NCBI GenBank assembly: GCA_002412425.1
Contig: DHVB01000031.1
Location: 14,782 to 78,781, forward strand
DNA: 64,000 bases
Direction: 5' to 3'
Source: Bacteroidales bacterium UBA5219
Lineage (GTDB): Bacteria > Bacteroidota > Bacteroidia > Bacteroidales > ML635J-15
Part shown: in pieces, positions 1 through 64,000 of the stretch
How the letters are laid out: the number at the start of each line of letters is the position of its first letter
How positions within the stretch are numbered: position 1 is the stretch's first letter
The notes under the pieces: generated by a model
Databases searched by the model: none
The model's input: only the letters and a program-made list of their open reading frames with translations
What the model was told of the DNA's origin: nothing
Made by a program: the position numbers and the translations under genes

Positions 1-1
1 A

Positions 2-382
2 GTAATTTTAGAAACTGGAGAACTTAAAACAATAGAAAATATATTTTTAGCCTCTTTACTTTCTATGGAAGCTGGTGCTGATTTTATAAAAACATCAACT
101 GGAAAAACATCAATATCAGCAACACCCGAAGCTGTTTACACAATGTGTTCGGCAATAAAAACATATTATCTAAAAACTGGTAGAAAAGTAGGAATAAAAC
201 CAAGTGGAGGAATGACAGTTGCAGAAGATGCTCTTTTATACTATTTAATTGTAAATGAAGTACTTGGAGAAGAATGGTTAAATAATAAATTATTTAGAAT
301 AGGTGCTTCAAGATTAGCGAATAATTTATTAAAAGATATTTTGAGCTTTGACAAAAAAACTGATTTTGAAGGATATTTTTAA
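2..382 (+). CDS. deoC: deoxyribose-phosphate aldolase, C-terminal part (5' end upstream of window)
   Basis: Frame is open from the window edge (VILETGELK...). DFIKTSTGK Schiff-base lysine motif and class I aldolase C-terminus. Confidence 0.8.
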   Translation, partial: VILETGELKTIENIFLASLLSMEAGADFIKTSTGKTSISATPEAVYTMCSAIKTYYLKTGRKVGIKPSGGMTVAEDALLYYLIVNEVLGEEWLNNKLFRIGASRLANNLLKDILSFDKKTDFEGYF

Positions 383-383
383 A

Positions 384-1361
384 TTATTTATCTCTCTCAA
401 TCACATAGTCAATTAATTCTTCTAAAGCGTCTCGTGCTGAGCATTTAGGGAATTCATTCAAAATATTTAATGCTCTGTTTCTATAAATCTGCATATCTTG
501 CTCTGCAGATTTTATTCCATTGTTTTTAATTGTTAATTCTATAATATTTTTTCGTATTTCTGCATCATCAAAAGCCTGTTGCCACACAACTTTTAGTTGA
601 TTTCTATTAGATTCAGACATATTTTGAAAAGCTCGAATTAGTGGCAAAGTAATTTTACCTTCTTTAATATCAATTCCTTTTTCTTTTCCAGTTTTTTCAT
701 TCCCTACATAATCAAGAATATCATCTTTAATTTGAAAAATTATACCTAAATTTTCACCAAATTCATGAGCTTTTTCTAATATTATTTCATCTTTCACAGT
801 TGAATAAGCTCCTGCTTTACAACAAGCAGAGAGTAATGACGCAGTTTTATTTTTTATTATTTTAAAATATTTTTCTTCATTAATTTCAAAATTTTTAAAA
901 TTAGAAATCTGTTGTTCTAATTCGCCTAAACTCAGTGCTAAAACAGATGGAGTAATTATATCAAATAACTTATATTCTTGATGTTTAGTTGTTACTTGCA
1001 TTGATTTTGCCAAAAGATAATCGCCAAGTAAAATTGCAGTTTTATTATCCCATTTTTTATTTACACTTACAACACCTCTACGTAAAACTGCCTCATCAAT
1101 AACATCATCGTGAAGTAAAGTAGCAGTATGTATCAATTCTACCAAAAGGGCTGCATCATGACTGGTAGAATTAGTTTCTCCAAACATTCTTGCAAATAAA
1201 TAAACTAAAGCTGGTCTAACTCTTTTACCTTTAATTTTAAAAATAAAATCGAAGAATTCCTTTAAACTCTCATCTTCATCAATAAAAAGCTCATTCAATA
1301 AAACCTCAAAATTTTCAAGGTCTAACTTAATATTTTTTGATATTTCTTTAAAACTCTTCAC
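384..1361 (-). CDS. polyprenyl diphosphate synthase (IspB-like trans-prenyltransferase)
   Basis: Both aspartate-rich motifs are present (LLHDDVIDEA and QIKDDILD). 325 aa is a typical length. Confidence 0.9.
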   Translation of the reverse strand: MKSFKEISKNIKLDLENFEVLLNELFIDEDESLKEFFDFIFKIKGKRVRPALVYLFARMFGETNSTSHDAALLVELIHTATLLHDDVIDEAVLRRGVVSVNKKWDNKTAILLGDYLLAKSMQVTTKHQEYKLFDIITPSVLALSLGELEQQISNFKNFEINEEKYFKIIKNKTASLLSACCKAGAYSTVKDEIILEKAHEFGENLGIIFQIKDDILDYVGNEKTGKEKGIDIKEGKITLPLIRAFQNMSESNRNQLKVVWQQAFDDAEIRKNIIELTIKNNGIKSAEQDMQIYRNRALNILNEFPKCSARDALEELIDYVIERDK

Positions 1362-1626
1362 TATATAATTTCAGACTACAAATATATCTTTTTTTACTTA
1401 TGTTTAAATAAAAAATTTTCTTTCACAAGAATAAAGGCAAAAAAATTGAAAAGAAAGTAAAATAAGATTTTCTTTATTTTACTTTCGATAATTTTCCTAC
1501 AATATATTTTCAAAATAAATATTTTATCTTTTATAGGAATAAAGGCAAAAAAAACGTAACTTAGCATTTTAACGAAAATGAAATAAGGTGTACTATAATA
1601 ATTAAGATCAAAAAAACATAAACAAC

Positions 1627-2493
1627 ATGACACAAAAGCAATCCATACAATTATTTGAAGAAAAAAAAGTCCGTACTGTTTGGGACGAAGAACAAGAAAA
1701 ATGGTATTTTTCAATAGTAGATACCATTGCAATATTAACGGATAGTGTAAATCCAAGAAAATATTGGAGTGTTTTAAAAACTCGATTAAAAAAGGAAGGC
1801 AGCGAGTTGGCTACAAATTGTAGTCAACTGAAAATGCGCTCGTCAGACAACAAGATGTATCTTACCGATGTAGCTGACACAGAGCAACTTTTCCGCTTGA
1901 TTCAATCTATACCTTCACCAAAAGCAGAACCATTCAAATTGTGGATTGCACAAGTAGCACGTGAGCGTTTAGATCAAATGCAAGATCCAGAACTATCAAT
2001 AGAACAAGCAATGACAGATTATAAACGACTTGGCTATTCCGACAACTGGATTAACCAACGTTTAAAAAGCATTGAAATACGCAAAGAACTTACAGATGAA
2101 TGGAAAAAGCGTGGATTACAAGAAGGTGTTCAATTTGCTTCTCTTACTGATATCATCTACAAAACATGGGCGGGAAAAACAGCAAAGGAATATAAAAAAT
2201 TTAAAGGTTTAAAAAAAGAAAATTTAAGAGACAACATGACCAATACAGAGTTAGTATTAAATATGCTGGCAGAATTGTCCACTACACGAATTTCTGAAAC
2301 TACAAACCCTGAAACTATAGAAGAGCACAGCGATGTAGCACGTCAAGGAGGAGAAATAGCCTACAACGCAAGAATTGAATTGGAATCAAAAACAGGAAAA
2401 AAAGTAATTTCTCCGTTAAATGCCAAACAAGGTATTATTACGAACGAAAATAGTCTAAAAAACAACGAAAACATAGAACAAAGCGAAGAATAA
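1627..2493 (+). CDS. Bro-N / DinD-like DNA-binding protein (phage antirepressor-like)
   Basis: N-terminus (VRTVWDEEQEKWYFSIVDTIAILTDS...) is typical of Bro-N. The rest resembles DNA-damage-inducible protein D. It is an accessory gene wedged between ispB-like and coaX. Confidence 0.65.
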   Translation: MTQKQSIQLFEEKKVRTVWDEEQEKWYFSIVDTIAILTDSVNPRKYWSVLKTRLKKEGSELATNCSQLKMRSSDNKMYLTDVADTEQLFRLIQSIPSPKAEPFKLWIAQVARERLDQMQDPELSIEQAMTDYKRLGYSDNWINQRLKSIEIRKELTDEWKKRGLQEGVQFASLTDIIYKTWAGKTAKEYKKFKGLKKENLRDNMTNTELVLNMLAELSTTRISETTNPETIEEHSDVARQGGEIAYNARIELESKTGKKVISPLNAKQGIITNENSLKNNENIEQSEE

Positions 2494-2504
2494 CAATACT
2501 AACT

Positions 2505-2529
2505 GGTTATTCGGAAATTCCGAACAACC
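2505..2529 (+). terminator. stem-loop 12 nt downstream of the Bro-N/DinD-like gene
   Basis: ggttattcgga-aat-tccgaacaacc forms a 10/11-bp stem with a 3-nt loop. There is no clear T-tract. Confidence 0.3.
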
Positions 2530-2644
2530 ACTCAACATGGTGCAATATCAAGTAAAAGCAAATAAAATTTACATTTCTTCTCTTTCTTAACAATCTAAAT
2601 TCAAAACAATTTATTACTTTTGAAATAAAAATAAACAATAAAAT

Positions 2645-3439
2645 ATGTTATTAGCATTTGACATTGGCAACACAAATATTAAAGTTGCAGTATTTGAATC
2701 AGATAAGTTACTACAACAATGGCGTATCAGCAGTGATAGAAGTCGTACTGGAGACGAATATTTTGCACTTATAAATGTTCTATTTAAAGATTATAATTTG
2801 GATATTAAACGTTTTAACAATGCTGTAATAAGTTCTGTAGTGCCACAACTTATAGGAGCTTTTGAGATTGTAACAAAACGTTTGTTAAACAAAGAACCGC
2901 TTATAATAAACCCAGATATTTATCACAAACTGCCTGTAAGCATACCACCTACAGCCGTGTATGAAATAGGTACAGATTTGCTTTGCGATGCAGTACAAGT
3001 TTGGGAAACCTACAAACAAGCTTGTATTGTTGTAGATTTTGGAACAGCTCTATCTTTTGTTGCTGTTGGCGACAAAGCTAATATTTTAGGTATTACCATA
3101 GCTCCAGGCATTGGTACAGCTTTTAAATCTCTGTTTAGCAATACTGCACAACTTCAGTCAGTACCGTTAGAAATTCCAACAACAAGTTTGGGCATTAATA
3201 CCACAATGTGCATCCAAAGCGGAATGATGTTTGGCTATAAAGGATTAGTCGAAGGCATAATAAATCAGATGAAAAAAGATATGCAAAAACAAGAAAATAT
3301 CAATCCACAAAATATCATTACTATAGCTACAGGCGGTTTCAATAATGTACTAACACCTATTACAACAATATTTGATAAATTTGATAAAATGCTCACCCTC
3401 AATGGATTAAATACGGTTACAAAATATGCATTGAAATAA
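2645..3439 (+). CDS. coaX: type III pantothenate kinase
   Basis: N-terminal FDIGNTNIK ASKHA phosphate-1 motif. Length is 264 aa, with VDFGTA and ATGG motifs. Confidence 0.9.
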   Translation: MLLAFDIGNTNIKVAVFESDKLLQQWRISSDRSRTGDEYFALINVLFKDYNLDIKRFNNAVISSVVPQLIGAFEIVTKRLLNKEPLIINPDIYHKLPVSIPPTAVYEIGTDLLCDAVQVWETYKQACIVVDFGTALSFVAVGDKANILGITIAPGIGTAFKSLFSNTAQLQSVPLEIPTTSLGINTTMCIQSGMMFGYKGLVEGIINQMKKDMQKQENINPQNIITIATGGFNNVLTPITTIFDKFDKMLTLNGLNTVTKYALK

Positions 3440-3451
3440 ATAAGTATAAAA

Positions 3452-3805
3452 ATGAGTAATGAAATTTTATTATATCAATCAAATGAACTAACTGAACGTA
3501 TTGAAGTAAGGTTAGAAAATGAAACTGTTTGGCTATCACAACAGCAAATGGCAACTTTGTTTCAACAAACAAAGCAAAACATTAGTTTACATATCAACAA
3601 TTGCTTTCGAGAGAAAGAATTAGATAAAAATTCAACTGTCAAGTATTCCTTGACAGTTCAAATTGAAAGAGTAGAAAATCAAAATATGGTTAGTTCCATT
3701 TTAGAACATACCACTCAACACAGTACTACAAAAGTGAAAATGAATAAAAACTCTGTGCAAAATATTATTAATGCAATTGTGGAAAATCATAAACAAATAA
3801 AATAA
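3452..3805 (+). pseudogene. truncated/mosaic RhuM-family paralogue
   Basis: The first 83 nt match the start of the 6766 gene with 1 mismatch. The last ~57 nt are about 90% identical to its 3' end. The middle is diverged and about 170 codons shorter. Confidence 0.55.
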
Positions 3806-3929
3806 TATTTTAATATTTTACTTTTACACTTGAAAATAAAAACATTCTTCCATAGAAATAAAAGTAAAAAAATGTATTTTAGCATTTTAAAATAAAATCT
3901 AACTCGAAACCAATATATAAATTGAATTT

Positions 3930-4367
3930 ATGGCTAAAATAAATAAATCAAATAAAAATTTGCAAATACGGAATAGCACAGCTGAATATTTAACTTTTGC
4001 TTATCAGTCTCAAGGAGACGGTGTCGAAGTTCGTGTGCAAGATGGAACTATTTGGTTATCGCAAAAAAATATGGCTACGATTTTCGATACTTCGAGTGAT
4101 AATATTGGTTTGCACCTAAAAAATATTTATTCAGAAAAAGAATTATCTGAACAATCAACTATCGAGGATTTCTCGGTAGTTCAAATAGAAGGAAATCGCA
4201 AAGTTCGTAGAATAGTTAAGCATTATAATCTTGATGCAGTTATTTCTGTAGGATATAGAGTTAATTCCAAACGTGCTACAGCTTTCAGACAGTGGGCAAC
4301 AAGCATTTTGCGAAATTTTACCTTACATGAAAATATGAACAATCAGAATTTACAAGAAAATGAATAA
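3930..4367 (+). CDS. RhuM-family protein, N-terminal domain only
   Basis: WLSQKNMATIF...VVQIEGNRKVRR...YNLDAVISVGYRVNSKRATAFRQWAT matches the full RhuM-like protein at 6766. Its stop overlaps the hsdR start (ATGAATAA). Confidence 0.65.
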   Translation: MAKINKSNKNLQIRNSTAEYLTFAYQSQGDGVEVRVQDGTIWLSQKNMATIFDTSSDNIGLHLKNIYSEKELSEQSTIEDFSVVQIEGNRKVRRIVKHYNLDAVISVGYRVNSKRATAFRQWATSILRNFTLHENMNNQNLQENE

Positions 4368-6750
4368 AAAAGATCTAAGCGAAAGGGACATATGCACTAA
4401 ATTGATTATACCTGCTCTTGAAAAAGCTGGATGGGATAAGCAATTGCAAATGTTAGAAGAATTCCCTTTTACCGATGGAAGAATATATGTTAGAGGAAAA
4501 CTCACAAAAAGAGGAGAAAGAAAACGAGCTGATATTATTTTATTCTATAAGCCCAATATTCCTGTTGCTATTATTGAAGCTAAACAAAATAAATATTCGG
4601 TAAGAACTGGAATGCAACAAGCTTTAGAATATGCAAGAATATTAGATATTCCTTGTGTGTTCAGTAGCAATGGAGACGGATTCCTTTTTCACGACAAAAC
4701 AGCAACTGATGAAAATATAGAAAAAGAACTAAGTATAGATGAATTCCCAAGTCCTGATGTGCTTTGGGAAAAATACATGAAATATAAAGGACTAATAACA
4801 CCAACTGCACAAAAAATTGCATCGCAAGCATATTTTATTGATAGTACTGGTCGTACTCCAAGATATTACCAACAAATTGCAATAAATAGAACTGTTGAAG
4901 CAATAGCTAATGGACAAAACAGAATTTTACTTGTAATGGCAACAGGTACAGGTAAAACTTATACTGCCTTTCAAGTAATTTATAGGCTTTGGAGAAGTGG
5001 TGCAAAAAAACGAATTTTATTTTTAGCAGACCGCAATGCACTTATTGACCAAACAAGACGTGGCGATTTTAGACATTTCAAAGATAAAATGACTGTAGTA
5101 AAACACCGCCAAATAGATAAAAGTTTTGAAATATATTTAGCTTTATATCAGGGTCTTTCTGGAAGCGATGAGTCTGCCAATGTTTACAAAGAATTTTCTA
5201 AAGATTTTTTTGACTTAGTTGTAATTGACGAGTGCCATCGTGGAAGTGCAAAAGAAGATAGTGCATGGCGAGAAATTCTCAATTATTTTAAAAATGCTAC
5301 ACATATCGGATTAACAGCCACACCAAAAGAAACTAATGAAGTATCAAATATTGAATATTTCGGCGATCCAATTTATACTTATTCGTTGCGACAAGGTATA
5401 GAAGATGGTTTTCTTGCTCCATACCGTGTTATAAGAGTGGCAATAAATGTAGATGTTGAAGGTTGGCGACCCGAACAAGGCAAATTAGATAAAGATAATA
5501 TCGAAGTAGAAGACCGCATATACAACCGCAAGGATTTTGACCGAAATTTAATCATAGAAGAACGAACCAATGTTGTTGCACAAAAAATAAGTGAATTTTT
5601 GAAAGGCTACGACCGTTTTGCCAAAACTATAGTATTTTGTGTCGATATAGAACACGCTGAGCGAATGAGAACAGCATTGGTAAAACAAAACGCTGATTTA
5701 GTTGCCGAAAATCACAAATATATTATGCAAATTACTGGCGATAACGATGAAGGAAAACGAGAATTAGATAATTTTATTAATCCCGAAGAAAAATATCCTG
5801 TCATTGCTACTACTTCAGAATTGATGACAACGGGTATTGATGCACAAACATGTAAAGTAATTGTGTTAGAAACCAACATAAATTCACCAACAAAGTTTAA
5901 GCAAATTATAGGACGTGGTACAAGAATAAACGAAGAATATGGTAAACAATACTTTACTATTCTCGACTTTAGAAATGCAACGGATTTATTTGCCGATACA
6001 GAGTTTGATGGAGATCCAATACGAATAAAACCTGTTTCCGAAGACATTAACTTAGGTAATATAATTGATGAAGAAGAACAAGATATCAGTCCAATAATTG
6101 ATGAAGAAAGTGGTGAGGAAATAGAATTTACACAAACTGAAATCACCTATCCTGAACATGAGTTTTCACCTCTTGAAGTAAACGAAAGAAAAAAAGTTTA
6201 TGTAAATGGTGTTGACGTTTCGATATTGATTAGCCGTAAATTGTATTTCGATCAGCACGGAAAACCAATAACAACAAGTCTTAAAGACCATACAAGAGAA
6301 ATTATTAAAAATCATTATGCTACGTTAGATGATTTTTTAAATAAATGGAACAAAACTGAGCGAAAAGAAGCAATTATAGCAGAATTGACAGAACAAGGTG
6401 TAATGGTAGATGAACTCTATGATGCTGTTGATAGAGAAGTTGATTTATTTGATTTAATTTGCCACGTTGCTTATGAGCAACCACCACTAACACGAAAAGA
6501 GCGAGCAAACAACGTAAAAAAGAGAAACTATTTTACAAAATATGGTGAACAAGCCCGAAAAGTGTTAGAAGCTTTACTTGACAAATACGCTGACCAAGGA
6601 ATTGAAGATATGGAAAATATTAACATTTTGAATGTTCCACCAATTAATAAAATAGGCTCTGTTACAGAAATTATAAAAGCATTTGGCAATCGCGACAAAT
6701 ACAAAAAAGCTATCAAAGAATTGCAAAACGAATTGTATAAAATAGCATAG
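4360..6750 (+). CDS. hsdR: type I restriction endonuclease subunit R (EcoEI-like C-terminus)
   Basis: N-terminal PD-(D/E)xK (ADIILF...IIEAKQ). SF2 motifs MATGTGKT, DECHR, LTATP and QIIGRGTR. Confidence 0.95.
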   Translation: MNKKDLSERDICTKLIIPALEKAGWDKQLQMLEEFPFTDGRIYVRGKLTKRGERKRADIILFYKPNIPVAIIEAKQNKYSVRTGMQQALEYARILDIPCVFSSNGDGFLFHDKTATDENIEKELSIDEFPSPDVLWEKYMKYKGLITPTAQKIASQAYFIDSTGRTPRYYQQIAINRTVEAIANGQNRILLVMATGTGKTYTAFQVIYRLWRSGAKKRILFLADRNALIDQTRRGDFRHFKDKMTVVKHRQIDKSFEIYLALYQGLSGSDESANVYKEFSKDFFDLVVIDECHRGSAKEDSAWREILNYFKNATHIGLTATPKETNEVSNIEYFGDPIYTYSLRQGIEDGFLAPYRVIRVAINVDVEGWRPEQGKLDKDNIEVEDRIYNRKDFDRNLIIEERTNVVAQKISEFLKGYDRFAKTIVFCVDIEHAERMRTALVKQNADLVAENHKYIMQITGDNDEGKRELDNFINPEEKYPVIATTSELMTTGIDAQTCKVIVLETNINSPTKFKQIIGRGTRINEEYGKQYFTILDFRNATDLFADTEFDGDPIRIKPVSEDINLGNIIDEEEQDISPIIDEESGEEIEFTQTEITYPEHEFSPLEVNERKKVYVNGVDVSILISRKLYFDQHGKPITTSLKDHTREIIKNHYATLDDFLNKWNKTERKEAIIAELTEQGVMVDELYDAVDREVDLFDLICHVAYEQPPLTRKERANNVKKRNYFTKYGEQARKVLEALLDKYADQGIEDMENINILNVPPINKIGSVTEIIKAFGNRDKYKKAIKELQNELYKIA

Positions 6751-6765
6751 AAAAATCAATAGATT

Positions 6766-7632
6766 ATGAGTAACGAAATTTTATTATATCAATCAAATGA
6801 ACTAACTGAACGTATTGAAGTAAGGTTAGAAAATGAAACTGTTTGGCTTAACCGTCAGCAGTTAGCATTGCTTTTTGGAAGAGATATTAAAACTATTGGC
6901 AAGCATATCATTAATGTATTTGCAGAAGGAGAACTTCAAAAAACTTCAACTGTCGCAAATTTTGCGACAGTTCAAATTGAAGGTGGCCGAAAAGTTGAAA
7001 GACAGATAGAATTTTACAATTTAGATGTAATAATTTCAGTAGGTTATCGTGTTAAATCAATGCAAGGTACAAAATTTAGAATTTGGGCTACCAATGTTTT
7101 AAAAGATTATTTATTAAAAGGTTATGCACTTAACCAAAGAATGAATCGCGTTGAAAACACAGTGGAAAAACTTGCTGAAAAAGTAGATGAAATTTCATTC
7201 CAAATAAAAACAAGTGAATTGCCTACACAAGGCGTATTCTTTGATGGACAAGTATTTGATGCTTATGAATTAGCTTCAAAAATTATTCGTTCTGCTAAAA
7301 ACAGTATAGTGCTGATTGACAACTATATAGATGAAACTACATTAACTCATTTGGCAAAGAAAAATAAAAATGTAAAAATATTACTACTGACAAAAAATAT
7401 TAGCAAACAATTACAACTTGATGTACAAAAAGCCAATGCTCAATATGGTAATTTTGAAATAAAAAAATTTACTTTAAGCCATGACCGTTTTATTATCATA
7501 GATAATACAGAAATGTATCATTTAGGAGCATCATTAAAAGATTTAGGTAAAAAATGGTTTGCTTTTACAAAAATGAACAAAAACTATGTACAAAATATTA
7601 TTAATGCAATTGCAGAAAATCATAAATCATGA
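6766..7632 (+). CDS. RhuM-family (virulence protein RhuM-like) protein, full length
   Basis: VQIEGGRKVERQIEFYNLDVIISVGYRVKSMQGTKFRIWAT core. It lies between hsdR and hsdM and overlaps the hsdM start by 4 nt (ATGA). Confidence 0.75.
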   Translation: MSNEILLYQSNELTERIEVRLENETVWLNRQQLALLFGRDIKTIGKHIINVFAEGELQKTSTVANFATVQIEGGRKVERQIEFYNLDVIISVGYRVKSMQGTKFRIWATNVLKDYLLKGYALNQRMNRVENTVEKLAEKVDEISFQIKTSELPTQGVFFDGQVFDAYELASKIIRSAKNSIVLIDNYIDETTLTHLAKKNKNVKILLLTKNISKQLQLDVQKANAQYGNFEIKKFTLSHDRFIIIDNTEMYHLGASLKDLGKKWFAFTKMNKNYVQNIINAIAENHKS

Positions 7633-9053
7633 CTAACATAAGTGGAATAATAAAATCTATTAGGGATATTTTTAGGAAAGACCCTGGCTTAAGTGGTGAT
7701 GCACAACGCATAGAGCAATTGGGCTGGATGATTTTTCTAAAACTTTTTGATGACAAAGACAAAGAAAAGGAATTACTTGATTTGAATTACAAATCGCCTA
7801 TTCATAGAGAATTACAATGGCGCAATTGGGCTGAAGATGACGAAGGTATCACTGGCGATGAACTAATTAACTTTATCAACAACCAACTTTTCCCTACTTT
7901 AAAAGAATTACAAGTTGGCGTTGAAGATAAGTTAGGTATAATCATTAGGCAGATTTTTGAAGGCACCAACAACTATATGAAAAGCGGTACTACCTTTAGA
8001 CAAGCCATAAATAAACTCAACGAAATTGACTTTAACATCAGTAAAGAACATCACTTGTTTAATGCAATTTATGAAGATATTTTACAAGGACTGGCAGCCA
8101 AAAAAGACACTGGAGAATTTTACACGCCAAGAGCTATAACACAATTCATTATTGATATGATAAACCCACAGTTAGGTGAAAAAATATGCGACCCTGCTTG
8201 TGGAACTGCTGGTTTCTTAGTATGTGCAGTCGAACACTTGAAAAAACAGGTAGAGAACATTAACGACCATGAAATTTTACAAAAAACTATAACAGGTACA
8301 GAACTAAAACCACTACCTTTTATGTTGAGTGTAATAAATCTTATTACTCACGATATTGCAATACCAAAAATTGATAACACCGATGCTTTAAGCCGTGAAA
8401 TTACCTCAATAAAACAAAAAGACCGTGTAGATATTATTGTAGCAAACCCACCATTTGGTGGAGTGGTAGGAGACGGCATGGAAACAAATTTCCCGATGAA
8501 TTTCCGTACAAAAGAAAGTGCAGACTTGTTTTTAATACTTTTTATACAAATGTTAAAACAAGGTGGACGTGCTGGAATTGTGCTACCAGACGGAAGTTTA
8601 ACAGGCGATGGTGTAAAACAGCGTATAAGACAAAAATTATTAGAAGATTGCAGTGTACACACTATTGTTAGGTTGCCACAATCGGTCTTTGCACCTTATG
8701 CAACAGTAAACACCAATCTTATTTTCTTTGAAAAAGGCAAAGAAACCAAAGAAATTTGGTATTACGAACATACTCTACCCGAAGGATATAAAGCATACAG
8801 CAAAACAAAACCTATACAACTTTCTGAGTTTGATGAAATAAAAAAATGGTGGAATAACCGCGTTGAAAATGAGCTAGCATGGAAAGTGCCTATTAAAACC
8901 ATTATTGAGCGAGATTACGATTTAGATATTAAAAATCCTAATAAACTTGTGGAAGAAGTGGTATATGATAGAAAAGAAATAATTTCTAACTTAAAATCTT
9001 CACTTACTAAATGCCAAGTTTTATTAGAAGAATTAATTATATCAAAGGATTAG
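7629..9053 (+). CDS. hsdM: type I R-M DNA methyltransferase subunit M
   Basis: Motif I DPACGTAGFL, motif IV VANPPFGG, and an HsdM N-terminal domain. Confidence 0.95.
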   Translation: MTNISGIIKSIRDIFRKDPGLSGDAQRIEQLGWMIFLKLFDDKDKEKELLDLNYKSPIHRELQWRNWAEDDEGITGDELINFINNQLFPTLKELQVGVEDKLGIIIRQIFEGTNNYMKSGTTFRQAINKLNEIDFNISKEHHLFNAIYEDILQGLAAKKDTGEFYTPRAITQFIIDMINPQLGEKICDPACGTAGFLVCAVEHLKKQVENINDHEILQKTITGTELKPLPFMLSVINLITHDIAIPKIDNTDALSREITSIKQKDRVDIIVANPPFGGVVGDGMETNFPMNFRTKESADLFLILFIQMLKQGGRAGIVLPDGSLTGDGVKQRIRQKLLEDCSVHTIVRLPQSVFAPYATVNTNLIFFEKGKETKEIWYYEHTLPEGYKAYSKTKPIQLSEFDEIKKWWNNRVENELAWKVPIKTIIERDYDLDIKNPNKLVEEVVYDRKEIISNLKSSLTKCQVLLEELIISKD

Positions 9054-9056
9054 AAT

Positions 9057-10550
9057 ATGGCAAAGGAAACTTCTTCAATAATATTCAAAAAACTGGTTGA
9101 TAGCCCTGTTGGAATTATTTCCGAATTCATTACTAATAAGATTTCGAGTAAATTTGGTTATGAACCATTAAATAAATATTTCCACGAAATTCAAACAGGA
9201 AAAACACCACCGATGAGTAATCCGAAATATTATGATGCAAACGATATTGAGTGGGTAAAACCTTCTGACATAGGTTTTGAAAAATACATTACTGCATCTA
9301 ATTGGATATCAAATAAAACTGAAGTCGATAATAAAGCGACGATTTATAAGCCCAATACAGTTCTTATTGTTTGTATTGGAGGTGGAATTGGCAGGTTAGG
9401 CATAGTCAATAAAAAAAGCTCTTCAAATCAACAAATAACAGGAATTCTCTTTGATGAAAATGTATTAGCTGAATATGTTTACTATTACTTTTTACCACGT
9501 TATAAAGTCTTTGAAAAAGAAGCATCAAAGTCAACTTTACCAATAATAAATCAAAAAGGGCTTGGTAGTCTTGATTTTGTTTGTCCTGAACTATCTGCTC
9601 AAAAGGAAATTGTCAGATATTTAGACTACTGTAAAGAGTGCTTAGATAATGAAGAATATCCTTTAAAAACTGATTTTGAGTTATATAAAGATGTGTTTGA
9701 TTTTGCTAATAGAGTTTTTAAAACCTTTTATACACAAAAGACATTGTTGTCAGAATGTCAATTACAACTCACCCACATCGAAAACCTCACTCAAGCTATT
9801 TTGCAAGAAGCAGTACAAGGCAAATTAGCACCACAAGACCCTAATGATGAGCCTGCAACAGAATTGCTTAAACGTATAAAAGAAGAAAAAAAGAAAGTAG
9901 ATAATAGCAAAAAACAAAAACCATTACCACCAATAAAACCTGAAGAAATTCCATTTGAAATTCCAGATAGTTGGGTGTGGTGTAGGTTGGGGGAGATAGG
10001 TAAAACTCAAACAGGTACAACGCCACCAACAGCTAATAAAAAATATTTTGGAAAAGACATCCCATTTGTTAAGCCTGCTGATATTAGTATTTCGGGAATA
10101 AACTATTATAATGAAGGGCTAACTTTAGCAGGTTTAGAGAAAGGTGTTTTTGTTGAAAAAGATTCCTTATTGATGGTTTGTATTGGAGGTTCAATAGGTA
10201 AATCCAATTATACAAATAGAAATATAAGTTGTAATCAGCAAATCAATACAATAAAAGGATACTGTGATATAAGTGGTCAATTTCTTCAGTACTTTTTACA
10301 GTCAACTTATTTCCAAAAAGCAGTATGGTCTAAATCATCAGGTGGAACAACACCAATAATAAATAAAAGTAAATGGGAAAGCATTCTAATCCCTCTTCCC
10401 CCACTACCCGAACAAAAACGTATTGTAGCAGAAATAGAAAAGCAATTAGCTAAAACCGAACAACTTAAAAAATATATTACATCTAACCAAGAAGCCACAG
10501 AGCAACTGCTAAAAGCATTGTTGCATGAGGCGTTTGAGGGGGGAAAATAA
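9057..10550 (+). CDS. hsdS: type I R-M specificity subunit S
   Basis: Two target-recognition domains (GKTPP.../GTTPP...) separated by conserved helices (LPPLPEQKRIVAEIE). It starts 3 nt after hsdM. Confidence 0.9.
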   Translation: MAKETSSIIFKKLVDSPVGIISEFITNKISSKFGYEPLNKYFHEIQTGKTPPMSNPKYYDANDIEWVKPSDIGFEKYITASNWISNKTEVDNKATIYKPNTVLIVCIGGGIGRLGIVNKKSSSNQQITGILFDENVLAEYVYYYFLPRYKVFEKEASKSTLPIINQKGLGSLDFVCPELSAQKEIVRYLDYCKECLDNEEYPLKTDFELYKDVFDFANRVFKTFYTQKTLLSECQLQLTHIENLTQAILQEAVQGKLAPQDPNDEPATELLKRIKEEKKKVDNSKKQKPLPPIKPEEIPFEIPDSWVWCRLGEIGKTQTGTTPPTANKKYFGKDIPFVKPADISISGINYYNEGLTLAGLEKGVFVEKDSLLMVCIGGSIGKSNYTNRNISCNQQINTIKGYCDISGQFLQYFLQSTYFQKAVWSKSSGGTTPIINKSKWESILIPLPPLPEQKRIVAEIEKQLAKTEQLKKYITSNQEATEQLLKALLHEAFEGGK

Positions 10551-10587
10551 AAGAAAGGAGAAAATTGGAGAATAAGGGAAAATGATG

Positions 10588-10595
10588 TAGATTTG
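10588..10595 (+). promoter_or_regulatory. Bacteroidota-type -7 promoter box (TAgaTTTG)
   Basis: Matches the TAnnTTTG consensus. It lies 30 nt upstream of the ATG at 10625, in the 74-nt gap after hsdS. Confidence 0.35.
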
Positions 10596-10624
10596 TAAAT
10601 TATATCATTTTAAAAAGAATTAAT

Positions 10625-11677
10625 ATGGAAATACAATTTTATACATTATTAAAAGTAGATAATGCAACAAATTCCGTATCTTTTGAAACTTTTGCTAATA
10701 CACAGAATATTCAAGATTATATCTGGGAATTAATCAATAATTGTGTTGATAATGAAGGTGATAGAGAATATATTTTTGAACCAACATTGCAAACAACCAA
10801 AAATTATATAGATAACATTATTCAAGATAGTAACAATAGAAATGAAATATGCAAATTATTGGCAGAAAAATTATTAGTTGTTGAGAATGAAACACAAGAG
10901 AGAATTGCTCATTTACAAAAAGAAATTCCAAAGGGAATTCTAATGATATCATTTTCAAAAATGACAGAAATAGAATATAAGTTTGTTATTACAAAAGCAG
11001 ATTATTCAGAATTTTTGGAAGAACTAAGTGGAGATAAAAGAAGTGGATTACCTACTAAAAAGAAAATCTTCAAATCATTTATTATGAATGTTTCATCAAA
11101 TGAGAATGGCGAATTTGAATATGGGAAAATAATCACATATGACTCGAATACCTCAACAAAGGCTGTTTATTGGTGGAAAACTTTTTTGGAATTAAGTGAA
11201 GTAAGAGATAACGAGAAAAATACTTTAACTGCATATAACGCTATAAAGAAAAATATAATTGACCCGTTGCGACGTACACATAAACAAGATTATTTGTATT
11301 TAAGAAATACTACAATTGGCTATTTTCGGACAGACGGTGATTTTGATATAAACCATTATAAAGATAATATTATTGGCAGTTACCAACCATTTGATAAATC
11401 ACTTGATATTAATGAGTTAAAAAAGAAAATTGAAAAACTACCACAAAAAAATAAGTTTGATAATATTTTTCAAAAAACACCACGAGTAGTAACTGATAAA
11501 TTCAAAGATGTTATAAAGCTTACAAATGAGATTGATTTAAATTTAAAACAAGATATCTTAAATATTGAACGAATTATCAAACCACATGAAGATGGTCAAG
11601 GTAATCAATATATTATGATTTTGAGTTCTGAAGGTTATCAGTATGCAGAAGGATTAACAAAAAGTCGAAATGAATAA
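10625..11677 (+). CDS. hypothetical protein, possibly a divergent NdpA/YejK-like nucleoid-associated protein
   Basis: 350-aa ORF. The landmark order (IPKGILMI, KADYSEFLEE, KKIFKSF, AVYWWKTFLELSEV) parallels the NdpA-like protein at 13171. It overlaps the next gene (ATGAATAA). Confidence 0.6.
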   Translation: MEIQFYTLLKVDNATNSVSFETFANTQNIQDYIWELINNCVDNEGDREYIFEPTLQTTKNYIDNIIQDSNNRNEICKLLAEKLLVVENETQERIAHLQKEIPKGILMISFSKMTEIEYKFVITKADYSEFLEELSGDKRSGLPTKKKIFKSFIMNVSSNENGEFEYGKIITYDSNTSTKAVYWWKTFLELSEVRDNEKNTLTAYNAIKKNIIDPLRRTHKQDYLYLRNTTIGYFRTDGDFDINHYKDNIIGSYQPFDKSLDINELKKKIEKLPQKNKFDNIFQKTPRVVTDKFKDVIKLTNEIDLNLKQDILNIERIIKPHEDGQGNQYIMILSSEGYQYAEGLTKSRNE

Positions 11678-13160
11678 TGTATGTCTTAATGTAATTAAAC
11701 TTTTTTCAACTTCTTTTGAAATAATATCAGAAAAAGAAGATTGCATTCGGTTTATAGCTGAATATCAAATAAATAATTTGATGTTACCATCAGAAGCAGA
11801 AGTTGCTAATTTGATTAATTCACGCGATAAAATTGCTATATACTTCTTTGAAACAGACGACGCAGAGTCTATTGATTATATTTCAACTCAAGCAAATAGT
11901 TGGAGTGATTTTATAACCGAATTACAAACAAATAATTTACAACAAGGGAAGATTAAAATTCTTGTTGAAAAAAAATTTGGAAATGGGCAGCTATCAATAT
12001 ATGATATTGATAAGTTTACAGAATATATAAATTCACTTTCATTATCTCAGTTTCTTGCTGTTATTAATGAGAGTTTTAATACATTTTTAATTTTTGAAGT
12101 TCAAGATAAAAATTACCTGCAATGGGAAACTAAAACCATAGCTTTTATTGCTATGAATAGTACTTATAATATGTCCGATATAGGAAATGTTAACAGAACA
12201 AATAGAATTAATGAAGCTAGAAGTTTATGCTATTGCGATATTGAAAAATATAAGCTTTTACCTGAGGATTTATTTTGTTTCCAATTTGATGAGAACAACC
12301 TTCTGCAAAAAGCTTTTCATGAAGCATGTATGCTCTATGTGTTTAGTTTCATTCTAGACTATTCTGCAATAAGACAAGATATTTATGAATACAAATTAAA
12401 TGGATTTAGAACTTTAAATGGATTCATTAACACAAAACAGTTGTCTAAAGTCGATATAGATATTAACTCGTGTAAAACTGTTTACGAAATTTATCAATGG
12501 TTATATTCGGGAGGTAACAATATTGATAAAATTAATATCGCTCGAAATATTATTTCATTAAATATAAATCCAACGACTTTACGTGTTGAACCTTCCGCAT
12601 TTGAATCTATTCTTTCTAATTATAAAATATATGAAAAAGAGAATGTAAAACAATATCTACAAGTAAGGAATAAGTTATCAGAACTATTGATAGATCTTCA
12701 AGCAAAAATTTCTGATATTGTTGATTCTTTTATTGGTGATTTTAAGAAGAATATGTTAACATTGATTTCATTTTTTATTTCAGTGATTGTAATTAGAGTT
12801 GTATCCAAAGGTGATTTTATTGGTGGGTTTACAAATGAAATTATCGGACTTTCATTTGTTTTTTTGATAATATCTATTGGTATGCTTCTCTATTCTCGTT
12901 GGGAGTTAACGAAGAAGATAGATTTATACAATAAGCACTATGACCAAATAAAAGATAGGTATAAAGGAGTTTTAAGTAGTATTGAGTTAGAAAATATTTT
13001 TGACGAATGTGATCCCGAAAAAAATAATAAAAATGAATCTTTTGTAGCAAAACAGAAAAAGCTATATACATGGATATGGTTTTTATCCATCTTTCTACTA
13101 ATTATATTTTTAGTTGTTGTTTATTTTAAAAATAACGATATATCTATTTGTTGCAAATAA
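11670..13160 (+). CDS. hypothetical protein with a ~360-aa soluble N-terminal region and three C-terminal hydrophobic (TM-like) segments
   Basis: 496-aa ORF translationally coupled to the upstream gene. Hydrophobic stretches are MLTLISFFISVIVIRVV, IIGLSFVFLIISIGMLLY and LYTWIWFLSIFLLIIFLVVVYF. I recognise no catalytic motif. Confidence 0.65.
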   Translation: MNNVCLNVIKLFSTSFEIISEKEDCIRFIAEYQINNLMLPSEAEVANLINSRDKIAIYFFETDDAESIDYISTQANSWSDFITELQTNNLQQGKIKILVEKKFGNGQLSIYDIDKFTEYINSLSLSQFLAVINESFNTFLIFEVQDKNYLQWETKTIAFIAMNSTYNMSDIGNVNRTNRINEARSLCYCDIEKYKLLPEDLFCFQFDENNLLQKAFHEACMLYVFSFILDYSAIRQDIYEYKLNGFRTLNGFINTKQLSKVDIDINSCKTVYEIYQWLYSGGNNIDKINIARNIISLNINPTTLRVEPSAFESILSNYKIYEKENVKQYLQVRNKLSELLIDLQAKISDIVDSFIGDFKKNMLTLISFFISVIVIRVVSKGDFIGGFTNEIIGLSFVFLIISIGMLLYSRWELTKKIDLYNKHYDQIKDRYKGVLSSIELENIFDECDPEKNNKNESFVAKQKKLYTWIWFLSIFLLIIFLVVVYFKNNDISICCK

Positions 13161-13170
13161 ATCAAATTAT

Positions 13171-14208
13171 ATGTTATACACAGAATACATTTCTATAAAA
13201 AATACTACATTACACGTAGTCGGGAATAAATTGAATCAGGATAATGTCATATTATCGACAAATAGTATAAGTATTAATCCTAATATGGAAAAAATTCTAT
13301 CAGATTATTTCCTCACCCCCTTCACCTCCGAAGAATATTACCAACTCTATCACGAAAGCGATTTGGCTTTAAATGAAGTTTATACTTACATATCAAAGAT
13401 TTTCGATGAGCCAGAACAACTTTACGAACAATCGGTAAACTTAGCCAAACATTTATATGAGCAAAGTACGCATCCCAAAATAAAAGGCGGCGAATTTTAT
13501 ACTGTTTATTTTAAAGATTGTATTTTGGATGGAGAAACCTTAGATGCAGTAGGTTTATTCAAATCGGAGAACAAAGATACCTTTTTGAAAGTGTTACAAC
13601 AAAATGGTAATTTCAACTTGGAAAGCGATAAAGGTATTAATATTAAAAAGCTGGACAAGGGTTGCCTAATTTTCAACAAAGAACGTGAAAATGGATATGT
13701 TGTTGCAGTAGTTGATAATACAAACAAAGGTGTAGAGGCACAATACTGGATTGACGACTTTCTTCACGTTCGCCAACGCAAAGACGAATATGCTAATACT
13801 CAAAACTTTATGTCATTAGCAAAAAACTTTGTTGTTAAAGAATTGCCAAAAGAATTTGAGGTTTCAAAAGCCGACCAAATTGATTTGTTAAACAAGTCGT
13901 TACATTTTTTCAAAGAAAAAGACACCTTCGATATCGACGATTTTGCCAACGAGGTAATTTCACAACCCGAAATAATTGAAAAATTTTACCAGTATAAGCA
14001 GGAGTACGAAAACCAAAGTGATGTCGTTATCGACAATCAGTTTGCTATTTCAGAAGCAGCTCGCAAAAAACAACAACGTTCCTACAAGCGTGTTATTAAT
14101 CTGGATAAAAAAATTCAAATTATAATTTCTGGTAATCGCCAAAACATAGAACAAGGCGAAGACGAACGTGGTAAGTTTTATAAGGTTTATTATAATAATG
14201 AAGATTAG
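13171..14208 (+). CDS. nucleoid-associated protein, NdpA/YejK (37-kDa NAP) family-like
   Basis: HVVGNK..., KGGEFYTVYF, GLFKSENKDTFLKV, AQYWIDDFL. I chose the ATG at 13171 because the track start at 13114 overlaps the upstream gene. Confidence 0.65.
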   Translation: MLYTEYISIKNTTLHVVGNKLNQDNVILSTNSISINPNMEKILSDYFLTPFTSEEYYQLYHESDLALNEVYTYISKIFDEPEQLYEQSVNLAKHLYEQSTHPKIKGGEFYTVYFKDCILDGETLDAVGLFKSENKDTFLKVLQQNGNFNLESDKGINIKKLDKGCLIFNKERENGYVVAVVDNTNKGVEAQYWIDDFLHVRQRKDEYANTQNFMSLAKNFVVKELPKEFEVSKADQIDLLNKSLHFFKEKDTFDIDDFANEVISQPEIIEKFYQYKQEYENQSDVVIDNQFAISEAARKKQQRSYKRVINLDKKIQIIISGNRQNIEQGEDERGKFYKVYYNNED

Positions 14209-14210
14209 GA

Positions 14211-14390
14211 ATGGTAGATGAAAAGGGCAACGTTATTATGATGAAAAAAGAAGAGACAATTACCAAAAAAGATTCGACAGGAAAAGTTGTATATCGCAAA
14301 GAGACACGGCAGGTAAATGGAGTGAATGACCAAACCATTTTAGTCGCCGACATCTTTGCTAAGTGGAAAAAGCAGGAGTGCATTGCATAG
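14211..14390 (+). CDS. small hypothetical ORF (59 aa)
   Basis: ATG lies 2 nt after the NdpA-like stop. It reads MVDEKGNVIMMKKEETITKKDSTGKVVYRKETRQVNGVNDQTILVADIFAKWKKQECIA. It is below the ORF-track cutoff and has no recognisable motif. Confidence 0.25.
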   Translation: MVDEKGNVIMMKKEETITKKDSTGKVVYRKETRQVNGVNDQTILVADIFAKWKKQECIA

Positions 14391-14414
14391 TAGGAATTAA
14401 TATTATTACGTGAA

Positions 14415-15551
14415 ATGAGCAAGTTAATCAAAATAAACGAAGAATATGCGGGGTGGATAAAGGATTTAAGTCTGCGCTTCCGCCAAAGTCAAATAAAGGC
14501 TGCCGTAAAAGTGAACGGCGAGTTATTGAAATTCTATTGGGAACTCGGACGTGATATTGTAGAAAAACAAGTAGAAAGCAAGTGGGGAGAAGGCTTTTTC
14601 AAAAATTTGAGCATGGACTTACAAGAGGCATTACCCGGAGTAAAAGGATTGTCAATACAAAATCTCTATTATACGAAAAAGTTTTATCTGCTTTATTGTC
14701 AATCAAATAAATATTTCCCACAACTTGTGGAAGAATTACAAAAAGCAGGTGATTCTTCAATTTTCCCACAAGCTGTGGGAAAATTAAAAGAGATGGGGAA
14801 ATCCTCAAGCTCTTCGCTATTTTCTGAGATACTTGAAGAATTATTGCAAATTCCGTGGGGTCACCATCGCTATATTATAGACAAATGCAATGATAACCCC
14901 TCAAAAGCATTTTTCTATGTCCGACAAACTATCGCAAACAATTGGAGCCGTGCCATGCTGTTGAATTTTCTCGATACCAACCTGTATGAACGACAGGGTA
15001 ATGCTGTCACTAATTTCAAGACAACACTTCCAGCAGTGAATAGCGATCTTGCCCAGCAACTTACTAAAGACCCGTATTGCTTTGATTTTGTAAGTCTTAC
15101 AGAACCATTTAAAGAAAAGGAGTTAAAAGATGCCCTATTGCACAACATAACAAAGTTTTTGTTGGAATTAGGAAACGGATTTGCTTTCATGGGCAATGAA
15201 TATAGGCTTAAAGTCGGAGAAACGGAACAGTTTCTTGATCTACTATTTTACAATGTAAACCTCAAAGCATACGTGGTGGTTGAAGTGAAAACAACTGCCT
15301 TTGAACCTGCTCAACTGGGACAATTAAGCTCATATGTATCATGTGTGAACCATTTGCTTAGAAAAAGCGACGACAATGCGACCATCGGACTGTTGGTATG
15401 TAAAGATAAAGACAATGTGTTTGCCCAATATTCATTGGAAGGTTACAATCAACCTCTTGGAATATCAGAATTTAAGGTGGATGAAATTTTTCCAAAAGAT
15501 TTCAAAAGCACACTGCCAAGCATTGAGGACATTGAACGAGAACTATCCTAA
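14415..15551 (+). CDS. DUF1016 / YhcG-family PDDEXK nuclease-like protein
   Basis: N-terminal region typical of YhcG (IKAAVKVNGELLKFYWELGRDI). C-terminal PD-ExK-like core (LDLLFYNVNLKAYVVVEVK). Confidence 0.8.
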   Translation: MSKLIKINEEYAGWIKDLSLRFRQSQIKAAVKVNGELLKFYWELGRDIVEKQVESKWGEGFFKNLSMDLQEALPGVKGLSIQNLYYTKKFYLLYCQSNKYFPQLVEELQKAGDSSIFPQAVGKLKEMGKSSSSSLFSEILEELLQIPWGHHRYIIDKCNDNPSKAFFYVRQTIANNWSRAMLLNFLDTNLYERQGNAVTNFKTTLPAVNSDLAQQLTKDPYCFDFVSLTEPFKEKELKDALLHNITKFLLELGNGFAFMGNEYRLKVGETEQFLDLLFYNVNLKAYVVVEVKTTAFEPAQLGQLSSYVSCVNHLLRKSDDNATIGLLVCKDKDNVFAQYSLEGYNQPLGISEFKVDEIFPKDFKSTLPSIEDIERELS

Positions 15552-15563
15552 AACTTATAAGAT

Positions 15564-15792
15564 ATGACGGTTACAGAATATAAAAACACTATGGAAGGCA
15601 ATCTTGCATACAAGCTGCACCTTAGAATTATTAAAAGAAAAAAAAATGTTAAACGAAAATTTATTGGATAACCTTATTAAAGAATGTGATGAACTTGTTG
15701 CAATATTTACTGCTACAGCGAAAACAGTAAGAAATAAAATAAATGCTAAAAAGAAAAAAAATGAAAATATTGAAGATTGTGAATGGGAATAA
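15564..15792 (+). pseudogene. possible relic of a four-helix-bundle (23S rRNA IVS-type) protein gene
   Basis: Two short frames are separated at an A9 run (about 15638-15646). The C-terminal piece (LLDNLIKECDELVAIFTATAKTV) resembles the last helix of that family. It is followed by heptamer hairpin arrays. Confidence 0.25.
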
Positions 15793-15803
15793 TAAAGATG
15801 GTA

Positions 15804-15923
15804 GATTTCGGATTTCGGATTTTGGATTTTGCAAAGCAGAATTTATTAAAATCTCAAATCAAAAATCCAAAATCACAAATCATAAATCAAAAATCACAAA
15901 TCGTAAATCACAAATCGTAAATC
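15804..15923. repeat. inverted heptamer arrays (GATTT[C/T]G x4 opposed to about ten units of NNAAATC)
   Basis: Left arm is 15804-15831 and right arm is 15852-15923. The arms are imperfect reverse complements. The array explains the spurious ORF 15743..15946. Confidence 0.8.
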
Positions 15924-17024
15924 ATGCACCAACCAAAACAAAATAAACCAATGAACTTTTTAAATCCTTTTCATTTCATATCAGTTCTTAATAGAAAAAA
16001 GAATGACCCAAAAGAATATATTTTTACGGGAAATTTAAAAATTAATGAATTAGATATTCAGCTTTTTAAGTATAACAAGGAAGAATGTGAAGAAATTAAA
16101 AACATCTTACCAAAAGACATAAATAAATTTGAAAAAGATGAAAATAATTACTGGCTAAATATTTATGGATTAAGCGAAACAAACAAAATAGTTTCAATTT
16201 GTGAAAAACAAGGCATACATAGCTTAGTAATTCAAGATATTCTTGATGTTAACCAAAGACCTAAATTTCAAGAATTTGAAAATTTTTCATTTCTTACATT
16301 AAAATCTATTGTTCCTTCTGAAAATGAGATGATTACAGAACAAATAAGTTTTGTTTTTGGCACAAATTATTTAATCTCTTTTCAAGAAAGAAGAGCAGAC
16401 TTTTTTGAACACCTAAGAGTAAGACTAAGAGAAAATAAAGGAATTTTAAGAGAATCAAGTATGGATTACCTGCTTTATACAATGCTTGAAGCTATTCTTG
16501 ATAATTATTTTAAAACTCTTACAAAATTAGATGAAGACACTGAAAAATTTAATTTCACCAACACCAAAAAAGAACCTTCACCAAATGCACTCGAAATTAT
16601 AGAAAATAATAAAAAGCTGATTAATTTTATTAAAAAATCTATTCTGCCAATAAAAGAATTTACTCAATTGGTAGAACGTGCTGAATGTCAATCTGTTCAA
16701 AAAAATAATTTAAAATATTTTGCCGAAATAAAAGATTTATGCCTAACCCTTATCGATAATTGCGATATGATTCTTTCATCATTAGAAAGTAAATCAAATT
16801 TGTTTTTTTCAGTGCAAGGAAATAGAATGAACCAAGTAATGAAAACACTTACAATAGTTTCAACTATATTTATTCCTTTAACTTTTATTGCAGGCATTTA
16901 TGGAATGAATTTTTCAAATATGCCAGAACTTAAATGGAAATATGGCTACTTTGCAATATGGATAATTATTATTATCGTTTTCTTTACAATGATTATGTAT
17001 TTTCGTAGAAAAAAATGGTTTTAA
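15924..17024 (+). CDS. corA: magnesium/cobalt transporter CorA
   Basis: YGMNF signature plus two C-terminal TM helices. An alternative start at 15951 (MNFLNPF...) avoids the repeat array. Confidence 0.9.
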   Translation: MHQPKQNKPMNFLNPFHFISVLNRKKNDPKEYIFTGNLKINELDIQLFKYNKEECEEIKNILPKDINKFEKDENNYWLNIYGLSETNKIVSICEKQGIHSLVIQDILDVNQRPKFQEFENFSFLTLKSIVPSENEMITEQISFVFGTNYLISFQERRADFFEHLRVRLRENKGILRESSMDYLLYTMLEAILDNYFKTLTKLDEDTEKFNFTNTKKEPSPNALEIIENNKKLINFIKKSILPIKEFTQLVERAECQSVQKNNLKYFAEIKDLCLTLIDNCDMILSSLESKSNLFFSVQGNRMNQVMKTLTIVSTIFIPLTFIAGIYGMNFSNMPELKWKYGYFAIWIIIIIVFFTMIMYFRRKKWF

Positions 17025-17091
17025 CAAATTCATTCCCAAATTACTCTCTCAAAACATTTTTTTTACTATTTTTGTTAAATAAAATAAAGAA

Positions 17092-17541
17092 ATGACAAAA
17101 ATTAGATTAACAAAAATATTTGAATTCGAAGCAGCACACGCTTTGTACAATTACGATGGCTTATGTCGTAATATTCACGGACATTCGTACAAACTTGCTG
17201 TTACAGTTATTGGAAAACAAAATACAGAACCTAACTCGCCTAAACTCGGTATGGTTATGGACTTTGGCATATTAAAAAATATTGTCAAAGAAAAAATAGT
17301 TGACAAATTCGACCATAGTATTTTATTAAATAAAAAAGAAAATATAAATTCATTTAAAAATGAAAATCCAATGTTTAATAGAATACATGTATTTGATTTT
17401 CAACCTACTGCCGAAAATATGATTTTACATTTTGTTGAAATTATTAAAAAATTATTACCAGAAAATATAAAACTTCATAGCTTAAAACTTCACGAAACAG
17501 CAAGTTCATACGCAGAATGGTATGCTGATGACCAAATTTAA
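17092..17541 (+). CDS. queD: 6-carboxytetrahydropterin synthase
   Basis: FEAAHAL..., CRNIHGHSY zinc/His motif and PTAENM. Length is 149 aa. Confidence 0.9.
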   Translation: MTKIRLTKIFEFEAAHALYNYDGLCRNIHGHSYKLAVTVIGKQNTEPNSPKLGMVMDFGILKNIVKEKIVDKFDHSILLNKKENINSFKNENPMFNRIHVFDFQPTAENMILHFVEIIKKLLPENIKLHSLKLHETASSYAEWYADDQI

Positions 17542-17544
17542 AAA

Positions 17545-18282
17545 ATGATTAAATCTTTTTTATTTTCAATAATAATATGTACTACTCTTTTATCATTTAC
17601 TAAAGTTGATGATAATCAAGATAATACACCTCAAAACAGTAAATTAAACTCATATTCGTATATTGATAAAAATTATCTTCTTGGTAAAGTAAAACCTGAA
17701 GAAGACAGCATTTTTGTAAAAATTCCAAAAAAATATTGTTTACATAGAACTGAATACATTCATAAAGAAGCTCTTAAACCTTATCTTGCAATGTATTTTA
17801 AAGCAGAAAAACAAGGAATTAACCTAAAAATAGTTTCTGCCTTCAGAAGTTTCAATAACCAAAGGCATATTTGGAATAGACAATTTCATGGAAATTCAGA
17901 TAAAATTACAGTAATTAATTCAATACTTAGATATTCTTCAATGCCAGGAACTTCGCGACACCACTGGGGAACAGATATAGATTTATTAAGTGTACATTTA
18001 AGATATTTTGAAACAGAAGAAGGCAAAAAAGCTTACCAATGGTTATGTGAAAATGCTTACAAATTTGGATTTTATCAAGTTTATACCAATAAACCATATA
18101 TAGGATACAACGAAGAAAAATGGCATTGGACATATTTACCTGTTTCTAAAATTTATTTAGAAGAATATAAAAAACAAATTTCTTACGAAGATATTATTGG
18201 ATTTAATGGATGTGAATTTGCAGAGAAACTAAATATTATCGAAAATTATGTATTTGCTATTGATAGTGTATTATTACGATAA
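17545..18282 (+). CDS. M15-family D-alanyl-D-alanine carboxypeptidase (VanY-like)
   Basis: SAFRSFNNQ...PGTSRHHWGTDIDL motif with an N-terminal signal peptide. Confidence 0.75.
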   Translation: MIKSFLFSIIICTTLLSFTKVDDNQDNTPQNSKLNSYSYIDKNYLLGKVKPEEDSIFVKIPKKYCLHRTEYIHKEALKPYLAMYFKAEKQGINLKIVSAFRSFNNQRHIWNRQFHGNSDKITVINSILRYSSMPGTSRHHWGTDIDLLSVHLRYFETEEGKKAYQWLCENAYKFGFYQVYTNKPYIGYNEEKWHWTYLPVSKIYLEEYKKQISYEDIIGFNGCEFAEKLNIIENYVFAIDSVLLR

Positions 18283-18283
18283 T

Positions 18284-19006
18284 TTATTCCAAAAATTCTA
18301 TTTCTTTAAAATAAAACTTTTCAATTTTATCAGCTACTTCAACAAGTAAATAACCATAATTATCAACACCACGAATTATTCCCTCAAACTCTTGAAATTC
18401 TGATTTGAATCTTGATTTTTCTTGATATTTATACAAATTACTCAAATATAAATCTCTAAGAAAATTAAAATCTTTAAACTTATATTTATCAAAATTTGCT
18501 ACAATTGTATTTGATAATAATTGAATTTCATCATCAATATTATATTCGATATTTGTTACATTTTTTAAAGAAATAGGATTTGGTAAATCTTGTGGAAATT
18601 TATCTTGATTCAAATTTAAACCTATTCCAATTATCGAGTTGGTAATAATATTGCCTGTAATTGTATTTTCGATAAGTATTCCAGCAAGTTTTTTGTTTTT
18701 TAGATAAATATCATTGGGCCATTTTATTTTGCTTAAAACACCCTTTAAACTCAAATAATCAAAAATACTTAAAGAAACTATTATGCTTATATTAAAATGT
18801 TCATCAGCTTTAAAATTATTAAACAACAACAACGAAAAAGTTAAATTTTTATAATCATCAGAAAACCAAGTATTTTTACCCATTCCTCGACCTTCTGATT
18901 GAGTATTTGTGTAAATTAAAGTATTTTCAAAAACAAGTTTTTTGCTTAATAATTCTTTAGCATACAAATTTGTTGAATTTACTTTTTCTAATTTTATAAT
19001 TTTCAT
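18284..19006 (-). CDS. birA: biotin--[acetyl-CoA-carboxylase] ligase
   Basis: GRGMGKNTWFS (GRGRxGRxW-type) and KWPNDIY motifs. Confidence 0.85.
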   Translation of the reverse strand: MKIIKLEKVNSTNLYAKELLSKKLVFENTLIYTNTQSEGRGMGKNTWFSDDYKNLTFSLLLFNNFKADEHFNISIIVSLSIFDYLSLKGVLSKIKWPNDIYLKNKKLAGILIENTITGNIITNSIIGIGLNLNQDKFPQDLPNPISLKNVTNIEYNIDDEIQLLSNTIVANFDKYKFKDFNFLRDLYLSNLYKYQEKSRFKSEFQEFEGIIRGVDNYGYLLVEVADKIEKFYFKEIEFLE

Positions 19007-19060
19007 TATAGGTAACTAAACCCGAATATTGAAATAGATACTTATAAAATATGATTTTTT

Positions 19061-19807
19061 TTAATTAAATTCATAAATCAATCCCGCTTTCAAACCAAGA
19101 TATAAAGGATTGGTTTTAAACACCTTAGACTCTTTTTCACTAACCCAAGGTCTAACATCTTTAGTATAACCTAAAGCATTAATTCCTTCTAAATCAGAAA
19201 TAATAAAATTACATCTTAATCCGAAATTAAATTTTAAAGCGTCTTCGATTAAATTAATATTTGTACCAAAACCTATAACAGCTCCAAAACCAAAATCTTT
19301 AAACGTTTCTTTTACATCTACATTTTCTCTATTAGCAAAATCAGTATAAAAAGGTATATCTTTATAAACTGCTATAACATAATTACCATCGAACTTTTTA
19401 TTATAAGTTGCTTGATTTACAAGTGAAAAAATTCCACCAAATTCAAAATATACAGATTTTCCAAGTTTCAACAATAGTGGAAAATCCATGGTATTTAATA
19501 CAAGCGAAGAATTATAATAAGCTCTCTCATCAACAAATGGAATATTAAAATCACCTCTATATTTTTGTGAAATTTTATTAATATTCATATTTAACTCTAA
19601 ACCAACTATATCTGAGAAATAATATCCTGCAATAACACCATAATAATTTCCAAACGAAGCTTCAACATCCATTTCAGGACCTTCAGCAAAAACTTGATCA
19701 TTCATAAGCCAAGTACTATTATATGCAAACTGTCCACCTAAATAAAATTGACTATATCCTTTAAAAATAAAACAAATAAAAAGGCTTATTAAAACTATTT
19801 TTTTCAT
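19061..19807 (-). CDS. outer-membrane beta-barrel protein (PorT/OprF-N-like)
   Basis: Signal peptide, alternating beta-strand pattern and a C-terminal aromatic residue (YEFN). Confidence 0.65.
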   Translation of the reverse strand: MKKIVLISLFICFIFKGYSQFYLGGQFAYNSTWLMNDQVFAEGPEMDVEASFGNYYGVIAGYYFSDIVGLELNMNINKISQKYRGDFNIPFVDERAYYNSSLVLNTMDFPLLLKLGKSVYFEFGGIFSLVNQATYNKKFDGNYVIAVYKDIPFYTDFANRENVDVKETFKDFGFGAVIGFGTNINLIEDALKFNFGLRCNFIISDLEGINALGYTKDVRPWVSEKESKVFKTNPLYLGLKAGLIYEFN

Positions 19808-19856
19808 TACTTAAATTTTAAAATCATTAACTATAAACTTAAAAACGCAAATATAA

Positions 19857-20846
19857 TTATTTTATATTTAACTTTTTAGAAATTTCTAACATTTTTATAA
19901 TTGACTTTTCTGCTTTTTGTCTAAGTTCTTCATCTATTATAATTTCTGGAAGCTCAAATTTCAAACAATTATACAATTTTTCCATTGTATTAAGTTTCAT
20001 AAAATTACAATCATTAAAAGCATTTTTAGAACTTGGAGCAGGAATAAAAATTTTATTTGGACTCACCTTTTGCATTTGATGCAAAATTCCTGGTTCTGTT
20101 GCTATAATAAATTTTTTAGCACTATCGGTTTGTGTAAATTTTAACAAACTTGATGTACTTCCAATATGTTCGGAAATATTAAGTATAGAAGTTTCACATT
20201 CGGGATGTGCAATAATCTTAGCATCAGGATTTTCTGACTTTAATTTTAAAATTGCTTCTAAATCAAATTGTTTATGAACATGACAAGCTCCATTCCACAA
20301 AAGCATATTTCTACCTGTTGCGTTGTTTATATAAGCACCTAAATTTTTATCGGGACCAAAAATAATTTTTTCATCTTTAGGTAAACTGTCAACAATTTGT
20401 TTGGCATTAGAAGAAGTTACTATTATATCTGTTAAAGCCTTTATTGCAGCTGTTGTATTTACGTATGAAATAACTGTATGTCCAGGATTATCTTTTATAA
20501 ACTTTTCAAAATCTTTTTCCATACAAGATTCAGCTAAAGAACAACTTGCTTTCAAGTCAGGAATTAAAACTTTTTTATTTGGTGATAGTATTTTTGCAGT
20601 TTCAGCCATAAAGTGAACACCTAAAAATACAATAATATCAGCATTAGTTTCAGCAGCTTGTTGCGACAATTGTAAACTATCACCAACATAATCAGATATA
20701 TCTTGTAAGTCGCCACTAATGTAGTAATGTCCTAAAATTACGGCATTTTTCTCTTTTTTTAATTTTTTAATTTCTTCAGCAATATCAATACCTTTAAGAA
20801 TTTCAATTTTTAAAAACCCAAAATTTTCCAAGTCTGATTTATTCAT
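19857..20846 (-). CDS. nadA: quinolinate synthase
   Basis: ILGHYY, FLGVHFMAETAKIL and conserved Fe-S cysteine positions. Length is 329 aa. Confidence 0.95.
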   Translation of the reverse strand: MNKSDLENFGFLKIEILKGIDIAEEIKKLKKEKNAVILGHYYISGDLQDISDYVGDSLQLSQQAAETNADIIVFLGVHFMAETAKILSPNKKVLIPDLKASCSLAESCMEKDFEKFIKDNPGHTVISYVNTTAAIKALTDIIVTSSNAKQIVDSLPKDEKIIFGPDKNLGAYINNATGRNMLLWNGACHVHKQFDLEAILKLKSENPDAKIIAHPECETSILNISEHIGSTSSLLKFTQTDSAKKFIIATEPGILHQMQKVSPNKIFIPAPSSKNAFNDCNFMKLNTMEKLYNCLKFELPEIIIDEELRQKAEKSIIKMLEISKKLNIK

Positions 20847-21329
20847 AATAATATTAATTTTTATTAATTAATTTAAAATATGATTATTATTATTAGTTGT
20901 TAATATTGTTTAAAAATAATTAATATTTATTTTAATTCGCTTGCAAATATCACTTATTAAATTTTATAAACAATGAAATTTTCAAACTTTCTTTGATTTT
21001 CAATATTTTAATTTTTTTATTCACAACTGTTAATAGTTTTTATTAAAAGCATTTTTAAGTATTATTTTTTTAATTTTCGTGTATAAAATTGTTAATTATT
21101 TTGTAAAAATTTGTGCTAAGTATTTTGGAATTTTCAAAATTTTTTATATCTAAGTTTTGTTTGAATTAAAAAAATTAATTTATTAAAAGTTATCGACAAA
21201 ATATTTATTGTTTTATATAAGTTGTTAATATTTTACAAGATTGAAAATCAAGCATTTAAAAATTTTTGGTTTTTTAATTGTTTATGTAACAGTAAATTAA
21301 CAGGTTTGTAATATTGTTGATAAAAAAAT

Positions 21330-21368
21330 GTCAGTTGAAAGTTTTTAAAGTTCATAAAGTTTTTAAAG
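21330..21368. repeat. AAAGTT short-period array (single arm)
   Basis: gtcagttgaaagtttttaaagttcataaagtttttaaag. It belongs to the same family as the arrays at 52241, 58397 and 60124. Confidence 0.7.
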
Positions 21369-21424
21369 AAGGTAAATGTTTGATAGTTAATGGTTTGTTC
21401 GTAAACAACAGCCAGCGGTGTAAT

Positions 21425-24400
21425 TTACCAAACTCTAAAATCATTCATTAAATTTTCTTGTCGTGAAGTAGGTTGTTGTTTACCATTGCTAAGTTCTTTA
21501 ACACCGTTAAAAATATAATTTCTTAATTCGGAAACGCTTATAATTTTGTCTTTATTGGTGTCGGCTTTTCCTTTTTGAATACCGTTAATTAAGCAATATG
21601 TAAAAATACCGTTTTCAATTTTTTCGATTTCTAAAGCGTAACCACTTCCTGAAGCAGCTGAAATAACAACTGTTCCTGTTCCTTTTTTCAAATCAGCAAA
21701 TAATAAACGCATTAATTCAAATGAATTTCTTAATCCTGTTTTTGGCTTATTTTTGTTTTTATTTGTAAACATTGTTACACCCCTAGTATCATCTTCGCTA
21801 TTTTTATCGTCTGTAGCAAAATCATCATCTTTATCAACTTCGCCAGAGTGACAAGCATCCATTAATAATAATTTATTTCGTGCTGGAATACCGTCTAAAA
21901 TGCCTTCTATTTCATCATATTTTAAACCATTTTTAGCTGGATCGTCAAAATCTATATCAACAGTTGCAAAATAAAAATCTAATTCATCATCTAGCAGACC
22001 GTGTCCTGCAATGTGTACATAAACATAATCATCTACTTTGCTTTTCATTAATTTATCTTTTAATGCCAACACATTATCTCTTGTACATTCTTTATTATGA
22101 AGTGAATAAACATTTACATTATTAAAAGATTTACTATTCTCAAAAAGTTTCATAAATCCATCGCCGTCATTTATTGTATATCTTAAATTGTATTCTGATT
22201 GTTCATATTCTGAAACAGCTAAGGAAATTAAATATAAATCTGGTTTTTCTTTATTGGCTTTATCATAAAAAATCTTTACTTCTTGTTTTAAAGATTCTAC
22301 ACCTTTAGAATTTAGGCATGAAATATAAATATAATTATCACCATCTGATAAAGGAATTTCTACTTCTTTAATTATAGATTTTGAATTTTCTTCTAATAAA
22401 GATAATCCTTTTGTACCATAAATAGGCACATCGTTTACATATATATTTAGTCTATCTAAAACATAATTATGGTCTAGCATTTCTAAATTTAATTTACAAG
22501 TTTTTTGAGTTGTTTTTAAGCTAATATTAGCAGCATTAGCAATTTTTATTTCTGGTAAATCAATTTTGCCGTCCAACATTTTTTCGGTAAAACCAAGTTT
22601 TGCTAAACGTTTTTGATATGCTTTATGATAAACATCAATAATATCTTCATCAAAATATCCAAAAGATTCTAAAATATAATCTGGGCGATTAAATTTAAGG
22701 TCAAATTGTTCGGCAGGAAAAACTTTTCCATTAAAATTAAATCCCATTCCTGTTAGTGCATCGCCAGTTGCCATGTAGTAATTATCGGGAGTAATAAAAA
22801 TTAATTTACCCATATCCACAACATAAATACTTAGCAAAATTTCTCCTGTTGATAAGTCCCATACATTCATAGAAGCATCTTCAGCAGCACTAATTAAATA
22901 ATCTTTGCCTTTTAATATTTGAAAATCATTTATAGGTCCTCTATGTCCTTTAAAAGTTATTTCTTTTCCATTATGTTTTCTTATAATTTCATATCCATTA
23001 CAAGTGTAAACATCGCCATTGCTATAATCTTTTTTAACAATATAATTATCTGCTGATTTTTCTTTTATAATTTCTGTAATTAAGAGATTATTAGGATTTT
23101 CTTTATTTAATAAATTACTAGTATTATTACTTTCTTGTTGCTTATATCCAGTAATATTCATATTAAATTTAACTCCACGATCTTGCTCTTCACCTAAACC
23201 GATAAAATCTTTATTATCAGTAAAAATTATTTGATGAAAAATATGTTTATTATCTTTTGAGCCTAAACCCAAATTTGTTCTTTTTGATTTTCTTTGTTCT
23301 TTAGGCAAATTTATTTTTAAACCAGATATTGATGATACTTTCAAAACAGGATTTGATAAACCCCATTTTCCGCCAGAATAGGCAATGTTTTTACCATCTG
23401 GGCTAATTGCAACTGAATATACATTTTCATCAAACCAATTTTTGCGTGTTTTATCATCGCTACTTGCTCTTTGCTGTATTCCTTTAATATTGAAAGTTTG
23501 TTTTGCTTTTGTTGATTTAGGGTGTAAAATAAAATATTGTAAAACTTTTTTATTTTCAAAATCCACTATTGCTGCTCTATTATCGCCTCCTGCAGTGCCT
23601 ATAATATTTGAATTTGGTGAAAAACAAATATCGTTTATTTTTCCATTATGTGCATTAATTCCTTCGCAACTAACTTTATCTTCTTCAAATTTTAGTAAAT
23701 AAACAAAACCAAGCTCGTCTCCAAAAGCAATTAAATTATCATTACTAAAACTTTCTAAACTTGAAATATTAAAGCTACGTGGAATTATACGTTTTTCCAA
23801 ATCATAACTTGGAGTTTGCCAAACTGATATTGACCTATCTGCTGAAGCTACTGCTACATATTTATTATTGGGTGAAAAAGCAATATGGTTAATTCTTGCA
23901 AAGTGAGATTTAGTAAATTTTTTAACTTTTAATTTATTATTACAAAAATACAAACCGCCTTTTTCGTCTCCAGCAACAATAATATTTTCATCGTTAGATG
24001 TTATTGCATAAGTAAAATCAGTATATGCATCACGATTATATAGTTTAGACATGCCTTTTCTAACCACAGAGCCTTTCATTTTTAATTTATCAGTTCTAGT
24101 TTTCATAGAATACTGCTCAAAAGAAATATTAAGTTCTAATTTCAAGGTCAACATATCGAAGTGGTAAACTAATGATTGACCATAAATATATAAATCTCTT
24201 TCGTTTTTAAAGTTTAAAGCAACTAAATCATCTTGAGCTTGAATTTTTGTTGAATAAAATACTTTCCCTGATATTAAATCGTTGATTACTAATTCGTTAT
24301 TAGAATCAATACTTGCTACATATCTAGATGTTGGGTCCCATTCAACAAATAAAACACTGCCTGTATGTCCTGTTTGAACAACAGGAATAATTGTTTGAGA

Positions 24401-24457
24401 GCTTAAATAAAAAGTATTAAGCAATAATAGCAAAAATATGTAAATTGACTTTTTCAT
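21425..24457 (-). CDS. secreted WD40-repeat protein with C-terminal caspase-like (peptidase C14) domain
   Basis: Signal peptide and multiple WD40 units (GHTGSV..., HFARINHIAFSPNNKYVAVASADRSISVWQ, GHRGPIND...). Caspase His-Cys dyad is HIAGHG / LLLMDACHSG. An EF-hand-like loop (DTNKDKIISVSE) lies near the C-terminus. Confidence 0.85.
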   Translation of the reverse strand: MKKSIYIFLLLLLNTFYLSSQTIIPVVQTGHTGSVLFVEWDPTSRYVASIDSNNELVINDLISGKVFYSTKIQAQDDLVALNFKNERDLYIYGQSLVYHFDMLTLKLELNISFEQYSMKTRTDKLKMKGSVVRKGMSKLYNRDAYTDFTYAITSNDENIIVAGDEKGGLYFCNNKLKVKKFTKSHFARINHIAFSPNNKYVAVASADRSISVWQTPSYDLEKRIIPRSFNISSLESFSNDNLIAFGDELGFVYLLKFEEDKVSCEGINAHNGKINDICFSPNSNIIGTAGGDNRAAIVDFENKKVLQYFILHPKSTKAKQTFNIKGIQQRASSDDKTRKNWFDENVYSVAISPDGKNIAYSGGKWGLSNPVLKVSSISGLKINLPKEQRKSKRTNLGLGSKDNKHIFHQIIFTDNKDFIGLGEEQDRGVKFNMNITGYKQQESNNTSNLLNKENPNNLLITEIIKEKSADNYIVKKDYSNGDVYTCNGYEIIRKHNGKEITFKGHRGPINDFQILKGKDYLISAAEDASMNVWDLSTGEILLSIYVVDMGKLIFITPDNYYMATGDALTGMGFNFNGKVFPAEQFDLKFNRPDYILESFGYFDEDIIDVYHKAYQKRLAKLGFTEKMLDGKIDLPEIKIANAANISLKTTQKTCKLNLEMLDHNYVLDRLNIYVNDVPIYGTKGLSLLEENSKSIIKEVEIPLSDGDNYIYISCLNSKGVESLKQEVKIFYDKANKEKPDLYLISLAVSEYEQSEYNLRYTINDGDGFMKLFENSKSFNNVNVYSLHNKECTRDNVLALKDKLMKSKVDDYVYVHIAGHGLLDDELDFYFATVDIDFDDPAKNGLKYDEIEGILDGIPARNKLLLMDACHSGEVDKDDDFATDDKNSEDDTRGVTMFTNKNKNKPKTGLRNSFELMRLLFADLKKGTGTVVISAASGSGYALEIEKIENGIFTYCLINGIQKGKADTNKDKIISVSELRNYIFNGVKELSNGKQQPTSRQENLMNDFRVW

Positions 24458-24465
24458 ATCGTTTA

Positions 24466-25227
24466 TTATTTTTTATAATATTGTAAAATTTTTGACTCAT
24501 CTTCTCTTTTAAAAGGAACTAAATAACTTAAACCAAAACCAGCATAGCCTCTTAACTCAGGTGTTTTTGAGTATGATGTTAATGGTGAAAAACTCACAAA
24601 TAAATGAGTTACTAAAAATTTAGTTGGGTAAATATCAAATCCAAATTTTGGGCATATTTGAAAACCAATATTACTTAGACTTGAAAACATACTGTTTTGT
24701 GGAAAAATGATTTTATCATTAGTTTTGTTATCTAAACTTGGATATGTTAAAAATTGCGAACCATTATGGTCATTTACAATAATTGTGTTGCTAACAGTAT
24801 ATTTAAAATCTGCACCAATACTTAAAGCTAAATGAAATTTAAAAACATAAAAATGTAATTTATACATTGCACCTACAAATGGATTTATCATTAAAGACGA
24901 TAATTTTAAACTATCGCTATTATTACCAAAAACTGGAATATCTGGATCAATATTCAAATTATAATTAGCCATTGAAATTTCTAATCCAGGCGTTAATGTT
25001 AGTCTATGTCGTTTATATCCAAAATCAAAAGGGAAACCAAAACTTATGTTATGTCCAATGGCGTTGCGTGGTGTTGCTAAATATGAACTATCTTCATAAT
25101 TTATTTCAAAATTATCAGCATAACTTAAATAACCATAAGCATAAGAAACATGATAGCCTCTAATTGCTTGTTGTGAAAAACAAAGGCTTGTAATTAAAAT
25201 GAAAAACAAAAAAAATATTTTTTTCAT
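24466..25227 (-). CDS. predicted outer-membrane beta-barrel protein
   Basis: Signal peptide (MKKIFFLFFILITSLCFSQQ) and alternating hydrophobic pattern. It sits 8 nt upstream of the caspase gene on the same strand. Confidence 0.55.
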   Translation of the reverse strand: MKKIFFLFFILITSLCFSQQAIRGYHVSYAYGYLSYADNFEINYEDSSYLATPRNAIGHNISFGFPFDFGYKRHRLTLTPGLEISMANYNLNIDPDIPVFGNNSDSLKLSSLMINPFVGAMYKLHFYVFKFHLALSIGADFKYTVSNTIIVNDHNGSQFLTYPSLDNKTNDKIIFPQNSMFSSLSNIGFQICPKFGFDIYPTKFLVTHLFVSFSPLTSYSKTPELRGYAGFGLSYLVPFKREDESKILQYYKK

Positions 25228-25339
25228 ATGCTAAATTTTAATTTAAACATCTAAAACTAATAAAATTAAGATTTTAAACAACAAAAGTATAATATTTATT
25301 TGATATTAAAGTAAATTTTGAAGCAAAATAAGAAAAAAA

Positions 25340-25460
25340 TATTTTCCCTGCTCTCTCAGACTTTCCTGCTTAATCCAGCTTATGCAAATTTTCCCCGCAC
25401 AACCCCGAGCGAGCATCTGGGTGTTGGAAGCGAGCTCAGCGAAGCTAAATCCGATCAAAT
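25340..25460. repeat. GC-rich intergenic element (CCCCG-AGCGAGC family)
   Basis: Contains ttttccccgcacaaccccgagcgagcatctgggtgttggaagcgagc. Related copies lie at 58365-58395 and 60195-60295. It explains the spurious ORF 25318..25554. Confidence 0.7.
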
Positions 25461-25510
25461 AGGTAAAATTGTATTAAATAATTTTAAAACAACTTATTAT
25501 TCATATCTTG

Positions 25511-25588
25511 TTTGTCAGTTTAAAACTGTTTTTGGGGATATAAAACGTAATTAAATTATTTTTAATTTTATTCCTCAAAAATACAAAA
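25511..25588. repeat. left copy of an ~80-nt imperfect direct repeat flanking the AbiE cassette
   Basis: The blocks tttgtcag.ttaaaactg...atataaaac.taattaaat...ctcaaaaatacaaaa are shared with 27216-27301. Confidence 0.7.
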
Positions 25589-25590
25589 GA

Positions 25591-26391
25591 TTATTGTATA
25601 TCTAAGTTTTTCAAATGTCTCATTACTTCTCGCTCCACTTGTTCAAAATCTGGCAAGTCTTTAATTTGGTCTTTCATTGATTTTTGCCATCTGGCTTTAT
25701 ATTGTGGCAAGCGTAGTTTCAATTTATTTGAAAAATCAAAAGGGTTAATATTTTTATTTTTACATTTTGCAATAAATTCATTTTTACAAAAATTAAGGTC
25801 TAACTTTTGAATTTCTAACAAATACCATATGTCGAAAAAATCTCTTGCTTGCATTCTTTGCATTACAGAGCGCAATTTTTCCACAAGGATTTCTTCAAGT
25901 GAGTAACAAAGCAATTTATGTTTTCCCTGATCAGAATAAGGAATAATAACTTCTTTAAACTCAGGAGCAAATAATAGTTTTTTATTTTTAGAAATATCAA
26001 CTTTTACTTGTTTATTTGCTCCGATACCACCTAATGGTCCAACATATTTGATGTAAAAATTTATTTCTCTAAGATCATTATAATCAGCAAATTCTAATGG
26101 AATATTTGTTTCCTCTTTGATATAATCAAACACTTCTTTAAAATATTGAAATATTTGTTGATTAGAAATACTATTGTCAAGAAGTGTAAAATCAAGATCT
26201 TCTGAAAATCTGTAATTTTCAAAATAAACTTTTTTTAATACAGTTCCTCCTTTAAAAACTATTAATTTTGAAAGAACTTTGTGCGTGGCAATACCTTGCA
26301 AAATCCAAGATAAGACATAATCTTTCTCTATTTGTTGGTCACGCACACCTACTTTTCGTGCAATCTTTTATATTTCTCCTGGTTTTATCAT
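25591..26391 (-). pseudogene. abiEii: AbiEii/AbiGii-family nucleotidyltransferase toxin with an in-frame TAA at codon 8
   Basis: IEKDYVLSW, FKGGTVLKK and SEDLDF motifs. The ATG at 26391-26389 overlaps the abiEi stop (ATGA). TAA lies at 26370-26368 and the frame is open again from GTG at 26346. Confidence 0.8.
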
Positions 26392-27209
26392 GTGTATATT
26401 ACTGTTTTTATAGTTTCTGTTTCAATATTTTGCTGAATACTCCATTTTGTTGTTATTTTTCCTGATTTTGGTAGTTCTGTATCTAAAATTATAATGGAAT
26501 CTGTTCTTAGTTTTTGCAAGTCGTCAATTATGGCAGTTTTTATTTCTAATATCTCCAATAAAAAGCCTAATCGTTTTATAATGGCTTGTGAATTAAATTT
26601 AATAACATAATCTAGCAAGATATCATAATTAATTTTTTCTCGTACAATATAAATTGCCCTTGCTATTTCTACAATACCACCAGCATAATCAGGCTTAAAT
26701 AAACAATCAACAAATGTTTTTTCTAAGTCAGAACAAATCACTTTATTATAGTTGTCTATCCATATTTTTTTTGCACCAAAAAAATGTTGTTTATTATGAT
26801 AAATAAATTGAAAATCTACACCTTTAATATTTAAAGTTGAGGGTTTTACTTGTTCTGAAACAACAATTTGTACTTTCAATGAAGGCTGAACAATTAAATT
26901 ATGTATTTGTAAAGCGGAATAATACCCAATATAATAATTTGCTCCATTTACTAAATACTCCGCAAGAAGGTGCCAATCAGGCATAAAATTCTCAGGGTTT
27001 TCCTCATACGGAATAATGTAATATATACCTCGTTTTATTCTCATTAACAATCCTCTGCGTGTCATATCTCTGAGCAACTCTCTCAAACTACTGTCTTTGG
27101 ATTTTGGTAAAGCTTTTTTTGCTTGTTCATAATCAAAACATTTTATGTCCTGCTCATTAAAATATGTGAGGATTGCATTAGATTGTTTTGATATTGACTT
27201 ATTGTTCAT
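26388..27209 (-). CDS. abiEi: AbiEi-family type IV TA antitoxin / transcriptional regulator
   Basis: N-terminal wHTH (LRELLRDMTRRGLLMRIKRGIYYIIP). It lies directly upstream of abiEii. Confidence 0.8.
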   Translation of the reverse strand: MNNKSISKQSNAILTYFNEQDIKCFDYEQAKKALPKSKDSSLRELLRDMTRRGLLMRIKRGIYYIIPYEENPENFMPDWHLLAEYLVNGANYYIGYYSALQIHNLIVQPSLKVQIVVSEQVKPSTLNIKGVDFQFIYHNKQHFFGAKKIWIDNYNKVICSDLEKTFVDCLFKPDYAGGIVEIARAIYIVREKINYDILLDYVIKFNSQAIIKRLGFLLEILEIKTAIIDDLQKLRTDSIIILDTELPKSGKITTKWSIQQNIETETIKTVIYT

Positions 27210-27215
27210 AGTCTA

Positions 27216-27301
27216 TTTGTCAGCTTAAAACTGCCTACAAAGATATAAAACATAATTAAATAATAAAATTATTTTTTATTTATTTCTCAAAAATACAAAA
27301 A
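27216..27301. repeat. right copy of the direct repeat flanking the AbiE cassette
   Basis: See 25511-25588. On the minus strand it contains tgtatttttg (TAttTTTG box), positioned upstream of abiEi. Confidence 0.7.
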
Positions 27302-27377
27302 AATCCACATTACACATTTATAAAAACCATTAAAAAACAAATCATTTTTAAGATTTGCATATTTTGGTCTAGAAATA

Positions 27378-27385
27378 TATATTTG
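27378..27385 (+). promoter_or_regulatory. TAtaTTTG -7 box upstream of ileS
   Basis: Matches the consensus and lies 23 nt upstream of the ATG at 27408. Confidence 0.4.
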
Positions 27386-27407
27386 CAACTTTAAAGTTTA
27401 TAGATAG

Positions 27408-30400
27408 ATGAATAAGAAATTTGCTGAATATGAGCAACTTGACCTAGCAGCAATTAATGCTGAAATGCAAGAGTTGTGGAAAAAAGAAAATACTTTTGAA
27501 CAAAGTGTAGAAACACGTAAAGATAATAAACCTTTTATATTTTTTGAAGGTCCGCCTTCTGCAAATGGAACTCCTGGCATTCATCATGTTATGGCTCGTG
27601 CTATAAAAGATGTGGTTTGCCGTTACAAAACATTAACTGGCTATCGCGTTGACCGTAAAGCAGGTTGGGATACTCACGGTTTGCCTGTAGAGCTTAGCGT
27701 AGAACAAACTTTGGGAATTACTAAAGAAGATATAGGCAAGAAAATTTCTATTAAAGAATATAATAATACCTGTCGCAAAGAGGTGATGAAATATAAAGAT
27801 TTGTGGGAAAAACTTACAGAACAAATGGGATATTGGGTTGATATGGACAATCCTTATATCACTTGCGACAACCGATATATTGAAACAGTTTGGTATTTGC
27901 TTAAAGATTTATTTGATAAAAATTTACTTTACAAAGGCTATACTATTCAACCTTATTCACCAGCAGCCGGAACAGGTTTAAGTACTCACGAACTTAATCA
28001 ACCTGGTTGTTATAAAGATGTGAAAGACACTACTGTAGTTGCTCTTTTTTCTGTGATTAGAAATGAAATCTCTGAAAAACTTTATAAAAATGCAAATCCA
28101 AATCTTTATATTTTAGCTTGGACTACCACACCTTGGACTCTTCCTTCAAACACCGCTCTTGCTGTTGGTCCAGAAATTAAATATGTAAAAATAAATACTT
28201 TTAATCCTTATTCTGGAAATCCAATTTCGCTTATTGTATGTAAAGATAGAATTTCTGCATATTTTAAAGCCGATATGCAAAATGCTGATTTTGAAGCATA
28301 TAAACCCGGTGATAAAAATATTCCTTGGCAAATTATCGAAGAATATTCTGGCAAAGATTTGGTTGGAGTTTCTTACGAACAATTGATAGATTGGGTAAAA
28401 ACAAAATCACCAGCTTTTAAAGTAATTGCAGGCGACTACGTAACTACCGAAGACGGAACTGGTATAGTGCATATTGCTCCAACTTTTGGTGCTGATGACG
28501 CTCGCGTTGCAAAAGCAGCAGGTATTCCCGCACTTATACTCGACGATAAAGACGGAAATATTTGTCCAATGGTTGATAAACAAGGAAAATTCTTTAGAAT
28601 AGAAGATTTACATCCAGATTTTGTTAAAAACTATGTAAATGTTGAAACATATAAAGATTTTGCTGGCAGATTTGTTAAAAATGAATACGACGAAAATGCA
28701 AATCCCGACATTTCAACCGATGTTGATATTGCTGTAATGTTAAAACTGCAGGACAAAGCTTTCAAAATTGAAAAATATGTTCACAATTATCCTCATTGCT
28801 GGAGAACAGATAAACCAATTTTGTATTATCCTTTAGATTCTTGGTTTGTTAAAACTACAGAACTTAAAGACAGAATGATTGAACTAAATAAAACCATAAA
28901 TTGGAAACCTGTAAGTACTGGAGAAGGTAGATTTGGAAAATGGTTAGAAAATTTGGTTGACTGGAATCTTAGTCGTTCGAGATATTGGGGAACACCTTTG
29001 CCTATCTGGAGTACAGAAGATGGAAGCGAAAGAAAATGTATGGGAAGTGTTAAAGAATTAATGGACGAAATTGCTATTTCTGTTGAAAAAGGTTTTATGT
29101 CTAAAGATTTTTGGAAAGGCTTTGTTCCCGGTGATTATTCAAAAGAAAACTATAAAAAAATAGATTTGCATCGACCTGATGTTGATGAAATTGTTTTAGT
29201 TTCTTCTAAAGGTGAAAAAATGTTTCGCGAACCCGACCTAATTGACGTTTGGTTTGATTCTGGCTCTATGCCTTATGCACAATGGCATTGGCCCTTCGAG
29301 AATAAAGAAGAATTTCCAAATCTTTATCCTGCCGATTTTATTGCCGAAGGTGTTGACCAAACTCGCGGATGGTTTTTTACTTTACACGCAATTTCAACAA
29401 TGGTTTCCGACTCGGTAGCTTTTAAAAATATTATTTCAAATGGCTTAGTCCTCGACAAAGACGGAAACAAAATGTCTAAACGCCTCGGAAATGCTGTTGA
29501 CCCATTTTCGGCAATGGACGAATACGGTGCAGATGCGCTAAGATGGTATATGATTACAAATTCTCAGGCTTGGGATAATTTAAAATTTGATATTTCTGGA
29601 GTTGATGAGGTAAGACGTAAATTTTTTGGAACTATTTACAATACTTACAACTTCTTTGCTCTTTATGCAAATATTGATAACTTTAGAAATTTAGATAAAG
29701 AAATAGAATTTGAAAAACGTCCAGAGCTTGATAAATGGATTTTGAGCTTGCTAAATTCTTTAATTAAAGATGTGGGAAATGCTTACGAAAACTACGAAAA
29801 CACAAGAGCAGGACGTTTAATACAAGATTTTGTAATTGACCACCTAAGCAACTGGTATGTAAGACTTGGACGAAAACGCTATTGGGGTGGAGAATACGAT
29901 GAAGATAAAATTTCGGCTTATCAAACTTTATATACTTGTTTGCTAACAGTTTCAAAATTAGCATCGCCAATAGCACCATTTTATATGGATAAACTTTATA
30001 GAGATTTAATTTCGGTTAACGATAAAGAAAAAGTAAGCTCGGTGCATTTAGCTTATTTCCCAGAAGTAAACGAAGAAATTATTGACAAAGAACTTGAAGA
30101 AAGAATGGAAATGGCACAGTCTATTTCGTCAATGATTTTAAGTTTAAGACGAAAAGCTAATTTTAAGGTTAGACAACCTCTTCAAAAAATTATGATGCCT
30201 ATTATTTCTGATAACTTTGTTGAGCAAATCGAAAAAGTAGAGCAAATTATTAAAACTGAAACAAATATTAAAGAAATAAAATTCTTATCTGATAGTTCTG
30301 ATATTTTGGTTAAGAGTATTAAAGCTAATTTTAAGGTTTTAGGACCAAAATACGGTAAATTGATGAAACAAGTTGCTGCAAAAATTGCAGGAATGTCTCA

Positions 30401-30836
30401 AAAAGAAATTGCAGAATTTGAACGCACAAATAAATTTAGTTTTGTTGTTGAAAATCAAGAAGTTAATCTTGACTTAGATGATGTTGAAATTATTTCTGAA
30501 GATATTCCAGGTTGGTTGGTTGCTAACGAAGGAAAAATTACTGTAGCACTCGACATAAATTTAACACAAGAATTAATAGAAGAAGGAATTGCAAGAGAAT
30601 TTGTAAATAGAATTCAAAATTTAAGAAAAGAAAGTGGATTTAATGTGGTTGATAAAATAAATATTTACATTCTTTCAAATCCTAATCTAAACTCTGCTAT
30701 TACTAAGTTTGATGAATATATTTGTTCACAAACTTTAGCAAATTCTATAAAAATTGTTGATAAAATGGAACAAAAAGATAATATTTCCGTAGAAGTAAAT
30801 AATTTTGAAACGCAATTGAGTGTAACTAAGGTTTAA
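27408..30836 (+). CDS. ileS: isoleucine--tRNA ligase (type 2, long form)
   Basis: PSANGTPGIHHV (HIGH region), KMSKRLGN (KMSKS) and a CP1 editing domain. Length is 1142 aa. Confidence 0.97.
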   Translation: MNKKFAEYEQLDLAAINAEMQELWKKENTFEQSVETRKDNKPFIFFEGPPSANGTPGIHHVMARAIKDVVCRYKTLTGYRVDRKAGWDTHGLPVELSVEQTLGITKEDIGKKISIKEYNNTCRKEVMKYKDLWEKLTEQMGYWVDMDNPYITCDNRYIETVWYLLKDLFDKNLLYKGYTIQPYSPAAGTGLSTHELNQPGCYKDVKDTTVVALFSVIRNEISEKLYKNANPNLYILAWTTTPWTLPSNTALAVGPEIKYVKINTFNPYSGNPISLIVCKDRISAYFKADMQNADFEAYKPGDKNIPWQIIEEYSGKDLVGVSYEQLIDWVKTKSPAFKVIAGDYVTTEDGTGIVHIAPTFGADDARVAKAAGIPALILDDKDGNICPMVDKQGKFFRIEDLHPDFVKNYVNVETYKDFAGRFVKNEYDENANPDISTDVDIAVMLKLQDKAFKIEKYVHNYPHCWRTDKPILYYPLDSWFVKTTELKDRMIELNKTINWKPVSTGEGRFGKWLENLVDWNLSRSRYWGTPLPIWSTEDGSERKCMGSVKELMDEIAISVEKGFMSKDFWKGFVPGDYSKENYKKIDLHRPDVDEIVLVSSKGEKMFREPDLIDVWFDSGSMPYAQWHWPFENKEEFPNLYPADFIAEGVDQTRGWFFTLHAISTMVSDSVAFKNIISNGLVLDKDGNKMSKRLGNAVDPFSAMDEYGADALRWYMITNSQAWDNLKFDISGVDEVRRKFFGTIYNTYNFFALYANIDNFRNLDKEIEFEKRPELDKWILSLLNSLIKDVGNAYENYENTRAGRLIQDFVIDHLSNWYVRLGRKRYWGGEYDEDKISAYQTLYTCLLTVSKLASPIAPFYMDKLYRDLISVNDKEKVSSVHLAYFPEVNEEIIDKELEERMEMAQSISSMILSLRRKANFKVRQPLQKIMMPIISDNFVEQIEKVEQIIKTETNIKEIKFLSDSSDILVKSIKANFKVLGPKYGKLMKQVAAKIAGMSQKEIAEFERTNKFSFVVENQEVNLDLDDVEIISEDIPGWLVANEGKITVALDINLTQELIEEGIAREFVNRIQNLRKESGFNVVDKINIYILSNPNLNSAITKFDEYICSQTLANSIKIVDKMEQKDNISVEVNNFETQLSVTKV

Positions 30837-30854
30837 TGTTTAAAAAATTTGATT

Positions 30855-31241
30855 ATGAGTAAAGAAGAAGAAAAAACCAGATACAGCTATGAAGAGCTAA
30901 TGGAATTTAAGGAAATTATTCTTAAAAAACTTGAAAAAGCAAATCGTGATTACGAATTATATAAAAGCATGTTAAGTCACGAAGACACTAACGATATAAT
31001 GGACACATCGCCAACTTTCAAAGTTTTGGAAGAAGCTGCAAATGTATTATCTAAAGAAGAAATTGGCAAAATTGCCCAAAGGCAGTTAAAATTTATTCAA
31101 CATTTACAAGCAGCTCTTGCGCGAATTGAAACAGGTACTTACGGTGTTTGTAGAGAAACAGGAAAATTAATCTCAAAAGAAAGACTTAGAGCAGTTCCTC
31201 ATGCAACACTTAGCATGGATGCAAAAATGAATAGAAAATAA
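30855..31241 (+). CDS. TraR/DksA-family C4 zinc-finger protein
   Basis: C-terminal TGTYGVCRETGKLISKERLRAVPHATLS. Its position downstream of ileS is conserved in Bacteroidota. I chose the ATG at 30855 over the TTG at 30849. Confidence 0.8.
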   Translation: MSKEEEKTRYSYEELMEFKEIILKKLEKANRDYELYKSMLSHEDTNDIMDTSPTFKVLEEAANVLSKEEIGKIAQRQLKFIQHLQAALARIETGTYGVCRETGKLISKERLRAVPHATLSMDAKMNRK

Positions 31242-31286
31242 AATTATGGTTTTAACAAAAAAATCATAGCTGTTAGCCTTAGTTTT

Positions 31287-32846
31287 TCACTTTTTTCTTC
31301 CTCTATAAAGTTTTACTCCGTCTATTTTGATTAGTCTATCATTTCTGTATGTGTAGGTAGTAAGCAGTGAGCCGTCAGGATTGTATTTTTTCCAATCTTT
31401 ATTTTTCTTACCCATGCGATAAGTACCGTATATTTCGATATTTCCATTAGGATAATACCATTTGTGGATGCCGTCTGGTTCGTTATTTTTAAAATTTCCT
31501 ACAAATCTTATTTTATTATTGTCGATATAATGATATTTCCAAATGCCGGTTTTTTCGTCTAAATTATAATTTCCTCTTTTTTCAATTTCTCCCACATAAA
31601 TTATCCATTCGTCTTTTCGTGCATCGTCAAAATACTGACCAGCTAAAATTAAATTTCCTACAGAGTCGTATTCGGCATATTCGCCTTCGCGTTTTCCGTA
31701 GATAAAGTTTTCTTTTCTTTTTGTAGCACCATTTTCGTAAGTCCAAATCCATTCTCTATCTGGTTTACCTTCAGAGTAATAGCCTTCAAGTTCGACATTT
31801 CCATTTTTATAATAAAAAATCCATTTCCCGTCTTGTTTTCCGTCAACATAATTTCCTTCGCCAAAATAATATGAGTTAAAATCATCATATAATTTCCACA
31901 ATCCTGTACGTTTACCGTTATTATCGAACAAACCTTGACCCAAAAATTCGCCTTCGGAAGTATATTCTTTTGCTATTTTTACATGTCCTTGCTCGTCATA
32001 TTCTTTATGAATTCCAACGGGTTTATCTTCTAAAAAAGCACCTTCAAATTTAATTTTTCCATCGGGGTAGTATGCTTTTTTAATTTCAGCTTTTAAAACA
32101 ATTTCTTCTTCTTGTGCCAATTCTGGAACGTACAATTCGCCGTTTACATATCTTTGTTCTGTTAGCATTTTACCATCTATATCATATTCCCTATGGTAGC
32201 CGTGTAAAATGTCGTTTATATAGTTGTATTCTATTTTTTTATTTCCGTTAGTATAAAACTCAATCCAAGTTCCTTGCTTACGTTTTTGGGCATCAGTTCT
32301 ATTTATTTTTTTAGCTTCAACCTCATAGCCGTTATAATATTTGAATAGAGTAATTACTGTGCTGTCTTTGTTAAATTCTTTAGCGTCTCCATCTTTTTTA
32401 TCGGTTTTATATGAAAATATATATTGTAATTTTCCATCAGTTGAGTAGTAAAATGAAGTCCCTTCACGCAGACCGTTTAGAAAAAGTTCTTTTGAAAACA
32501 GGTAATGATGTTTAACAGAATCTTCGTCATAAAAATACTTGTAGTGAAGGGAGTAGCCATTTTTTTTGTCTTTACGATAGTTTATAGAGTTTTCAATAAG
32601 TCCATCAGGGTAGTAAAAATTCCAAATGCTGTCCAATTCAAAAAACAGTCGATTTCCTTCAGATTTTAGAGTACCGTCTTCGTAATAATTTTTCCAATAA
32701 CCATCAGGTTTTCCCTCACGAATATAACCTTCAGCCGATATATTTCCATTTGGATAAAAATATCTTGTAAACTCATACTCATTGTTTTGGCAAAAAACGC
32801 TAAAACCAATAAGCAAAAAGAATAATATATTTAAAAAAATCTTCAC
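31287..32846 (-). CDS. MORN-variant repeat protein (YwqK-family-like), secreted
   Basis: Signal peptide and more than 12 repeats of the YxNGxxxxEGxxxxGKxDGxW type. Confidence 0.75.
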   Translation of the reverse strand: MKIFLNILFFLLIGFSVFCQNNEYEFTRYFYPNGNISAEGYIREGKPDGYWKNYYEDGTLKSEGNRLFFELDSIWNFYYPDGLIENSINYRKDKKNGYSLHYKYFYDEDSVKHHYLFSKELFLNGLREGTSFYYSTDGKLQYIFSYKTDKKDGDAKEFNKDSTVITLFKYYNGYEVEAKKINRTDAQKRKQGTWIEFYTNGNKKIEYNYINDILHGYHREYDIDGKMLTEQRYVNGELYVPELAQEEEIVLKAEIKKAYYPDGKIKFEGAFLEDKPVGIHKEYDEQGHVKIAKEYTSEGEFLGQGLFDNNGKRTGLWKLYDDFNSYYFGEGNYVDGKQDGKWIFYYKNGNVELEGYYSEGKPDREWIWTYENGATKRKENFIYGKREGEYAEYDSVGNLILAGQYFDDARKDEWIIYVGEIEKRGNYNLDEKTGIWKYHYIDNNKIRFVGNFKNNEPDGIHKWYYPNGNIEIYGTYRMGKKNKDWKKYNPDGSLLTTYTYRNDRLIKIDGVKLYRGRKK

Positions 32847-32999
32847 GGTGTAAATTTAATTAATTAATATTTATCAGCAATGGAGTTTGTGAAGATTGTG
32901 AAGTTGGAATTTTAGACACATATGTAATTTACTTGCTATCAACAAATTTTGTTGGTAAAAAATTTTTGGAAAAGTAGGGGATTGTTGGATTTTGTGTTG

Positions 33000-33007
33000 T
33001 ATATTTG
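33000..33007 (+). promoter_or_regulatory. TAtaTTTG -7 box upstream of the AbiJ-like gene
   Basis: Matches the consensus and lies 57 nt upstream of the ATG at 33064. Confidence 0.3.
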
Positions 33008-33063
33008 TGCGGAAGTGAGGGGGAAATTTTAAAAACTATGTTTAATTAAAATAAAATTAAAAT

Positions 33064-33912
33064 ATGAGATTTTCAGAAAGAATAGGTAAACGACAGATGA
33101 AAGTTGATATACAAATTAATTCTATGGATATTGAACTTAAAAATAGTATTTGGAATGTAGTATACGTGTTTTTGATAGAGCCAATGATAAAAGGTACGTT
33201 GGCACCAAAAGATAAGAATTTTATAAAATATATTTGGTTTTCTTTCTTTAGAGAGCCTGTTGATCAAATACCATTTTTTAATTCTGTAGGTATAGCAAAA
33301 GAACTACGAAAGAGATTTTTTGGTTGGGACTATCTTGAAGTTTATGATTTTATTGATTTCTTAGCATCAAGTGAAAATTTGCCATTTAGTAGCCTTAGGT
33401 TTACTCAAGCATGTAACAACGTTTTAGAAAGAGAACTTTCAGCCTATCGTTTCGTTAGTGGGCAGCTTGCACCAATAACTAATAAAGTAGAAATTTCAGA
33501 GATAGAAAAAGCAATATCAGATTCTATTGACAACAATTTAAAAGGTGTAAATATTCACTTAACTAATGCTTTAGATAAACTTTCTGATAAAAAGAATCCT
33601 GACTATCGAAATTCAATTAAGGAATCTATTTCTGCAGTTGAATCAATATGTCAACAAATTACAGGTGAATCTAATGCAGAATTAGGAAAAACTATCAAAA
33701 AGTTGAAAGATAAATTTCCTATTCATAGTGCATTGGAGCAAGGATTTATTAAATTATATGGTTGGACAAGTGATGGAGATGGTATAAGACATGCTATGAT
33801 GGAAGAATCTAATTTAGATCAAGAAGATGCACTTTATATGTTGGTGTCTTGCAGTGCATTTATTAATTACTTGATTACAAAAACTAATAAATTTGGAATA
33901 GAAATAAAATAA
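33064..33912 (+). CDS. AbiJ-like protein (AbiJ-NTD4-type N-terminus, HEPN-like C-terminus)
   Basis: The N-terminus (MRFSERIGKR...DIELKNSIWNV) and C-terminus (KESISAVESICQQITG...LYGWTSDGDGIRHA...) resemble AbiJ-type proteins as I remember them. This was not verified by search. Confidence 0.5.
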   Translation: MRFSERIGKRQMKVDIQINSMDIELKNSIWNVVYVFLIEPMIKGTLAPKDKNFIKYIWFSFFREPVDQIPFFNSVGIAKELRKRFFGWDYLEVYDFIDFLASSENLPFSSLRFTQACNNVLERELSAYRFVSGQLAPITNKVEISEIEKAISDSIDNNLKGVNIHLTNALDKLSDKKNPDYRNSIKESISAVESICQQITGESNAELGKTIKKLKDKFPIHSALEQGFIKLYGWTSDGDGIRHAMMEESNLDQEDALYMLVSCSAFINYLITKTNKFGIEIK

Positions 33913-33940
33913 TTGCGATAAATAATATGTAGAGATTTAC

Positions 33941-34735
33941 ATGAGAAGAAATGATCAAATAGAATTTTTAAGAAAAAAGAGTTACATCTATTTAAATGAA
34001 ATAGGACAAGGTGGAACAGGCAGAACTATTCTTATAAAAGATGAAATAATAGATGAAGTTTTTGTGTGCAAAAAATATTCTCCATACTATCAAGAAAACA
34101 AAGATACTTATTTTGAATATTTTTTAAATGAAATTAAGCTTTTACACAAGATTTATCATAAAAATATAGTCAGAGTTTTCAATTATTATTTATATCCTGA
34201 AAATAAAACAGGATATATTCTTATGGAGTTCATTAAAGGGAAAAATATTGATGACTATATTTTGGAAAATCCAGATAAGTTGAATGATTTATTTGTTCAG
34301 ACAATAAATGGTTTCACACACTTGGAAGAGAATAAAATTTTACATCGAGACATTAGACCTAACAATATCTTAGTAACAGATGATGGTATTATTAAAATAA
34401 TAGACTTTGGATTCGGAAAAATAATTGATTTTAATGACATAGATAAGAGCATTTCATTAAATTGGTATTACTCAAAACCTGATGAATTTGATAGAAAAAT
34501 ATATGATGTAAAAACAGAAATTTATTTTGTAGGTAAGTTGTTTGAAAAAATATTACTAAAGTTTTCAAATATAGATTTTAAATACAAATCGTTAGTTTCA
34601 ATGATGATTTCAAATTACTCTGAACGTATTCCAACTTTTTTTAATATTTATAGAGAAATAATAAGTGAAACACAAAATGAGATTAATTTTCCGAAACAGA
34701 AAAATCTATTTATAGAGAATTTGCAAACAATTTAG
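33941..34735 (+). CDS. Ser/Thr protein kinase domain protein with a disrupted 3' region
   Basis: GQGGTGRT G-loop, VCKKY, HRDIRPNNILV and IIDFGFGK. The coding signal continues in another frame (34687-34887, then 34888-35058 after a TAA). Confidence 0.8.
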   Translation: MRRNDQIEFLRKKSYIYLNEIGQGGTGRTILIKDEIIDEVFVCKKYSPYYQENKDTYFEYFLNEIKLLHKIYHKNIVRVFNYYLYPENKTGYILMEFIKGKNIDDYILENPDKLNDLFVQTINGFTHLEENKILHRDIRPNNILVTDDGIIKIIDFGFGKIIDFNDIDKSISLNWYYSKPDEFDRKIYDVKTEIYFVGKLFEKILLKFSNIDFKYKSLVSMMISNYSERIPTFFNIYREIISETQNEINFPKQKNLFIENLQTI

Positions 34736-35212
34736 TACGGATAATTTCTAAAAAACACCCTGATACAAAATATAAAAGAGATATTAACAAAATAATTAAG
34801 TCATTAGAAGAAATCTATAAAAATTCAATACTAGAAGAAAATATACAAAACAATAATAAATTAATAAATGTGTTTTTAGATAATTAATATTTGTATTTTT
34901 CTAAAATCTTATTCAAAGTCGAAATTTTATATTCAATGATTAAATTATTAAAATCAAGTTCTGACGATAGGAAGAAGGTAATTTTAAATAATCTATGGGA
35001 AAGATTAGATACAATTGAAAACTATTATGAAGATATTAATGACATGCAATTTTATTAAAAAGGAAAAGAATAACTTATTTCAATAAAAATAAAGTTATTC
35101 TCCTTTTCCCCCACCCAAAACCAATTTAATCTAACATTTTCCTAAATAATTTTGCTTGCATAATTGTATAAAATTGTTAGTTTTGAGATTTATTTTAAAT
35201 ATTAGTAAGAAA

Positions 35213-36751
35213 GTGAGCAAAAAAGACACTCAAGTAGGAGAACCTTTAGAAAAACAACTTTGGAAAGCTGCAGATAAGTTGAGAAAAAACATTGATGCTG
35301 CCGTATATAAGCATGTGGTATTGGGATTGATTTTTTTAAAATACATTTCAGATGCCTTTGAAGAATTGTATGCTAAGTTAAAAGAGGAAGAAGCACAAGG
35401 AGCCGACCCAGAAGATAAAGACGAATACAAAGCAGAAAATGTTTTCTTTGTACCTCAGGCAGCACGTTGGCAATTACTGTTATCAAAAGCAAAACAACCC
35501 GATATTGGTAAATATGTTGATGATGCAATGGATGCCATAGAAAAAGAGAATGCTTCTTTAAAAGGAGTTTTGCCAAAAGTATATGCTCGACAAAATTTAG
35601 ACCCAACAAGTTTAGGCGAATTAATTGATTTGGTAAGCAATATTGCACTTGGTGATGCCAAAGCTCGCAGTGCAGATGTGCTTGGACATGTTTTTGAATA
35701 TTTTCTTGGTGAGTTTGCACTTGCCGAAGGTAAAAAAGGAGGGCAATTCTACACTCCTAAAAGTGTTGTTGAATTATTGGTTGCAATGTTACAACCATAT
35801 AAAGGACGTGTTTTCGACCCATGTTGTGGTTCTGGTGGAATGTTTGTACAAAGCGAAAGATTTGTTACCGAGCATCAGGGAAAAGTGAACGACATTTCTA
35901 TTTATGGGCAAGAAAGTAATCAGACCACTTGGCGTTTGTGTAAGATGAATCTTGCCATTAGAGGTATTGATAGTTCACAGGTAAAATGGAATAGCGAAGG
36001 CTCATTTTTGAACGATGCACATAAAGATTTAAAAGCTGATTATATTATTGCCAATCCACCTTTTAATGTAAGTGATTGGGGAGGCGAATTATTGCGTAAA
36101 GATGGACGTTGGCAATATGGAGTACCGCCTGTTGGTAATGCTAACTATGCTTGGATTCAGCATTTTCTTTATCATTTAGCACCCAATGGGCAAGCCGGAT
36201 TTGTATTGGCAAAAGGCTCGCTTACATCGAAAACATCGGGGGAAGGGGGTATTCGTAAAGCATTAATAGAAAATAACCTGATTGACTGCATTGTAAACCT
36301 GCCTGCAAAGCTTTTTTTGAATACGCAAATACCCGCTTCTCTTTGGTTTATGAACCGTAACCGTACAAACGGAAAATTTAGAGACCGCAGCAAGGAAATT
36401 TTGTTTATTGATGCACGAAACTTAGGTTATTTGATAAACCGCCGAACCAAAGAACTTTCGCAAGAAGATATTCAAAAAATTGCAGAAACTTATCACAATT
36501 GGAGAAACCCAGATGGTAAATACGAAGATATTGCTGGTTTTTGTGCTTCTACTCCAATTAGCAAAGTGGCTGAATTAGACTATGTACTTACTCCAGGTCG
36601 TTACGTTGGATTGCCAGAAGATGAGGACGACTTTAATTTTAACGAGCGTTTTACTGCCCTGAAAGCTGAATTGGAAGAACAGCTAAAGGAAGAAATACGT
36701 TTGAATGAAATCATTTCCACTAACCTTTCAAAGATTAAGACAAATGAGTGA
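35213..36751 (+). CDS. hsdM: type I R-M DNA methyltransferase subunit M (second system)
   Basis: [14 protein letters not shown]-terminus, motif [11 protein letters not shown] and motif [11 protein letters not shown] chose the GTG at 35213 because the track's N-terminal extension looks non-native. Confidence 0.95.
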
Positions 36752-37898
36752 GTGGAAAGAATATATACTTGAAGATGTAATCGAAAAATTTATAGATTAC
36801 AGGGGGAAAACTCCAAGAAAGACAAGTTTTGGAATTCCTTTAATGACTGCAAAAATCATAAAAGGAGGTCGGTTATTAGAACCAACGGAATATATTGCTA
36901 AAGAAGACTATTTTGATTGGATGACAAGAGGTTTCCCTGAAATTAATGACGTTTTATTAACTACAGAAGCTCCATTAGGTGAAGTTGCATTAGTGAAAGA
37001 TAAAAATGTGGCTTTAGGTCAAAGAATAATTACCCTTCAAACAAGAAAAGACTTATGTGATAGTGTTTTCCTAAAGTACTATTTGCAAAGTTTTGAAGGA
37101 CAGGCAACATTACAATCAAGAGCATCTGGTAGTACTGTTGAAGGTATTAAATCTGCAGAATTAAAAAAAATCGAAATTTCACTTCCACCATTAACCGAAC
37201 AAAAAAATATAGCCTTAATTCTATTTAATCTCGATAATAAAATTGACTTATTGCACCGCCAAAACGCCACCCTCGAAAAAATGGCGGAAACGCTGTTTAG
37301 GCAGTGGTTTGTGGAAGAAGCGAAGGAGGATTGGGAAACAATGCCTTTGAGCCAAATGGCTAATTTTTTAAATGGTTTAGCCTGTCAAAAGTTCCCGCCA
37401 AAAAATGAAATAGATAAGCTGCCTGTTTTAAAAATAAAAGAGTTAAGCAGTGGCATAACTGAAAATTCAGATTGGGCAAGCACAGATATAAAACCTGAAT
37501 ATTTTGTAAGAAATGGAGATGTTATTTTCGCTTGGTCTGCTTCTTTAATGGTTAAAATTTGGGATGGTCAGGATTGTATTCTCAATCAGCATTTGTTTAA
37601 AGTAACATCTAAAGATTATCCAAAGTGGTTTTACTATTTGTGGTGCAAGCACCACTTAGCAGAATTTATTTCAATTGCTGCAAGTCACGCAACCACAATG
37701 GGACATATTAAACGTGGTGATTTGGATGAAGCATTAGTTCTCATTCCTAATGAAGAGGATTTGAGTGCAATGACCCAAAAAGTTGACCCAATAATTGAAA
37801 AAGTAATTACAAATCAAACCCAAATCCTAACCCTCACGGCTTTGCGAGATACTTTATTGCCTAAGTTGATGAGTGGGGAGGTGAGGGTGGAAAAATAA
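36744..37898 (+). CDS. hsdS: type I R-M specificity subunit S (second system)
   Basis: Two TRDs with conserved [11 protein letters not shown] and [14 protein letters not shown] helices. The ATG at 36744 overlaps the hsdM stop (ATGAGTGA). Confidence 0.9.
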
Positions 37899-37920
37899 TT
37901 TATGATAAAGAAAAATTGAC

Positions 37921-38565
37921 ATGGCAGAAAAATTTCAGAATAAATACAGAATGCAATCAAATCGTATGCCTCAGTGGGATTATTCGGGTAATGGTGTTTA
38001 TTTTATTACCATAGTAACGCAAAATAGGGTTTGTAATTTGGGACATATCAATAATGGTAAAATGATATTTTCAGAATTTGGAAAAATTATTAATGATGAA
38101 TGGTTAAAATCGTTTGAAATCCGAAATGAATTATTTTTAGATGAATATATTATAATGCCCAATCATTTACATGCAATTGTGGTGTTGGATAATACACAAA
38201 CAACCAATAATGGTTCGCACGACCGTAATGTAGGTTTGCACGGCCGTGTAAACCTACATTATCCAAATTATCCATTTCAACAGCCCGTTGAACAACCAAA
38301 ATTTATTCGTAAACCCAAATCAATTTCATCGTTTATTGCGGGTTTCAAATCGGTAATTAATACAAAAATTGATGATTACATTGATGAACACAATTTAAAC
38401 ATTCCAAAATACAATCGAAAAAATCATTTTTTCCAATCAAATTATTACGACCACATTATTCGAAATGAATCTGAATATCATCGAATAAAAGAATATATTA
38501 TCAACAATCCTATAAAATGGGAAAATAATAAATTAAATTCAACCAATAAAACAACAAAATCATGA
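37921..38565 (+). CDS. REP-associated tyrosine transposase (RAYT)/IS200-like Y1 transposase family protein
   Basis: HUH-type motif MPNHLHAIVV and a C-terminal YDHIIRNE tyrosine region. It is inserted between hsdS and the rest of the R-M operon. Confidence 0.75.
   Translation: MAEKFQNKYRMQSNRMPQWDYSGNGVYFITIVTQNRVCNLGHINNGKMIFSEFGKIINDEWLKSFEIRNELFLDEYIIMPNHLHAIVVLDNTQTTNNGSHDRNVGLHGRVNLHYPNYPFQQPVEQPKFIRKPKSISSFIAGFKSVINTKIDDYIDEHNLNIPKYNRKNHFFQSNYYDHIIRNESEYHRIKEYIINNPIKWENNKLNSTNKTTKS
38226..38261. repeat. 36-nt near-perfect palindrome inside the RAYT-like ORF
   Basis: TAATGTAGGTTTGCACGG|CCGTGTAAACCTACATTA pairs at 17/18 positions. It is GC-richer than its surroundings and encodes RNVGLHGRVNLHY. 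Confidence 0.85.
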
Positions 38566-38752
38566 TACATATCACAGAAAATACCATCGAATCCAAAATA
38601 TTGTCCTAAATTGGGTGCTAAGTTTTATTAAACAATCAAATATTTGAATTTAATTTGCAAATTTTGCACAAAAAATGTATTTTTTAAAAATAAAATGATG
38701 TTTTTTTCAATTTTGTTTGTAAATTTGCATCGAGAATTAAAAAAAGCTTGAA

Positions 38753-40045
38753 ATGATACAAGAAATTAAAATAAAAAATTTCTTATCTTTTAAAGAAGAA
38801 GTTACGTTTAGTTTTGAAGCTACTAAAGACACTTTTGCAGATGATTACCAAGTGGTAGAGGTAGCAAAAGGGGTTCGCTTGTTGCGCTTTGCAATGATCT
38901 ATGGAGCAAATGCCTCGGGAAAATCAAATTTACTGACTGTATTCAATTTTTTACATCATTTTTGGTTCTATAAACCTGATGATATAGATGAGGAAATAGG
39001 AGTAATTCCTTTTAAATTAGATAAAATTACAACCAATGAGCCATCTTCATTTGAATTAATATTCTATGTTAACAGTACTAAGTATTGGTATCAATTAGAG
39101 TTAGATGAAAAGCAAGTTTATACAGAAAAATTATTTTATTACAAAACTGTTCAACCTACCCTTTTATTTCATAGAGAATTAATAAATGATCAATCTGTTA
39201 TTAACTTTAACTCTGCTGCTGTTAAAGTAAGTTCTGTAGTTAAAGAAAAAATTTCAGTGGAGTGTCTAAAAAACATGTCTTTCTTTGCAGCTCGAGACAA
39301 AGTAAATGCTACTATTCCTGAGATTGATGTAGCTAAAGACTGGTTAAAAAAGCAAATTATGCCTGTTGTATCACCTCGTACAAAGATGTTTCAATATGCA
39401 GAAAAACAAATGTTAGAAAATAAGGATATAAAATCATATCTATTGGATTTTGTACGTGCTGCGGATTTTAATATTGTAGATATCAACACACAAATTGAAA
39501 AAAAGGAAATACCTCAAAAAGTTGTTGATTATTTTATGAATAACCCCGAGACAACAAAACAAGAAAAAGAGAAACTTAAAAAGGACCGTTTTGTTTCAAC
39601 TCCAAAAACAAGTTTTATGCATACGGTAAGCAATGAACGAGGCGAAGAAATATACAGTTTACCCGAAAATCTACAATCAGAAGGCACAAAAAGAATCTTT
39701 GGTTTAGAAGCTGCTATTTACAATGCTATTCAGGACAATTGTTTTTTATTTATTGACGAAGTCGAAACATCTTTGCACCCACAGTTACTTAGATTTGTTT
39801 TGCTCAACTTCTTAAGAAAAGAATCGTCAAGGTCACAATTATTAATCACAACACATTATGATCCTTTATTAAATGATATTGATGAAATTTTCAGAAAAGA
39901 CAGTGTTTGGTTTACTGAAAAAACAAAATCTGGTCATACAGATGTCTATTCTTTGACTGATTTTAAAGGTTTGAACAGGCTTTCTTCCATACAAAAAGCC
40001 TACAACTACAGGAAATTTGGTGCATATCCTGAAATAGATTTATAG
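38753..40045 (+). CDS. AAA_21-type ATPase (AbiLi/RloA-like)
   Basis: IKNFLSFKE N-terminus, Walker A GANASGKSN, Walker B/D-loop LFIDEVETSLHP and LITTHY. Confidence 0.8.
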   Translation: MIQEIKIKNFLSFKEEVTFSFEATKDTFADDYQVVEVAKGVRLLRFAMIYGANASGKSNLLTVFNFLHHFWFYKPDDIDEEIGVIPFKLDKITTNEPSSFELIFYVNSTKYWYQLELDEKQVYTEKLFYYKTVQPTLLFHRELINDQSVINFNSAAVKVSSVVKEKISVECLKNMSFFAARDKVNATIPEIDVAKDWLKKQIMPVVSPRTKMFQYAEKQMLENKDIKSYLLDFVRAADFNIVDINTQIEKKEIPQKVVDYFMNNPETTKQEKEKLKKDRFVSTPKTSFMHTVSNERGEEIYSLPENLQSEGTKRIFGLEAAIYNAIQDNCFLFIDEVETSLHPQLLRFVLLNFLRKESSRSQLLITTHYDPLLNDIDEIFRKDSVWFTEKTKSGHTDVYSLTDFKGLNRLSSIQKAYNYRKFGAYPEIDL

Positions 40046-40048
40046 GTT

Positions 40049-40484
40049 ATGGCAAGAAAAACAAAGAAAAGCCGGAGAGGTTATTGCCGGTGGTGGTGTT
40101 GCCGTGTGTGTATTCGATGCTGATATTTCGGAACGTAACGAAAATGAAAAGAAAAAATTGGAACAACTTCGTAAAAAATATGAAAAAGAGGAAAACATCA
40201 TTTTCTGTGATAGCTTACCGTCTATTGAGTTTTGGTTTTTATTACATTATTGCAATACTAATAAATATTTCAAGGATTCTAAATCGGTTGAGAGAGAATT
40301 GCGAAAATTTATAGTTCAATACGAAAAGAAAAAAGTTTTCTTAGAAAAAGAAAAATGGGTTGCTGACTTATGTGCAGAGAATAAAATGAAATTAGCTCAA
40401 CAAAGAGTAGAAATTTTTTCTAAGGAAAAAGGCTCTTATTCTAATATTTATAAGATTTTTAAAATCATAATAACAAAACAATGA
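40049..40484 (+). pseudogene. RloB-like (AbiLii-like) gene remnant, N-terminal region lost or frameshifted
   Basis: ATG 40049 gives MARKTKKSRRG..., which stops at 40123. A second frame (open through 40104-40484) carries the RloB-type C-terminal part (VFDAD...FCDSLPSIEFWFLLHY). The expected CEGxxTE N-terminal motif is absent. Confidence 0.5.
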
Positions 40485-43400
40485 ACATTATAGCTGAATT
40501 CCACATAGAACAATTTGCAATTTCTTTGTTCAAAGAACTTGGTTACGACTATATCTATGCTCCAGATATAGCTCCCGATGGAGAAACACCAGAAAGAGAA
40601 TCCTACGAGCAAGTTTTATTGCTTGGTCGTCTTAAAAATGCTGTAAAACGCATAAATAAAACCATTCCAGACTATGCACAAGACGAAGCAATAAAAACAA
40701 TTCAGCGTATATCTTCTCCAGATTTAGAAACTAATAATGAAACTTTTCACAGGCTATTAACAGAAGGTATTCCTGTAACAAAACGAGTGGACGGAATAGA
40801 CCGTGGAGACCGTGTTTGGATTATAGATTTTAAAAATCCATACAATAATGATTTTGTTGTTGCCAACCAGTTTACAATAGTTGAAAACAATCAAAACAAA
40901 CGTCCCGATATTATTTTGTTTGTAAATGGTATTCCGTTGGTAGTAATTGAGTTAAAAAATCCAGCAGATGAAAAAGCTACTATTCGTTCGGCATTTAAAC
41001 AAATTGAAACTTATAAGGCTATAATTCCAAGTTTATTTACCTATAATGGTATTGTTGTTATTTCAGATGGTTTAGAAGCTAAGGCAGGTTCTATTTCATC
41101 AGGTATGAGCAGGTTTATGTCATGGAGGTCGGCAGATGGAAAATCAGAGGCACCACATTTGGTAAGTGAATTAGAAACTCTTATTTTGGGTATGCTCAAT
41201 AAAGAGACATTGCTTGATTTAATTCGTCATTTTATTGTTTTTGAACAAACAAAACGTGAAGACCCAAAAACAGGAACTAATACTATATCCATAGTTAAAA
41301 AACTTGCTGCGTACCATCAATACCATGCTGTGAACCGTGCAGTAGAATCCACATTACGCGCAGCTGGCTATAATTCCCCTCCTTTGGAGGGGTGGACAGC
41401 GCAGCTGGACGGGGTGGTTTCTTCCCCTCCTCTGGAGGGGTGGTCGCAGACCGGGGTGGTATATTACCCTCCTTTAGAAGACACTCAAACACAATCTGAC
41501 GAAATGATTGCAGATTCAAAAGGTATTTATCGTAACTCTCAAAATTATTTTGAACTTCCTTATAATCCGCAGCTAAAAGAACGTGCTAGAGCATTACGTC
41601 AAGCTGGAAACTTATCAGAAGTGCTTTTTTGGAATCAGGTTAAAAATAAACAATTTAAAGGATATGATTTTGATCGCCAAAAAATAATTGGAAACTACAT
41701 AGTTGACTTTTATTGTAGTAATTGCAATGTAGTAATAGAGATAGATGGAAGTAGCCATGATAATAAAGTAGAATATGATGCAAACAGAGATGCTTATTTA
41801 GAAAGTTTGGGATTAACAATTATTCATATTCCTGTAGAAGACGTATTGCATAGAATGGATGTGGTTATGGATATGCTTTTTGATCACCCTGCCCTGCGGA
41901 CACCACTCCAAATAAAAGGAAAAAATAGAGACGACGAAAACCTAGTACAAGAACCTCCAGAAAATTACGGTTTACCTGGAGTAAAAAAACAGCCTATTGG
42001 AGACCGCAAAGGCGGTGTAGTTTGGCATACACAAGGTAGTGGGAAATCGCTTTCAATGGTTTTTTATGCAGGAAAAATTGTGCTGGCAATGAATAATCCT
42101 ACAATTGTTGTAATAACCGACCGTAACGATTTGGACGACCAACTTTTTGATACATTTGCGGCATCTAAACAATTATTACGTCAAGAACCAGTGCAAGCCG
42201 AAGATAGAAATCATCTGAAAGAACTTTTAAAAGTTGCATCAGGCGGTGTAGTTTTTACAACCATTCAGAAATTTCAACCTTATGAAGGAAATGTTTATGA
42301 ATTGCTTTCTGACCGTGAAAATATTATCGTAATTGCTGATGAGGCACACCGCACGCAATATGGATTTAAAGCAAAAACTATTGACGATAAAAATGAATCA
42401 GGAGATGTTATTGGCAAAAAAGTAGTTTACGGTTTTGCAAAATATATGCGTGATGCTTTACCAAATGCAACCTATTTAGGTTTTACAGGCACACCTATTG
42501 AAAGTACTGATGTAAATACTCCAGCAGTCTTCGGCAATTACGTAGATGTTTATGATATTGCCCAAGCTGTTGAAGATGGAGCAACTGTCCCAATTTATTA
42601 CGAAAGTCGTTTGGCAAAAGTAAATTTGAGTGAAGAAGGTAAAAAGTTGGTTGAAGACTTAGACGAAGAACTCGACCAAGAGGATATGACAAATACTCAA
42701 AAAGCAAAAGCCAAATGGACACAATTGGAAGCATTGGTAGGTAGCGAAAACCGAATTAACCAAATTGCAAAAGATATAATCGAACATTTTGAGCAAAGGC
42801 AAAGTGTTTTTGAAGGTAAAGCTATGATTGTTACTATGAGTCGACGTATTGCAGCCGATTTGTACGAAGCTATTATAAAACTAAAGCCTGAATGGTATTC
42901 AGATGAGTTAAATAAAGGTGTAATCAAAGTGGTGATGACTTCAGCTTCATCTGATGGACCTAAGATTTCAAAACACCATACAAGTAAAGAGCAACGCCGC
43001 ATATTAGCTGATCGTATGAAAAACCCAGATGATGAATTAAAACTTGTTATAGTCAGGGATATGTGGCTAACAGGTTTTGATGTTCCATGTTTGCATACCC
43101 TTTATATAGATAAACCTATGAAAGGACACAATTTAATGCAAGCTATTGCAAGGGTAAATCGTGTTTATAAAGATAAACCAGGTGGTTTAGTTGTAGATTA
43201 TTTAGGAATAGTAGCTGATTTAAAAAGAGCACTTTCGTTTTATTCCGATTCTGGAGGCAAAGGAGACCCAACTATTTTACAAGAAGAAGCTGTTCAGATG
43301 ATGTTAGAAAAAATAGAAGTGGTGTCTCAAATGTTTAATGAATTCCCCTCCTCTGGAGAGGTGTCCGAAGGACGGGGTGGTTTTAATTACTATGATTATT

Positions 43401-44290
43401 TTAATGCTGAAACTTCCAAAAAACTTTCAATAATTTTAGCCGCCGAAGAACATATTTTAGGTTTGGAAAATGGAAAAAAACGATATATAAATGAAGTTTC
43501 AGCATTATCAAAAGCTTTTGCAATAGCTATACCATACGAACAAGCAATAGATGCGAAAGATGAAGTTGCTTTCTTTCAGGCAGTAAAGGCACGTTTGGTA
43601 AAATTTGATAATACAGGTTCTGGTAAAACCGATGAAGAAATTGAAACAACTATACGTCAAGTAATCGACAAAGCATTGGTAACTGAAAAAGTAATAGATA
43701 TTTTCGATGCTGCAGGAATTAAAAAGCCTGATATTTCAATACTCTCAGAAGAATTTCTCTTAGAACTAAAAGGAATGGAACACAAAAACATTGCTTTTGA
43801 AGTATTGAAAAAAATCCTAAACGATGAAATAAAATCAAGGGCAAAAAAGAACTTTGTTAAAAGTAAGACTTTAAAGGAAATGTTAGAAGAATCCATAAGA
43901 AAATATCATGCTAAAATTATTTCAGCAGCCGAAGTAATAGAAGAATTAATAAAGCTAAGCAGAGACATCGTTAAGATAGACAGCGAAGCGAAAGAAATGG
44001 GGCTAACAGATTTTGAATATGCTTTTTACACAGCTGTTGCAGAAAATAAAAGTGCAAAAGAGTTAATGGGAAAAGAAAAATTAAGAGAACTTGCTGTAGT
44101 TCTTACAGAATCAATTAGAAGGAATGCAACTATTGATTGGACAATTAAAGAAAGTGTAAAAGCAAAATTAAGAGTTACAGTAAAAAGACTTTTAAGAAAA
44201 TATGGTTATCCACCAGATATGCAAATGCTTGCAACTGAAACTGTATTGGCACAAGCAGAATCGATTGCAAACGAATTAGCAAATGAATAA
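40481..44290 (+). CDS. hsdR: type I restriction endonuclease subunit R with an in-frame ~200-aa insertion
   Basis: PD-ExK (PDIILFVNGIPLVVIELKN). Helicase motifs HTQGSGKS, ADEAHR, FTGTP and QAIARVNR. At 1269 aa it is longer than the length I recall as typical for this HsdR family (about 1000-1080 aa). Confidence 0.93.
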   Translation: MNIIAEFHIEQFAISLFKELGYDYIYAPDIAPDGETPERESYEQVLLLGRLKNAVKRINKTIPDYAQDEAIKTIQRISSPDLETNNETFHRLLTEGIPVTKRVDGIDRGDRVWIIDFKNPYNNDFVVANQFTIVENNQNKRPDIILFVNGIPLVVIELKNPADEKATIRSAFKQIETYKAIIPSLFTYNGIVVISDGLEAKAGSISSGMSRFMSWRSADGKSEAPHLVSELETLILGMLNKETLLDLIRHFIVFEQTKREDPKTGTNTISIVKKLAAYHQYHAVNRAVESTLRAAGYNSPPLEGWTAQLDGVVSSPPLEGWSQTGVVYYPPLEDTQTQSDEMIADSKGIYRNSQNYFELPYNPQLKERARALRQAGNLSEVLFWNQVKNKQFKGYDFDRQKIIGNYIVDFYCSNCNVVIEIDGSSHDNKVEYDANRDAYLESLGLTIIHIPVEDVLHRMDVVMDMLFDHPALRTPLQIKGKNRDDENLVQEPPENYGLPGVKKQPIGDRKGGVVWHTQGSGKSLSMVFYAGKIVLAMNNPTIVVITDRNDLDDQLFDTFAASKQLLRQEPVQAEDRNHLKELLKVASGGVVFTTIQKFQPYEGNVYELLSDRENIIVIADEAHRTQYGFKAKTIDDKNESGDVIGKKVVYGFAKYMRDALPNATYLGFTGTPIESTDVNTPAVFGNYVDVYDIAQAVEDGATVPIYYESRLAKVNLSEEGKKLVEDLDEELDQEDMTNTQKAKAKWTQLEALVGSENRINQIAKDIIEHFEQRQSVFEGKAMIVTMSRRIAADLYEAIIKLKPEWYSDELNKGVIKVVMTSASSDGPKISKHHTSKEQRRILADRMKNPDDELKLVIVRDMWLTGFDVPCLHTLYIDKPMKGHNLMQAIARVNRVYKDKPGGLVVDYLGIVADLKRALSFYSDSGGKGDPTILQEEAVQMMLEKIEVVSQMFNEFPSSGEVSEGRGGFNYYDYFNAETSKKLSIILAAEEHILGLENGKKRYINEVSALSKAFAIAIPYEQAIDAKDEVAFFQAVKARLVKFDNTGSGKTDEEIETTIRQVIDKALVTEKVIDIFDAAGIKKPDISILSEEFLLELKGMEHKNIAFEVLKKILNDEIKSRAKKNFVKSKTLKEMLEESIRKYHAKIISAAEVIEELIKLSRDIVKIDSEAKEMGLTDFEYAFYTAVAENKSAKELMGKEKLRELAVVLTESIRRNATIDWTIKESVKAKLRVTVKRLLRKYGYPPDMQMLATETVLAQAESIANELANE
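41376..41480. repeat. tandem GC-rich palindromic elements (CCCCTCC-TTT-GGAGGGG...GGGGTGGT), 2.5 copies, in frame within hsdR
   Basis: Copies start at 41376, 41424 and 41467 (partial), with a 48-nt period. They encode SPPLEGW...GVV repeats. Confidence 0.85.
41552..41890 (+). other. DUF559 / Vsr-like endonuclease domain embedded in hsdR
   Basis: LRQAGNLSEVLFWNQVKNKQFKGYDFDRQKIIGNYIVDFYCSNCNVVIEIDGSSHD...RDAYLESLGLTIIHI is the typical DUF559 core. Confidence 0.8.
43345..43382. repeat. fourth copy of the GC-rich palindromic element, in frame in the hsdR 3' half
   Basis: cccctcctctggagaggtgtccgaaggacggggtggtt is almost identical to the copy at 41424-41460. Confidence 0.8.
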
Positions 44291-44456
44291 TAAATAAAAT
44301 ATTCAACATCTAAAACCACAAACGAGCCTTATGAGCCAAAAATTTGTGAAAAAAAATCACTTCCTCCAAAATATTTTTGCAAAAAAGTAAATAATAATTT
44401 ACCTTTATGCTAAATATTTAATTAGATGTAGTGTTCGAAATTATATAGACTTTAGC

Positions 44457-44852
44457 ATGAAAAAACTTAATAAAAACATCAAAATTATAGTTGAAAAAAC
44501 TGACACTGGTTTTTCAGCTTATTGCGAAGAATATCCAATTTTTACAACAGGAAGAACAGTTTCTGAATTGTTAAATAACGCATTTGAGGCAACTCAACTT
44601 TATTTTGAAGACCAATTTGAAGTTTCGCATAATAATTTGAATTTTGAAATTGATTTTGTACAATTCTTTAAATACTATAAAGTTATTAACGCAAAGTTTT
44701 TAGCAGAAAAAATTGGAATGAACCCAACATTGCTATCGCAATATGTGCAAGGACATAAAAAACCTTCCGAAAGTCAAACAGAGAAAATAATTTTAGGAAT
44801 CCAACAAATTGGACAAGAACTGTCAGAAATAAATCTGATATATAAAATGTAA
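44457..44852 (+). CDS. HicB-like antitoxin with C-terminal HTH
   Basis: KIIVEKTDTGFSAYCEEYPIFTTGRTVSELLNNAFEATQLYFED (HicB fold pattern) plus an XRE-type HTH (LAEKIGMNPTLLSQYVQG). I saw no hicA partner. Confidence 0.6.
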   Translation: MKKLNKNIKIIVEKTDTGFSAYCEEYPIFTTGRTVSELLNNAFEATQLYFEDQFEVSHNNLNFEIDFVQFFKYYKVINAKFLAEKIGMNPTLLSQYVQGHKKPSESQTEKIILGIQQIGQELSEINLIYKM

Positions 44853-45042
44853 ATAATAATGCCCATAAGTGCAATTGCATTTTTAAATTCACTTTCCCCA
44901 CCCAAAATTTCTCCCCAAAATCTTCCTTTTATAAAATAATATCTTGTATATTTGTAAAAATTTGGTGTGGAAAAATAGGTTGTAAGCAATTATTTTCACA
45001 ACACAAAACTATTTTAATTATTATTAAAAGAAAGGAGTATAT

Positions 45043-45621
45043 ATGAGAATTTTTCAAATTCAAATTGCTTTAAAAGGGTTTAGACCAAAAATCTGGAGAA
45101 GAATATTAGTTCCTGAAAATGTATTATTACCCGATTTTCATAAAATTATTCAAACAACAATGGGTTGGACAAATTCTCATTTGCACCATTTTGTCAAAGG
45201 TAGATCATATTATGTACATAAGACAGAAGATGATGTTTTTGTGGGTAATAATAGTGATATTGATTATGCAAAAATTAAAATTTCAGACTTACTTAGTTTC
45301 GAAAAGGATAAAATTATTTATGAATATGATTTTGGTGATGACTGGGAGCATGATATTGTGTTAGAAAAAATTCTTCCGTATGATAATAAATTAGTTTATC
45401 CGATTTGTGTAAAAGGCAAAATGAATTGTCCACCCGAAGACTGCGGAGGAGTTCTCGGGTATGCATACATGTTAGAGGTGATAAAAGATCCAGAACATGA
45501 AGATTATGAAGAGCTTAGAGATTGGTTAGGAGAAGAATTTGATCCAGAATTTTTTGACATTGACACTGTAAATGAATTATTAAAAAGAAAAGATTTTGGG
45601 TGTCTAGATTTATTTTATTAG
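45043..45621 (+). CDS. pRiA4b ORF-3-like (MM3350-like) family protein
   Basis: IALKGFRPKIWRRILVP, GWTNSHLHHF, YEYDFGDDWEHDI and CPPEDCGG. Confidence 0.75.
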   Translation: MRIFQIQIALKGFRPKIWRRILVPENVLLPDFHKIIQTTMGWTNSHLHHFVKGRSYYVHKTEDDVFVGNNSDIDYAKIKISDLLSFEKDKIIYEYDFGDDWEHDIVLEKILPYDNKLVYPICVKGKMNCPPEDCGGVLGYAYMLEVIKDPEHEDYEELRDWLGEEFDPEFFDIDTVNELLKRKDFGCLDLFY

Positions 45622-45726
45622 CAATAACTACTTATATTTGTAGTATAGAATTTTACGTTTGAATGACTTTTCATATAAAGCTTAGCTTTTATTTTTAACC
45701 ACCTAAAAACCTAATCTATAATTTAA

Positions 45727-45788
45727 AATCTAAAAATTATTTTACTATATTTGTGAAATGAAAATGTTGTATTTATTAATTGAATCTA
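45727..45788. repeat. left 62-bp direct repeat bracketing the R-M/helicase cassette
   Basis: aatctaaaaattattttactatatttgtgaaatgaaaatgttgTatttaTtaattgaatcta is 60/62 identical to 51038-51099. Confidence 0.95.
45746..45753 (+). promoter_or_regulatory. TAtaTTTG -7 box inside the left direct repeat
   Basis: Matches the consensus and lies 49 nt upstream of the ATG at 45802. Confidence 0.4.
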
Positions 45789-45801
45789 CATTGACGAAGA
45801 A

Positions 45802-46716
45802 ATGAAAATAGATAAAAATCTGAAAAACAAAAAAGTAGAACTTTTGCAATACTATCGCAGTCGAGCAGAAGAATTTTTAAGTGAAATAAAACTTACTTAT
45901 GGCAATACCCAATATAGAGAACAAGCATCTGCTATTAACAAATCACTCATAGAAACTAAAGATATTTTGTTGGCAACACTTTTGCAGATAGCAGAAAATG
46001 AGAAGTGGACAAATAGGGAAAAACTCGAAAGTATTCTAATGATCACTTATACAAATTACATTGTAATGCTTGAATCAAGAAATAATGTTTGGTCCTATGA
46101 ATATATGACATTTTCAAGAAGAATTGGCGAATTATGGGAACCTTTTTGTAAACTTTGTTTTGCTTATCCTATTAATAAAATTCAACTATTCATACCACCA
46201 TTATTTTCTGAAGTTAAAAAGAAATTATCAGATGAAATAGAGGCGTATATTGATAAATTGAAAATATCAAAAGAAGAAAAAAAACAATTAAAAAAGTATT
46301 ATTACAAAGTTTGGGGACTTGTAACATCGGGAGAAATAAAACTTGAGTTAGATTTACATTTTATCTATAATAATCAAAAAATTGTTGTTGATTTTAAAAG
46401 TGGGTTTGGCTCAAACGAAAAAGGAAATACAAACAGACTTCTTTTGGTTGCTAGTATTTATAAAAACTTAGAAGAAAATTATAAATGCATGATTTTTGTT
46501 AGAGCGAATGAAAATAATCATTATTTTCAAACACTCAAGAACTCAGGTATTTGGGATGCTTTTAGTGGAGCAGAAGCATATAATCAAATGAATATTTTTT
46601 CTGGGTTTGATATTAAAAATTGGATTGAACTTAATGTTAATTGGGAGAAAGATTTCAAAAAAGAAACAATGCAATTTTTTAAACAAAACAATCTTGACCA
46701 ATACTTAATTTGGTAA
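45802..46716 (+). CDS. hypothetical protein, candidate PD-(D/E)xK restriction endonuclease
   Basis: ELDLHFIYNNQKIVVDFKSG fits a D...DxK nuclease core. Its stop overlaps the methyltransferase start (TAATG). Confidence 0.45.
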   Translation: MKIDKNLKNKKVELLQYYRSRAEEFLSEIKLTYGNTQYREQASAINKSLIETKDILLATLLQIAENEKWTNREKLESILMITYTNYIVMLESRNNVWSYEYMTFSRRIGELWEPFCKLCFAYPINKIQLFIPPLFSEVKKKLSDEIEAYIDKLKISKEEKKQLKKYYYKVWGLVTSGEIKLELDLHFIYNNQKIVVDFKSGFGSNEKGNTNRLLLVASIYKNLEENYKCMIFVRANENNHYFQTLKNSGIWDAFSGAEAYNQMNIFSGFDIKNWIELNVNWEKDFKKETMQFFKQNNLDQYLIW

Positions 46717-48230
46717 TGTTTCAGGAAGCAAGAAAATATCAGGCATTTTATACCAAATCAACTCCGATTGTTGATTATATGGTGCAAAACTTATCATTAA
46801 AATCTGATGATAGAATATTAGAACCATGCGGAGGCGATGGGGTCTTTGTAGAATCAATTATTGATAAAAATGAATATGCATATGTTGATATTTATGAATT
46901 GAATGAAAAATCTATAAAAATATTAAATAAAAAATTTTCATATTTACCTAATGTAAGAATAAAACATAGCGACACGCTTTTAGACGAAGAATTAATATTT
47001 AATTCAAGCTTTGGGGGAATTTATGACAAAATTATTGCAAATCCACCTTATGGAGCATGGCAGGATTATGAAAAAAGAGATGTTTTAAAGAAATTATTTC
47101 CAAATATCTATACAAAAGAAACTTATGGTTTATTCCTTTATAGGAGTATTGAACTATTGAGGGATAAAGGATTACTCACTTTCATAATCCCTGACACATA
47201 TTTAAATTTGCACATGCATAAAGCTTTGCGAAAGCATATTTTAAAAAAAACCAAAATAAAAGAACTTGCACTATTTCCATCTTCATTTTTCCCTGGTGTA
47301 AATTTTGGTTATGCAAATTTATCTATAATTACACTTGAGAAATGTTTTAACCAGAAAGAATGTTTAAATAATAATTTCAAAATAATTAATGGATTCAAAA
47401 ACGTAGAACAACTATCGGATATAAATTCGGAAACAGATTTAAATATAAAAATTTATCATCAAAAGGATATTTATACAAACCCTGACCATGCATTTTTGAT
47501 TTCTGATAATTTTGAAATAATAAATGCAATTAATAATTCAAAACTAAAAATAGGAGAAATTGCAAGTTGTGTAACTGGCTTCTACTCAGGAGATGATAAA
47601 ACATTTTTGCAAGTTAGTAATACGGATTTGAAAAATGCAAAAAATTATAATATAGTTAATCCTAATTCAATAAATAGGGATTATCAAAATATTTCCAATT
47701 TACTTGATGGTATTAATGGGACAAAACATTTTATACCAATTGTTAAAGGTGGAAATGTAAAATACTTGAAGTCAGAAGGGTGGTTTATGAATTGGAGCAA
47801 GGAAGCTGTAAAGCATTATAAAACTGATAAGAAAGCAAGATTTCAAAACCCTCAATTTTATTTTAAATTTGGAATAGGCGTACCAATGATTAGTAGCAGT
47901 AGCATTACTGCATCATTAATTGAATACAAATTATTTGATCAAAGTATTGTTGGAATCTTTCCAAAAGACGAAAGTTTAACGTATTATTTATTAGCATTTT
48001 TTAATTCGCCTACTTGTAATAAATTCATTCGAACAATAAATCCATCGGCAAATAATCCTGCCAATTATATCAAGAAAATTCCATTTATTATTCCTGAAAA
48101 ACATGTTTTAAATTTAATAAATCAGAAAACAAGTGAAATTCTTAATTCAATTAAACAATTAGGGGGTTATAATGATGATACTGAGAGGGAAATTTGGAGT
48201 ATAATTGAAGAAATATATCAAATTGATTAA
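46716..48230 (+). CDS. N6-adenine DNA methyltransferase (gamma class, Eco57I/TaqI-like)
   Basis: Motif I LEPCGGDGVF and motif IV IIANPPYG, with a long C-terminal target-recognition region. Confidence 0.85.
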   Translation: MFQEARKYQAFYTKSTPIVDYMVQNLSLKSDDRILEPCGGDGVFVESIIDKNEYAYVDIYELNEKSIKILNKKFSYLPNVRIKHSDTLLDEELIFNSSFGGIYDKIIANPPYGAWQDYEKRDVLKKLFPNIYTKETYGLFLYRSIELLRDKGLLTFIIPDTYLNLHMHKALRKHILKKTKIKELALFPSSFFPGVNFGYANLSIITLEKCFNQKECLNNNFKIINGFKNVEQLSDINSETDLNIKIYHQKDIYTNPDHAFLISDNFEIINAINNSKLKIGEIASCVTGFYSGDDKTFLQVSNTDLKNAKNYNIVNPNSINRDYQNISNLLDGINGTKHFIPIVKGGNVKYLKSEGWFMNWSKEAVKHYKTDKKARFQNPQFYFKFGIGVPMISSSSITASLIEYKLFDQSIVGIFPKDESLTYYLLAFFNSPTCNKFIRTINPSANNPANYIKKIPFIIPEKHVLNLINQKTSEILNSIKQLGGYNDDTEREIWSIIEEIYQID

Positions 48231-48245
48231 ATACGCAACACTAAA

Positions 48246-50995
48246 TTGAAAGAATTTCCCAAAAATATAAATTTCAAATACAGCTGGAGAACTTATCAGA
48301 AAAGAGTTCTTGATGATTTAGAACAACATCTTGATGATAATCATTTGCATATTATTGCTCCACCAGGCTCAGGAAAAACTGTGCTTGGACTCGAAGTTGC
48401 TATTCGACTTAATAAACCAAGCTTGATTTTTGCTCCAACTATCGCAATTAGAAACCAATGGATTCAAAGACTTTGTGAACTATTTCTTCAAACAAACGAA
48501 ATGCCCGACTGGATTTCTATAGATATAAAAAATCCAAAATTTCTTACAGTTGTTACTTATCAGGCTCTTCATGCAGCAGTAACAAACACCATTGTTGAAG
48601 AAGATTCAGAAATTCTTGATGCAGATGAGGATTTTGAAAACGGCGAAAATGAAAAAACTGTAAAAATTATTGATGCTACAGATATTGTAAACTCACTTAA
48701 AGACAAAGGTGTGAAAACTATTGTTGTTGATGAGGCACATCATTTAAAAAATGAATGGTGGAAATGTCTTAATGTAGTTAAAAAAGCTTTAAAACCTACA
48801 ATAGTTGGATTAACAGCAACTCCTCCTTATGAGTTTCTTATACTGAGTGGCAAAGATATATTGATTTAAATGGTCCTGTCGATGCTGAAATATCTGTCCC
48901 AGAACTTGTTGCTGAAAATGATTTGTGTCCTCATCAAGATTATATTTATTTATCAGAACCTACTGAGGAAGAATTTTCAATAATTCAAAACCAAAGAAAC
49001 AAAACACAAAATATTTATGAAGAAATAAAAAACGATGAGGTATTAATAAAAGCTCTAACCAATCATAAAATTTTCCTAAACCCTTCTGAAAACCTCGAAT
49101 GGATATATAATAATCTTGAATATTATTCCTCAGTATTAATTTTTCTAAATTCTATAGGCAAATTTGTTACAAAAGACCATTTAAAAGTAATTGATACTAA
49201 GAAATTTACATTGCCAGAGCTAAATTATGAATGGCTTGAAATTCTTCTATCGTTTTACCTTTTTGAAGATAAAGAAAACTTTACTGCTTATGAAGATCAC
49301 AAAGAAAAACTGATAAATAAATTAAAGAGAAATGGATTAATTGAGAGAAAAAGAATAAATTTCCAGTATAATCAAAAAGTAGATCGTTTGATTAGCACAT
49401 CGTTGAGCAAATTACAAAGCATAAAGACTATTGTAGATGTTGAGTATAGTGTGTTAAGAAACAATCTGAGAATGGTAATTCTTACGGATTATATTCGCAA
49501 GGAATTTTTGATTAATGAAAGTCAAAACAATTTAGTTTTAAATAAAATAGGCGTATTGCCAATATTTGAACAACTTAGAAGAGCTAATGATAAAAATATA
49601 AAATTAGGAATTCTTTCTGGTTCTTTAGTTGTGATACCAAAAACAGCAACAAAAGCTCTTACAGAAGCTTCACAGAAATTAGGTATTGAAAATCTTTCGT
49701 TTTCAAATTTAGCTTACGACAATAATTATTTAATTGTAAACTCCAACGAAAGTATTAAGCACAACATTGTACATTTAATTACTCAAATATTTGAGCAAGG
49801 AGAAATAGAAGTTCTTATTGGTACAAAATCATTATTAGGAGAAGGTTGGGACGCTTCAACTTTAAATTCTTTAATTTTGGCAAGTTTTGTAGGTTCTTAT
49901 GTTCTTTCAAATCAAATGCGAGGTAGAGCAATACGTTCTGATAGAAAGAATCCAAATAAAACAGGCAATATTTGGCATTTAGTTTGTGTTGACCATACAG
50001 CAAATGACGGAGGTAGTGATTTGCATTTAATGAAAAGACGTTTTAAATCTTTTGTTGGTATAAACAATAAAAAAGAAGTTTTTGTAGAAAATGGAATTGA
50101 CAGACTAAATCTGCCTAAAAATTTTACAGACTTAGAGCTTGCAAATTATAATAAACAAACTATTCAAATAGCAAGTCAGAGAGAAAATTTAAAAAAGAAA
50201 TGGAGCGATGCACTGTTAAATGGTGTTAATATTGTAGAAGAAATAAAAGTTCCATTTCCTGATGATAAGGATTACAAAAAGTTAATATCATTATACTATT
50301 ACAAAACTATTGCTTACCTTTTTGCAACATTGGGAGCAAGTTTATTTGTCTTTTTTAAAACTTTTTTAGAAACTTTAGGCAGATCAATATCAAATATTCG
50401 TTCTATGAACGATTTATTTGCATTTATAATGGTTTTTGGTATTATTGGCGTTCTTTTGTTTGGGTGGCAGTTTTATAGAACTTTTCGGATATACATTAAG
50501 TATAGAGACATTTCTAAAGATGCTCATCAAATTGGAGAAGCTTTGTTAGAATCGCTTGTAAAGGTTGGAGCAATACAAACTGAGTATTCAAAATTGTTTG
50601 TGAAAACCTCAATTGACGATATTGGAGCTATTTATTGCCATCTTGATGGAGGTACGACATACGAAAAATCTTTGTTTATAAAGGCTATGCAAGAAATATT
50701 AGCAAATATTGATAATCCTCGATATTTAATTATTAGAAAAAGTTTGTTTTTAAAAATAATATCTCAAAAAGATTATCATTCTGTACCAGAAATACTTGGT
50801 CAAAACAAAAAATCAGCCGAATATTTCGCAAGACAATGGAAAAGATTTGTTGGCTCATGCAAATTGATTTATACAAGAACAATTGAAGGAAGAAAAATAC
50901 TATTAAAATCGCGACTAAACTCCCTCGCTTCAGAATTTGAAGAAAAAACAGAAAGAATAAATACAAATAAGATAAATACTAAATTGAGGAGATAG
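48246..50995 (+). pseudogene. SF2 (ResIII/DEAD-DEAH) helicase with two predicted TM helices, interrupted by a 1-nt frameshift near 48832
   Basis: APPGSGKT, VDEAHH, LTATPPY, then after the shift VSYTEWQRYIDLNGPVDAEISVPELV..., LGEGWD and QMRGRAIR. Hydrophobic segments are IAYLFATLGASLFVFF and FAFIMVFGIIGVLLFGW. The track splits it into 48246..48869 and 48923..50995. Confidence 0.8.
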
Positions 50996-51037
50996 TGGTG
51001 AGTTGTGGGGATTTTTAAAAACAAGATTTTAGCGTAT

Positions 51038-51099
51038 AATCTAAAAATTATTTTACTATATTTGTGAAATGAAAATGTTGCATTTACTAATTGAATCTA
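51038..51099. repeat. right 62-bp direct repeat bracketing the cassette
   Basis: See 45727-45788. It contains a TAtaTTTG box at 51057-51064. Confidence 0.95.
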
Positions 51100-51172
51100 A
51101 ATTATAATAAAAAACTCAAATAAATTTTTTTATATTTAAAAAAGACTATATTTGTATTTATTGAAAATTATT

Positions 51173-51673
51173 ATGAGTATGAAAAAAGCATTTTTAATTT
51201 TGATATTTTGTGTTTTTGCAAGTTTTGCATCTAAAGCTCAGTTTAGTGGGTTTGTTGATTTAAAAATACCGACAGCCGAAAATTCTGTTCCTTTTTTTGG
51301 TCCTGGTGTGCAGTATCTTCATGAATTAGAAAATGGTTTGAGTATAGGTGGATTAGTTGCTTATCGCCAAAGATTAGATTTTAACAGTTTTAGTGGTAAT
51401 ATTCCTATTATGCTTGTTTCTAGATATTATACTAGCGGTAGGGGCAGAGGATTTTATCCTCAAGTAGGTGTAGGTTTTAACACAACATTTAGAATATATA
51501 AAAATAAATTACTAAACCGAACAGACTCATATTCGATAACATGTTTTTCGTATGTAGCTGGTATAGGCGGAAAATTCAAAAACAATTTAGATATATCTGC
51601 ACATTTCGAAGGATATGTTCTAAATGCAAAACATAGTGGAGCTATTTTGTTAAGGGTTGGATTTGGAATTTGA
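51173..51673 (+). CDS. small outer-membrane beta-barrel protein (tandem paralogue 1)
   Basis: Signal peptide (MSMKKAFLILIFCVFASFASKAQ). It shares blocks with the next gene (IGG..AYRQ.L.F, NIPIM..(S/A)RYY, LYPQ.G.G, GGK.KNNLD.S.HFEG). Confidence 0.6.
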   Translation: MSMKKAFLILIFCVFASFASKAQFSGFVDLKIPTAENSVPFFGPGVQYLHELENGLSIGGLVAYRQRLDFNSFSGNIPIMLVSRYYTSGRGRGFYPQVGVGFNTTFRIYKNKLLNRTDSYSITCFSYVAGIGGKFKNNLDISAHFEGYVLNAKHSGAILLRVGFGI

Positions 51674-51728
51674 TAAAAAAAAGACCTGTTTTAATAAAAG
51701 TATGTATTAAATATTTGAAATTTTATAT

Positions 51729-52235
51729 ATGAAAAAAGTATTTTTAATTTCTATTTTTTGTATTTTTATAAGTTTTACATCTGTGTCCCAAGAAGCGAGC
51801 GGAAATGTAGATTTTGTAATTCCTACATATTCCGGCGCAGATCCTTCTTTAGGAGTAGGATTATTGTATCTTTATGACTTAGACAATGGCATTAACATTG
51901 GTGGATATACTGCTTATCGTCAAATGTTGAATTTTAAAGGATATTTTTCTAATATTCCAATAATGTTTATTGCTAGATATTATATAAATGGTGGAAGTAG
52001 TGGACTTTATCCTCAAATAGGTTTAGGTGCAGACTATTCGATTGCAGTAATTAAATACAAATGGTGGGAAAATCTTGTTTACAAAGTTTCCTCTTCAGCT
52101 ATATCTTTTGCATATTCAGTAGGCTTAGGTGGAAAATTAAAAAACAATTTAGATTTATCCGGACATTTCGAAGGGCGTGTATATAAAAACAATCATAGAG
52201 GATATGTCGTATTGAGAGTGGGATATTGGTTTTAA
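51729..52235 (+). CDS. small outer-membrane beta-barrel protein (tandem paralogue 2)
   Basis: Same architecture and conserved blocks as 51173..51673. Confidence 0.6.
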   Translation: MKKVFLISIFCIFISFTSVSQEASGNVDFVIPTYSGADPSLGVGLLYLYDLDNGINIGGYTAYRQMLNFKGYFSNIPIMFIARYYINGGSSGLYPQIGLGADYSIAVIKYKWWENLVYKVSSSAISFAYSVGLGGKLKNNLDLSGHFEGRVYKNNHRGYVVLRVGYWF

Positions 52236-52240
52236 GAATA

Positions 52241-52330
52241 TCAGTTAAAAGTTTATAAAGTTCGTAAAGTTCGTAAAGTTTGTAAAGTTTGTAAAGTCGC
52301 TTCGACTTTCAACTTTTAACTTTTAACTGA
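52241..52330. repeat. long hairpin of short-period repeats (NNTAAAGTT x5 opposed to AACTTTN x4) between convergent genes, probably a bidirectional terminator
   Basis: tcagttaaaagtttataaagttcgtaaagttcgtaaagtttgtaaagtttgtaaagtcgcttcgactttcaacttttaacttttaactga fills the whole gap between the stops at 52235 and 52332. Confidence 0.8.
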
Positions 52331-52331
52331 A

Positions 52332-53384
52332 TTATTTCCCGTACATTTTTTCGTAATAGCTTTTGTAATCGCCTGATACTATGCGATTTAGCCATTCTTG
52401 ATTTTGTAAATACCAATCAACAGTTTTTTCTAGTCCTTCTTCAAATTGTAAAGATGGTTCCCAGCCAAGTTCTTTCATTAGTTTTGAGCTATCGATTGCA
52501 TAACGCAAATCATGTCCTGCACGGTCTTTAACAAAAGTGATTAGCGAAGCTGATTTTCCTTCTTCTCTGCCAAGTTTTTTGTCCATAACTTTGCAAAGTA
52601 CTTTTATCAAATCAATATTTTGCCACTCATTATTTCCGCCAATGTTGTAAGTATCGCCAAGTTTTCCTTTATGGAAAATTATATCTATAGCTCTTGCGTG
52701 GTCGTGAACATAAAGCCAGTCGCGAACATTTTCGCCTTTTCCATAAATTGGAATTGGTTTCATGTTTTTAATATTGTTAATTGCTAAAGGAATTAGTTTT
52801 TCAGGAAATTGATTAGGACCGTAATTGTTTGAACAATTAGACAAAACAACAGGTAAATCAAAAGTGTGAAAATATGCTCTTACCAAATGGTCTGAACTTG
52901 CTTTAGAAGCAGAATATGGCGAACGTGGATCATAGCTTGTTTCTTCTGTGAAAAAACCTTCTGCACCAAGCGAACCATAAACTTCATCGGTAGAAATATG
53001 GTAAAAACGTTTTCCAGAAAAATTATCCTTCCAACAAGCACGAGAAGCATTTAATAAGTTTACAGTTCCTATAATATTTGTGAAAATAAATTCAGTTGGA
53101 TTACTAATACTGCGGTCAACATGAGATTCTGCTGCTAGGTGAATTACACCATCGGGATTGTATTTATTAAAAACAGCATTTATAGCTTGCTCGTCAACTA
53201 TATCTATTTTTTCAAATTTATAATTTGGTAATTTTTCAATATCTCTAAGGTTTTCTAAATTTCCAGCATAAGTTAAACTATCAATATTTACAATATTGTA
53301 GTTAGGATATTTTGTTACAAAAAGTCTAACAACATGAGAGCCAATAAAGCCAGCACCACCAGTAATAAAAATAGTTTTGTTCAT
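52332..53384 (-). CDS. rfbB: dTDP-glucose 4,6-dehydratase
   Basis: ITGGAGFIGSH Rossmann motif and YSASKASSDHL (YxxxK). I chose the ATG at 53384 because the track's 50-aa N-terminal extension is non-native. Confidence 0.93.
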   Translation of the reverse strand: MNKTIFITGGAGFIGSHVVRLFVTKYPNYNIVNIDSLTYAGNLENLRDIEKLPNYKFEKIDIVDEQAINAVFNKYNPDGVIHLAAESHVDRSISNPTEFIFTNIIGTVNLLNASRACWKDNFSGKRFYHISTDEVYGSLGAEGFFTEETSYDPRSPYSASKASSDHLVRAYFHTFDLPVVLSNCSNNYGPNQFPEKLIPLAINNIKNMKPIPIYGKGENVRDWLYVHDHARAIDIIFHKGKLGDTYNIGGNNEWQNIDLIKVLCKVMDKKLGREEGKSASLITFVKDRAGHDLRYAIDSSKLMKELGWEPSLQFEEGLEKTVDWYLQNQEWLNRIVSGDYKSYYEKMYGK

Positions 53385-53489
53385 AGTAAAAATTTTTTTA
53401 AAATTTAATTCGCTAAGATACAAATATTTAGTGAGGCTTACTAAAAATTTATAAAAAATCTTAATTTTGTAAATTAAAAAGGCTTTACT

Positions 53490-54128
53490 ATGTTTTGTCC
53501 ACTTTGCAATAATGTTAATACAGAAGTTTTTCAAGAAGTAAATTCAAAACTTTATTATAAATGTTATAATTGTGATTTGATATTTTTAGACAAAGCTCAC
53601 TATTTGAATCAGGAAGAGGAAAAAAAGCGTTACAATTTTCATCAAAACTCACTTGAAAATCAAGGATATATCGACTTTTTAAGTCAACTTATAAATCCTT
53701 TAAAAGAATTTTTAAAACCTACATTTCAAGGATTGGATTTTGGCTGTGGACCAAATTCCGTTTTAGCACAATTAATGAATCAATATGGCTTTAGTTGCGA
53801 TTTTTACGACCCCTATTTTTTCCCCAAATTAGTTAAAAACAAAACTTATAATTTTATAACAGCTACCGAATGTTTTGAGCATTTTTTTGAACCAAAAAAG
53901 GAAATTGAATTATTAATTTCATTATTAAAACCTAATTCTTATTTAGGAATTATGACAGAATTGCTTGCAGACGAAAGCAATTTCAAAAACTGGTATTACA
54001 TTAAAGATCCCTCTCATGTTTGTTTTTACAGTTTAAAAAGTTTTGAATTTTTATGTAAAAAATATGGTTTTAAAATGCTTTATACAGACAAAAAAAGGGT
54101 GGTAATTCTTATTTATCAGGGCGTTTAG
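53490..54128 (+). CDS. class I SAM-dependent methyltransferase with N-terminal zinc ribbon
   Basis: CPLCNN...CYNCD and GLDFGCGPN (motif I). Confidence 0.7.
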   Translation: MFCPLCNNVNTEVFQEVNSKLYYKCYNCDLIFLDKAHYLNQEEEKKRYNFHQNSLENQGYIDFLSQLINPLKEFLKPTFQGLDFGCGPNSVLAQLMNQYGFSCDFYDPYFFPKLVKNKTYNFITATECFEHFFEPKKEIELLISLLKPNSYLGIMTELLADESNFKNWYYIKDPSHVCFYSLKSFEFLCKKYGFKMLYTDKKRVVILIYQGV

Positions 54129-55125
54129 CAAATTTTTGAGCCAACATACTTGCTAAAACTAACTGCAAAGCATGAAATATCATTAAAGGCAATAAAATAA
54201 CACCAACACCAGCAATTCCTGGGAAAAGAACTTTTGACATTACTGTTCCGTGAACTAAAGATTTTTTAGAACCACAAAAAACAGCTGTAATATGGTCTTC
54301 TATTGAGAATCTTAAAAGTTTTCCGATAAAAGTAACAATTCCATAAATAATAAAAAATAAGGCTATCATTGCTAATCCTAACACAATTAATTCCCAAGTT
54401 GCATATCCCGAAAACATTTTATTTGCAAATGAATCGCAAAAAGAAACATAAACAATTAAAAGAATAATGCTTTGGTCAAATATTCTAAGTTTATTGCTGT
54501 TTTTTAAGGCTATTTTTCCAAATTTTGGGTGTAAAAGCACTCCAATAGCCACAGGTAATAAAACTTGTAAAGATAGCTTTATAATAACGTTAGTAAGGTC
54601 AAAATCACCACCGCTAGTGCTTATAAAAATTCCCATCCAAACAGGAGTAATAAAAACTCCAATTATACTTGAAAGAGAAGCATTAAAAATTGCAGAAGTA
54701 ATATTTCCTCTAGCAAGAGATGTCATAACAACAGACGAAGAAACGGTTGACGGTAATGCTGCTAAATAGAAAATTCCCAACCATAAAAGTTTATTTCCAA
54801 AAGAGCCAAAAATTGCCATAAACACTAAAACTACAATAGGAAAAATTATAAAAGTAGCAGTTTGCACAACAATATGTAATTTCCAGTTCGACAAGCCTTT
54901 TTTCAGTTCTTGCGGACTTAATTTTAAGCCATAGAAGAAAAAAATTAAAGAAACACCAATATTTCCAATATCGTTTAAAGTAACTTTTCCTTCATAAACG
55001 CCAGGTTGCCACCAAAAATACGCTAGAATAATTACTCCAATAATTCCAATAACAAAAGAATCCAAGCCTGTTTTTGCTTGAATTTGCTTTATTTTTTTTG
55101 CAATATTTTTAATATTGAAACTCAT
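54109..55125 (-). CDS. bile acid:sodium symporter (BASS/YfeH-like) family transporter
   Basis: Polytopic membrane protein of 338 aa with a BASS-like pattern. Its 3' end overlaps the convergent methyltransferase gene by 20 nt. Confidence 0.75.
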   Translation of the reverse strand: MSFNIKNIAKKIKQIQAKTGLDSFVIGIIGVIILAYFWWQPGVYEGKVTLNDIGNIGVSLIFFFYGLKLSPQELKKGLSNWKLHIVVQTATFIIFPIVVLVFMAIFGSFGNKLLWLGIFYLAALPSTVSSSVVMTSLARGNITSAIFNASLSSIIGVFITPVWMGIFISTSGGDFDLTNVIIKLSLQVLLPVAIGVLLHPKFGKIALKNSNKLRIFDQSIILLIVYVSFCDSFANKMFSGYATWELIVLGLAMIALFFIIYGIVTFIGKLLRFSIEDHITAVFCGSKKSLVHGTVMSKVLFPGIAGVGVILLPLMIFHALQLVLASMLAQKFAKRPDK

Positions 55126-55181
55126 TAAAAATAAATTTGTGCAAACTTAAATAAAAAACTGAATGTTTAGCAGGAAAATGA

Positions 55182-55943
55182 TTATTCTTTTATTAGCTCT
55201 AACTCAAGCAAATTAAGCATATCGGCATTGTTTATGCTTAAAGTTTTTCCGTCAGTAGAAATATTATCGGCTTGTTTTATTGCCTCTATAAATTGGTCTT
55301 CTAAACTGTCTGGGCAAAACATTAAAGTTGTTGTTAGTTGTGAAAATTCAATTTTTGAGTTATTATGTATTTCGTATTCCCAATTCATTAAGTTGCAATC
55401 AACTTTAGCATAAACCTTAGAATCTTCGGCATTGAAATTCATAAACAATTCATCTTCATTACTTTCAAGTTTTTGTCCATAAATTTCTGTAATCTTCCAC
55501 TTTTTATTATCAACCAAAGGGTTTCCATTTTTTGCAAGAATGTAATTATCAGCAAGTTCACCTTCGATTTCTGTGCCGTCTAAGTTTAAATATTTGATTT
55601 GATTTTCTTCAATTTTTAAAATTGTTGGGTTTTCGTTTTCAGAATCAGCACTTAGCTCTATGCTGTTTCCATTGTCTGTCCAAGTAAATTTTCCTTCAAT
55701 AATATTTTCTGAATTTTCTACTTCTAAGTAATTTGTTGTCAGAACAAAACTTTCATCGTTATTGATTTTAATTTTTGTTTCAATTCCAGGACAATCAGCA
55801 CAAGGAATAATTCCCCAATATGTGCCAGCCCAATCAATGGTGTTTTTTGCAGAATTTTCATCAATAAAATCTGCATTTTTGTTATTACATGCGACTAGAC
55901 TAAAAATAACGCATAATCCTATAAAAAAATTTATGGTTTTCAT
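55182..55943 (-). CDS. lipoprotein with NlpE-N-like and META (HslJ-like) domains
   Basis: Lipobox (LVAC), GTYWGIIPCADCPGIETKI (NlpE N-terminal CXXC), and KWKITEIYGQ.../TTLMFCP (META). Confidence 0.65.
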   Translation of the reverse strand: MKTINFFIGLCVIFSLVACNNKNADFIDENSAKNTIDWAGTYWGIIPCADCPGIETKIKINNDESFVLTTNYLEVENSENIIEGKFTWTDNGNSIELSADSENENPTILKIEENQIKYLNLDGTEIEGELADNYILAKNGNPLVDNKKWKITEIYGQKLESNEDELFMNFNAEDSKVYAKVDCNLMNWEYEIHNNSKIEFSQLTTTLMFCPDSLEDQFIEAIKQADNISTDGKTLSINNADMLNLLELELIKE

Positions 55944-56013
55944 ATCTAATATTTATGGTTAATTAACAACAAAAAACGAGCCAAAATGTTTTATGTTTAT
56001 TAACATAAAATCG

Positions 56014-56994
56014 TTAAGCATTAAGGAATAGAGCAATTTCGTCAAGATTTTGTTTCAACATGCAATCAAAATGTTTTTTTGGACATTTTTTAAATCCAAT
56101 TTTTGAGCAAGGTCGGCATTTTAAGTCTTTGATTTCAAATATTTTACAATTTTCTCCTGCTTGGTAAGGATACATTCCAAATTCTGGAATTGTATTGCCC
56201 CAAATAGAGGCTATATTTTTCTTAAAAGCTGCTGCAATGTGCATTAAACCTGTGTCGTGCGAAATTACAAAATATGCTTGCTCAACAATAGAAGCAGATT
56301 GATTTAGATTTAGTTTGCCACATAAATTTATACAATGAGAGTTTTCTTGAGCAATTTTTTCTCCATTTTCAAAATCTTCTTTTCCGCCAAGTAAAATAAT
56401 TGGTTTATTAATTTTTGAACATAATTCAGAAATTTTATTTACTGGAAGTTTTTTTGTAAAATGTTGTCCTCCAATGGCATAAGCAATAAATTCTGTGTTT
56501 TCAGTTTTTAAAAAATCTGAAATATTTATTTTATCGCTTTCTGGAATAAAATAATCTAAACCTTTGTTGTCATTATCTACGTCAAACAAATAAACAGTTT
56601 TTAAATATCTGTCAACTATATGAATATCAGGGAGTTTGTTCTTTTTGAACCTAACCATTTGATATTTTTCCCAATTTAATTTAGGAAAACTAAAGTCTAA
56701 AATTTTTAGTCGATTTTTAAAACGCCAAGTTCTTATATTGTTGTGTAAATCAATAATATAATCAAAACCTTCGTCTTTTAATTCACGAATAGTTTCTTTA
56801 TAAGATTTAAGAACATGAACTTTATCGACATAAGGATTATTTTCTAAAATTGAACTGTATTGTGGTTTTGTAAGGTAGTGAATAACAGCACCATCGACTT
56901 GATTTTTTAAATTTCTTATAACAGGTGTTGTAAGTACAATATCGCCAATACTTGAAAATCTTATTATTAAAAATTTTATTTGATTTTCTTCCAT
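56014..56994 (-). CDS. glycosyltransferase family 9 (heptosyltransferase-like)
   Basis: IIRFSSIGDIVLTTPVIRNLK N-terminus and SHDTGLMHIAAA motif. Confidence 0.8.
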   Translation of the reverse strand: MEENQIKFLIIRFSSIGDIVLTTPVIRNLKNQVDGAVIHYLTKPQYSSILENNPYVDKVHVLKSYKETIRELKDEGFDYIIDLHNNIRTWRFKNRLKILDFSFPKLNWEKYQMVRFKKNKLPDIHIVDRYLKTVYLFDVDNDNKGLDYFIPESDKINISDFLKTENTEFIAYAIGGQHFTKKLPVNKISELCSKINKPIILLGGKEDFENGEKIAQENSHCINLCGKLNLNQSASIVEQAYFVISHDTGLMHIAAAFKKNIASIWGNTIPEFGMYPYQAGENCKIFEIKDLKCRPCSKIGFKKCPKKHFDCMLKQNLDEIALFLNA

Positions 56995-56995
56995 A

Positions 56996-57370
56996 TTATT
57001 CTTTTATAGGGACAAAAAACATTTCAGCATCACCATGTCGCAACGACATTACTCTTCTATTTAACACTGTAATTTTAAACATATTATTTCCAATCAATAA
57101 AAAATCAGCATCTTGGCAAAGTTCCCATTTTGTTGTTGCAATTTCGCCATTGTCGTATATTTTTACAAGCTCATTATTTTCCTTAAAATAGAATTTTGCA
57201 TTTCTAGTAATTGAGGTTTGGTTTTCGGCGTAATTTACATAAGTTTTTATTTGCCAAATATTTTTGGTTAGCAATTTGATACTACGTTCATATTTATAGT
57301 CTTTTTCGCAAGCTGTTAGCAGTACTGCTGTTAAGCAAGTAATAAAAACAAATTTGACTATAGACTTCAT
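56996..57370 (-). CDS. hypothetical lipoprotein
   Basis: Signal peptide with lipobox (LLTAC). 124 aa, and its stop lies 2 nt upstream of the GT9 gene start. Confidence 0.5.
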   Translation of the reverse strand: MKSIVKFVFITCLTAVLLTACEKDYKYERSIKLLTKNIWQIKTYVNYAENQTSITRNAKFYFKENNELVKIYDNGEIATTKWELCQDADFLLIGNNMFKITVLNRRVMSLRHGDAEMFFVPIKE

Positions 57371-57385
57371 AAATATTTTAAAAAC

Positions 57386-58231
57386 TTATAATTTAATATC
57401 TGAAAACTTTATTGCTTCTTTTGCTCTTACTCCGCGTTCGGTTTTTTCCACATAGCAAGCCTCGCAAAAATAATCGTGCTGAAAAACTAAAAGCCAATTT
57501 TCGTCTGCAGCTTGGTTTAAAATTTCTTGTTTTTCTTCTATGCTTGTTAGCGGAAACAAATCATAAGCCGAAATCCAAGCCAATGGAATTGATGCTCTAG
57601 CTGGAATTAAATCTCCTGTAAAAAATATGGTTTTGTTATTAGTTCTTATAATTGGAAGCATAAGTCCTGGAGTGTGTCCGTAAAATAATTTTAGTTCAAT
57701 TTCTGGACATAGAAAAAAATCTTTTTCAACAATAATTAAAGCATTTTCTTTTTCGATAATATCCCAATTTTCGGGCAAAAATGAAGAGCGTTCTCTATAA
57801 TTTGGTTTTATTGCATTTTGAAATTGGTCTTTTGAAACATAATACTTAGCGTTTGGAAAAGCTATAATTCTTTTTCCGCTTTTTTTATCAATTATTGTAT
57901 TTCCTCCGCAGTGGTCAAAATGTAGATGAGTTAATACAACATCAGTTATTTGTTCTGGTAGGTAGCCAATTTTTTTTAAATTTTCTTTTAAATTTTGGCT
58001 ATAATCAGTAAAATACAAGTCATTAGTTTCTTCTTCGGGTTTTTCGCCAATGCCAGTGTCGAATAAAACCACTCTATCACCTCTATCGACAAGTATTGAG
58101 CGACATGCAGCAGGACACATATTATTTTCGTCGCAGGGATATTTTTTTTGCCAAATAATTTTTGGAACAACGCCAAAATACGCTCCACCGTCAATTTTAA
58201 ACTCTGGTGTATCTAATATAAAAATCTTCAT
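57386..58231 (-). CDS. MBL-fold metallo-hydrolase
   Basis: THLHFDHCGG motif. Confidence 0.8.
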   Translation of the reverse strand: MKIFILDTPEFKIDGGAYFGVVPKIIWQKKYPCDENNMCPAACRSILVDRGDRVVLFDTGIGEKPEEETNDLYFTDYSQNLKENLKKIGYLPEQITDVVLTHLHFDHCGGNTIIDKKSGKRIIAFPNAKYYVSKDQFQNAIKPNYRERSSFLPENWDIIEKENALIIVEKDFFLCPEIELKLFYGHTPGLMLPIIRTNNKTIFFTGDLIPARASIPLAWISAYDLFPLTSIEEKQEILNQAADENWLLVFQHDYFCEACYVEKTERGVRAKEAIKFSDIKL

Positions 58232-58364
58232 AGTTTACACTTTTTACAATATTTAAAAGTGAAAATACTTTTTCTTTTAAATAAAATAAGAAGCAAATAT
58301 AATTAAAAAATTGTTTGTAGTAGCTTTTAACAGAAGTTCTTTATTTAATTACGCTAACTCGCTT

Positions 58365-58455
58365 GGATTTTCCCACACAACCCCGCTCTCTCGGTTCAAC
58401 TTTACAAACTTTACGAACTTTAAAAACTTTAAAAACTTTACAAACTTTTAACTGA
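58365..58455. repeat. GC-rich core plus AACTTT array (single arm)
   Basis: ggattttcccacacaaccccgctctctcgg is followed by caactttacaaactttacgaactttaaaaactttaaaaactttacaaacttttaactga. Confidence 0.75.
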
Positions 58456-58460
58456 TTTTT

Positions 58461-59687
58461 TTAACTGACTTCCGAGAATTTTTTCGTAATATATCTCACA
58501 GGGTACCAAGCGGCTATAAGTCCAATAATCATTACAGCAATAAATACCCAGACAAAATCCATTGCTTGCATTGCAACAGGATAGCTATCAATTATAAACG
58601 AACCTCCAGTACCTAGTTTTATTAAACCAAATTTTATTTGAGCCCAACAAAGAACACTTCCAAACAGCATTCCAACAATTGCACCTATAAAACTGATAAA
58701 TAATCCTTGTAAGAAAAATATTTTTCTAATAGTTTTGTCTTCTGCTCCTAGGCTTTTTAAAATTTTAATATCATTTTTCTTTTCTATTATAAGCATTGTT
58801 AAAGAACCAATAATATTGAAAGATGCTATTAACAGAATGAAAATCAAAATCATAAAAATTGCCCATTTTTCCGATTGCATTATTTTAAATGCATATTCGT
58901 GTTGCATATTTCTGTCTTGAACAATAAAATCTTCGCCAAAACTTTCTGTTAGTTTATTTAATGAAGTTTTTATGTTTTCGCCTTTTTTAATTTTAATTTC
59001 TATGGAACTTACCTCATTTTCATACTCTAAAAGTCTTCTAACTTCCGAAAGAGGTGCAATAAAATATTTAGTGTCGTACTCTTGTTGAATGGAAAAAATT
59101 CCAGCATTATAAACAATACTTTGATTTAGATTGTCTGCTGCATCTATCATGCCAGCACTAATTTTTTTTGTTCTGCTTGGAATATAAACTTTTACAGGAT
59201 AAATAAAACTTACATCTAAATTCAAATTATAGGCTATTCCTTGACCCGAAACACCGCAAAAGGCATTTTGATATTCTAAAAAATAATCGCCTCTAACAAT
59301 CATAGAATCTATGCCTGTTACATTTTTATAATTATCGTCAACTCCTTTTATTGTTGCAACAATTTGTTTGTCGTCGTAAGCAAACATTGCGTTTTCTTCT
59401 AAACAAAGCGAATATTCTTCGATAAAATCTAAATTTAGTTTTTCAGAAACTTTATCATCAAATTTAAAAACCTTGCCTTTTGCTGCAACAATTTTAATAT
59501 CGGGGTCAAAAGAATTGTAAAGCCTTGTTAGTAAATTATCAAAGCCATTAAATACAGATAGGATAGTAATTAAAGCAGCTGTGCCAACACTAACTCCTAA
59601 AACTGAAATGAATGAAATAATATTTATTGCATTTCTAGATTTTTTAGAAATCAAGTAACGGCGAGCTATGTAAAAAGAAAATTTCAA
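58461..59687 (-). CDS. FtsX-like ABC transporter permease (LolC/E-like)
   Basis: N-terminal FYIARRYL, four TM segments with a large periplasmic loop, 408 aa. Its position downstream of rbfA is the usual Bacteroidota arrangement. Confidence 0.85.
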   Translation of the reverse strand: MKFSFYIARRYLISKKSRNAINIISFISVLGVSVGTAALITILSVFNGFDNLLTRLYNSFDPDIKIVAAKGKVFKFDDKVSEKLNLDFIEEYSLCLEENAMFAYDDKQIVATIKGVDDNYKNVTGIDSMIVRGDYFLEYQNAFCGVSGQGIAYNLNLDVSFIYPVKVYIPSRTKKISAGMIDAADNLNQSIVYNAGIFSIQQEYDTKYFIAPLSEVRRLLEYENEVSSIEIKIKKGENIKTSLNKLTESFGEDFIVQDRNMQHEYAFKIMQSEKWAIFMILIFILLIASFNIIGSLTMLIIEKKNDIKILKSLGAEDKTIRKIFFLQGLFISFIGAIVGMLFGSVLCWAQIKFGLIKLGTGGSFIIDSYPVAMQAMDFVWVFIAVMIIGLIAAWYPVRYITKKFSEVS

Positions 59688-59690
59688 ATT

Positions 59691-60032
59691 TTACTTTTTT
59701 AATAATTGATCTATTTTTTCACTTTGGTCTAGAGAATCGTCTAAGTAAAAAACCAATTCTGGAATTTTTTTAAGATTATTTCTAAGAGCATTGCCAAGTT
59801 CAAATCTAATAGGCGACACCTGTTTGTTTATTTCTTTAATAATAGCTTCGCCATCGTTTGAAGGAAAAATACTTAAACTAATTCGGGCAATACTTAAATC
59901 TGGTGTCATTTTAACATTTGTAACTGTTAGCAATCTGCCTGGCACTAAACCATTAAATTTATGTTGAATAATATGAGATAATTCTTTTTGTACTAAATTG
60001 CCAACCTGTAATTGTCGTTTTGATTGTTCCAT
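59691..60032 (-). CDS. rbfA: ribosome-binding factor A
   Basis: RQLQVGNLVQKELSHII...VTNVKMTPDLSIARI pattern. Length is 113 aa. Confidence 0.9.
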   Translation of the reverse strand: MEQSKRQLQVGNLVQKELSHIIQHKFNGLVPGRLLTVTNVKMTPDLSIARISLSIFPSNDGEAIIKEINKQVSPIRFELGNALRNNLKKIPELVFYLDDSLDQSEKIDQLLKK

Positions 60033-60123
60033 AGTGAATATTATTTATTAATTTTAATTATGACAAAGTTAAATTAAATTTTCAATTATCATGCAAGCGA
60101 AAAATATTAAAGCAAGAAAATTT

Positions 60124-60622
60124 TAGTTAAAAGTTAATAAAGTTTTTAAAGTTCGTAAAGTTAAATCCATCTGAGCAATAAACTCAACACTCAACACAAT
60201 AAACACCCCGCTCGCTCGGATTTGTAATCCGAGCGAGCGTCATGGGTGTTGGGAGCGAGCAATAGTGGTGCTAGGAGCGAGCTGGTGTGGGTTTTGTAAA
60301 TAGCAAATTAATTTTCATCAATTTTTCGTAATTAACTTTCATCACTTTATCAAAAGTTTTTCCGTAGGACACATCAGTTAAAAGTTTATAAAGTTCAACT
60401 GAGTTTACGAGCTCGCTGAAAGCAAAGTTCATAAAGGAAAGCCAATCATAAAACCGCTTTTAATTTTTAACTTTAAACTGAGTATGCGTTAGCTTCTTTT
60501 GTGTCCTTTTGTGTCTTTTGTGGTTTAAAACTAATCCATGCGAGTAGAGTGAGCTTGCGAACTCTGCGAAGCAATAGACGCGTCAGCCACTTTCGACTTT
60601 CGACTTTTAACTTTTAACTGAC
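60124..60622. repeat. ~500-bp composite non-coding element bounded by inverted AAAGTT/AACTTT arrays, with GC-rich hairpin cores
   Basis: Left array is 60124-60162 and right array is 60585-60622. An inner pair lies at 60375-60403 and 60456-60482. A perfect 13-bp hairpin (cgctcgctcggat-ttgta-atccgagcgagcg) sits near 60208-60238. CTTTTGTGT occurs three times near 60495-60525. Confidence 0.8.
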
Positions 60623-60770
60623 TTGTCGGCATAGGTGCTACAACTTTGAAAATAAAATAGGAAAATTTAAAATCTTTGGAGAAATTCTAATTGCTGTGTT
60701 AATAACTAAGAAAAAAACTGCTTTGTAATATACTAATAAATTTATTACTTCGTGCAAAATTTGAAAATAG

Positions 60771-61487
60771 ATGAAAACAAAGGTATTAAAATCAATTTTA
60801 ATATTTGTAATTTTAGCTTGTACTGTTTCTTTAAAAGCGAATACTGTTGACAGTACAGAAAATCTTTCCTTGCTAAAAAAAGTAGAGAATTGGTATTCTG
60901 AAAATATGAATTATACAACTATTACTTTATTGATGACTGTTGAAAGTTCATTTATACCTTTTCCTTCCGAAATTATTATTCCTCCAGCTGCTTATATTGC
61001 AAGCAATCCAGAAAGCGATTTGAATATATTTTTAGTTGTTTTATTTGGAACAATTGGTGCTTTAATAGGGGCTTATATAAATTACTTTTTGGCTTTATGG
61101 TTGGGGCGACCTATTGTTTATAAATTTGCAGATTCTCGCTTGGGACGCTTCTTTTTACTTAGTAAGGAAAAGGTTGTAAAAGCAGAAACATATTTTAACA
61201 ATCACGGAAAAACCTCTACTTTTATAGGAAGATTAATTCCCGGAATTCGTCAGTTAATTTCTATTCCAGCAGGTTTGGCAAAAATGAATTTTCTTGCTTT
61301 TAGCATATATACTTTTATTGGAGCTATGATTTGGAATATTATTTTGACAGCTTTAGGTTATTTAGCTCATGGACAAAAAGATTTAATAGATAAATACAAT
61401 AAAGAATTATCAATAGCTATAGTTGTAATTGTTGTTTTAGTTATTTTATTTTTTATTATTCGTAAACTTATCAAAAGAAAAAAATGA
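60771..61487 (+). CDS. DedA-family membrane protein
   Basis: IPFPSEIIIPPAAY...GRLIPGIRQLISIPAG DedA signature. Confidence 0.85.
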   Translation: MKTKVLKSILIFVILACTVSLKANTVDSTENLSLLKKVENWYSENMNYTTITLLMTVESSFIPFPSEIIIPPAAYIASNPESDLNIFLVVLFGTIGALIGAYINYFLALWLGRPIVYKFADSRLGRFFLLSKEKVVKAETYFNNHGKTSTFIGRLIPGIRQLISIPAGLAKMNFLAFSIYTFIGAMIWNIILTALGYLAHGQKDLIDKYNKELSIAIVVIVVLVILFFIIRKLIKRKK

Positions 61488-62233
61488 GAGAGTTTGGACT
61501 TATAGGTTATCCTTTGAAACATTCATATTCTCATATATATTTTGAGAACAAATTTAAAAATGAAAAAATTGATGACGCAAAATATAGTTTATTTCCTATA
61601 ACAGAGATTTCTAAGTTACATAATATTATAAGTACTAGAGAAAATTTATTGGGCTTAAACGTTACAACTCCTTATAAAGAACAGATATTGCCTTATTTAA
61701 ACGATATTGATAAATCCGTTTTGAATATTGGTACTGTTAATACTATAAAAATTGAAAGAAACGGAGAAGAAATAAAATTAACTGGTTATAATACTGACAT
61801 TGATGGTTTGCGTAAGACTTTTGAAAAAATAGAACTTCCGCCAATAAATAAAGCATTAATTTTAGGAAGTGGTGGCTCTGGAAAAACCGTAAAATTTGTT
61901 TTAGAAGAACTTGGAATTAAATCAACTACTGTTTCACGAAATCCAAAAAACTTGTCTGTATTATCTTATAAAAACGTTACAGAGGCAGTTATTAAGCATC
62001 ACAATTTAATTATTAATGCTAGTCCGGTTGGAATGTTTCCAAATGTAGATAATTGTCCAAATATTCCTTATGAATATATTAAAGACACGCATATTTGCTT
62101 TGATTTAGTTTATAATCCTGAGCAAACTTTATTTTTAAAAAATTGTAAAGACAAAGGCGCAAAATGCATTAATGGCTTAACTATGCTATACGAGCAAGCA
62201 GATCGAGCTTGGAAAATTTGGAATAGAGATTAA
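61484..62233 (+). CDS. aroE: shikimate dehydrogenase
   Basis: GLIGYPLKHSYS, LNVTTPYK and ILGSGGSGK. Confidence 0.85.
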   Translation: MREFGLIGYPLKHSYSHIYFENKFKNEKIDDAKYSLFPITEISKLHNIISTRENLLGLNVTTPYKEQILPYLNDIDKSVLNIGTVNTIKIERNGEEIKLTGYNTDIDGLRKTFEKIELPPINKALILGSGGSGKTVKFVLEELGIKSTTVSRNPKNLSVLSYKNVTEAVIKHHNLIINASPVGMFPNVDNCPNIPYEYIKDTHICFDLVYNPEQTLFLKNCKDKGAKCINGLTMLYEQADRAWKIWNRD

Positions 62234-62253
62234 GTTAAAAATTTGAGCTTAGT

Positions 62254-63057
62254 TTAAAACGCTACGTCAGATTCGCTTTTGTCAAAATAGCCTTTAATAA
62301 TTCCGCGTTTTGAGTTTCGGATAAATAATAAAATTTCGTCTCTTTCTTTGCTAGCAGGCATTTCTGCTTCAATATAAGCAGTAGCCTGAGAAACGTTCAT
62401 TCCGCGATTATAAACTACTCTATAAATATCTTGAATAGCATTAATTTTATCGTTACAGAAATTTCTACGTCTCAAGCCAATAGAATTTACTCCTGCAAAC
62501 GAAAGAGGGTATCTAGCTGCTTTAACATAAGGAGGCACATCTTTTCCTACTAGTGAATTACCAGCAAGTATTGTATGTGCTCCAATTCTACAGAATTGAT
62601 GAATTAAAGAGTTTGCAGAAATAATTGCATAATCGTCAACAATTACTTCGCCACCTAAATTTACACCATTTACTAAAATTACATTATCACCAATAAGGCA
62701 GTCGTGAGCAACATGAACATATGCCATTATCAAACAATTTGAACCAACAATAGTTCTTCCTTTTGCAGCAGTTCCTCTATTTACTGTTACAAATTCGCGT
62801 ATAGTTGTTCCGTCACCTATTTCAGCGGTAGTTTCTTCGCCTCTAAATTTTAGGTCTTGAGGAATTGCTCCAATTACAGCACCTGGAAAAATTCTACAAT
62901 TTTTACCAATTCTTGAGCCTTCCATAATTGTAACATTGGAACCTATCCAAGTTCCTTCTCCAATTTCTACGTTTTTGTGAATAGTAACAAAAGGTTCTAC
63001 CACAACGTTATTGGCAATTTTTGCTGCCGAATGAACAAAAGAAAGAGGTTGATTCAT
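62254..63057 (-). CDS. lpxA: acyl-ACP--UDP-N-acetylglucosamine O-acyltransferase
   Basis: Hexapeptide left-handed beta-helix repeats and an LpxA C-terminal helical domain. It is adjacent to lpxC/fabZ. Confidence 0.93.
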   Translation of the reverse strand: MNQPLSFVHSAAKIANNVVVEPFVTIHKNVEIGEGTWIGSNVTIMEGSRIGKNCRIFPGAVIGAIPQDLKFRGEETTAEIGDGTTIREFVTVNRGTAAKGRTIVGSNCLIMAYVHVAHDCLIGDNVILVNGVNLGGEVIVDDYAIISANSLIHQFCRIGAHTILAGNSLVGKDVPPYVKAARYPLSFAGVNSIGLRRRNFCNDKINAIQDIYRVVYNRGMNVSQATAYIEAEMPASKERDEILLFIRNSKRGIIKGYFDKSESDVAF

Positions 63058-63066
63058 AATATTTTT

Positions 63067-64000
63067 TTAACTAAGTTTAACAATTTGTGCATACATATCT
63101 GCTTCACACGCAAGTTCTGTGCCAACATAAGCTTTGCCTAGCATGTGGGCTATTCCTCTACGAATAGGTTCTAATAAAGTTAGTTGCATTACTAAAACAT
63201 CGCCTGGAACTACCTTACGTCTAAATTTTACATTATCTATTTTTAAGAAAAATGTAAGATAATTTTCAGGGTCTGGAACTGTTGATAAAACTAATATTCC
63301 GCCAGTTTGTGCCATAGCTTCAACTTGTAAAACACCAGGCATTACAGGCTCGTCAGGGAAATGTCCTTGGAAAAAGTTTTCGTCATTAGTAACACATTTA
63401 ACACCAACAACTTCGGTTTCGCTTAAAGATAAAATTTTATCAACCAACAAAAATGGGAAGCGATGAGGTATAAAACCTTGAATTTGCATTACATCCATCA
63501 AAGGTTTTTCGTCTGGATTGTAAATTGGAATATTTGCTTTCGCTAAGTTTTTCTTTACCTCGTTAAGATGTTGACGAATTATTTTAGCAATATTAACATT
63601 AGCATAATGTCCTGGACGATTTGCAATTATATTAGCATTAAATCTATAGCCTGTTAGTGCTAAATCGCCAATTAAATCTAAAAGTTTGTGGCGTGCAGGT
63701 TCATTACTAAATTGTAATTTTATATTATTCAAAACACCAGAAGATTGAACTTCTACACTTGGTCTATTAAATAATTTAGCCAAACGGTCAAATTCTGCTT
63801 GGTCACATTCTTTATCAACAATTACAATTGCATTATCAAGACTGCCACCTTTAATTAAATCTTGTTTTAATAGTGGTTCTAATTCGCTTAACAATACAAA
63901 AGTTCTGCAAGCAGAAACTTCATTTTTAAACTCGTCTAAACTATTTAAAACAGCATATTGATTTGAAATGGCATCTGATTTATAATCGACTAAAACTTGA
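63067..64000 (-). CDS. bifunctional UDP-3-O-acyl-GlcNAc deacetylase / 3-hydroxyacyl-ACP dehydratase, C-terminal part (5' end beyond window)
   Basis: The frame is open to the window edge. It has the LpxC C-terminus (LIKGGSLDNAIV, HKLLDLIGDL) fused to FabZ (FFQGHFPDEPVMPGVL). Confidence 0.9.
   Translation of the reverse strand, partial: QVLVDYKSDAISNQYAVLNSLDEFKNEVSACRTFVLLSELEPLLKQDLIKGGSLDNAIVIVDKECDQAEFDRLAKLFNRPSVEVQSSGVLNNIKLQFSNEPARHKLLDLIGDLALTGYRFNANIIANRPGHYANVNIAKIIRQHLNEVKKNLAKANIPIYNPDEKPLMDVMQIQGFIPHRFPFLLVDKILSLSETEVVGVKCVTNDENFFQGHFPDEPVMPGVLQVEAMAQTGGILVLSTVPDPENYLTFFLKIDNVKFRRKVVPGDVLVMQLTLLEPIRRGIAHMLGKAYVGTELACEADMYAQIVKLS

Follow-up and report, generated by a model that had tools for sequence, protein, structure and literature searches.

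A conserved gene pair for an NA37-fold nucleoid-associated protein and a membrane protein, with a second nucleoid-associated protein in one clade, as a probable PANGU-like defence module in Bacteroidota

What do genes for two nucleoid-associated proteins (NAPs) and a membrane protein do between a type I restriction-modification (R-M) operon and a nuclease gene? The question is raised by the window studied here, the whole 64-kb stretch of DNA that was analysed, in which the sequence-only reading had described a module of three genes (P1, P2 and P3) followed by a 59-codon ORF. All four ORFs are present in the window at the coordinates given by that reading and run in one direction, with an 8-nt overlap of P1 and P2 through the ATGAATAA start/stop, a gap of 10 nt from P2 to P3 and one of 2 nt from P3 to the 59-aa ORF, so that the described layout stands. 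The stop codon of hsdS and the start of P1 are separated by 74 nt. The features of the locus are these:

4360-6750, + strand: hsdR of the type I R-M operon (4360..10550)
6766-7632, + strand: RhuM gene inside the type I R-M operon
7629-9053, + strand: hsdM of the type I R-M operon
9057-10550, + strand: hsdS of the type I R-M operon (Pfam families of these four genes are those of the identical genes of locus L058)
10588..10595, + strand: TAGATTTG, a weak candidate for a Bacteroidota -7 promoter box, 30 nt 5′ of the P1 start
10625..11677, + strand: P1, 350 aa, a divergent NA37/YejK-like nucleoid-associated protein and proposed sensor subunit
11670..13160, + strand: P2, 496 aa, a proposed membrane effector
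11670-12734, + strand: acidic N-domain of P2 (aa 1-~355), alpha/beta, predicted to be cytoplasmic
12750..12806, + strand: TM1 of P2 (aa 361-379), Kyte-Doolittle 19-residue window score 2.04
12840..12896, + strand: TM2 of P2 (aa 391-409), Kyte-Doolittle score 2.36, conserved
13071..13127, + strand: TM3 of P2 (aa 468-486), Kyte-Doolittle score 2.79, conserved
13171..14208, + strand: P3, 345 aa, a canonical NA37/YejK-type nucleoid-associated protein, the accessory second NAP
14211..14390, + strand: 59-aa ORF, probably outside the module
14415..15551, + strand: DUF1016_N + YhcG_C PDDEXK nuclease gene, PADLOC candidate PDC-S02 (3e-151)

The limits of the module are narrower than had been supposed. 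The proposed promoter box TAGATTTG does lie at 10588-10595, but its standing as a feature of the module is not sustained, the TAnnTTTG pattern occurring 113 times in the 64-kb window against a chance expectation of 124 +/- 11, that is, without enrichment. Because no plus-strand terminator was found between hsdS and P1, transcription continuing from the R-M operon into P1 is just as possible. At the 3′ end, tblastn located the 59-aa ORF solely in five contigs, all from the lineage of the window itself, and other loci carry a different gene directly 3′ of P3, e.g. HamA in L064; this ORF is lineage-specific and probably no part of the module.

P1 and P3 both belong to the NA37 fold family, at very different distances from its core. 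P3, which had been read as an NdpA/YejK-type protein, is indeed NA37 in the Pfam search (PF04245, E 7.6e-33, residues 14-323), its 114.7 bits lying above the Pfam gathering cut-off of 24.6, and family alignment A3, in which M1 is invariant, supports its ATG start at 13171. P1 has no Pfam match, falling short of the PF04245 threshold, and in its family just 2 of 42 members match NA37 in Pfam, at E 1e-4. P1 and P3 are nevertheless related by BLASTP (E 4e-7), and hhalign comparison of the P1-family and P3-family profiles gave a probability of 96.9% (E 1.4e-10, 263 columns), in agreement with the earlier suggestion that P1 is a very divergent paralogue. Judged by these profiles, P1 is a remote NA37 relative that lies outside Pfam-defined membership. 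It also matches phrog_30064 at 3e-27, some of its homologues carry the NCBI name ‘nucleoid-associated protein’, and its AF2 model (pLDDT 84.1) had no match in the PDB. Both proteins are acidic, with a pI of 5.45 for P1 and 5.0 for P3.

P2 had been taken for a protein anchored in the membrane by its C-terminus and lacking a recognisable catalytic motif, a description that its three conserved hydrophobic segments support. From the acidic N-domain it continues through a long juxtamembrane helix into a TM1-TM2 hairpin, a helical loop of ~58 aa and TM3; the Kyte-Doolittle position of TM1 is kept in 41 of 41 family members, and the TM segments are long helices in the AF2 model (pLDDT 84.1). Profile and sequence searches with P2 gave no match in Pfam, PADLOC, NCBIfam or PDB sequences, and Foldseek returned none for the model in PDB or BFVD. 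P2 does match phrog_32650 at 1.7e-38, and its family amounts to 1,152 clusters at 50% identity. The N-domain has a net charge of -14 and a pI of 4.7 and is acidic in 41/41 homologues, an overall rather than specific acidity that does not discriminate, because P1 and P3 are acidic too. Conservation is best in the TM-proximal residues 281-409 and least in the N-domain, a gradient that fits a constant effector joined to a putative co-evolving sensor-binding domain.

The unit that is conserved across genomes is the P1-P2 pair, and not the three-gene module as first proposed. P1 and P2 show strict synteny and co-variation: P1 is upstream of P2 in 56/57 loci, the two genes are neighbours in every one of the 54 unique intact loci, with -26 to +29 nt between them, as the suggested survey of homologues had looked for, and their pairwise distances are correlated (r 0.90, Mantel p 0.001). 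The loci span four phyla, being found in Bacteroidota, a Firmicute, a gammaproteobacterium and an archaeon. No other neighbour of the pair is conserved across loci, and three loci hold disrupted copies of the module. The P2 family is distributed over Bacteroidota, Bacillota, Pseudomonadota and Archaea, and probably also over Spirochaetota and Campylobacterota. Further phyla are implied by the names of P1/P2 homologues.

The neighbourhood of the module is one of defense and mobile-element genes. In the window, the type I R-M operon and PDC-S02 bear out the defense-island setting that had been recognised; docking to type I R-M, also part of that description, recurs in L013 but is not a constant feature. 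Elsewhere, Hachiman and TIR genes lie directly 3′ of the module (L064-67), an AAA_15/21 ATPase, a PAPS-reductase gene and HEPN form the flanks (L068-70), and OLD nuclease, hsdS/RhuM or SLFN helicase genes are docked <=71 nt from a module copy. AbiEii-type ATPases are among the defense genes in the flanks, and the 303 neighbours include, as raw counts, AAA_15 eight times and AAA_21 six times, together with N6_Mtase, Eco57I, ResIII, GmrSD and TIR_2. The flanks are variable, conjugative-element genes are common in them, and certain loci have housekeeping neighbours (SecA, DnaE, FtsW, LepA). The module was not found in phage collections, and no P1-P2-like DNA was present in 5,426 E. coli genomes.

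A precedent for a function of such a pair is provided by NAP-based immunity, first described in 2026, chiefly from Bacillota and Pseudomonadota, as the PANGU systems of phage defense, which have only sporadic representation in Bacteroidota (bioRxiv 10.64898/2026.04.06.716658). Type II PANGU consists of a NAP, Pag2A, and a TM effector, Pag2B, in which an acidic DNA-mimic ‘DMK’ N-domain precedes a C-terminal TM, while Type I forms an asymmetric 2:1 PagA:PagB complex; the route by which Pag2A activates Pag2B was left open by the authors (bioRxiv 10.64898/2026.04.06.716658). We propose that the module is probably a PANGU-like abortive-infection defense of Type II-like architecture, made of different protein families. 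According to the mechanistic model, which is borrowed from the preprint (bioRxiv 10.64898/2026.04.06.716658), the proteins of NA37 fold (P1 in all systems, joined by P3 in the window's clade) would sit on the chromosome as sensors and would be released once phage attack breaks down or remodels host DNA. The released proteins would bind the acidic N-domain of P2, this binding would activate the juxtamembrane-helix/TM-hairpin region, and active P2 would damage the membrane, such that the infected cell is stopped before it can release phage. Where all three genes are present, P1 and P3 may act as a heteromeric sensor, for which the 2:1 complex of Type I PANGU is a precedent. More tentatively, P1 and P2 could represent a large branch of nucleoid-protein immunity that is hidden from NA37 HMMs, with a P2 fold that has no known relative and, perhaps, an obligate heteromeric P1/P3 sensor.

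The place of P3 in this scheme can be disputed, as P1 and P2 might be the sole functional unit and P3 an independent island-borne nucleoid protein, a regulator or organiser of xenogeneic DNA, that is their neighbour in one clade. P3 lies directly 3′ of P2 in 20 of the 54 unique loci, which make up one clade of the P2 tree, and its independence would agree with its absence from the 34 others, including two losses inside its own clade (L008, L063), as well as with its canonical NA37 sequence, which is so much nearer to Pfam NA37 than that of P1 that separate recruitment, not duplication of P1, is suggested. We nonetheless regard independence as unlikely: wherever P3 occurs it is on the same strand as P2, overlapping it or <=10 nt away, its distances follow both the P2 distances (r 0.86) and the P1 distances (r 0.76), and the P2-P3 adjacency is kept amid very different flanks.

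Two further explanations dispense with phage sensing or give the NAPs another task. The module could maintain or conceal a mobile element, the NAPs organising or silencing element DNA and P2 serving as a membrane tether for DNA or NAPs in segregation, entry exclusion or transfer control. Such tethering by a NAP and a membrane protein is possible in principle, and the NdpA-like Pnd of plasmid pCAR1 is an example of an element-encoded nucleoid protein. NAPs encoded by mobile elements are well documented (PMC6606824). Many of the loci are in conjugative elements or beside integrases, among genes for relaxases, T4 coupling protein, DUF3945/DUF4099/topoisomerase, RteC and UmuC; since defense systems are common cargo of conjugative elements, this context does not discriminate. 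We consider maintenance quite unlikely, however, as the window's copy and several others are in chromosomal islands by R-M, Hachiman or OLD genes with transfer genes absent nearby, neither a partition ATPase nor any other conserved partner accompanies the pair, and the closest validated analogues, DS-17 and PANGU, are antiviral. A toxin-antitoxin addiction pair, with P2 as membrane toxin and P1 as antitoxin stabilising the island, would account for a tight two-gene operon with a stop/start overlap, a membrane protein in second position and both mobile-element and island contexts. Yet P1 and P2, at 350 and 496 aa, are large, neither Pfam nor PADLOC gave a match to a TA family, and PANGU operons are reported to differ from classical TA in their behaviour, their single-gene constructs being non-toxic (bioRxiv 10.64898/2026.04.06.716658); we therefore find this explanation very improbable.

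If the module does work like PANGU, that class would gain a sensor subfamily that escapes standard NA37 models and a large effector family with neither a Pfam entry nor a structural relative, its two-NAP architecture could show how an asymmetric sensor dimer evolves, and the class would extend to Bacteroidota living in the human gut and mouth, in which few defense systems have been tested. Were the pair also a hidden branch of nucleoid-protein immunity, NAP-sensed genome integrity would be a far commoner immune trigger than HMM-seeded surveys indicate, above all in oral and human gut Bacteroidota, and the P1/P3 sensor would amount to a subfunctionalised form of the asymmetric PagA dimer. The proposal supplies a testable function for two unannotated protein families, with about 1,150 clusters for P2.

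Among proteins with established relatives, P3 and, remotely, P1 share a fold family with the housekeeping NA37 proteins, E. coli YejK and Pseudomonas NdpA, but the module genes are accessory, form an operon with a membrane protein, are in variable, horizontally moving regions and can include two paralogues side by side. Kiwa is composed of KwaA, a small 4-TM protein, and KwaB (DUF4868). It resembles the module in combining a membrane protein with a DNA-associated soluble protein in a defense-island setting, but differs in gene order, sizes and TM placement, KwaA being without the large cytoplasmic domain of P2. Since none of the three proteins matched a Kiwa or DUF4868 model in PADLOC or Pfam at E<=1, identity with Kiwa was rejected, as the sequence-only reading had also concluded. 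That reading knew no named system of this architecture, a statement now out of date in view of Type II PANGU and DS-17.

DefensePredictor DS-17 (‘D390’) of E. coli pairs WP_000355468.1 (Zn-ribbon + NA37) with WP_000150292.1 (404 aa) and is listed among the validated anti-phage systems (Science 2026; PMC13092281). As in the module, the NAP gene comes first in the operon, the gap in DS-17 being 2 nt, and the second gene encodes a protein whose C-terminal region is hydrophobic and whose N-domain is acidic (pI 5.2). In contrast to P1, the DS-17 NAP carries a zinc ribbon at its N-terminus and is easily identified as NA37, and whereas the module is found in islands and conjugative elements, DS-17 is in lambdoid prophages, as a moron adjoining the antiterminator Q gene in 106/5,426 E. 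coli genomes. The DS-17 partner family is probably the same as the Pag2B family. Homology of P2 to WP_000150292.1 was rejected, as hhalign of P2 family A1 (41 sequences) against partner family A4 (34) gave a probability of 0.2% (E 0.3) and hmmsearch with the DS-17B profile had no match in any module locus.

Within PANGU, Cluster4 is described as ‘two conserved hypothetical proteins upstream of the core NAP’, and the text of the preprint, whose survey applied an NA37 HMM threshold of E<1e-10, reports no test of it (bioRxiv 10.64898/2026.04.06.716658). Compared by description only, this wording fits the three-gene form exactly if P1 was scored as ‘hypothetical’, which is to be expected of an NA37 HMM blind to P1; the two-gene form (34/54 loci), by contrast, has no HMM-detectable NAP, so the survey would have missed it entirely. 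The differences from Type II PANGU are that P1 is too divergent for Pfam detection as NA37, that P2 is a putative effector of ~500 aa with three TM segments (Pag2B being compared by description only), that the window's clade has a second, canonical NAP gene (P3), and that the module has mainly Bacteroidota as hosts. Several of the features by which the PANGU class is recognised are nevertheless present, namely a YejK-like (NA37/IPR007358) NAP in P3 and, remotely, P1, an operon of NAP and non-NAP effector genes with gaps <40 bp, linkage to known defense systems (among raw neighbours) and, for Type II, a C-terminal TM domain in the effector, here P2. The class is further defined by anti-phage protection through abortive infection that needs both genes, by a NAP that binds long DNA and departs from the nucleoid upon genome degradation by phage and, in Type II, by binding of the NAP to the DMK domain. 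The operon linkage named in the preprint is to R-M and Hachiman (bioRxiv 10.64898/2026.04.06.716658), and both are linked to the module as well. Like Type II PANGU, the module is a tight operon in which an NA37-fold gene immediately precedes the gene for a protein with an acidic N-domain and C-terminal TM segments, and the proposed logic is the same, in that the NAP would sense whether the genome is intact and the membrane protein would carry out abortive infection.

Within the module that lies beside the type I restriction-modification (R-M) operon, P1 and P2 constitute the conserved unit. The four co-directional ORFs were found exactly where the sequence-only reading had placed them, and the three that concern us here are:

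10625-11677, plus strand: P1, a divergent NA37/YejK-like protein of 350 aa
11670-13160, plus strand: P2, a predicted membrane effector of 496 aa
13171-14208, plus strand: P3, a canonical NA37 protein of 345 aa

P1 and P2 overlap through the sequence ATGAATAA, the P2 stop is separated from the P3 start by 10 nt, and a 59-codon ORF begins 2 nt past the P3 stop. M1 is conserved at each chosen start in the family alignments, which is the reason for preferring ATG 13171 as the P3 start over a longer TTG ORF. The 59-aa ORF is restricted to the window's own lineage and was rejected as a module component. The promoter box previously proposed ahead of P1 is present, as TAGATTTG at 10588-10595, but the TAnnTTTG motif is not more frequent than chance (113 occurrences in the window versus 124 ± 11 in shuffles), so that the box has its position as sole support and was rejected as a module feature. 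Sigma-70-type sites were also at shuffle level (28 versus 27.7), no plus-strand terminator was found between hsdS and P1, and no tRNA genes were found in the 64-kb window. Base composition was discarded as an island marker (GC of 0.313 in the island, 0.281 in the module and 0.294 in the remainder of the window).

The P2 profile was used to collect 51 loci from species-representative genomes, and further loci came from metagenome look-ups and one chromid. Of 57 loci, 56 have a P1 homologue directly 5′ of P2 and the other is a contig end; the spacing is -26 to +29 nt among the 54 unique loci in which both genes are intact. The pair is present in many Bacteroidota, in Proteiniclasticum (Bacillota), in Photobacterium (Gammaproteobacteria) and in the archaeon Methanolapillus, with named homologues also from Treponema and Campylobacter rectus, and pairwise distances of P1 and P2 are strongly correlated (r 0.90, Mantel p 0.001). 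No further conserved neighbour of the pair was found across loci. Occasional decay of the module is indicated by disrupted copies in L045 (P1 interrupted by about 1 kb of inserted DNA), L052 (P1 and P2 both fragmented) and L053 (P2 truncated). Separately, two Chitinophagaceae loci (L046 3103-4821, L050 4417-6141) encode, beginning 2-10 nt past the two-gene module, a protein of ~573 aa whose C-terminal part is an adenosine-deaminase domain (PF00962, 5.9e-21); it could be a third component specific to that clade, or else an effector added to the module.

Over its full length P3 belongs to the NA37/YejK family (PF04245, 7.6e-33), while P1 has no match in Pfam, NCBIfam or PADLOC. The earlier suggestion that P1 is a divergent paralogue of P3 proved correct, since several lines of evidence agree: BLASTP aligns the two at E 4e-7 across 113 residues around a common xYWxxxFL motif; a 42-sequence P1 profile matches a 17-sequence P3 profile with 96.9% probability (E 1.4e-10, 263 columns); the Pfam NA37 model is matched by only 2 of the 42 P1-family members, at E about 1e-4; and a few P1 homologues carry the NCBI label 'nucleoid-associated protein'. 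Sequence searches of the PDB returned nothing for P1, P2 or P3. Foldseek with the confident AF2 model of P1 likewise found nothing in the PDB at E<0.09, a result uninformative on the P1 fold because an NA37 structure is apparently absent from the PDB copy.

P2 matches no Pfam, NCBIfam or PADLOC family; weak matches of P1 and P2 to DndD, DUF7078 and similar families were dismissed as noise. In its confident AF2 model (pLDDT 84.1), the N-domain (residues 1 to about 300) is alpha/beta and precedes a helix about 70 residues long that continues into TM1; TM2 forms another long helix, and beyond it come a helical cytoplasmic loop and, at the C-terminus, TM3. The hydrophobic segments 361-379, 391-409 and 468-486 line up in each of the 41 aligned homologues. 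Conservation is highest at residues 281-409 and lowest in the N-domain, whose acidity (mostly pI 4.4-5.4) is a family-wide property. Foldseek against the PDB and BFVD found nothing for P2 at E<0.09. By exhaustive profile search the family numbers 1,152 clusters at 50% identity, of which 955 score E<=1e-10; the proteins are almost all full-length, at about 500 aa.

In the window the module is preceded by a type I R-M operon composed of hsdR, an embedded RhuM gene, hsdM and hsdS, and is followed by a DUF1016_N/YhcG_C nuclease that matches the PADLOC candidate PDC-S02 at 3e-151; this exact arrangement was found again in some 22 metagenomic contigs, all from a single lineage. Three RhuM-family ORFs are interleaved with the R-M operon (3452-3805, 3930-4367 and 6766-7632). 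The second overlaps the hsdR start by 8 nt, and the first, of 117 aa, shares its first 28 and ~15 C-terminal residues with the 288-aa product of the third, and thus looks like an internally deleted duplicate. In two sister metagenome contigs of the window's lineage, the DUF1016 nuclease and corA are separated by an additional gene for a 133-aa 23S_rRNA_IVP-family protein (L059 14263-14664, L060 14263-14592), which is absent from the equivalent site in the window (~15.6-15.9 kb); the right edge of the island is therefore a variable hotspot. At the left edge, just 5′ of coaX and the island, a 288-aa Bro-N domain protein (1627-2493) hints at phage- or element-derived DNA. A gene some 6 kb from the island (21425-24457, minus strand), whose 1,010-aa product has Peptidase_C14 (caspase-like) and WD40 repeat domains according to the Pfam record of an identical gene in L058, could be another of cell-death or defence type.

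Outside the window's lineage the flanks of the module vary by locus. In the Muribaculaceae locus L013 (7384-8784 and 12389-13384), a three-gene module sits between hsdS, 29 nt 5′, and RhuM, 4 nt 3′; this docking repeats that in the window even though the two P2 proteins are only 37% identical, so that the link of the module to type I R-M operons bearing RhuM is a recurrent one. Elsewhere the module is followed immediately by Hachiman (HamA and helicase) and a TIR gene, with an integrase on the 5′ side (L064-67), or by an OLD-family nuclease 24 nt 3′ (L012); it adjoins a Schlafen-type helicase in the archaeal locus, and is flanked by integrases, an AAA_15/AAA_21 ATPase, PAPS-reductase/DUF3440 and HEPN in L068-70. 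The 303 neighbours that lie up to 4 kb from the module in 52 loci were assigned to Pfam families; by raw count, the recurrent defence-type families included AAA_15 (8), AAA_21/AbiEii (6), N6_Mtase (5), ResIII (5) and Eco57I (4), as well as SMC_N, GmrSD, TIR_2, DUF4365 and restriction endonucleases; some loci also have housekeeping-type neighbours.

The same census returned genes of conjugative elements (relaxase, coupling protein, DUF3945/DUF4099, integrases); a role of the module in mobile-element maintenance or tethering is a less likely alternative to defence. Conjugative-transposon genes flank L003-6 and L063; IS elements, group II intron RT genes and another DUF1016 gene flank L001; and a PNP_UDP_1 gene, a large neighbouring ORF, a helicase and an integrase flank L002. 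Carriage by phages, suggested by PHROG matches, was rejected, as the module was not found in 50,697 GenBank phages (tblastn) or in IMG/VR (pattern scan). Other alternatives are that P3 is a bystander, again less likely, and that P1 and P2 form a toxin-antitoxin-type addiction pair, which is improbable. P3 directly follows P2 in only 20 of 54 loci, and no conserved substitute third gene was found in the two-gene clade; the P3-bearing loci group in a single clade of the P2 tree, within which P3 was secondarily lost twice (L008, L063), and P3 distances also track those of P2 (r 0.86). L003-L006 contain an intact 345-aa NA37 gene at 9526-10563 (P3 homologue, E 5e-147), which the source annotation overlooked, placing small minus-strand ORFs there.

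The module is real, widespread and tightly coupled, and by analogy is best read as a candidate variant of PANGU-like defence, which is based on nucleoid-associated proteins (NAPs); its parts would be a sensor family of cryptic NA37 proteins, a membrane effector family of novel structure and, in the window's clade, a second NAP. In PANGU, defined in an April 2026 preprint, YejK-like NAPs reside on chromosomal DNA, are freed once phage nucleases degrade the genome, and then bind and activate an effector via its acidic DNA-mimicking (DMK) domain (10.64898/2026.04.06.716658). Beyond fold assignment, topology, synteny and context, we infer the steps of the present mechanism by analogy: P1, with P3 where present, would act as a nucleoid-bound sensor that is freed by loss of or damage to chromosomal DNA and binds the acidic N-domain of P2, and the signal would travel along the conserved juxtamembrane helix and reach the TM hairpin, compromising the membrane and aborting infection. 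A P1/P3 heteromer is plausible, because the Type I PANGU complex is asymmetric, with a 2:1 PagA:PagB ratio (10.64898/2026.04.06.716658).

The sequence-only reading knew of no named system with this architecture, a view overtaken by the description of Type II PANGU and of the E. coli operon DS-17, which make the combination of a NAP with a TM protein an already known kind. Type II PANGU pairs the NAP Pag2A with Pag2B, which has a DMK domain at its N-terminus and a TM domain at its C-terminus; protection against T4 requires both genes, and Pag2A departs the nucleoid upon infection, the mode of Pag2B activation not being established (10.64898/2026.04.06.716658). DS-17, listed by DefensePredictor among its validated systems independently of the PANGU work (PMC13092281), encodes an NA37 protein (DS-17A, 391 aa) and, 2 nt on, a 404-aa protein whose C-terminal region is hydrophobic (DS-17B). 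It is a lambdoid-prophage moron, as the antiterminator Q gene adjoins it in 106 of 5,426 complete E. coli genomes (>=99% identity; L072 and its E. coli matches); P1-P2-like DNA was not found in E. coli genomes. Because single-sequence hhalign of the DS-17 proteins against the module family profiles was uninformative, with even P3 and DS-17A failing to match, a family profile was built for DS-17B; this 34-sequence profile had no similarity to that of P2 (hhalign probability 0.2%), so that the partner families differ at profile level. The PANGU survey, seeded with the NA37 HMM at E<1e-10, yielded ten operon clusters, one of which, 'Cluster4', has two conserved hypothetical proteins 5′ of the core NAP (10.64898/2026.04.06.716658). 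Compared by description only, this wording fits the three-gene form, since P1 would be taken for a hypothetical protein; the two-gene form, in which no NAP is visible to the HMM, would be missed entirely by such a survey. The concept of NAP-based defence is thus already known, and what the present module would add to it are its protein families, a layout with two NAPs and the occurrence in Bacteroidota.

What the first reader, a model, noticed from the sequence alone, without database searches (positions are those of the whole stretch)
41370..41990. In-frame insertion of a DUF559 (Vsr-like endonuclease) module into the type I hsdR gene
The hsdR ORF (40481-44290, 1269 aa) runs normally through the N-terminal PD-ExK nuclease region up to ...YHAVNRAVESTLRAAG. 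It resumes the canonical sequence at ...GDRKGGVVWHTQGSGKS (helicase motif I). From memory of related HsdR proteins, these two landmarks are usually separated by a few tens of residues. Here about 200 residues intervene. They consist of 2.5 copies of a GC-rich palindromic element (SPPLEGW...GVV) followed by a complete DUF559 core (41552-41890: LFWNQVKNKQFKGYDFDRQKIIGNYIVDFYCSNCNVVIEIDGSSHD...). The segment ends in HPALRTPLQIKG. The insertion preserves the reading frame and contains no stops. The result is a single polypeptide carrying two different nuclease folds plus the translocase. It could be a tolerated selfish insertion or a functional domain acquisition.
Basis: partly seen in the sequence, partly recalled or inferred. 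Interest (0 to 1): 0.7.

Follow-up and report, generated by a model that had tools for sequence, protein, structure and literature searches.

The report
Nuclease cassette inserted in restriction gene
The restriction-enzyme gene hsdR carries, in frame, a small intact Vsr-like (DUF559) nuclease gene bounded by inverted GC-rich double-hairpin repeats, and the same cassette sits in frame in many kinds of restriction-modification genes across bacterial phyla, which looks like an undescribed mobile element or plug-in module.

Summary
The hsdR ORF (40481-44290, 1269 aa) holds a 190-codon in-frame insert (41372-41941) between its nuclease domain and its motor domain. The insert has two intact GC-rich repeat units and one decayed unit. 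A complete DUF559 domain follows (Pfam E 1.6e-28; the model matches PDB 3hrl). It ends in a decayed, inverted unit.

It is an insertion, not a native segment. About 105 of the 120 closest HsdR clusters lack it at 82-87% identity. Several of these carry deletion footprints at the site.

The same cassette occurs elsewhere as a free-standing gene. It also occurs in frame in HsdS, Type ISP/IIG enzymes, Eco57I/MmeI-like enzymes and N6/N4 methyltransferases, in more than ten phyla. It has inverted arrays of a 42-48-nt unit on both sides of a DUF559 core. Hairpin 1 of the unit is invariant and hairpin 2 covaries.

Single units also sit in frame elsewhere in hsdR, including 43341-43382 here. Putative active-site residues are kept in 118/118 embedded copies.

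Best reading (0.6): a selfish, mobile or formerly mobile nuclease cassette tolerated in a permissive linker. Main rival: a recruited accessory nuclease. No paper describing it was found.

The parts
40481..44290 (+). hsdR ORF, 1269 aa. Type I restriction subunit with the insert read through in frame.
   Evidence: ORF list; TIGR00348 620 bits; Pfam domains. The same gene, about 99.6% identical at the DNA level, is found in three independent assemblies.
40496..41095 (+). Native N-terminal PD-(D/E)xK nuclease domain (HSDR_N, aa 6-205). The motif RPDIILFVNGIPLVVIELK is intact.
   Evidence: Pfam E 4.8e-53; sequence. A close insert-free homologue (P0267) aligns to the EcoR124I endonuclease domain.
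41372..41941 (+). The whole insert relative to insert-free alleles: 190 codons, aa 298-487.
   Evidence: Alignment with 118 insert-bearing and 108 insert-free homologues. DNA comparison with L004, L005, L206 and L209.
41372..41419 (+). Repeat unit 1 (48 nt): AATT + hairpin 1 (CCCCTCC TTT GGAGGGG) + hairpin 2 (CAGC GCA GCTG) + GGGGTGG. Translated as NSPPLEGWTAQLDGVV.
   Evidence: Pattern search. The DNA fold shows both hairpins.
41420..41461 (+). Repeat unit 2 (42 nt): hairpin 1 (CCCCTCC TCT GGAGGGG) + hairpin 2 (GGTC GCA GACC) + GGGGTGG. Translated as SSPPLEGWSQTGVV.
41462..41527 (+). Third unit, decayed towards A+T (TATTACCCTCCTTTAGAAGAC...), plus the linker to the DUF559 core.
   Evidence: Repeat family D1, 81% identical to unit 2. 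Comparable to SPSLEGCQTQSDGV in homologues.
41546..41896 (+). DUF559 (Vsr-like PD-(D/E)xK) core of 117 aa. The Pfam match covers 41573-41878. Putative active-site residues D, E-x-D and H are all present.
   Evidence: Pfam. Match to PDB 3hrl, E 7e-23. AF2 pLDDT 89.9; Foldseek hits 3hrl, 3r3p and 1vsr. Residue conservation.
41885..41926 (-). Right-end unit in inverted orientation, decayed (CACCCTGCCCTGCGGACACCACTCCAAATAAAAGGAAAAAAT). Translated as HPALRTPLQIKGKN.
   Evidence: Inverted repeat I1 with unit 1, 76% complementary. Intact counterparts occur in homologues, for example the L010 right end. It no longer folds.
41942..41989 (+). Native linker LVQEPPENYGLPGVKKQPI, leading into helicase motif I.
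   Evidence: Conserved in insert-free alleles as (M/L)V(M/Q)ESPESYG(V/L)PGVKKQP(I/V).
41999..42685 (+). SWI2/SNF2 (RecA1) motor domain.
   Evidence: Pfam E 3.8e-76. A close insert-free homologue (P0267) aligns to EcoR124I helicase domain 1.
43341..43382 (+). Single unit inserted in frame in the C-terminal part of hsdR (EFPSSGEVSEGRGG). Hairpin 1 has one G>A change; hairpin 2 (GTCC GAA GGAC) is intact.
   Evidence: The same site is occupied in 43 of 226 homologues and empty in L004 and L206.
37921..38565 (+). RAYT-like (REP-associated tyrosine transposase-like) ORF in the same operon. It may be linked to the repeat units, but this is unproven.
   Evidence: NCBIfam NF047646 E 9e-17, 61 bits, below the 80-bit cutoff. 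Pfam Y1_Tnp E 3e-4. Homologues lie directly upstream of hsdR in L008, L018, L020 and L042; none in 8 insert-free loci.

Best explanation
The insert is one copy of a compact cassette of selfish (mobile or formerly mobile) origin.

Anatomy:
- A DUF559 (Vsr-like) nuclease gene is bounded on both sides, in inverted orientation, by arrays of a 42-48-nt GC-rich double-hairpin unit.
- The unit lengths are mostly multiples of three.
- The invariant parts of the unit contain no stop codon in any frame.

Because of these properties the cassette can sit inside a coding sequence and be translated straight through. The hairpin arrays become Pro/Gly/Ser-rich flexible linkers. The nuclease is made as an extra internal domain using the host gene's transcription and translation.

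In this window the cassette lies in the variable linker between the HsdR endonuclease domain and RecA1. HsdR therefore most likely stays functional.

Shown:
- It is an insertion.
- The anatomy is as described.
- There is purifying selection on the nuclease.
- There is selection at the DNA level on the hairpins.
- The cassette is present in many non-homologous restriction-modification hosts.
- It has been lost repeatedly, leaving footprints.

Inferred:
- It spreads by a homing-like or hairpin-directed process, probably using the DUF559 nuclease.
- It mainly travels horizontally together with restriction-modification genes.

In this A+T-rich genome the copy looks inherited with the hsdR gene and partly decaying at its ends. 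It does not look actively transposing.
For: Insertion:
- Insert-free alleles are as close as insert-bearing ones.
- Linker classes include the empty site, single-unit footprints (P0093 FNSPLEDGNLV; 29 clusters FHSTPQEGVVE) and an internal deletion (FNLPYNKEGHSV).
- Insert-free alleles are nested at six or more places among insert-bearing ones. The window's sister is a footprint allele.

Cassette anatomy:
- The hairpin CCCCTCC-N2-4-GGAGGGG lies on one or both sides of the core in about 65 of 80 genome loci. Loops are mostly T-rich upstream and A-rich downstream.
- The hairpin 1 stem is invariant in 28/28 units.
- Hairpin 2 covaries: 3 of 4 pairs change on both sides, 99.7% of cells are paired, and the covariation score is 0.237 against 0.092 in shuffles (0/500 reach it). 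Slid controls score 0.043 or less.

Other hosts:
- The core is 57-90% identical across loci.
- It is free-standing or in frame in HsdR, HsdS, Type ISP/IIG, Eco57I/MmeI/TaqI-type enzymes and N6_N4 methyltransferases.
- In the metagenome sample 61 of 80 copies are embedded. In the 36 non-HsdR hosts, restriction-modification families were the only host families detected.
- Of 71 neighbours of free-standing copies, 19 family hits are restriction-modification families.

Unit-only in-frame insertions:
- They occur at three or more further hsdR sites.
- They are seen in 62/118 DUF559-bearing alleles against 1/108 DUF559-free alleles.
- In 16 insert-bearing loci there are 49 hairpins inside hsdR and 3 outside. 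Eight insert-free loci have none.

Selection on the nuclease:
- Residues D54, E65, D67 and H71 are kept in 118/118 embedded copies.
- dN/dS is about 0.09 with dS saturated.

Fold: close to 3hrl and to the homing endonuclease I-Bth0305I.

Unit spacing is a multiple of 3 in 89 of 110 cases.

The insert lies between the stretches of an insert-free homologue that align to the EcoR124I endonuclease domain and helicase domain 1.
Against: - No movement has been observed.
- No target-site duplication is evident at the two sites compared.
- No near-identical copies at different loci were found.
- The neighbour-joining tree of DUF559 cores is star-like. Repeated gain, as opposed to one gain with many losses, is therefore not demonstrated.
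- Core and host identities are positively correlated (Mantel r 0.54). This fits substantial vertical co-inheritance.
- Embedded copies are restricted to restriction-modification proteins. All 160 or so hsdR copies are in frame and co-oriented. Both facts would also fit a host-useful module.
- In this window the units occur only inside hsdR. There is no sign of spread in this genome.
- The counts are not corrected for phylogeny, and the homologue samples are biased by the queries used.
Confidence: 0.6

Rival explanations
1. Recruited accessory nuclease. The DUF559 module is a functional part of these restriction-modification enzymes. It could be a second cleavage or nicking activity delivered to DNA by the host enzyme's recognition and translocation machinery. 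The hairpin-encoded peptides would merely be linkers that made domain shuffling easy.
For: In the non-HsdR embedded copies, restriction-modification families were the only host families detected. All are in frame and co-oriented. Active-site residues are kept in 118/118 copies and dN/dS is low. In some N6_N4 methyltransferase hosts no other nuclease domain was detected. Vsr-like domains fused to helicases are proposed effectors in another defence family (PMC11090510). A DUF559 protein of Caulobacter causes DNA damage when a cognate methylation is missing (PMC12907096).
Against: Closely related HsdR alleles do without it, and it has been lost repeatedly. The same cassette is free-standing next to housekeeping genes. 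It sits at non-homologous positions, including inside specificity domains and HsdS. The invariant DNA hairpins are conserved far beyond what a peptide linker needs, while synonymous sites are saturated. A different nuclease, GIY-YIG, is inserted in the same way at two other sites.
Confidence: 0.25
2. The repeat units are REP-like sequences mobilised by a RAYT-like tyrosine transposase. DUF559 is only cargo or a neighbour trapped between two arrays.
For: A RAYT-like ORF lies in the same operon (37921-38565). Homologues lie directly upstream of hsdR in 4 other insert-bearing loci and in none of 8 insert-free loci. The units are double hairpins with GNA triloops and an invariant tag, as expected for elements recognised as single-stranded DNA. 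Hairpin units occur without DUF559 in viral contigs.
Against: The units flank DUF559, not the RAYT-like gene. Most cassette loci have no such gene within 5 kb. The match to the RAYT family is below its cutoff (61 against 80 bits). The association (5 of 17 against 0 of 8) is not significant. In the loci examined, units cluster inside the gene that carries DUF559.
Confidence: 0.12
3. Invertible on/off switch. Recombination between the inverted unit arrays flips the cassette and truncates HsdR, giving phase-variable restriction.
For: Inverted repeats flank the cassette. The antisense strand of the core has no long ORF, so inversion would truncate HsdR. 'DUF559 domain-containing protein' is enriched among predicted programmed-inversion targets (PMC9881135).
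Against: No inverted copy was found among 42 hsdR loci or 118 full-length proteins. No invertase is encoded nearby. The right-end unit in this window is decayed.
Confidence: 0.04
4. Native segment of an HsdR subfamily, an intein or intron, or an assembly artefact.
For: More than 100 homologues carry it at the same position.
Against: Insert-free alleles and footprints exist. No Hint or intein domain was found, and the junctions (G/YN...N/LV) lack intein residues. No Rfam intron matched. The reading frame is kept in every copy. The sequence is reproduced in three independent assemblies.
Confidence: 0.02

Closest known systems
[quoted passage not shown] 2000, as reviewed in PMC10969869)
   Same: Short palindromic repeats are inserted in frame into ORFs and translated as extra peptide segments at permissive sites. 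Presence is patchy among homologues.
   Different: The units here are 42-48 nt, not about 100-150 bp. They form arrays in inverted orientation around a nuclease gene. In the loci examined they are concentrated in restriction-modification genes rather than in unrelated metabolic genes. RPEs encode no enzyme.
Homing endonuclease genes, especially the Vsr-like family of I-Bth0305I (PDB 3r3p) and the endonucleases of 'fractured genes' (PMC2677866)
   Same: A small nuclease ORF with a Vsr-like fold (Foldseek E 3e-4) is sporadically present at one fixed site in otherwise near-identical host genes, and is repeatedly lost.
   Different: There is no intron or intein to remove it, so it stays in the mature protein. 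It is bounded by structured inverted repeats. It occurs at non-homologous sites in several host families. Cleavage of empty alleles is untested.
REP sequences with their RAYT transposases (REPtrons; PMC3733652; PDB 4er8)
   Same: GC-rich palindromic units carry an invariant tag and a structure-conserved stem, and lie in inverted orientation around an enzyme gene. Single and arrayed units occur elsewhere.
   Different: The enclosed gene is a PD-(D/E)xK nuclease, not an HUH tyrosine transposase. The units are intragenic and translated rather than extragenic. In this window they are not dispersed.
DUF559 / Vsr-like endonucleases (PF04480; PDB 3hrl; Caulobacter VsrA, PMC12907096)
   Same: The domain is a clear member by sequence and fold.
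   Different: Known examples are stand-alone proteins. Classical Vsr is linked to C5-cytosine methyltransferases. Here the partners are N6-adenine type I/IIG/ISP/III-like enzymes and the domain is internal to them.

Membership tests
DUF559 (PF04480), Vsr-like PD-(D/E)xK nuclease | Profile match above the curated cutoff | tested here: met
   99.2 bits against a 20.6 cutoff, E 1.6e-28, profile positions 3-104 of 109. PDB 3hrl E 7e-23.
DUF559 (PF04480), Vsr-like PD-(D/E)xK nuclease | Vsr-like alpha/beta fold | tested here: met
   AF2 model pLDDT 89.9. Foldseek: 3hrl E 8e-7 with TM 0.81 (target-normalised), then 3r3p and 1vsr.
DUF559 (PF04480), Vsr-like PD-(D/E)xK nuclease | Conserved acidic and His residues (D...E-x-D-G..H) | tested here: met
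   IVDF...EIDGSSH is present in the window. D54, E65, D67 and H71 are kept in 118/118 embedded copies. Catalysis itself cannot be tested here.
Classical Vsr (very-short-patch repair endonuclease, PF03852) | Match to the Vsr profile and linkage to a C5-cytosine methyltransferase | tested here: not met
   PF03852 is not among the Pfam hits at E<=0.01. The operon methyltransferase is N6_Mtase/HsdM. T:G nicking cannot be tested.
Type I restriction subunit HsdR | HsdR profile, N-terminal PD-(D/E)xK motif, SF2 motor and C-terminal helical domain, in an hsdM-hsdS-hsdR operon | tested here: met
   TIGR00348 620 bits against a 284 cutoff. Domains. hsdM is at 35156-36751 and hsdS at 36705-37898.
Homing endonuclease gene | Sporadic presence at one site among close homologues | tested here: met
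Homing endonuclease gene | Housed in a self-splicing intron or intein, or free-standing between genes | tested here: not met
   In-frame internal domain; no Hint domain; no intron family.
Homing endonuclease gene | Cleaves the empty allele and is copied into it | not testable with these tools
   Needs biochemistry and genetics.
REP/RAYT system | Units flank an HUH tyrosine transposase gene and are dispersed in the genome | tested here: not met
   Units flank DUF559. The RAYT-like ORF lies about 2.8 kb upstream and is not flanked by units. There are no units elsewhere in the 64 kb.
In-frame palindromic elements (RPE-like MITEs) | Palindromic repeat inserted in frame in ORFs, absent from orthologues | tested here: met
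   The unit at 43341-43382 is absent from L004 and L206. Unit-only insertions occur at three or more hsdR sites.
In-frame palindromic elements (RPE-like MITEs) | Many copies in unrelated genes of one genome | tested here: not met
   In this window all copies are in hsdR. Whole genomes could not be scanned.
TIR transposon / MITE | Terminal inverted repeats plus target-site duplication | tested here: inconclusive
   Inverted unit arrays are present. No duplication is evident at the two filled/empty comparisons.

The most novel reading that the evidence does not exclude
A previously unrecognised class of mobile element. In it, a Vsr-like DUF559 nuclease is the mobilising enzyme for its own double-hairpin terminal repeats, a nuclease-repeat partnership analogous to RAYT-REP. 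The element has specialised in colonising restriction-modification genes in frame. It uses them for expression, for DNA targeting and for horizontal spread, and it seeds the same genes with translated single-unit copies.
Probability: 0.3. Interest if true: 0.85.

Novelty: new variant of a known kind. Interest (0 to 1): 0.7.

Why it matters
- It would add a third way for a selfish nuclease gene to live inside a coding sequence, alongside introns and inteins. No splicing is needed. The element stays in the protein on flexible, repeat-encoded linkers.
- It would show that restriction-modification genes, themselves selfish and mobile, are a preferred habitat for another layer of selfish DNA.
- It gives DUF559, a very large family without an assigned function, a concrete and testable role with a candidate DNA substrate: the invariant CCCCTCC/GGAGGGG hairpin.
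- If the module is instead useful to the host, it is a natural plug-in nuclease cassette for several restriction enzyme classes, which is of interest for enzyme engineering.
- On a practical level, these repeat-encoded peptides and extra domains affect the annotation and classification of type I/IIG/III enzymes.

Tried and rejected
- **Tree of DUF559 cores.** Embedded and free-standing copies interleave, but internal branches are very short. It cannot prove repeated gains.
- **Six-frame stop-free property of the units.** It holds only partly: 52% of unit cores against 36% of shuffles. An earlier dimer test was flawed by artificial junctions. I claim it only for the invariant parts.
- **Inversion switch.** No inverted cassette was found in 42 hsdR loci.
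- **Target-site duplication.** None is evident.
- **Plasmid database.** No close relative, all hits below 40% identity.
- **Viral contigs.** The hairpin motif is frequent, but only one distant DUF559 match was found. Many hits belong to another hairpin family or may be chance.
- **Rfam.** Nothing matched the units.
- **PADLOC.** No defence family matched the DUF559 core beyond a weak DpdF hit.
- **720-aa AF2 model of the N-terminal half.** It is poor (mean pLDDT 48). It shows only that DUF559 is the best-predicted part and that the unit-encoded flanks are coil. It cannot show the spatial arrangement.
- **dN/dS.** Synonymous sites are saturated for most pairs.
- **Literature (7 searches).** No description of this cassette or of HsdR-DUF559 fusions was found. 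The library is incomplete, so prior description cannot be excluded.
Full report
**1. Observation**

The ORF 40481-44290 (+) is uninterrupted and encodes 1269 aa. Pfam finds these domains:
- HSDR_N, aa 6-205
- DUF559/PF04480, aa 365-466, E 1.6e-28
- SWI2_SNF2, aa 507-735
- T1R_D3-like
- T1RH-like_C

NCBIfam confirms an HsdR (620 bits).

Between TLRAAG and GDRKGG there are 210 residues here, against 28-31 in insert-free relatives. The GC-rich palindrome CCCCTCC-N3-GGAGGGG-TGG occurs at 41376 and 41424, where shuffles give none. A decayed third copy follows. Local GC reaches 0.62 in a 0.30-GC window.

Two corrections apply:
- Both nuclease modules belong to the PD-(D/E)xK superfamily.
- A further single unit lies in frame at 43341-43382.

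**2. It is an insertion**

With the whole protein as query, the best 120 clusters nearly all carry PF04480. That ranking is inflated by the insert itself. With the insert removed from the query, about 105 of the best 120 clusters lack it (1074-1129 aa, 82-87% identity). This is the same distance as insert-bearing alleles.

Linkers of insert-free alleles fall into classes:
- A majority 'empty' form, SGFSIEKETPLSMVMESPESYG.
- Single-unit footprints: P0093 FNSPLEDGNLV, 29 clusters with FHSTPQEGVVE, and P0339 with one whole unit.
- An internal deletion that keeps the first residues of DUF559 (FNLPYNKEGHSV).

At the DNA level P0093 retains just AATTCCCCTCTGGAGGATGGGAATT.

On a neighbour-joining tree of the HsdR body, insert-free alleles are nested at six or more places among insert-bearing ones. 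The window's sister is the P0093 footprint allele.

The insertion point falls in the unaligned stretch between the segments of an insert-free homologue that match the EcoR124I endonuclease domain and helicase domain 1. This is a variable inter-domain linker.

**3. Anatomy of the insert**

In all 118 insert-bearing HsdR proteins the DUF559 core has repeat-encoded peptides on both sides:
- It is preceded by 1 to more than 10 copies of a peptide such as NSPPLEGWSQTGVV or FPSSGGVVEDRGG.
- It is followed by HPALSGTPPEEGN or HPALRAPLQRRG.

These peptides are the same DNA unit read in different frames and on opposite strands. The unit arrays therefore flank the core in inverted orientation.

The unit (42 or 48 nt in most cases) is made of:
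- AATT
- hairpin 1, CCCCTCC-N3-GGAGGGG
- T
- hairpin 2, a 4-7-bp stem with a GAA or GCA triloop
- GGGGTGG

Across 28 distinct units from 32 loci the hairpin 1 stem never varies. Hairpin 2 varies with compensation:
- 3 of 4 pairs change on both sides.
- 99.7% of cells are paired.
- The covariation score is 0.237, against 0.092 in shuffles (0 of 500 reach it) and 0.043 or less for slid partners.

Synonymous sites of the neighbouring coding sequence are saturated. The hairpins are therefore conserved as nucleic acid, not as peptide.

In the window, units 1 and 2 fold as two double hairpins (-19.3 kcal/mol, z -2.5). The third left unit and the right-end unit have decayed towards A+T and no longer fold.

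Spacing of successive hairpins is a multiple of three in 89 of 110 cases. Unit cores are stop-free in all six frames more often than shuffles (52% against 36%).

**4. The nuclease**

- A profile of 27 cores matches PDB 3hrl, a DUF559 protein, at E 7e-23.
- An AlphaFold model (pLDDT 89.9) matches 3hrl, then the homing endonuclease I-Bth0305I (3r3p), then E. coli Vsr.
- The putative active-site residues D54, E65, D67 and H71 are present in the window and in 118/118 embedded copies.
- Where it can be computed, dN/dS is about 0.09, against 0.04 for RecA1.
- A 720-aa model of the N-terminal half is poor (mean pLDDT 48). DUF559 is its best-predicted part and the unit-encoded flanks are coil. This is weak support for an independent domain on flexible linkers.

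**5. The same cassette elsewhere**

Free-standing DUF559 ORFs of 120-210 aa are 70-85% identical to the core and carry the same terminal peptides.

A scan of species-representative genomes gave at least 585 confirmed loci. The best 80 come from more than ten phyla. These include Bacteroidota, Calditrichota, Cloacimonadota, Bacillota, Desulfobacterota, Cyanobacteria, Pseudomonadota, Spirochaetota, Armatimonadota and Patescibacteria. About 17 are in HsdR, about 45 are free-standing, and the rest lie inside other large ORFs.

The other large hosts are:
- Type ISP/IIG enzymes, where the Type_ISP_C domain is split by the insert
- Eco57I/MmeI/TaqI-type enzymes
- N6_N4 methyltransferases
- HsdS

In a metagenome sample of close relatives, 25 of 80 are in HsdR, 36 are in other large ORFs and 19 are free. 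In the 36 other ORFs, restriction-modification families were the only host families detected. Of 71 genes next to free-standing copies, 19 family hits are type I or Eco57I families. Others are housekeeping genes. The hairpin motif lies on one or both sides of the core in about 65 of the 80 genome loci.

**6. Unit-only insertions and other cassettes in HsdR**

Relative to an insert-free reference, homologues carry the following:
- unit arrays after aa about 31-37 (about 45 proteins)
- unit arrays after aa 553-557
- unit arrays after aa 772 (43 proteins, including the window)
- GIY-YIG nuclease cassettes with a different palindrome at aa 220 and 315

Unit-only insertions occur in 62 of 118 DUF559-bearing alleles but in 1 of 108 DUF559-free alleles. 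This count is not corrected for phylogeny.

In 16 insert-bearing loci, 49 hairpins lie inside hsdR and 3 outside. Eight insert-free loci have none. A footprint allele (L209) also shows a remnant at the aa-772 site. Both elements were therefore once present there and were later reduced.

**7. Interpretation**

The best-supported reading is a cassette of selfish origin that can live inside coding sequences without splicing. The following all point that way:
- structured inverted terminal repeats under DNA-level selection
- an intact nuclease under purifying selection
- free-standing and embedded forms
- non-homologous insertion sites in several host families
- patchy distribution with footprints
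- satellite single units

How it moves is inferred, not shown. Fold similarity to a homing endonuclease and same-site sporadic distribution suggest homing-like copying between homologous restriction genes after horizontal transfer. The GNA-triloop hairpins suggest recognition of single-stranded or extruded DNA.

The main rival is that the module is useful to the enzymes that carry it. The restriction to restriction-modification hosts, the universal in-frame co-orientation, and a partial correlation of core and host divergence (r 0.54) are what that rival would predict. The two readings are not exclusive.

A RAYT-like gene in the operon (37921-38565) recurs directly upstream of hsdR in four other insert-bearing loci. 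It offers another candidate mobiliser, but the association is weak.

An inversion switch is not supported, since no inverted copy was found. Intein, intron, native-segment and artefact readings are contradicted.

In this particular genome the units are confined to hsdR and the cassette ends are decaying. The copy most likely arrived with the gene and is not actively spreading here.

**8. Novelty**

Automatic annotations already label such proteins 'R subunit/very-short-patch-repair endonuclease'. Seven literature searches found no description of the cassette, its repeats, or its association with restriction-modification genes.

Two papers touch on it indirectly:
- A survey of programmed inversions lists DUF559 proteins among enriched targets, without explanation (PMC9881135).
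- Reviews describe in-frame palindromic elements in Rickettsia (PMC10969869).

I rate it a new variant of known kinds (in-frame palindromic elements, homing-type nuclease genes, REP-like repeats). Interest is fairly high. The held library is incomplete, so a prior description cannot be ruled out.

Noticed in passing
window 43341-43382: A single 42-nt double-hairpin unit is inserted in frame in the C-terminal part of hsdR (EFPSSGEVSEGRGG). The same site is occupied in 43 of 226 homologues and empty in L004 and L206.
   Followed up: yes
window 37921-38565: A RAYT-like (REP-associated tyrosine transposase-like) ORF lies between hsdS and the AAA ATPase gene. It scores below the family cutoff (61 against 80 bits). 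Homologues lie directly upstream of hsdR in L008, L018, L020 and L042, and none in 8 insert-free loci.
   Followed up: partly
window 40049-40484 (and 38753-40045): The RloB-like gene upstream of hsdR has a 152-nt internal deletion with a frameshift, relative to the otherwise 99.6% identical contig L001. Its partner AAA ATPase matches PADLOC AbiLi (E 5e-73). An AbiL-like pair nested in the type I operon is therefore probably inactivated here.
   Followed up: partly
L008 4259-4647; also P0008, P0073, P0104, P0115: GIY-YIG nuclease cassettes are inserted in frame at two other HsdR sites (reference aa 220 and 315). They are flanked by a different GC-rich palindrome (WPVCVQRTGRK / ...KARQAGG). L008 HsdR (1469 aa) carries five separate insertions.
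   Followed up: partly
window about 45788-46680: The window has about 0.9 kb, including ORF 45802-46716, that contig L001 lacks at the corresponding place. It lies next to a methyltransferase-like ORF at 46710-48230.
   Followed up: no
viral contigs, e.g. L151, L115, L089: A second repeat family shares hairpin 1 but continues with TTAGGGGAGGCT (agcctcccc...CCCCTCC-NNN-GGAGGGG). It is frequent in some viral contigs, with no DUF559 nearby.
   Followed up: no
L038 4830-6224: The DUF559 cassette reads through, stop to stop, into a radical SAM domain ORF. This is the only apparent host outside restriction-modification families, and it may be a read-through artefact of the stop-to-stop translation.
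   Followed up: no
window 45043-45621: A PRiA4_ORF3-like (plasmid pRiA4b ORF-3-like) gene lies downstream of the type I operon (Pfam E 4e-65). This fits a mobile or defence-island context.
   Followed up: no

What the first reader, a model, noticed from the sequence alone, without database searches (positions are those of the whole stretch)
45727..51099. 5.3-kb nuclease-candidate/methyltransferase/helicase cassette bracketed by 62-bp direct repeats that carry a promoter box
The 62-nt sequence aatctaaaaattattttactatatttgtgaaatgaaaatgttg(T/C)attta(T/C)taattgaatcta occurs at 45727-45788 and 51038-51099 with only two mismatches. Exactly three co-directional genes lie between the copies. They are a 304-aa protein with a D...DxK nuclease-like core, a gamma-class N6-adenine methyltransferase (coupled through a TAATG overlap) and a large SF2 helicase. 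Each repeat contains a TAtaTTTG -7 box, so the left copy would drive the cassette. The right copy lies upstream of the resident OMP gene. That gene also has its own TAtaTTTG box closer to its start (about 51148-51155). No integrase, transposase or inverted terminal repeat lies inside. The long direct repeats therefore point to an unusual insertion mechanism, such as site-specific or homology-driven capture at a promoter. They also imply the cassette can be lost again by repeat-mediated deletion. An R-M pair combined with a membrane-associated helicase is not a standard type I, II or III layout.
Basis: seen in the sequence. Interest (0 to 1): 0.8.

Follow-up and report, generated by a model that had tools for sequence, protein, structure and literature searches.

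The report
Strain-variable restriction cassette with flanking repeats
A 5.3-kb block holding a restriction-modification gene pair and a broken helicase gene is present in some strains of an uncultured Bacteroidales bacterium and cleanly absent in others; it is bracketed by a duplicated 62-bp promoter segment, a known way for such gene pairs to sit in genomes.

Summary
The repeat is real. Copies at 45727-45788 and 51038-51099 differ at 2 of 62 positions, and these are the only copies in the window. In public genome and metagenome scans the repeat core occurs only at this locus. The predicted empty site exists. Seven independent contigs from the same species carry PRiA4_ORF3, one repeat copy and the OMP gene, with flanks 99.3-100% identical to the window. 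The "three-gene system" reading fails. The 304-aa nuclease and the 504-aa Eco57I-type methyltransferase form a self-contained Type II R-M pair, found without the helicase in every other context I looked at. The helicase occurs alone in other Bacteroidota, and here it is a pseudogene (1-nt deletion near 48831, 207-aa and 690-aa ORFs). The same deletion appears in many independent assemblies. Relatives show R-M decay in the order R, then M. The cassette is 98.4% identical to a sister lineage, against 94.3% in the 7.8 kb downstream and 96-97% on the PRiA4 side, so it was exchanged after those lineages split. The pattern meets the published criteria for "R-M insertion with long target duplication" (Furuta et al. 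2010). It is a new Bacteroidales member of a known kind. The mechanism and the direction (gain or loss) remain inferred.

The parts
45043..45621 (+). Left flanking resident gene, PRiA4_ORF3 family. It is present in both filled and empty alleles.
   Evidence: Pfam PF07929, E=4e-65. An identical protein is found on contigs both with and without the cassette.
45727..45788 (+). Left copy of the 62-nt direct repeat ('TT' variant; 69 nt if taken as 45724-45792).
   Evidence: The same TT variant lies left of the cassette in every filled relative.
45746..45753 (+). TATATTTG, a Bacteroidota-type -7 box, 56 nt upstream of the R start. It is the inferred promoter of the cassette.
   Evidence: TAnnTTTG is about 3-fold enriched in intergenic DNA of the window and usually lies 24-60 nt upstream of starts. 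Promoter activity was not tested.
45802..46716 (+). Type II restriction endonuclease gene (304 aa, PD-(D/E)XK-like core D184...D197-F-K199).
   Evidence: PADLOC REase_II PDLC03405, E=1.5e-94 over the full length. The catalytic-type residues are invariant in 29 homologs. The AF2 model has pLDDT 88. Its best structural hits are weak (none at E<=0.001) but are mostly PD-(D/E)XK nucleases such as EcoO109I, Ecl18kI and SgrAI.
46716..48230 (+). Gamma-class N6-adenine DNA methyltransferase gene (504 aa). Its start overlaps the R stop in TAATG.
   Evidence: Pfam Eco57I PF07669, E=1.3e-16. PADLOC MTase_II, E=1.6e-33. EPCGGDG at residue 36 and NPPY at residue 109.
48246..50995 (+). SF2 helicase pseudogene. 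A 1-nt deletion at about 48831-48833 splits it into 207-aa and 690-aa ORFs. The C-terminal part has two hydrophobic segments.
   Evidence: Intact 916-aa versions at 99% identity are P0121, L013 and L007.
50996..51037 (.). Cassette-specific spacer between the helicase stop and the right repeat copy. It is absent from empty sites.
   Evidence: It shows no significant similarity to the left flank.
51038..51099 (+). Right copy of the 62-nt direct repeat ('CC' variant; 69 nt if taken as 51035-51103). It is identical to the single copy in empty sites.
51147..51154 (+). The OMP gene's own proximal TATATTTG box, 32 nt upstream of its ATG.
51179..52235 (+). Right flanking resident genes: two paralogous small beta-barrel OMP genes (51179-51673 and 51729-52235).
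   Evidence: Weak Pfam OMP_b-brl hits. The two genes are 71% identical as a direct repeat. Both are present in filled and empty alleles.

Best explanation
The segment 45789-51037 is an accessory block in a strain-variable defence-gene hotspot of an uncultured anaerobic-digester or wastewater Bacteroidales species. It is built from two unrelated modules.

1. A self-contained Type II restriction-modification pair: a PD-(D/E)XK endonuclease and a gamma-class m6A methyltransferase, translationally coupled through TAATG.
2. A neighbouring SF2 helicase gene that is dead in this strain.

The block is bracketed by a 62-69-bp duplication of the intergenic sequence that occurs once, between the PRiA4_ORF3 gene and the OMP gene, in cassette-free strains. 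This is the pattern described for R-M systems as 'insertion with long target duplication'.

What is shown:
- the repeats;
- the single-copy empty allele;
- the composite make-up of the block;
- the frameshift;
- stepwise decay of the R-M pair (R first, then M) in relatives;
- a cassette that is less diverged than its flanks between lineages.

What is inferred:
- The left copy supplies the TAnnTTTG promoter for R and M.
- Filled and empty alleles interconvert by one reciprocal crossover within the repeat. That means loss by copy-against-copy recombination, and gain by the reverse reaction with a circular copy, or by import through flanking homology.
- The direction of the event in this lineage is not resolved.
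For: Repeat and uniqueness. The 24-mer core found one genome contig, four metagenome contigs and no viral contig, all at this same locus.

Empty sites: L017, L021, L026, L027, L029, L030 and L031 have the left flank, one CC copy and the right flank. Their flanks are 99.3-100% identical to the window. The filled contig L025 and the empty contig L027 are identical at all 37 variable flank positions.

Filled allele identical to the window in independent assemblies: L019, L022, L023/L028 and L024, with L020 and L025 nearly identical.

Module independence: the R-M unit (45797-48223) occurs at 87-89% nt identity in L001-L006 without the helicase, and again in L033-L035. On Klebsiella plasmids it appears as HTH plus an R homolog, next to a convergent Eco57I-type MTase. 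The helicase occurs alone in L008-L012 and L036.

R-M identity.

Frameshift.

Decay series with identical deletion junctions: delta-R in L013, L014 and L037; delta-R plus delta-M in L007, L016 and L018. The junctions show 2-nt and 6-nt microhomology.

Cassette 98.4% identical to the sister lineage, against 94.3% in the 7.8 kb downstream, 96-97% on the PRiA4 and upstream side, and 85% across the OMP genes.

Published criteria for the class: PMC2853133.
Against: No circular or tandem junction (spacer, repeat, then R leader) was seen among the 31 repeat copies in the fetched loci. Recombination at the repeat is therefore not observed directly.

All seven empty sites carry the CC variant. That fits either direction and does not prove recurrent excision.

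In the sister lineage the helicase is followed only by a diverged partial copy of the left flank plus the first half of the repeat. The duplication therefore has an older and more complex history than one clean event.

Promoter activity, endonuclease activity and methylation specificity are untested.

Fold matches for R are weak, none at E<=0.001.
Confidence: 0.7

Rival explanations
1. The repeat is an att-like site. The cassette is a non-autonomous element, like a cis-mobilisable element or an integron cassette, that a site-specific recombinase encoded elsewhere (or the adjacent PRiA4_ORF3 protein) inserts and excises at this site.
For: Both boundaries of the presence/absence difference fall exactly within the repeat. 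The left junction is constant in all lineages, while different cargo follows repeat-like copies in L013/L037 and L007. The hexamer AATCTA occurs at both ends of the repeat and once more 14 nt upstream. The delta-R deletion starts exactly at the repeat's end.
Against: No recombinase lies in or next to the cassette. The repeat has no predicted structure (z-score +0.6) and no inverted repeats. It is not found at any other locus or on viral contigs. Boundaries inside the repeat are equally expected from plain homologous recombination between the copies. No recombinase role is known for PRiA4_ORF3 (my own knowledge, not tested).
Confidence: 0.12
2. There is no special insertion event in this lineage. 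An older duplication already flanked the cassette in a donor lineage. The filled allele was brought in, or the empty allele restored, by ordinary double-crossover allelic replacement through the long homologous flanks after DNA uptake.
For: The cassette is much less diverged than its flanks between lineages. Combinations of delta-R, delta-M and the frameshift require recombination inside the cassette. Filled and empty alleles sit on several shared flank haplotypes. Sister-lineage cassettes carry diverged repeat-like copies after the helicase.
Against: The window's left flank is of the recipient type right up to about 85 nt or less from the first T/C site. A left crossover anywhere in about 1 kb of homology would therefore have had to fall next to the repeat. 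The window's spacer at 50996-51037 matches neither known sister-lineage variant. This model also only pushes the origin of the duplication further back.
Confidence: 0.25
3. R, M and the helicase form one functional three-component, helicase-dependent restriction system.
For: The three genes are co-directional and tightly spaced, with 15 nt between M and the helicase. They travel together in this species complex. Some sources name helicase homologs 'restriction endonuclease subunit R'.
Against: The helicase is frameshifted wherever R and M are both seen intact. In nine other R-M contexts no helicase is adjacent. In six helicase contexts no R-M is adjacent. No model of a known helicase-dependent defence system matches the helicase beyond weak hits.
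Confidence: 0.03
4. The empty or filled structures are metagenome assembly artefacts caused by collapse or chimeric joining at the repeat.
For: Short repeats can mislead assemblers when mixed strains are present.
Against: The longest exact shared run is 43 nt, below the usual final k-mer sizes (my inference). Both alleles recur in many independent assemblies from ENA, JGI, NCBI and Logan samples, on distinct flank haplotypes.
Confidence: 0.02

Closest known systems
R-M gene complexes inserted with a long target duplication (Nobusato et al. 2000, cited from my own knowledge; Furuta, Abe and Kobayashi 2010, PMC2853133)
   Same: Both R and M lie in an insert under 20 kb. The insert is flanked by direct repeats longer than 30 bp that are unique in the genome and align once with an empty site in a conspecific genome. 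No mobility gene lies inside.
   Different: This is the first case I am aware of in Bacteroidales, and it comes from metagenome strains. The insert also carries a helicase pseudogene. The duplicated target carries a promoter box. Relatives show a second, older and diverged duplication with different limits. The published cases are mostly in naturally competent Proteobacteria.
Classical Type II R-M operons with separate R and M genes, with or without a C (controller) protein
   Same: A PD-(D/E)XK-type endonuclease sits beside a gamma-class NPPY methyltransferase. The pairing is conserved across phyla. Relatives carry an upstream HTH gene (L005, L033, Klebsiella plasmids). Decay runs R first, then M.
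   Different: No C gene accompanies the pair in the window. The REase family has no Pfam model, no solved structure and no named prototype that I could find. The recognition sequence is unknown.
Cis-mobilisable elements and integron cassettes (non-autonomous units flanked by recombination sites)
   Same: The cassette has no recombinase of its own, is flanked by direct repeats, sits at a fixed chromosomal hotspot, and follows a promoter-bearing site that precedes the cargo.
   Different: No integrase is nearby, there is no structured attC-like site, no copies occur elsewhere, and no circular junction was seen.
Chromosomal defence-island hotspots between conserved core genes (my own knowledge of work in E. 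coli, Vibrio and Pseudomonas)
   Same: The same pair of boundary genes (PRiA4_ORF3 and OMP) encloses different defence cargo in different strains: nothing; R-M plus helicase; or helicase plus a T9SS protein or SAM-MTase plus AAA_21/RloB.
   Different: Here one cargo block has a clean long direct repeat and a matching empty site, which is usually not resolvable at such hotspots.

Membership tests
R-M insertion with long target duplication (criteria of Furuta et al. 2010) | The insert contains both an R and an M gene homolog. | tested here: met
   REase_II HMM at E=1.5e-94 and Eco57I/MTase_II hits.
R-M insertion with long target duplication (criteria of Furuta et al. 2010) | The insert is shorter than 20 kb. 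| tested here: met
   5,249 nt lie between the copies, and the copy-to-copy spacing is 5,311 nt.
R-M insertion with long target duplication (criteria of Furuta et al. 2010) | The flanking direct repeat is longer than 30 bp. | tested here: met
   62 nt with 2 mismatches, or 69 nt at 94% identity.
R-M insertion with long target duplication (criteria of Furuta et al. 2010) | The repeat aligns once with a related genome that lacks the insert (an empty site). | tested here: met
   Seven contigs have a single copy and flanks 99.3-100% identical to the window.
R-M insertion with long target duplication (criteria of Furuta et al. 2010) | No mobility genes are linked, and the repeat is not a multi-copy element. 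| tested here: met
   No integrase or transposase domain lies inside. There are only 2 copies in the window. The core occurs only at this locus in the genome, metagenome and viral scans. Complete genomes of the strains were not available.
Type II restriction-modification system | A separate endonuclease with a nuclease catalytic core. | tested here: met
   Full-length match to PADLOC PDLC03405. D184, D197 and K199 are invariant. Fold hits to PD-(D/E)XK REases are only weak.
Type II restriction-modification system | A cognate DNA methyltransferase with SAM-binding and NPPY motifs, with the pairing conserved across genomes. | tested here: met
   Motifs at residues 36 and 109. The pair is adjacent in all other R contexts examined.
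Type II restriction-modification system | Sequence-specific cleavage that is blocked by the cognate methylation. | not testable with these tools
   This needs cloning and expression, or methylome data.
Helicase-dependent restriction systems (Type I, Type III, ISP, or a novel three-gene system) | The helicase or translocase co-occurs with the R-M genes and is intact. | tested here: not met
   The helicase is frameshifted here. It is absent from the other R-M contexts, and R-M is absent from the other helicase contexts.
Integrative element using site-specific recombination | An integrase or recombinase gene is present and att sites flank the element (often at a tRNA gene). | tested here: not met
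   No recombinase domain lies in the cassette or in the adjacent genes scanned. The window has no tRNA gene. A trans-acting enzyme cannot be excluded.
Integron gene cassette | A structured, imperfectly palindromic attC site lies at the cassette end. | tested here: not met
   Folding of the repeat is no better than shuffled sequence (z=+0.6).
Transposon or IS-borne cassette | Terminal inverted repeats, a short target duplication and a transposase are present. | tested here: not met
   Only low-complexity inverted matches occur, none at the cassette ends. No transposase was found.

The most novel reading that the evidence does not exclude
The 62-bp promoter-bearing segment is a dedicated recombination site of a chromosomal cassette hotspot in Bacteroidales. 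Recombinase-less defence cassettes (R-M plus helicase, T9SS protein, SAM-MTase, AAA_21/RloB) would be captured behind copies of this segment and excised again by a trans-acting factor, possibly the always-adjacent and sometimes tandemly duplicated PRiA4_ORF3 protein. That would be an integron-like capture-and-expression platform without an integron integrase or attC structure.
Probability: 0.08. Interest if true: 0.8.

Novelty: new member of a known kind. Interest (0 to 1): 0.4.

Why it matters
How R-M gene pairs enter genomes with long target duplications, without any mobility gene, has been an open question since the pattern was described; my knowledge of that literature is partial. This locus offers an unusually complete natural series in one abundant uncultured species:
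- the empty site;
- the intact insert;
- inserts that have lost R;
- inserts that have lost both R and M;
- the same cassette in a diverged sister lineage with different right-hand junctions.

Public metagenomes containing these strains could be mined for excision or circular junction reads and for methylation motifs. That would give a direct test of whether recombination between the repeats drives gain and loss. The locus also illustrates the order in which an addictive R-M pair decays, and shows that gene adjacency inside a defence island (R-M next to a helicase) need not mean a functional system.

Tried and rejected
- Dispersed-repeat hypothesis: rejected. There are two copies in the window even at loose thresholds, and all public hits are at this locus.
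- Sequencing error as the cause of the helicase frameshift: rejected. The same deletion is present in 11 loci fetched from independent assemblies.
- A generic promoter motif as the cause of the repeat similarity: rejected. A relaxed AAAAATWTATTTTAY search showed no enrichment, though my pattern carried one base too many and did not match the repeat itself. No other copy of either repeat half turns up at 7 mismatches or fewer.
- Structured RNA or an attC-like site: none found.
- Terminal inverted repeats: none found.
- Compositional anomaly: none. The cassette is 28.3% GC against 29.8% for the window.
- PDB sequence search for R: no hit.
- Pfam and NCBIfam for R: no family.
- Similarity of the window's spacer (50996-51037), and of a sequence downstream of the T9SS gene in L037, to the left flank: not significant. 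I therefore do not claim that the window's duplication was once longer.
- Resolving the direction (gain or loss) from flank haplotypes and from the TT/CC variants: inconclusive.
- OMP homolog search for more distant empty sites: it found only one further cluster, the sister lineage, where the site is filled.
Full report
**Observation.** The quoted 62-mer is present at 45727-45788 and 51038-51099 with two T/C mismatches. With looser ends it is a 69-nt repeat at 94% identity, at 45724-45792 and 51035-51103. The first 43 nt are identical. Shuffled sequence gives no such pair. No third copy of either half exists in the 64-kb window, even at 7 mismatches. The DNA between the copies is 28.3% G+C, against 29.8% for the window, so it is not compositionally foreign.

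**Genes between the copies.**
- R: 45802-46716 encodes a 304-aa protein.
- M: its stop overlaps the ATG of a 504-aa methyltransferase gene (46716-48230) in TAATG.
- Frameshift: the reading frames join if one base is restored at about 48831-48833. A 916-aa protein that is 99% identical exists (P0121).
- Direct comparison: intact relatives read TATGATGTTTCT. The window and 11 fetched loci from independent assemblies read TATGA-GTTTCT.

The frameshift is therefore a real inactivating deletion, not a sequencing error, and it does not lie in a homopolymer.

**Identity of R and M.** The 304-aa protein has no Pfam, NCBIfam or PDB sequence match. It does match PADLOC's Type II restriction enzyme model PDLC03405 over its full length (E=1.5e-94). 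About 2,300 homologs exist across phyla, nearly all 304 aa long. An AlphaFold model (pLDDT 88) has a helical N-terminal domain and an alpha/beta core. Its best PDB matches are weak, none at E<=0.001, but they are mostly PD-(D/E)XK nucleases: EcoO109I, Ecl18kI, SgrAI, and the Cdn1 and Card1 nuclease domains. The methyltransferase matches Pfam Eco57I and Type II MTase and PglX-type models. Motif I lies at residue 36, ahead of NPPY at residue 109, which is the gamma-class order.

**Is it a three-gene system? No.** The R-M unit (window 45797-48223) recurs at 87-89% nucleotide identity in other metagenomic genomes with entirely different neighbours and no helicase. Some of these copies have an upstream HTH (controller-type) gene (L001-L006; L033-L035). 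On Klebsiella IncFIB plasmids a 30%-identical homolog sits behind an HTH gene and next to a convergent Eco57I-domain methylase. Conversely, the helicase family (about 906-916 aa, two hydrophobic C-terminal segments) is widespread in Bacteroidota as a lone gene in unrelated neighbourhoods. It matches no known defence-system model beyond weak hits. The block is a composite of a Type II R-M pair and an unrelated helicase gene that is dead here.

**Relatives of the locus.** A 24-nt core of the repeat was scanned in the public collections.

| Collection | Contigs hit |
|---|---|
| One genome per species | 1 (a Bacteroidales MAG) |
| JGI metagenomes | 4 |
| Viral contigs | 0 |

Every hit is this same locus. 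Exact-protein look-ups of the flanking PRiA4_ORF3 and OMP proteins brought many more contigs. The alleles found are these:

| Allele | Loci | Structure |
|---|---|---|
| (a) Filled, as in the window | L019, L020, L022, L023/L028, L024 (GCA_002397795.1), L025 | TT copy left, CC copy right; most are 100% identical to the window |
| (b) Empty | L017, L021, L026, L027, L029, L030, L031 | PRiA4_ORF3, left flank, one CC copy, right flank, OMP; flanks 99.3-100% identical |
| (c) Both copies, R and most of M deleted, helicase frameshifted | L016, L018 | R deleted (45789-46679), most of M deleted (46929-48210) |
| (d) Sister lineage | L013, L014, L037-L039 | R deleted, M and helicase intact, then a diverged repeat-like sequence, a T9SS-tail protein, AAA_21/RloB and the OMP genes |
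| (e) L007 | L007 | R and M deleted, helicase intact, then a SAM-methyltransferase, AAA_21/RloB and the OMP genes |

L015 carries R on a background with a tandemly duplicated PRiA4_ORF3 gene.

**Are the alleles real?** They recur in assemblies from ENA, JGI, NCBI and Logan, on distinct flank haplotypes. The two copies share at most 43 exact bases, which is shorter than typical final assembly k-mers; this last point is my inference.

**Population pattern.**
- Filled L025 and empty L027 are identical at all 37 variable positions in about 1 kb on each side. Each state occurs on several flank haplotypes.
- The R deletion has the same junction everywhere (2-nt microhomology, TA). The M deletion also has a single junction (6-nt microhomology, AAATAT).
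- R is lost alone or together with M, and M is never seen lost while R is present. This is the order expected for an addictive R-M pair; that expectation is established knowledge, and the order is shown here only by the alleles sampled.
- The combination "R and M deleted plus frameshift" (L016, L018) coexists with "R and M deleted, helicase intact" (L007) and "R and M intact plus frameshift" (window). This requires recombination within the cassette.
- Between the window and the sister lineage the cassette is 98.4% identical over 4.4 kb. Outside it, identity is 94.3% in the 7.8 kb downstream, 96-97% on the PRiA4 and upstream side, and 85% across the OMP genes. The cassette was therefore exchanged after the lineages split.

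**History of the duplication.** In the sister lineage the helicase is followed by a diverged copy of about 22 nt of the left flank plus the first half of the repeat. For L013 the alignment score is 51, against 21.8 +/- 3.5 for shuffles. For L007 it is 35, with none of 300 shuffles reaching that value. The cassette therefore carried repeat-like DNA at its right end before it reached its present form, and the limits of the duplication differ between alleles. Furuta et al. describe such duplications as "long and variable". The window's own spacer (50996-51037) shows no significant similarity to the left flank.

The left copy is TT in every lineage. The right copy and all empty sites are CC. Two routes fit this pattern:
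- integration of a TT-bearing circular cassette into a CC site, with the crossover in the first 43 nt;
- deletion by a crossover between the copies in the same stretch.

I could not decide the direction.

**Mechanism, inferred.** TAnnTTTG is about three-fold enriched in intergenic DNA of the window and typically lies 24-60 nt upstream of start codons. The box in the left copy lies 56 nt upstream of the R start and is the only such box within 100 nt of it. It is the likely promoter of R-M and, formerly, of the helicase. The OMP gene keeps its own box at -32, and the copy at -122 is also present in the empty allele. The repeat has no predicted structure. The cassette has no terminal inverted repeats and no recombinase. 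The window has no tRNA gene and no Rfam match. The simplest account is reciprocal recombination within the 62-69-bp repeat, homologous or just possibly site-specific in trans, which interconverts filled and empty alleles. Ordinary homologous exchange through the flanks would then spread either allele among strains.

**Comparison with what is known.** Furuta, Abe and Kobayashi (2010, PMC2853133) define "insertion with long target duplication" by these criteria:
- R and M both lie in the insert;
- the insert is under 20 kb;
- the direct repeats exceed 30 bp;
- no other mobile element is linked;
- the repeat aligns with an empty site in a related genome.

They list cases for Types I to IV, mostly in Proteobacteria, and the mechanism is unknown. 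Every criterion is met here (see the membership table). I therefore file this as a new member, from Bacteroidales, of a known kind. It is not a new kind of R-M system or a new insertion mechanism.

**Context.** The segment lies in a strain-variable defence region running from about 33 kb to 51 kb. It contains:
- an AbiJ-NTD4 protein and a Ser/Thr kinase;
- Type I hsdM and hsdS;
- an AAA_21/RloB pair nested before hsdR;
- an hsdR with an in-frame DUF559 insertion;
- an HTH gene and PRiA4_ORF3;
- then the cassette.

In some strains the whole Type I region is replaced by an IS3-family element.

**Verdict.** The locus is a well-documented example of an already described phenomenon. Its value is as a natural series for testing how such insertions form and decay.

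Noticed in passing
window 40481-44290 (hsdR); repeats at 41374-41412, 41422-41460 and 43343-43381; DUF559 at about 41573-41878: The Type I hsdR gene (1269 aa) carries an in-frame DUF559 (Vsr-like endonuclease) domain at residues 365-466. GC-rich 39-nt repeats (TTCCCCTCCTCTGGAGGGGTGG..., coding PPLEGW-like peptides) sit just upstream of it, and a third copy lies 1.9 kb downstream. These are odd in a 30% GC genome and look like a mobile in-frame insertion. Relatives have 1269-aa and 1285-aa versions.
   Followed up: partly
window 38753-40484: An AAA_21/AAA_15 ATPase gene and an RloB-like gene are nested between hsdS and hsdR. RloB is truncated to 126 aa here, against 195 aa in L018 and L025-L027.
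   Followed up: partly
L021, L029, L030 and L031 (upstream of PRiA4_ORF3); window about 33000-44660: In several conspecific strains the whole Type I R-M region is replaced by an IS3-family element (HTH_Tnp_1 plus rve) next to a remnant of the 131-aa HTH gene. The presence/absence variation therefore extends well beyond the cassette.
   Followed up: partly
L007 1-1910; L015 6002-7689: The PRiA4_ORF3 gene is tandemly duplicated in some relatives, with the junction joining window 45701 to 44902. The second copy is only about 86% identical in the gene. PRiA4_ORF3 is the constant left neighbour of every cassette variant.
   Followed up: partly
L037 6584-9852; L007 5043-7944: In the sister lineage the same hotspot also holds a T9SS-tail protein or a SAM-dependent methyltransferase, plus a second AAA_21/RloB pair, between the helicase and the OMP genes. 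The right boundary of homology with the window is exactly the end of the repeat (window 51103).
   Followed up: partly
window 48246-50995; homologs P0121-P0240: The helicase belongs to a conserved family of about 906-916 aa, widespread in Bacteroidota. It has an SF2 core and a long C-terminal extension with two hydrophobic segments, and it always sits in variable neighbourhoods. It matches no known defence model and its function is unknown.
   Followed up: partly
window 21327-21370, 52237-52298 and 60119-60162; complementary copies at 52301-52333, 60452-60484 and 60592-60624: A dispersed intergenic element is built from 9-nt units (TAAAGTTCG and similar), in inverted pairs between convergent or terminal gene ends. 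It may be a terminator-like or REP-like repeat of this genome.
   Followed up: no
window 3452-7632: Three families of direct repeats (102 nt at 90%, 78 nt in 3 copies, 57 nt at 91%) link 3452-3805 and about 4113 with 6766-7632. They point to duplicated gene modules flanking the 796-aa gene at 4360-6750.
   Followed up: no
window 51729-52235; L018 and L025-L027: The second OMP paralog is 168 aa in the window but is called as 122 aa in several strains, which carry a 1-nt indel at about 52139. This small surface-protein gene is also strain-variable.
   Followed up: partly
window 25591-27209 and 33064-34735: Further defence-type genes lie in the window: an AbiEi/AbiEii toxin-antitoxin pair on the minus strand, and an AbiJ-NTD4 protein followed by a Ser/Thr protein kinase.
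   Followed up: no
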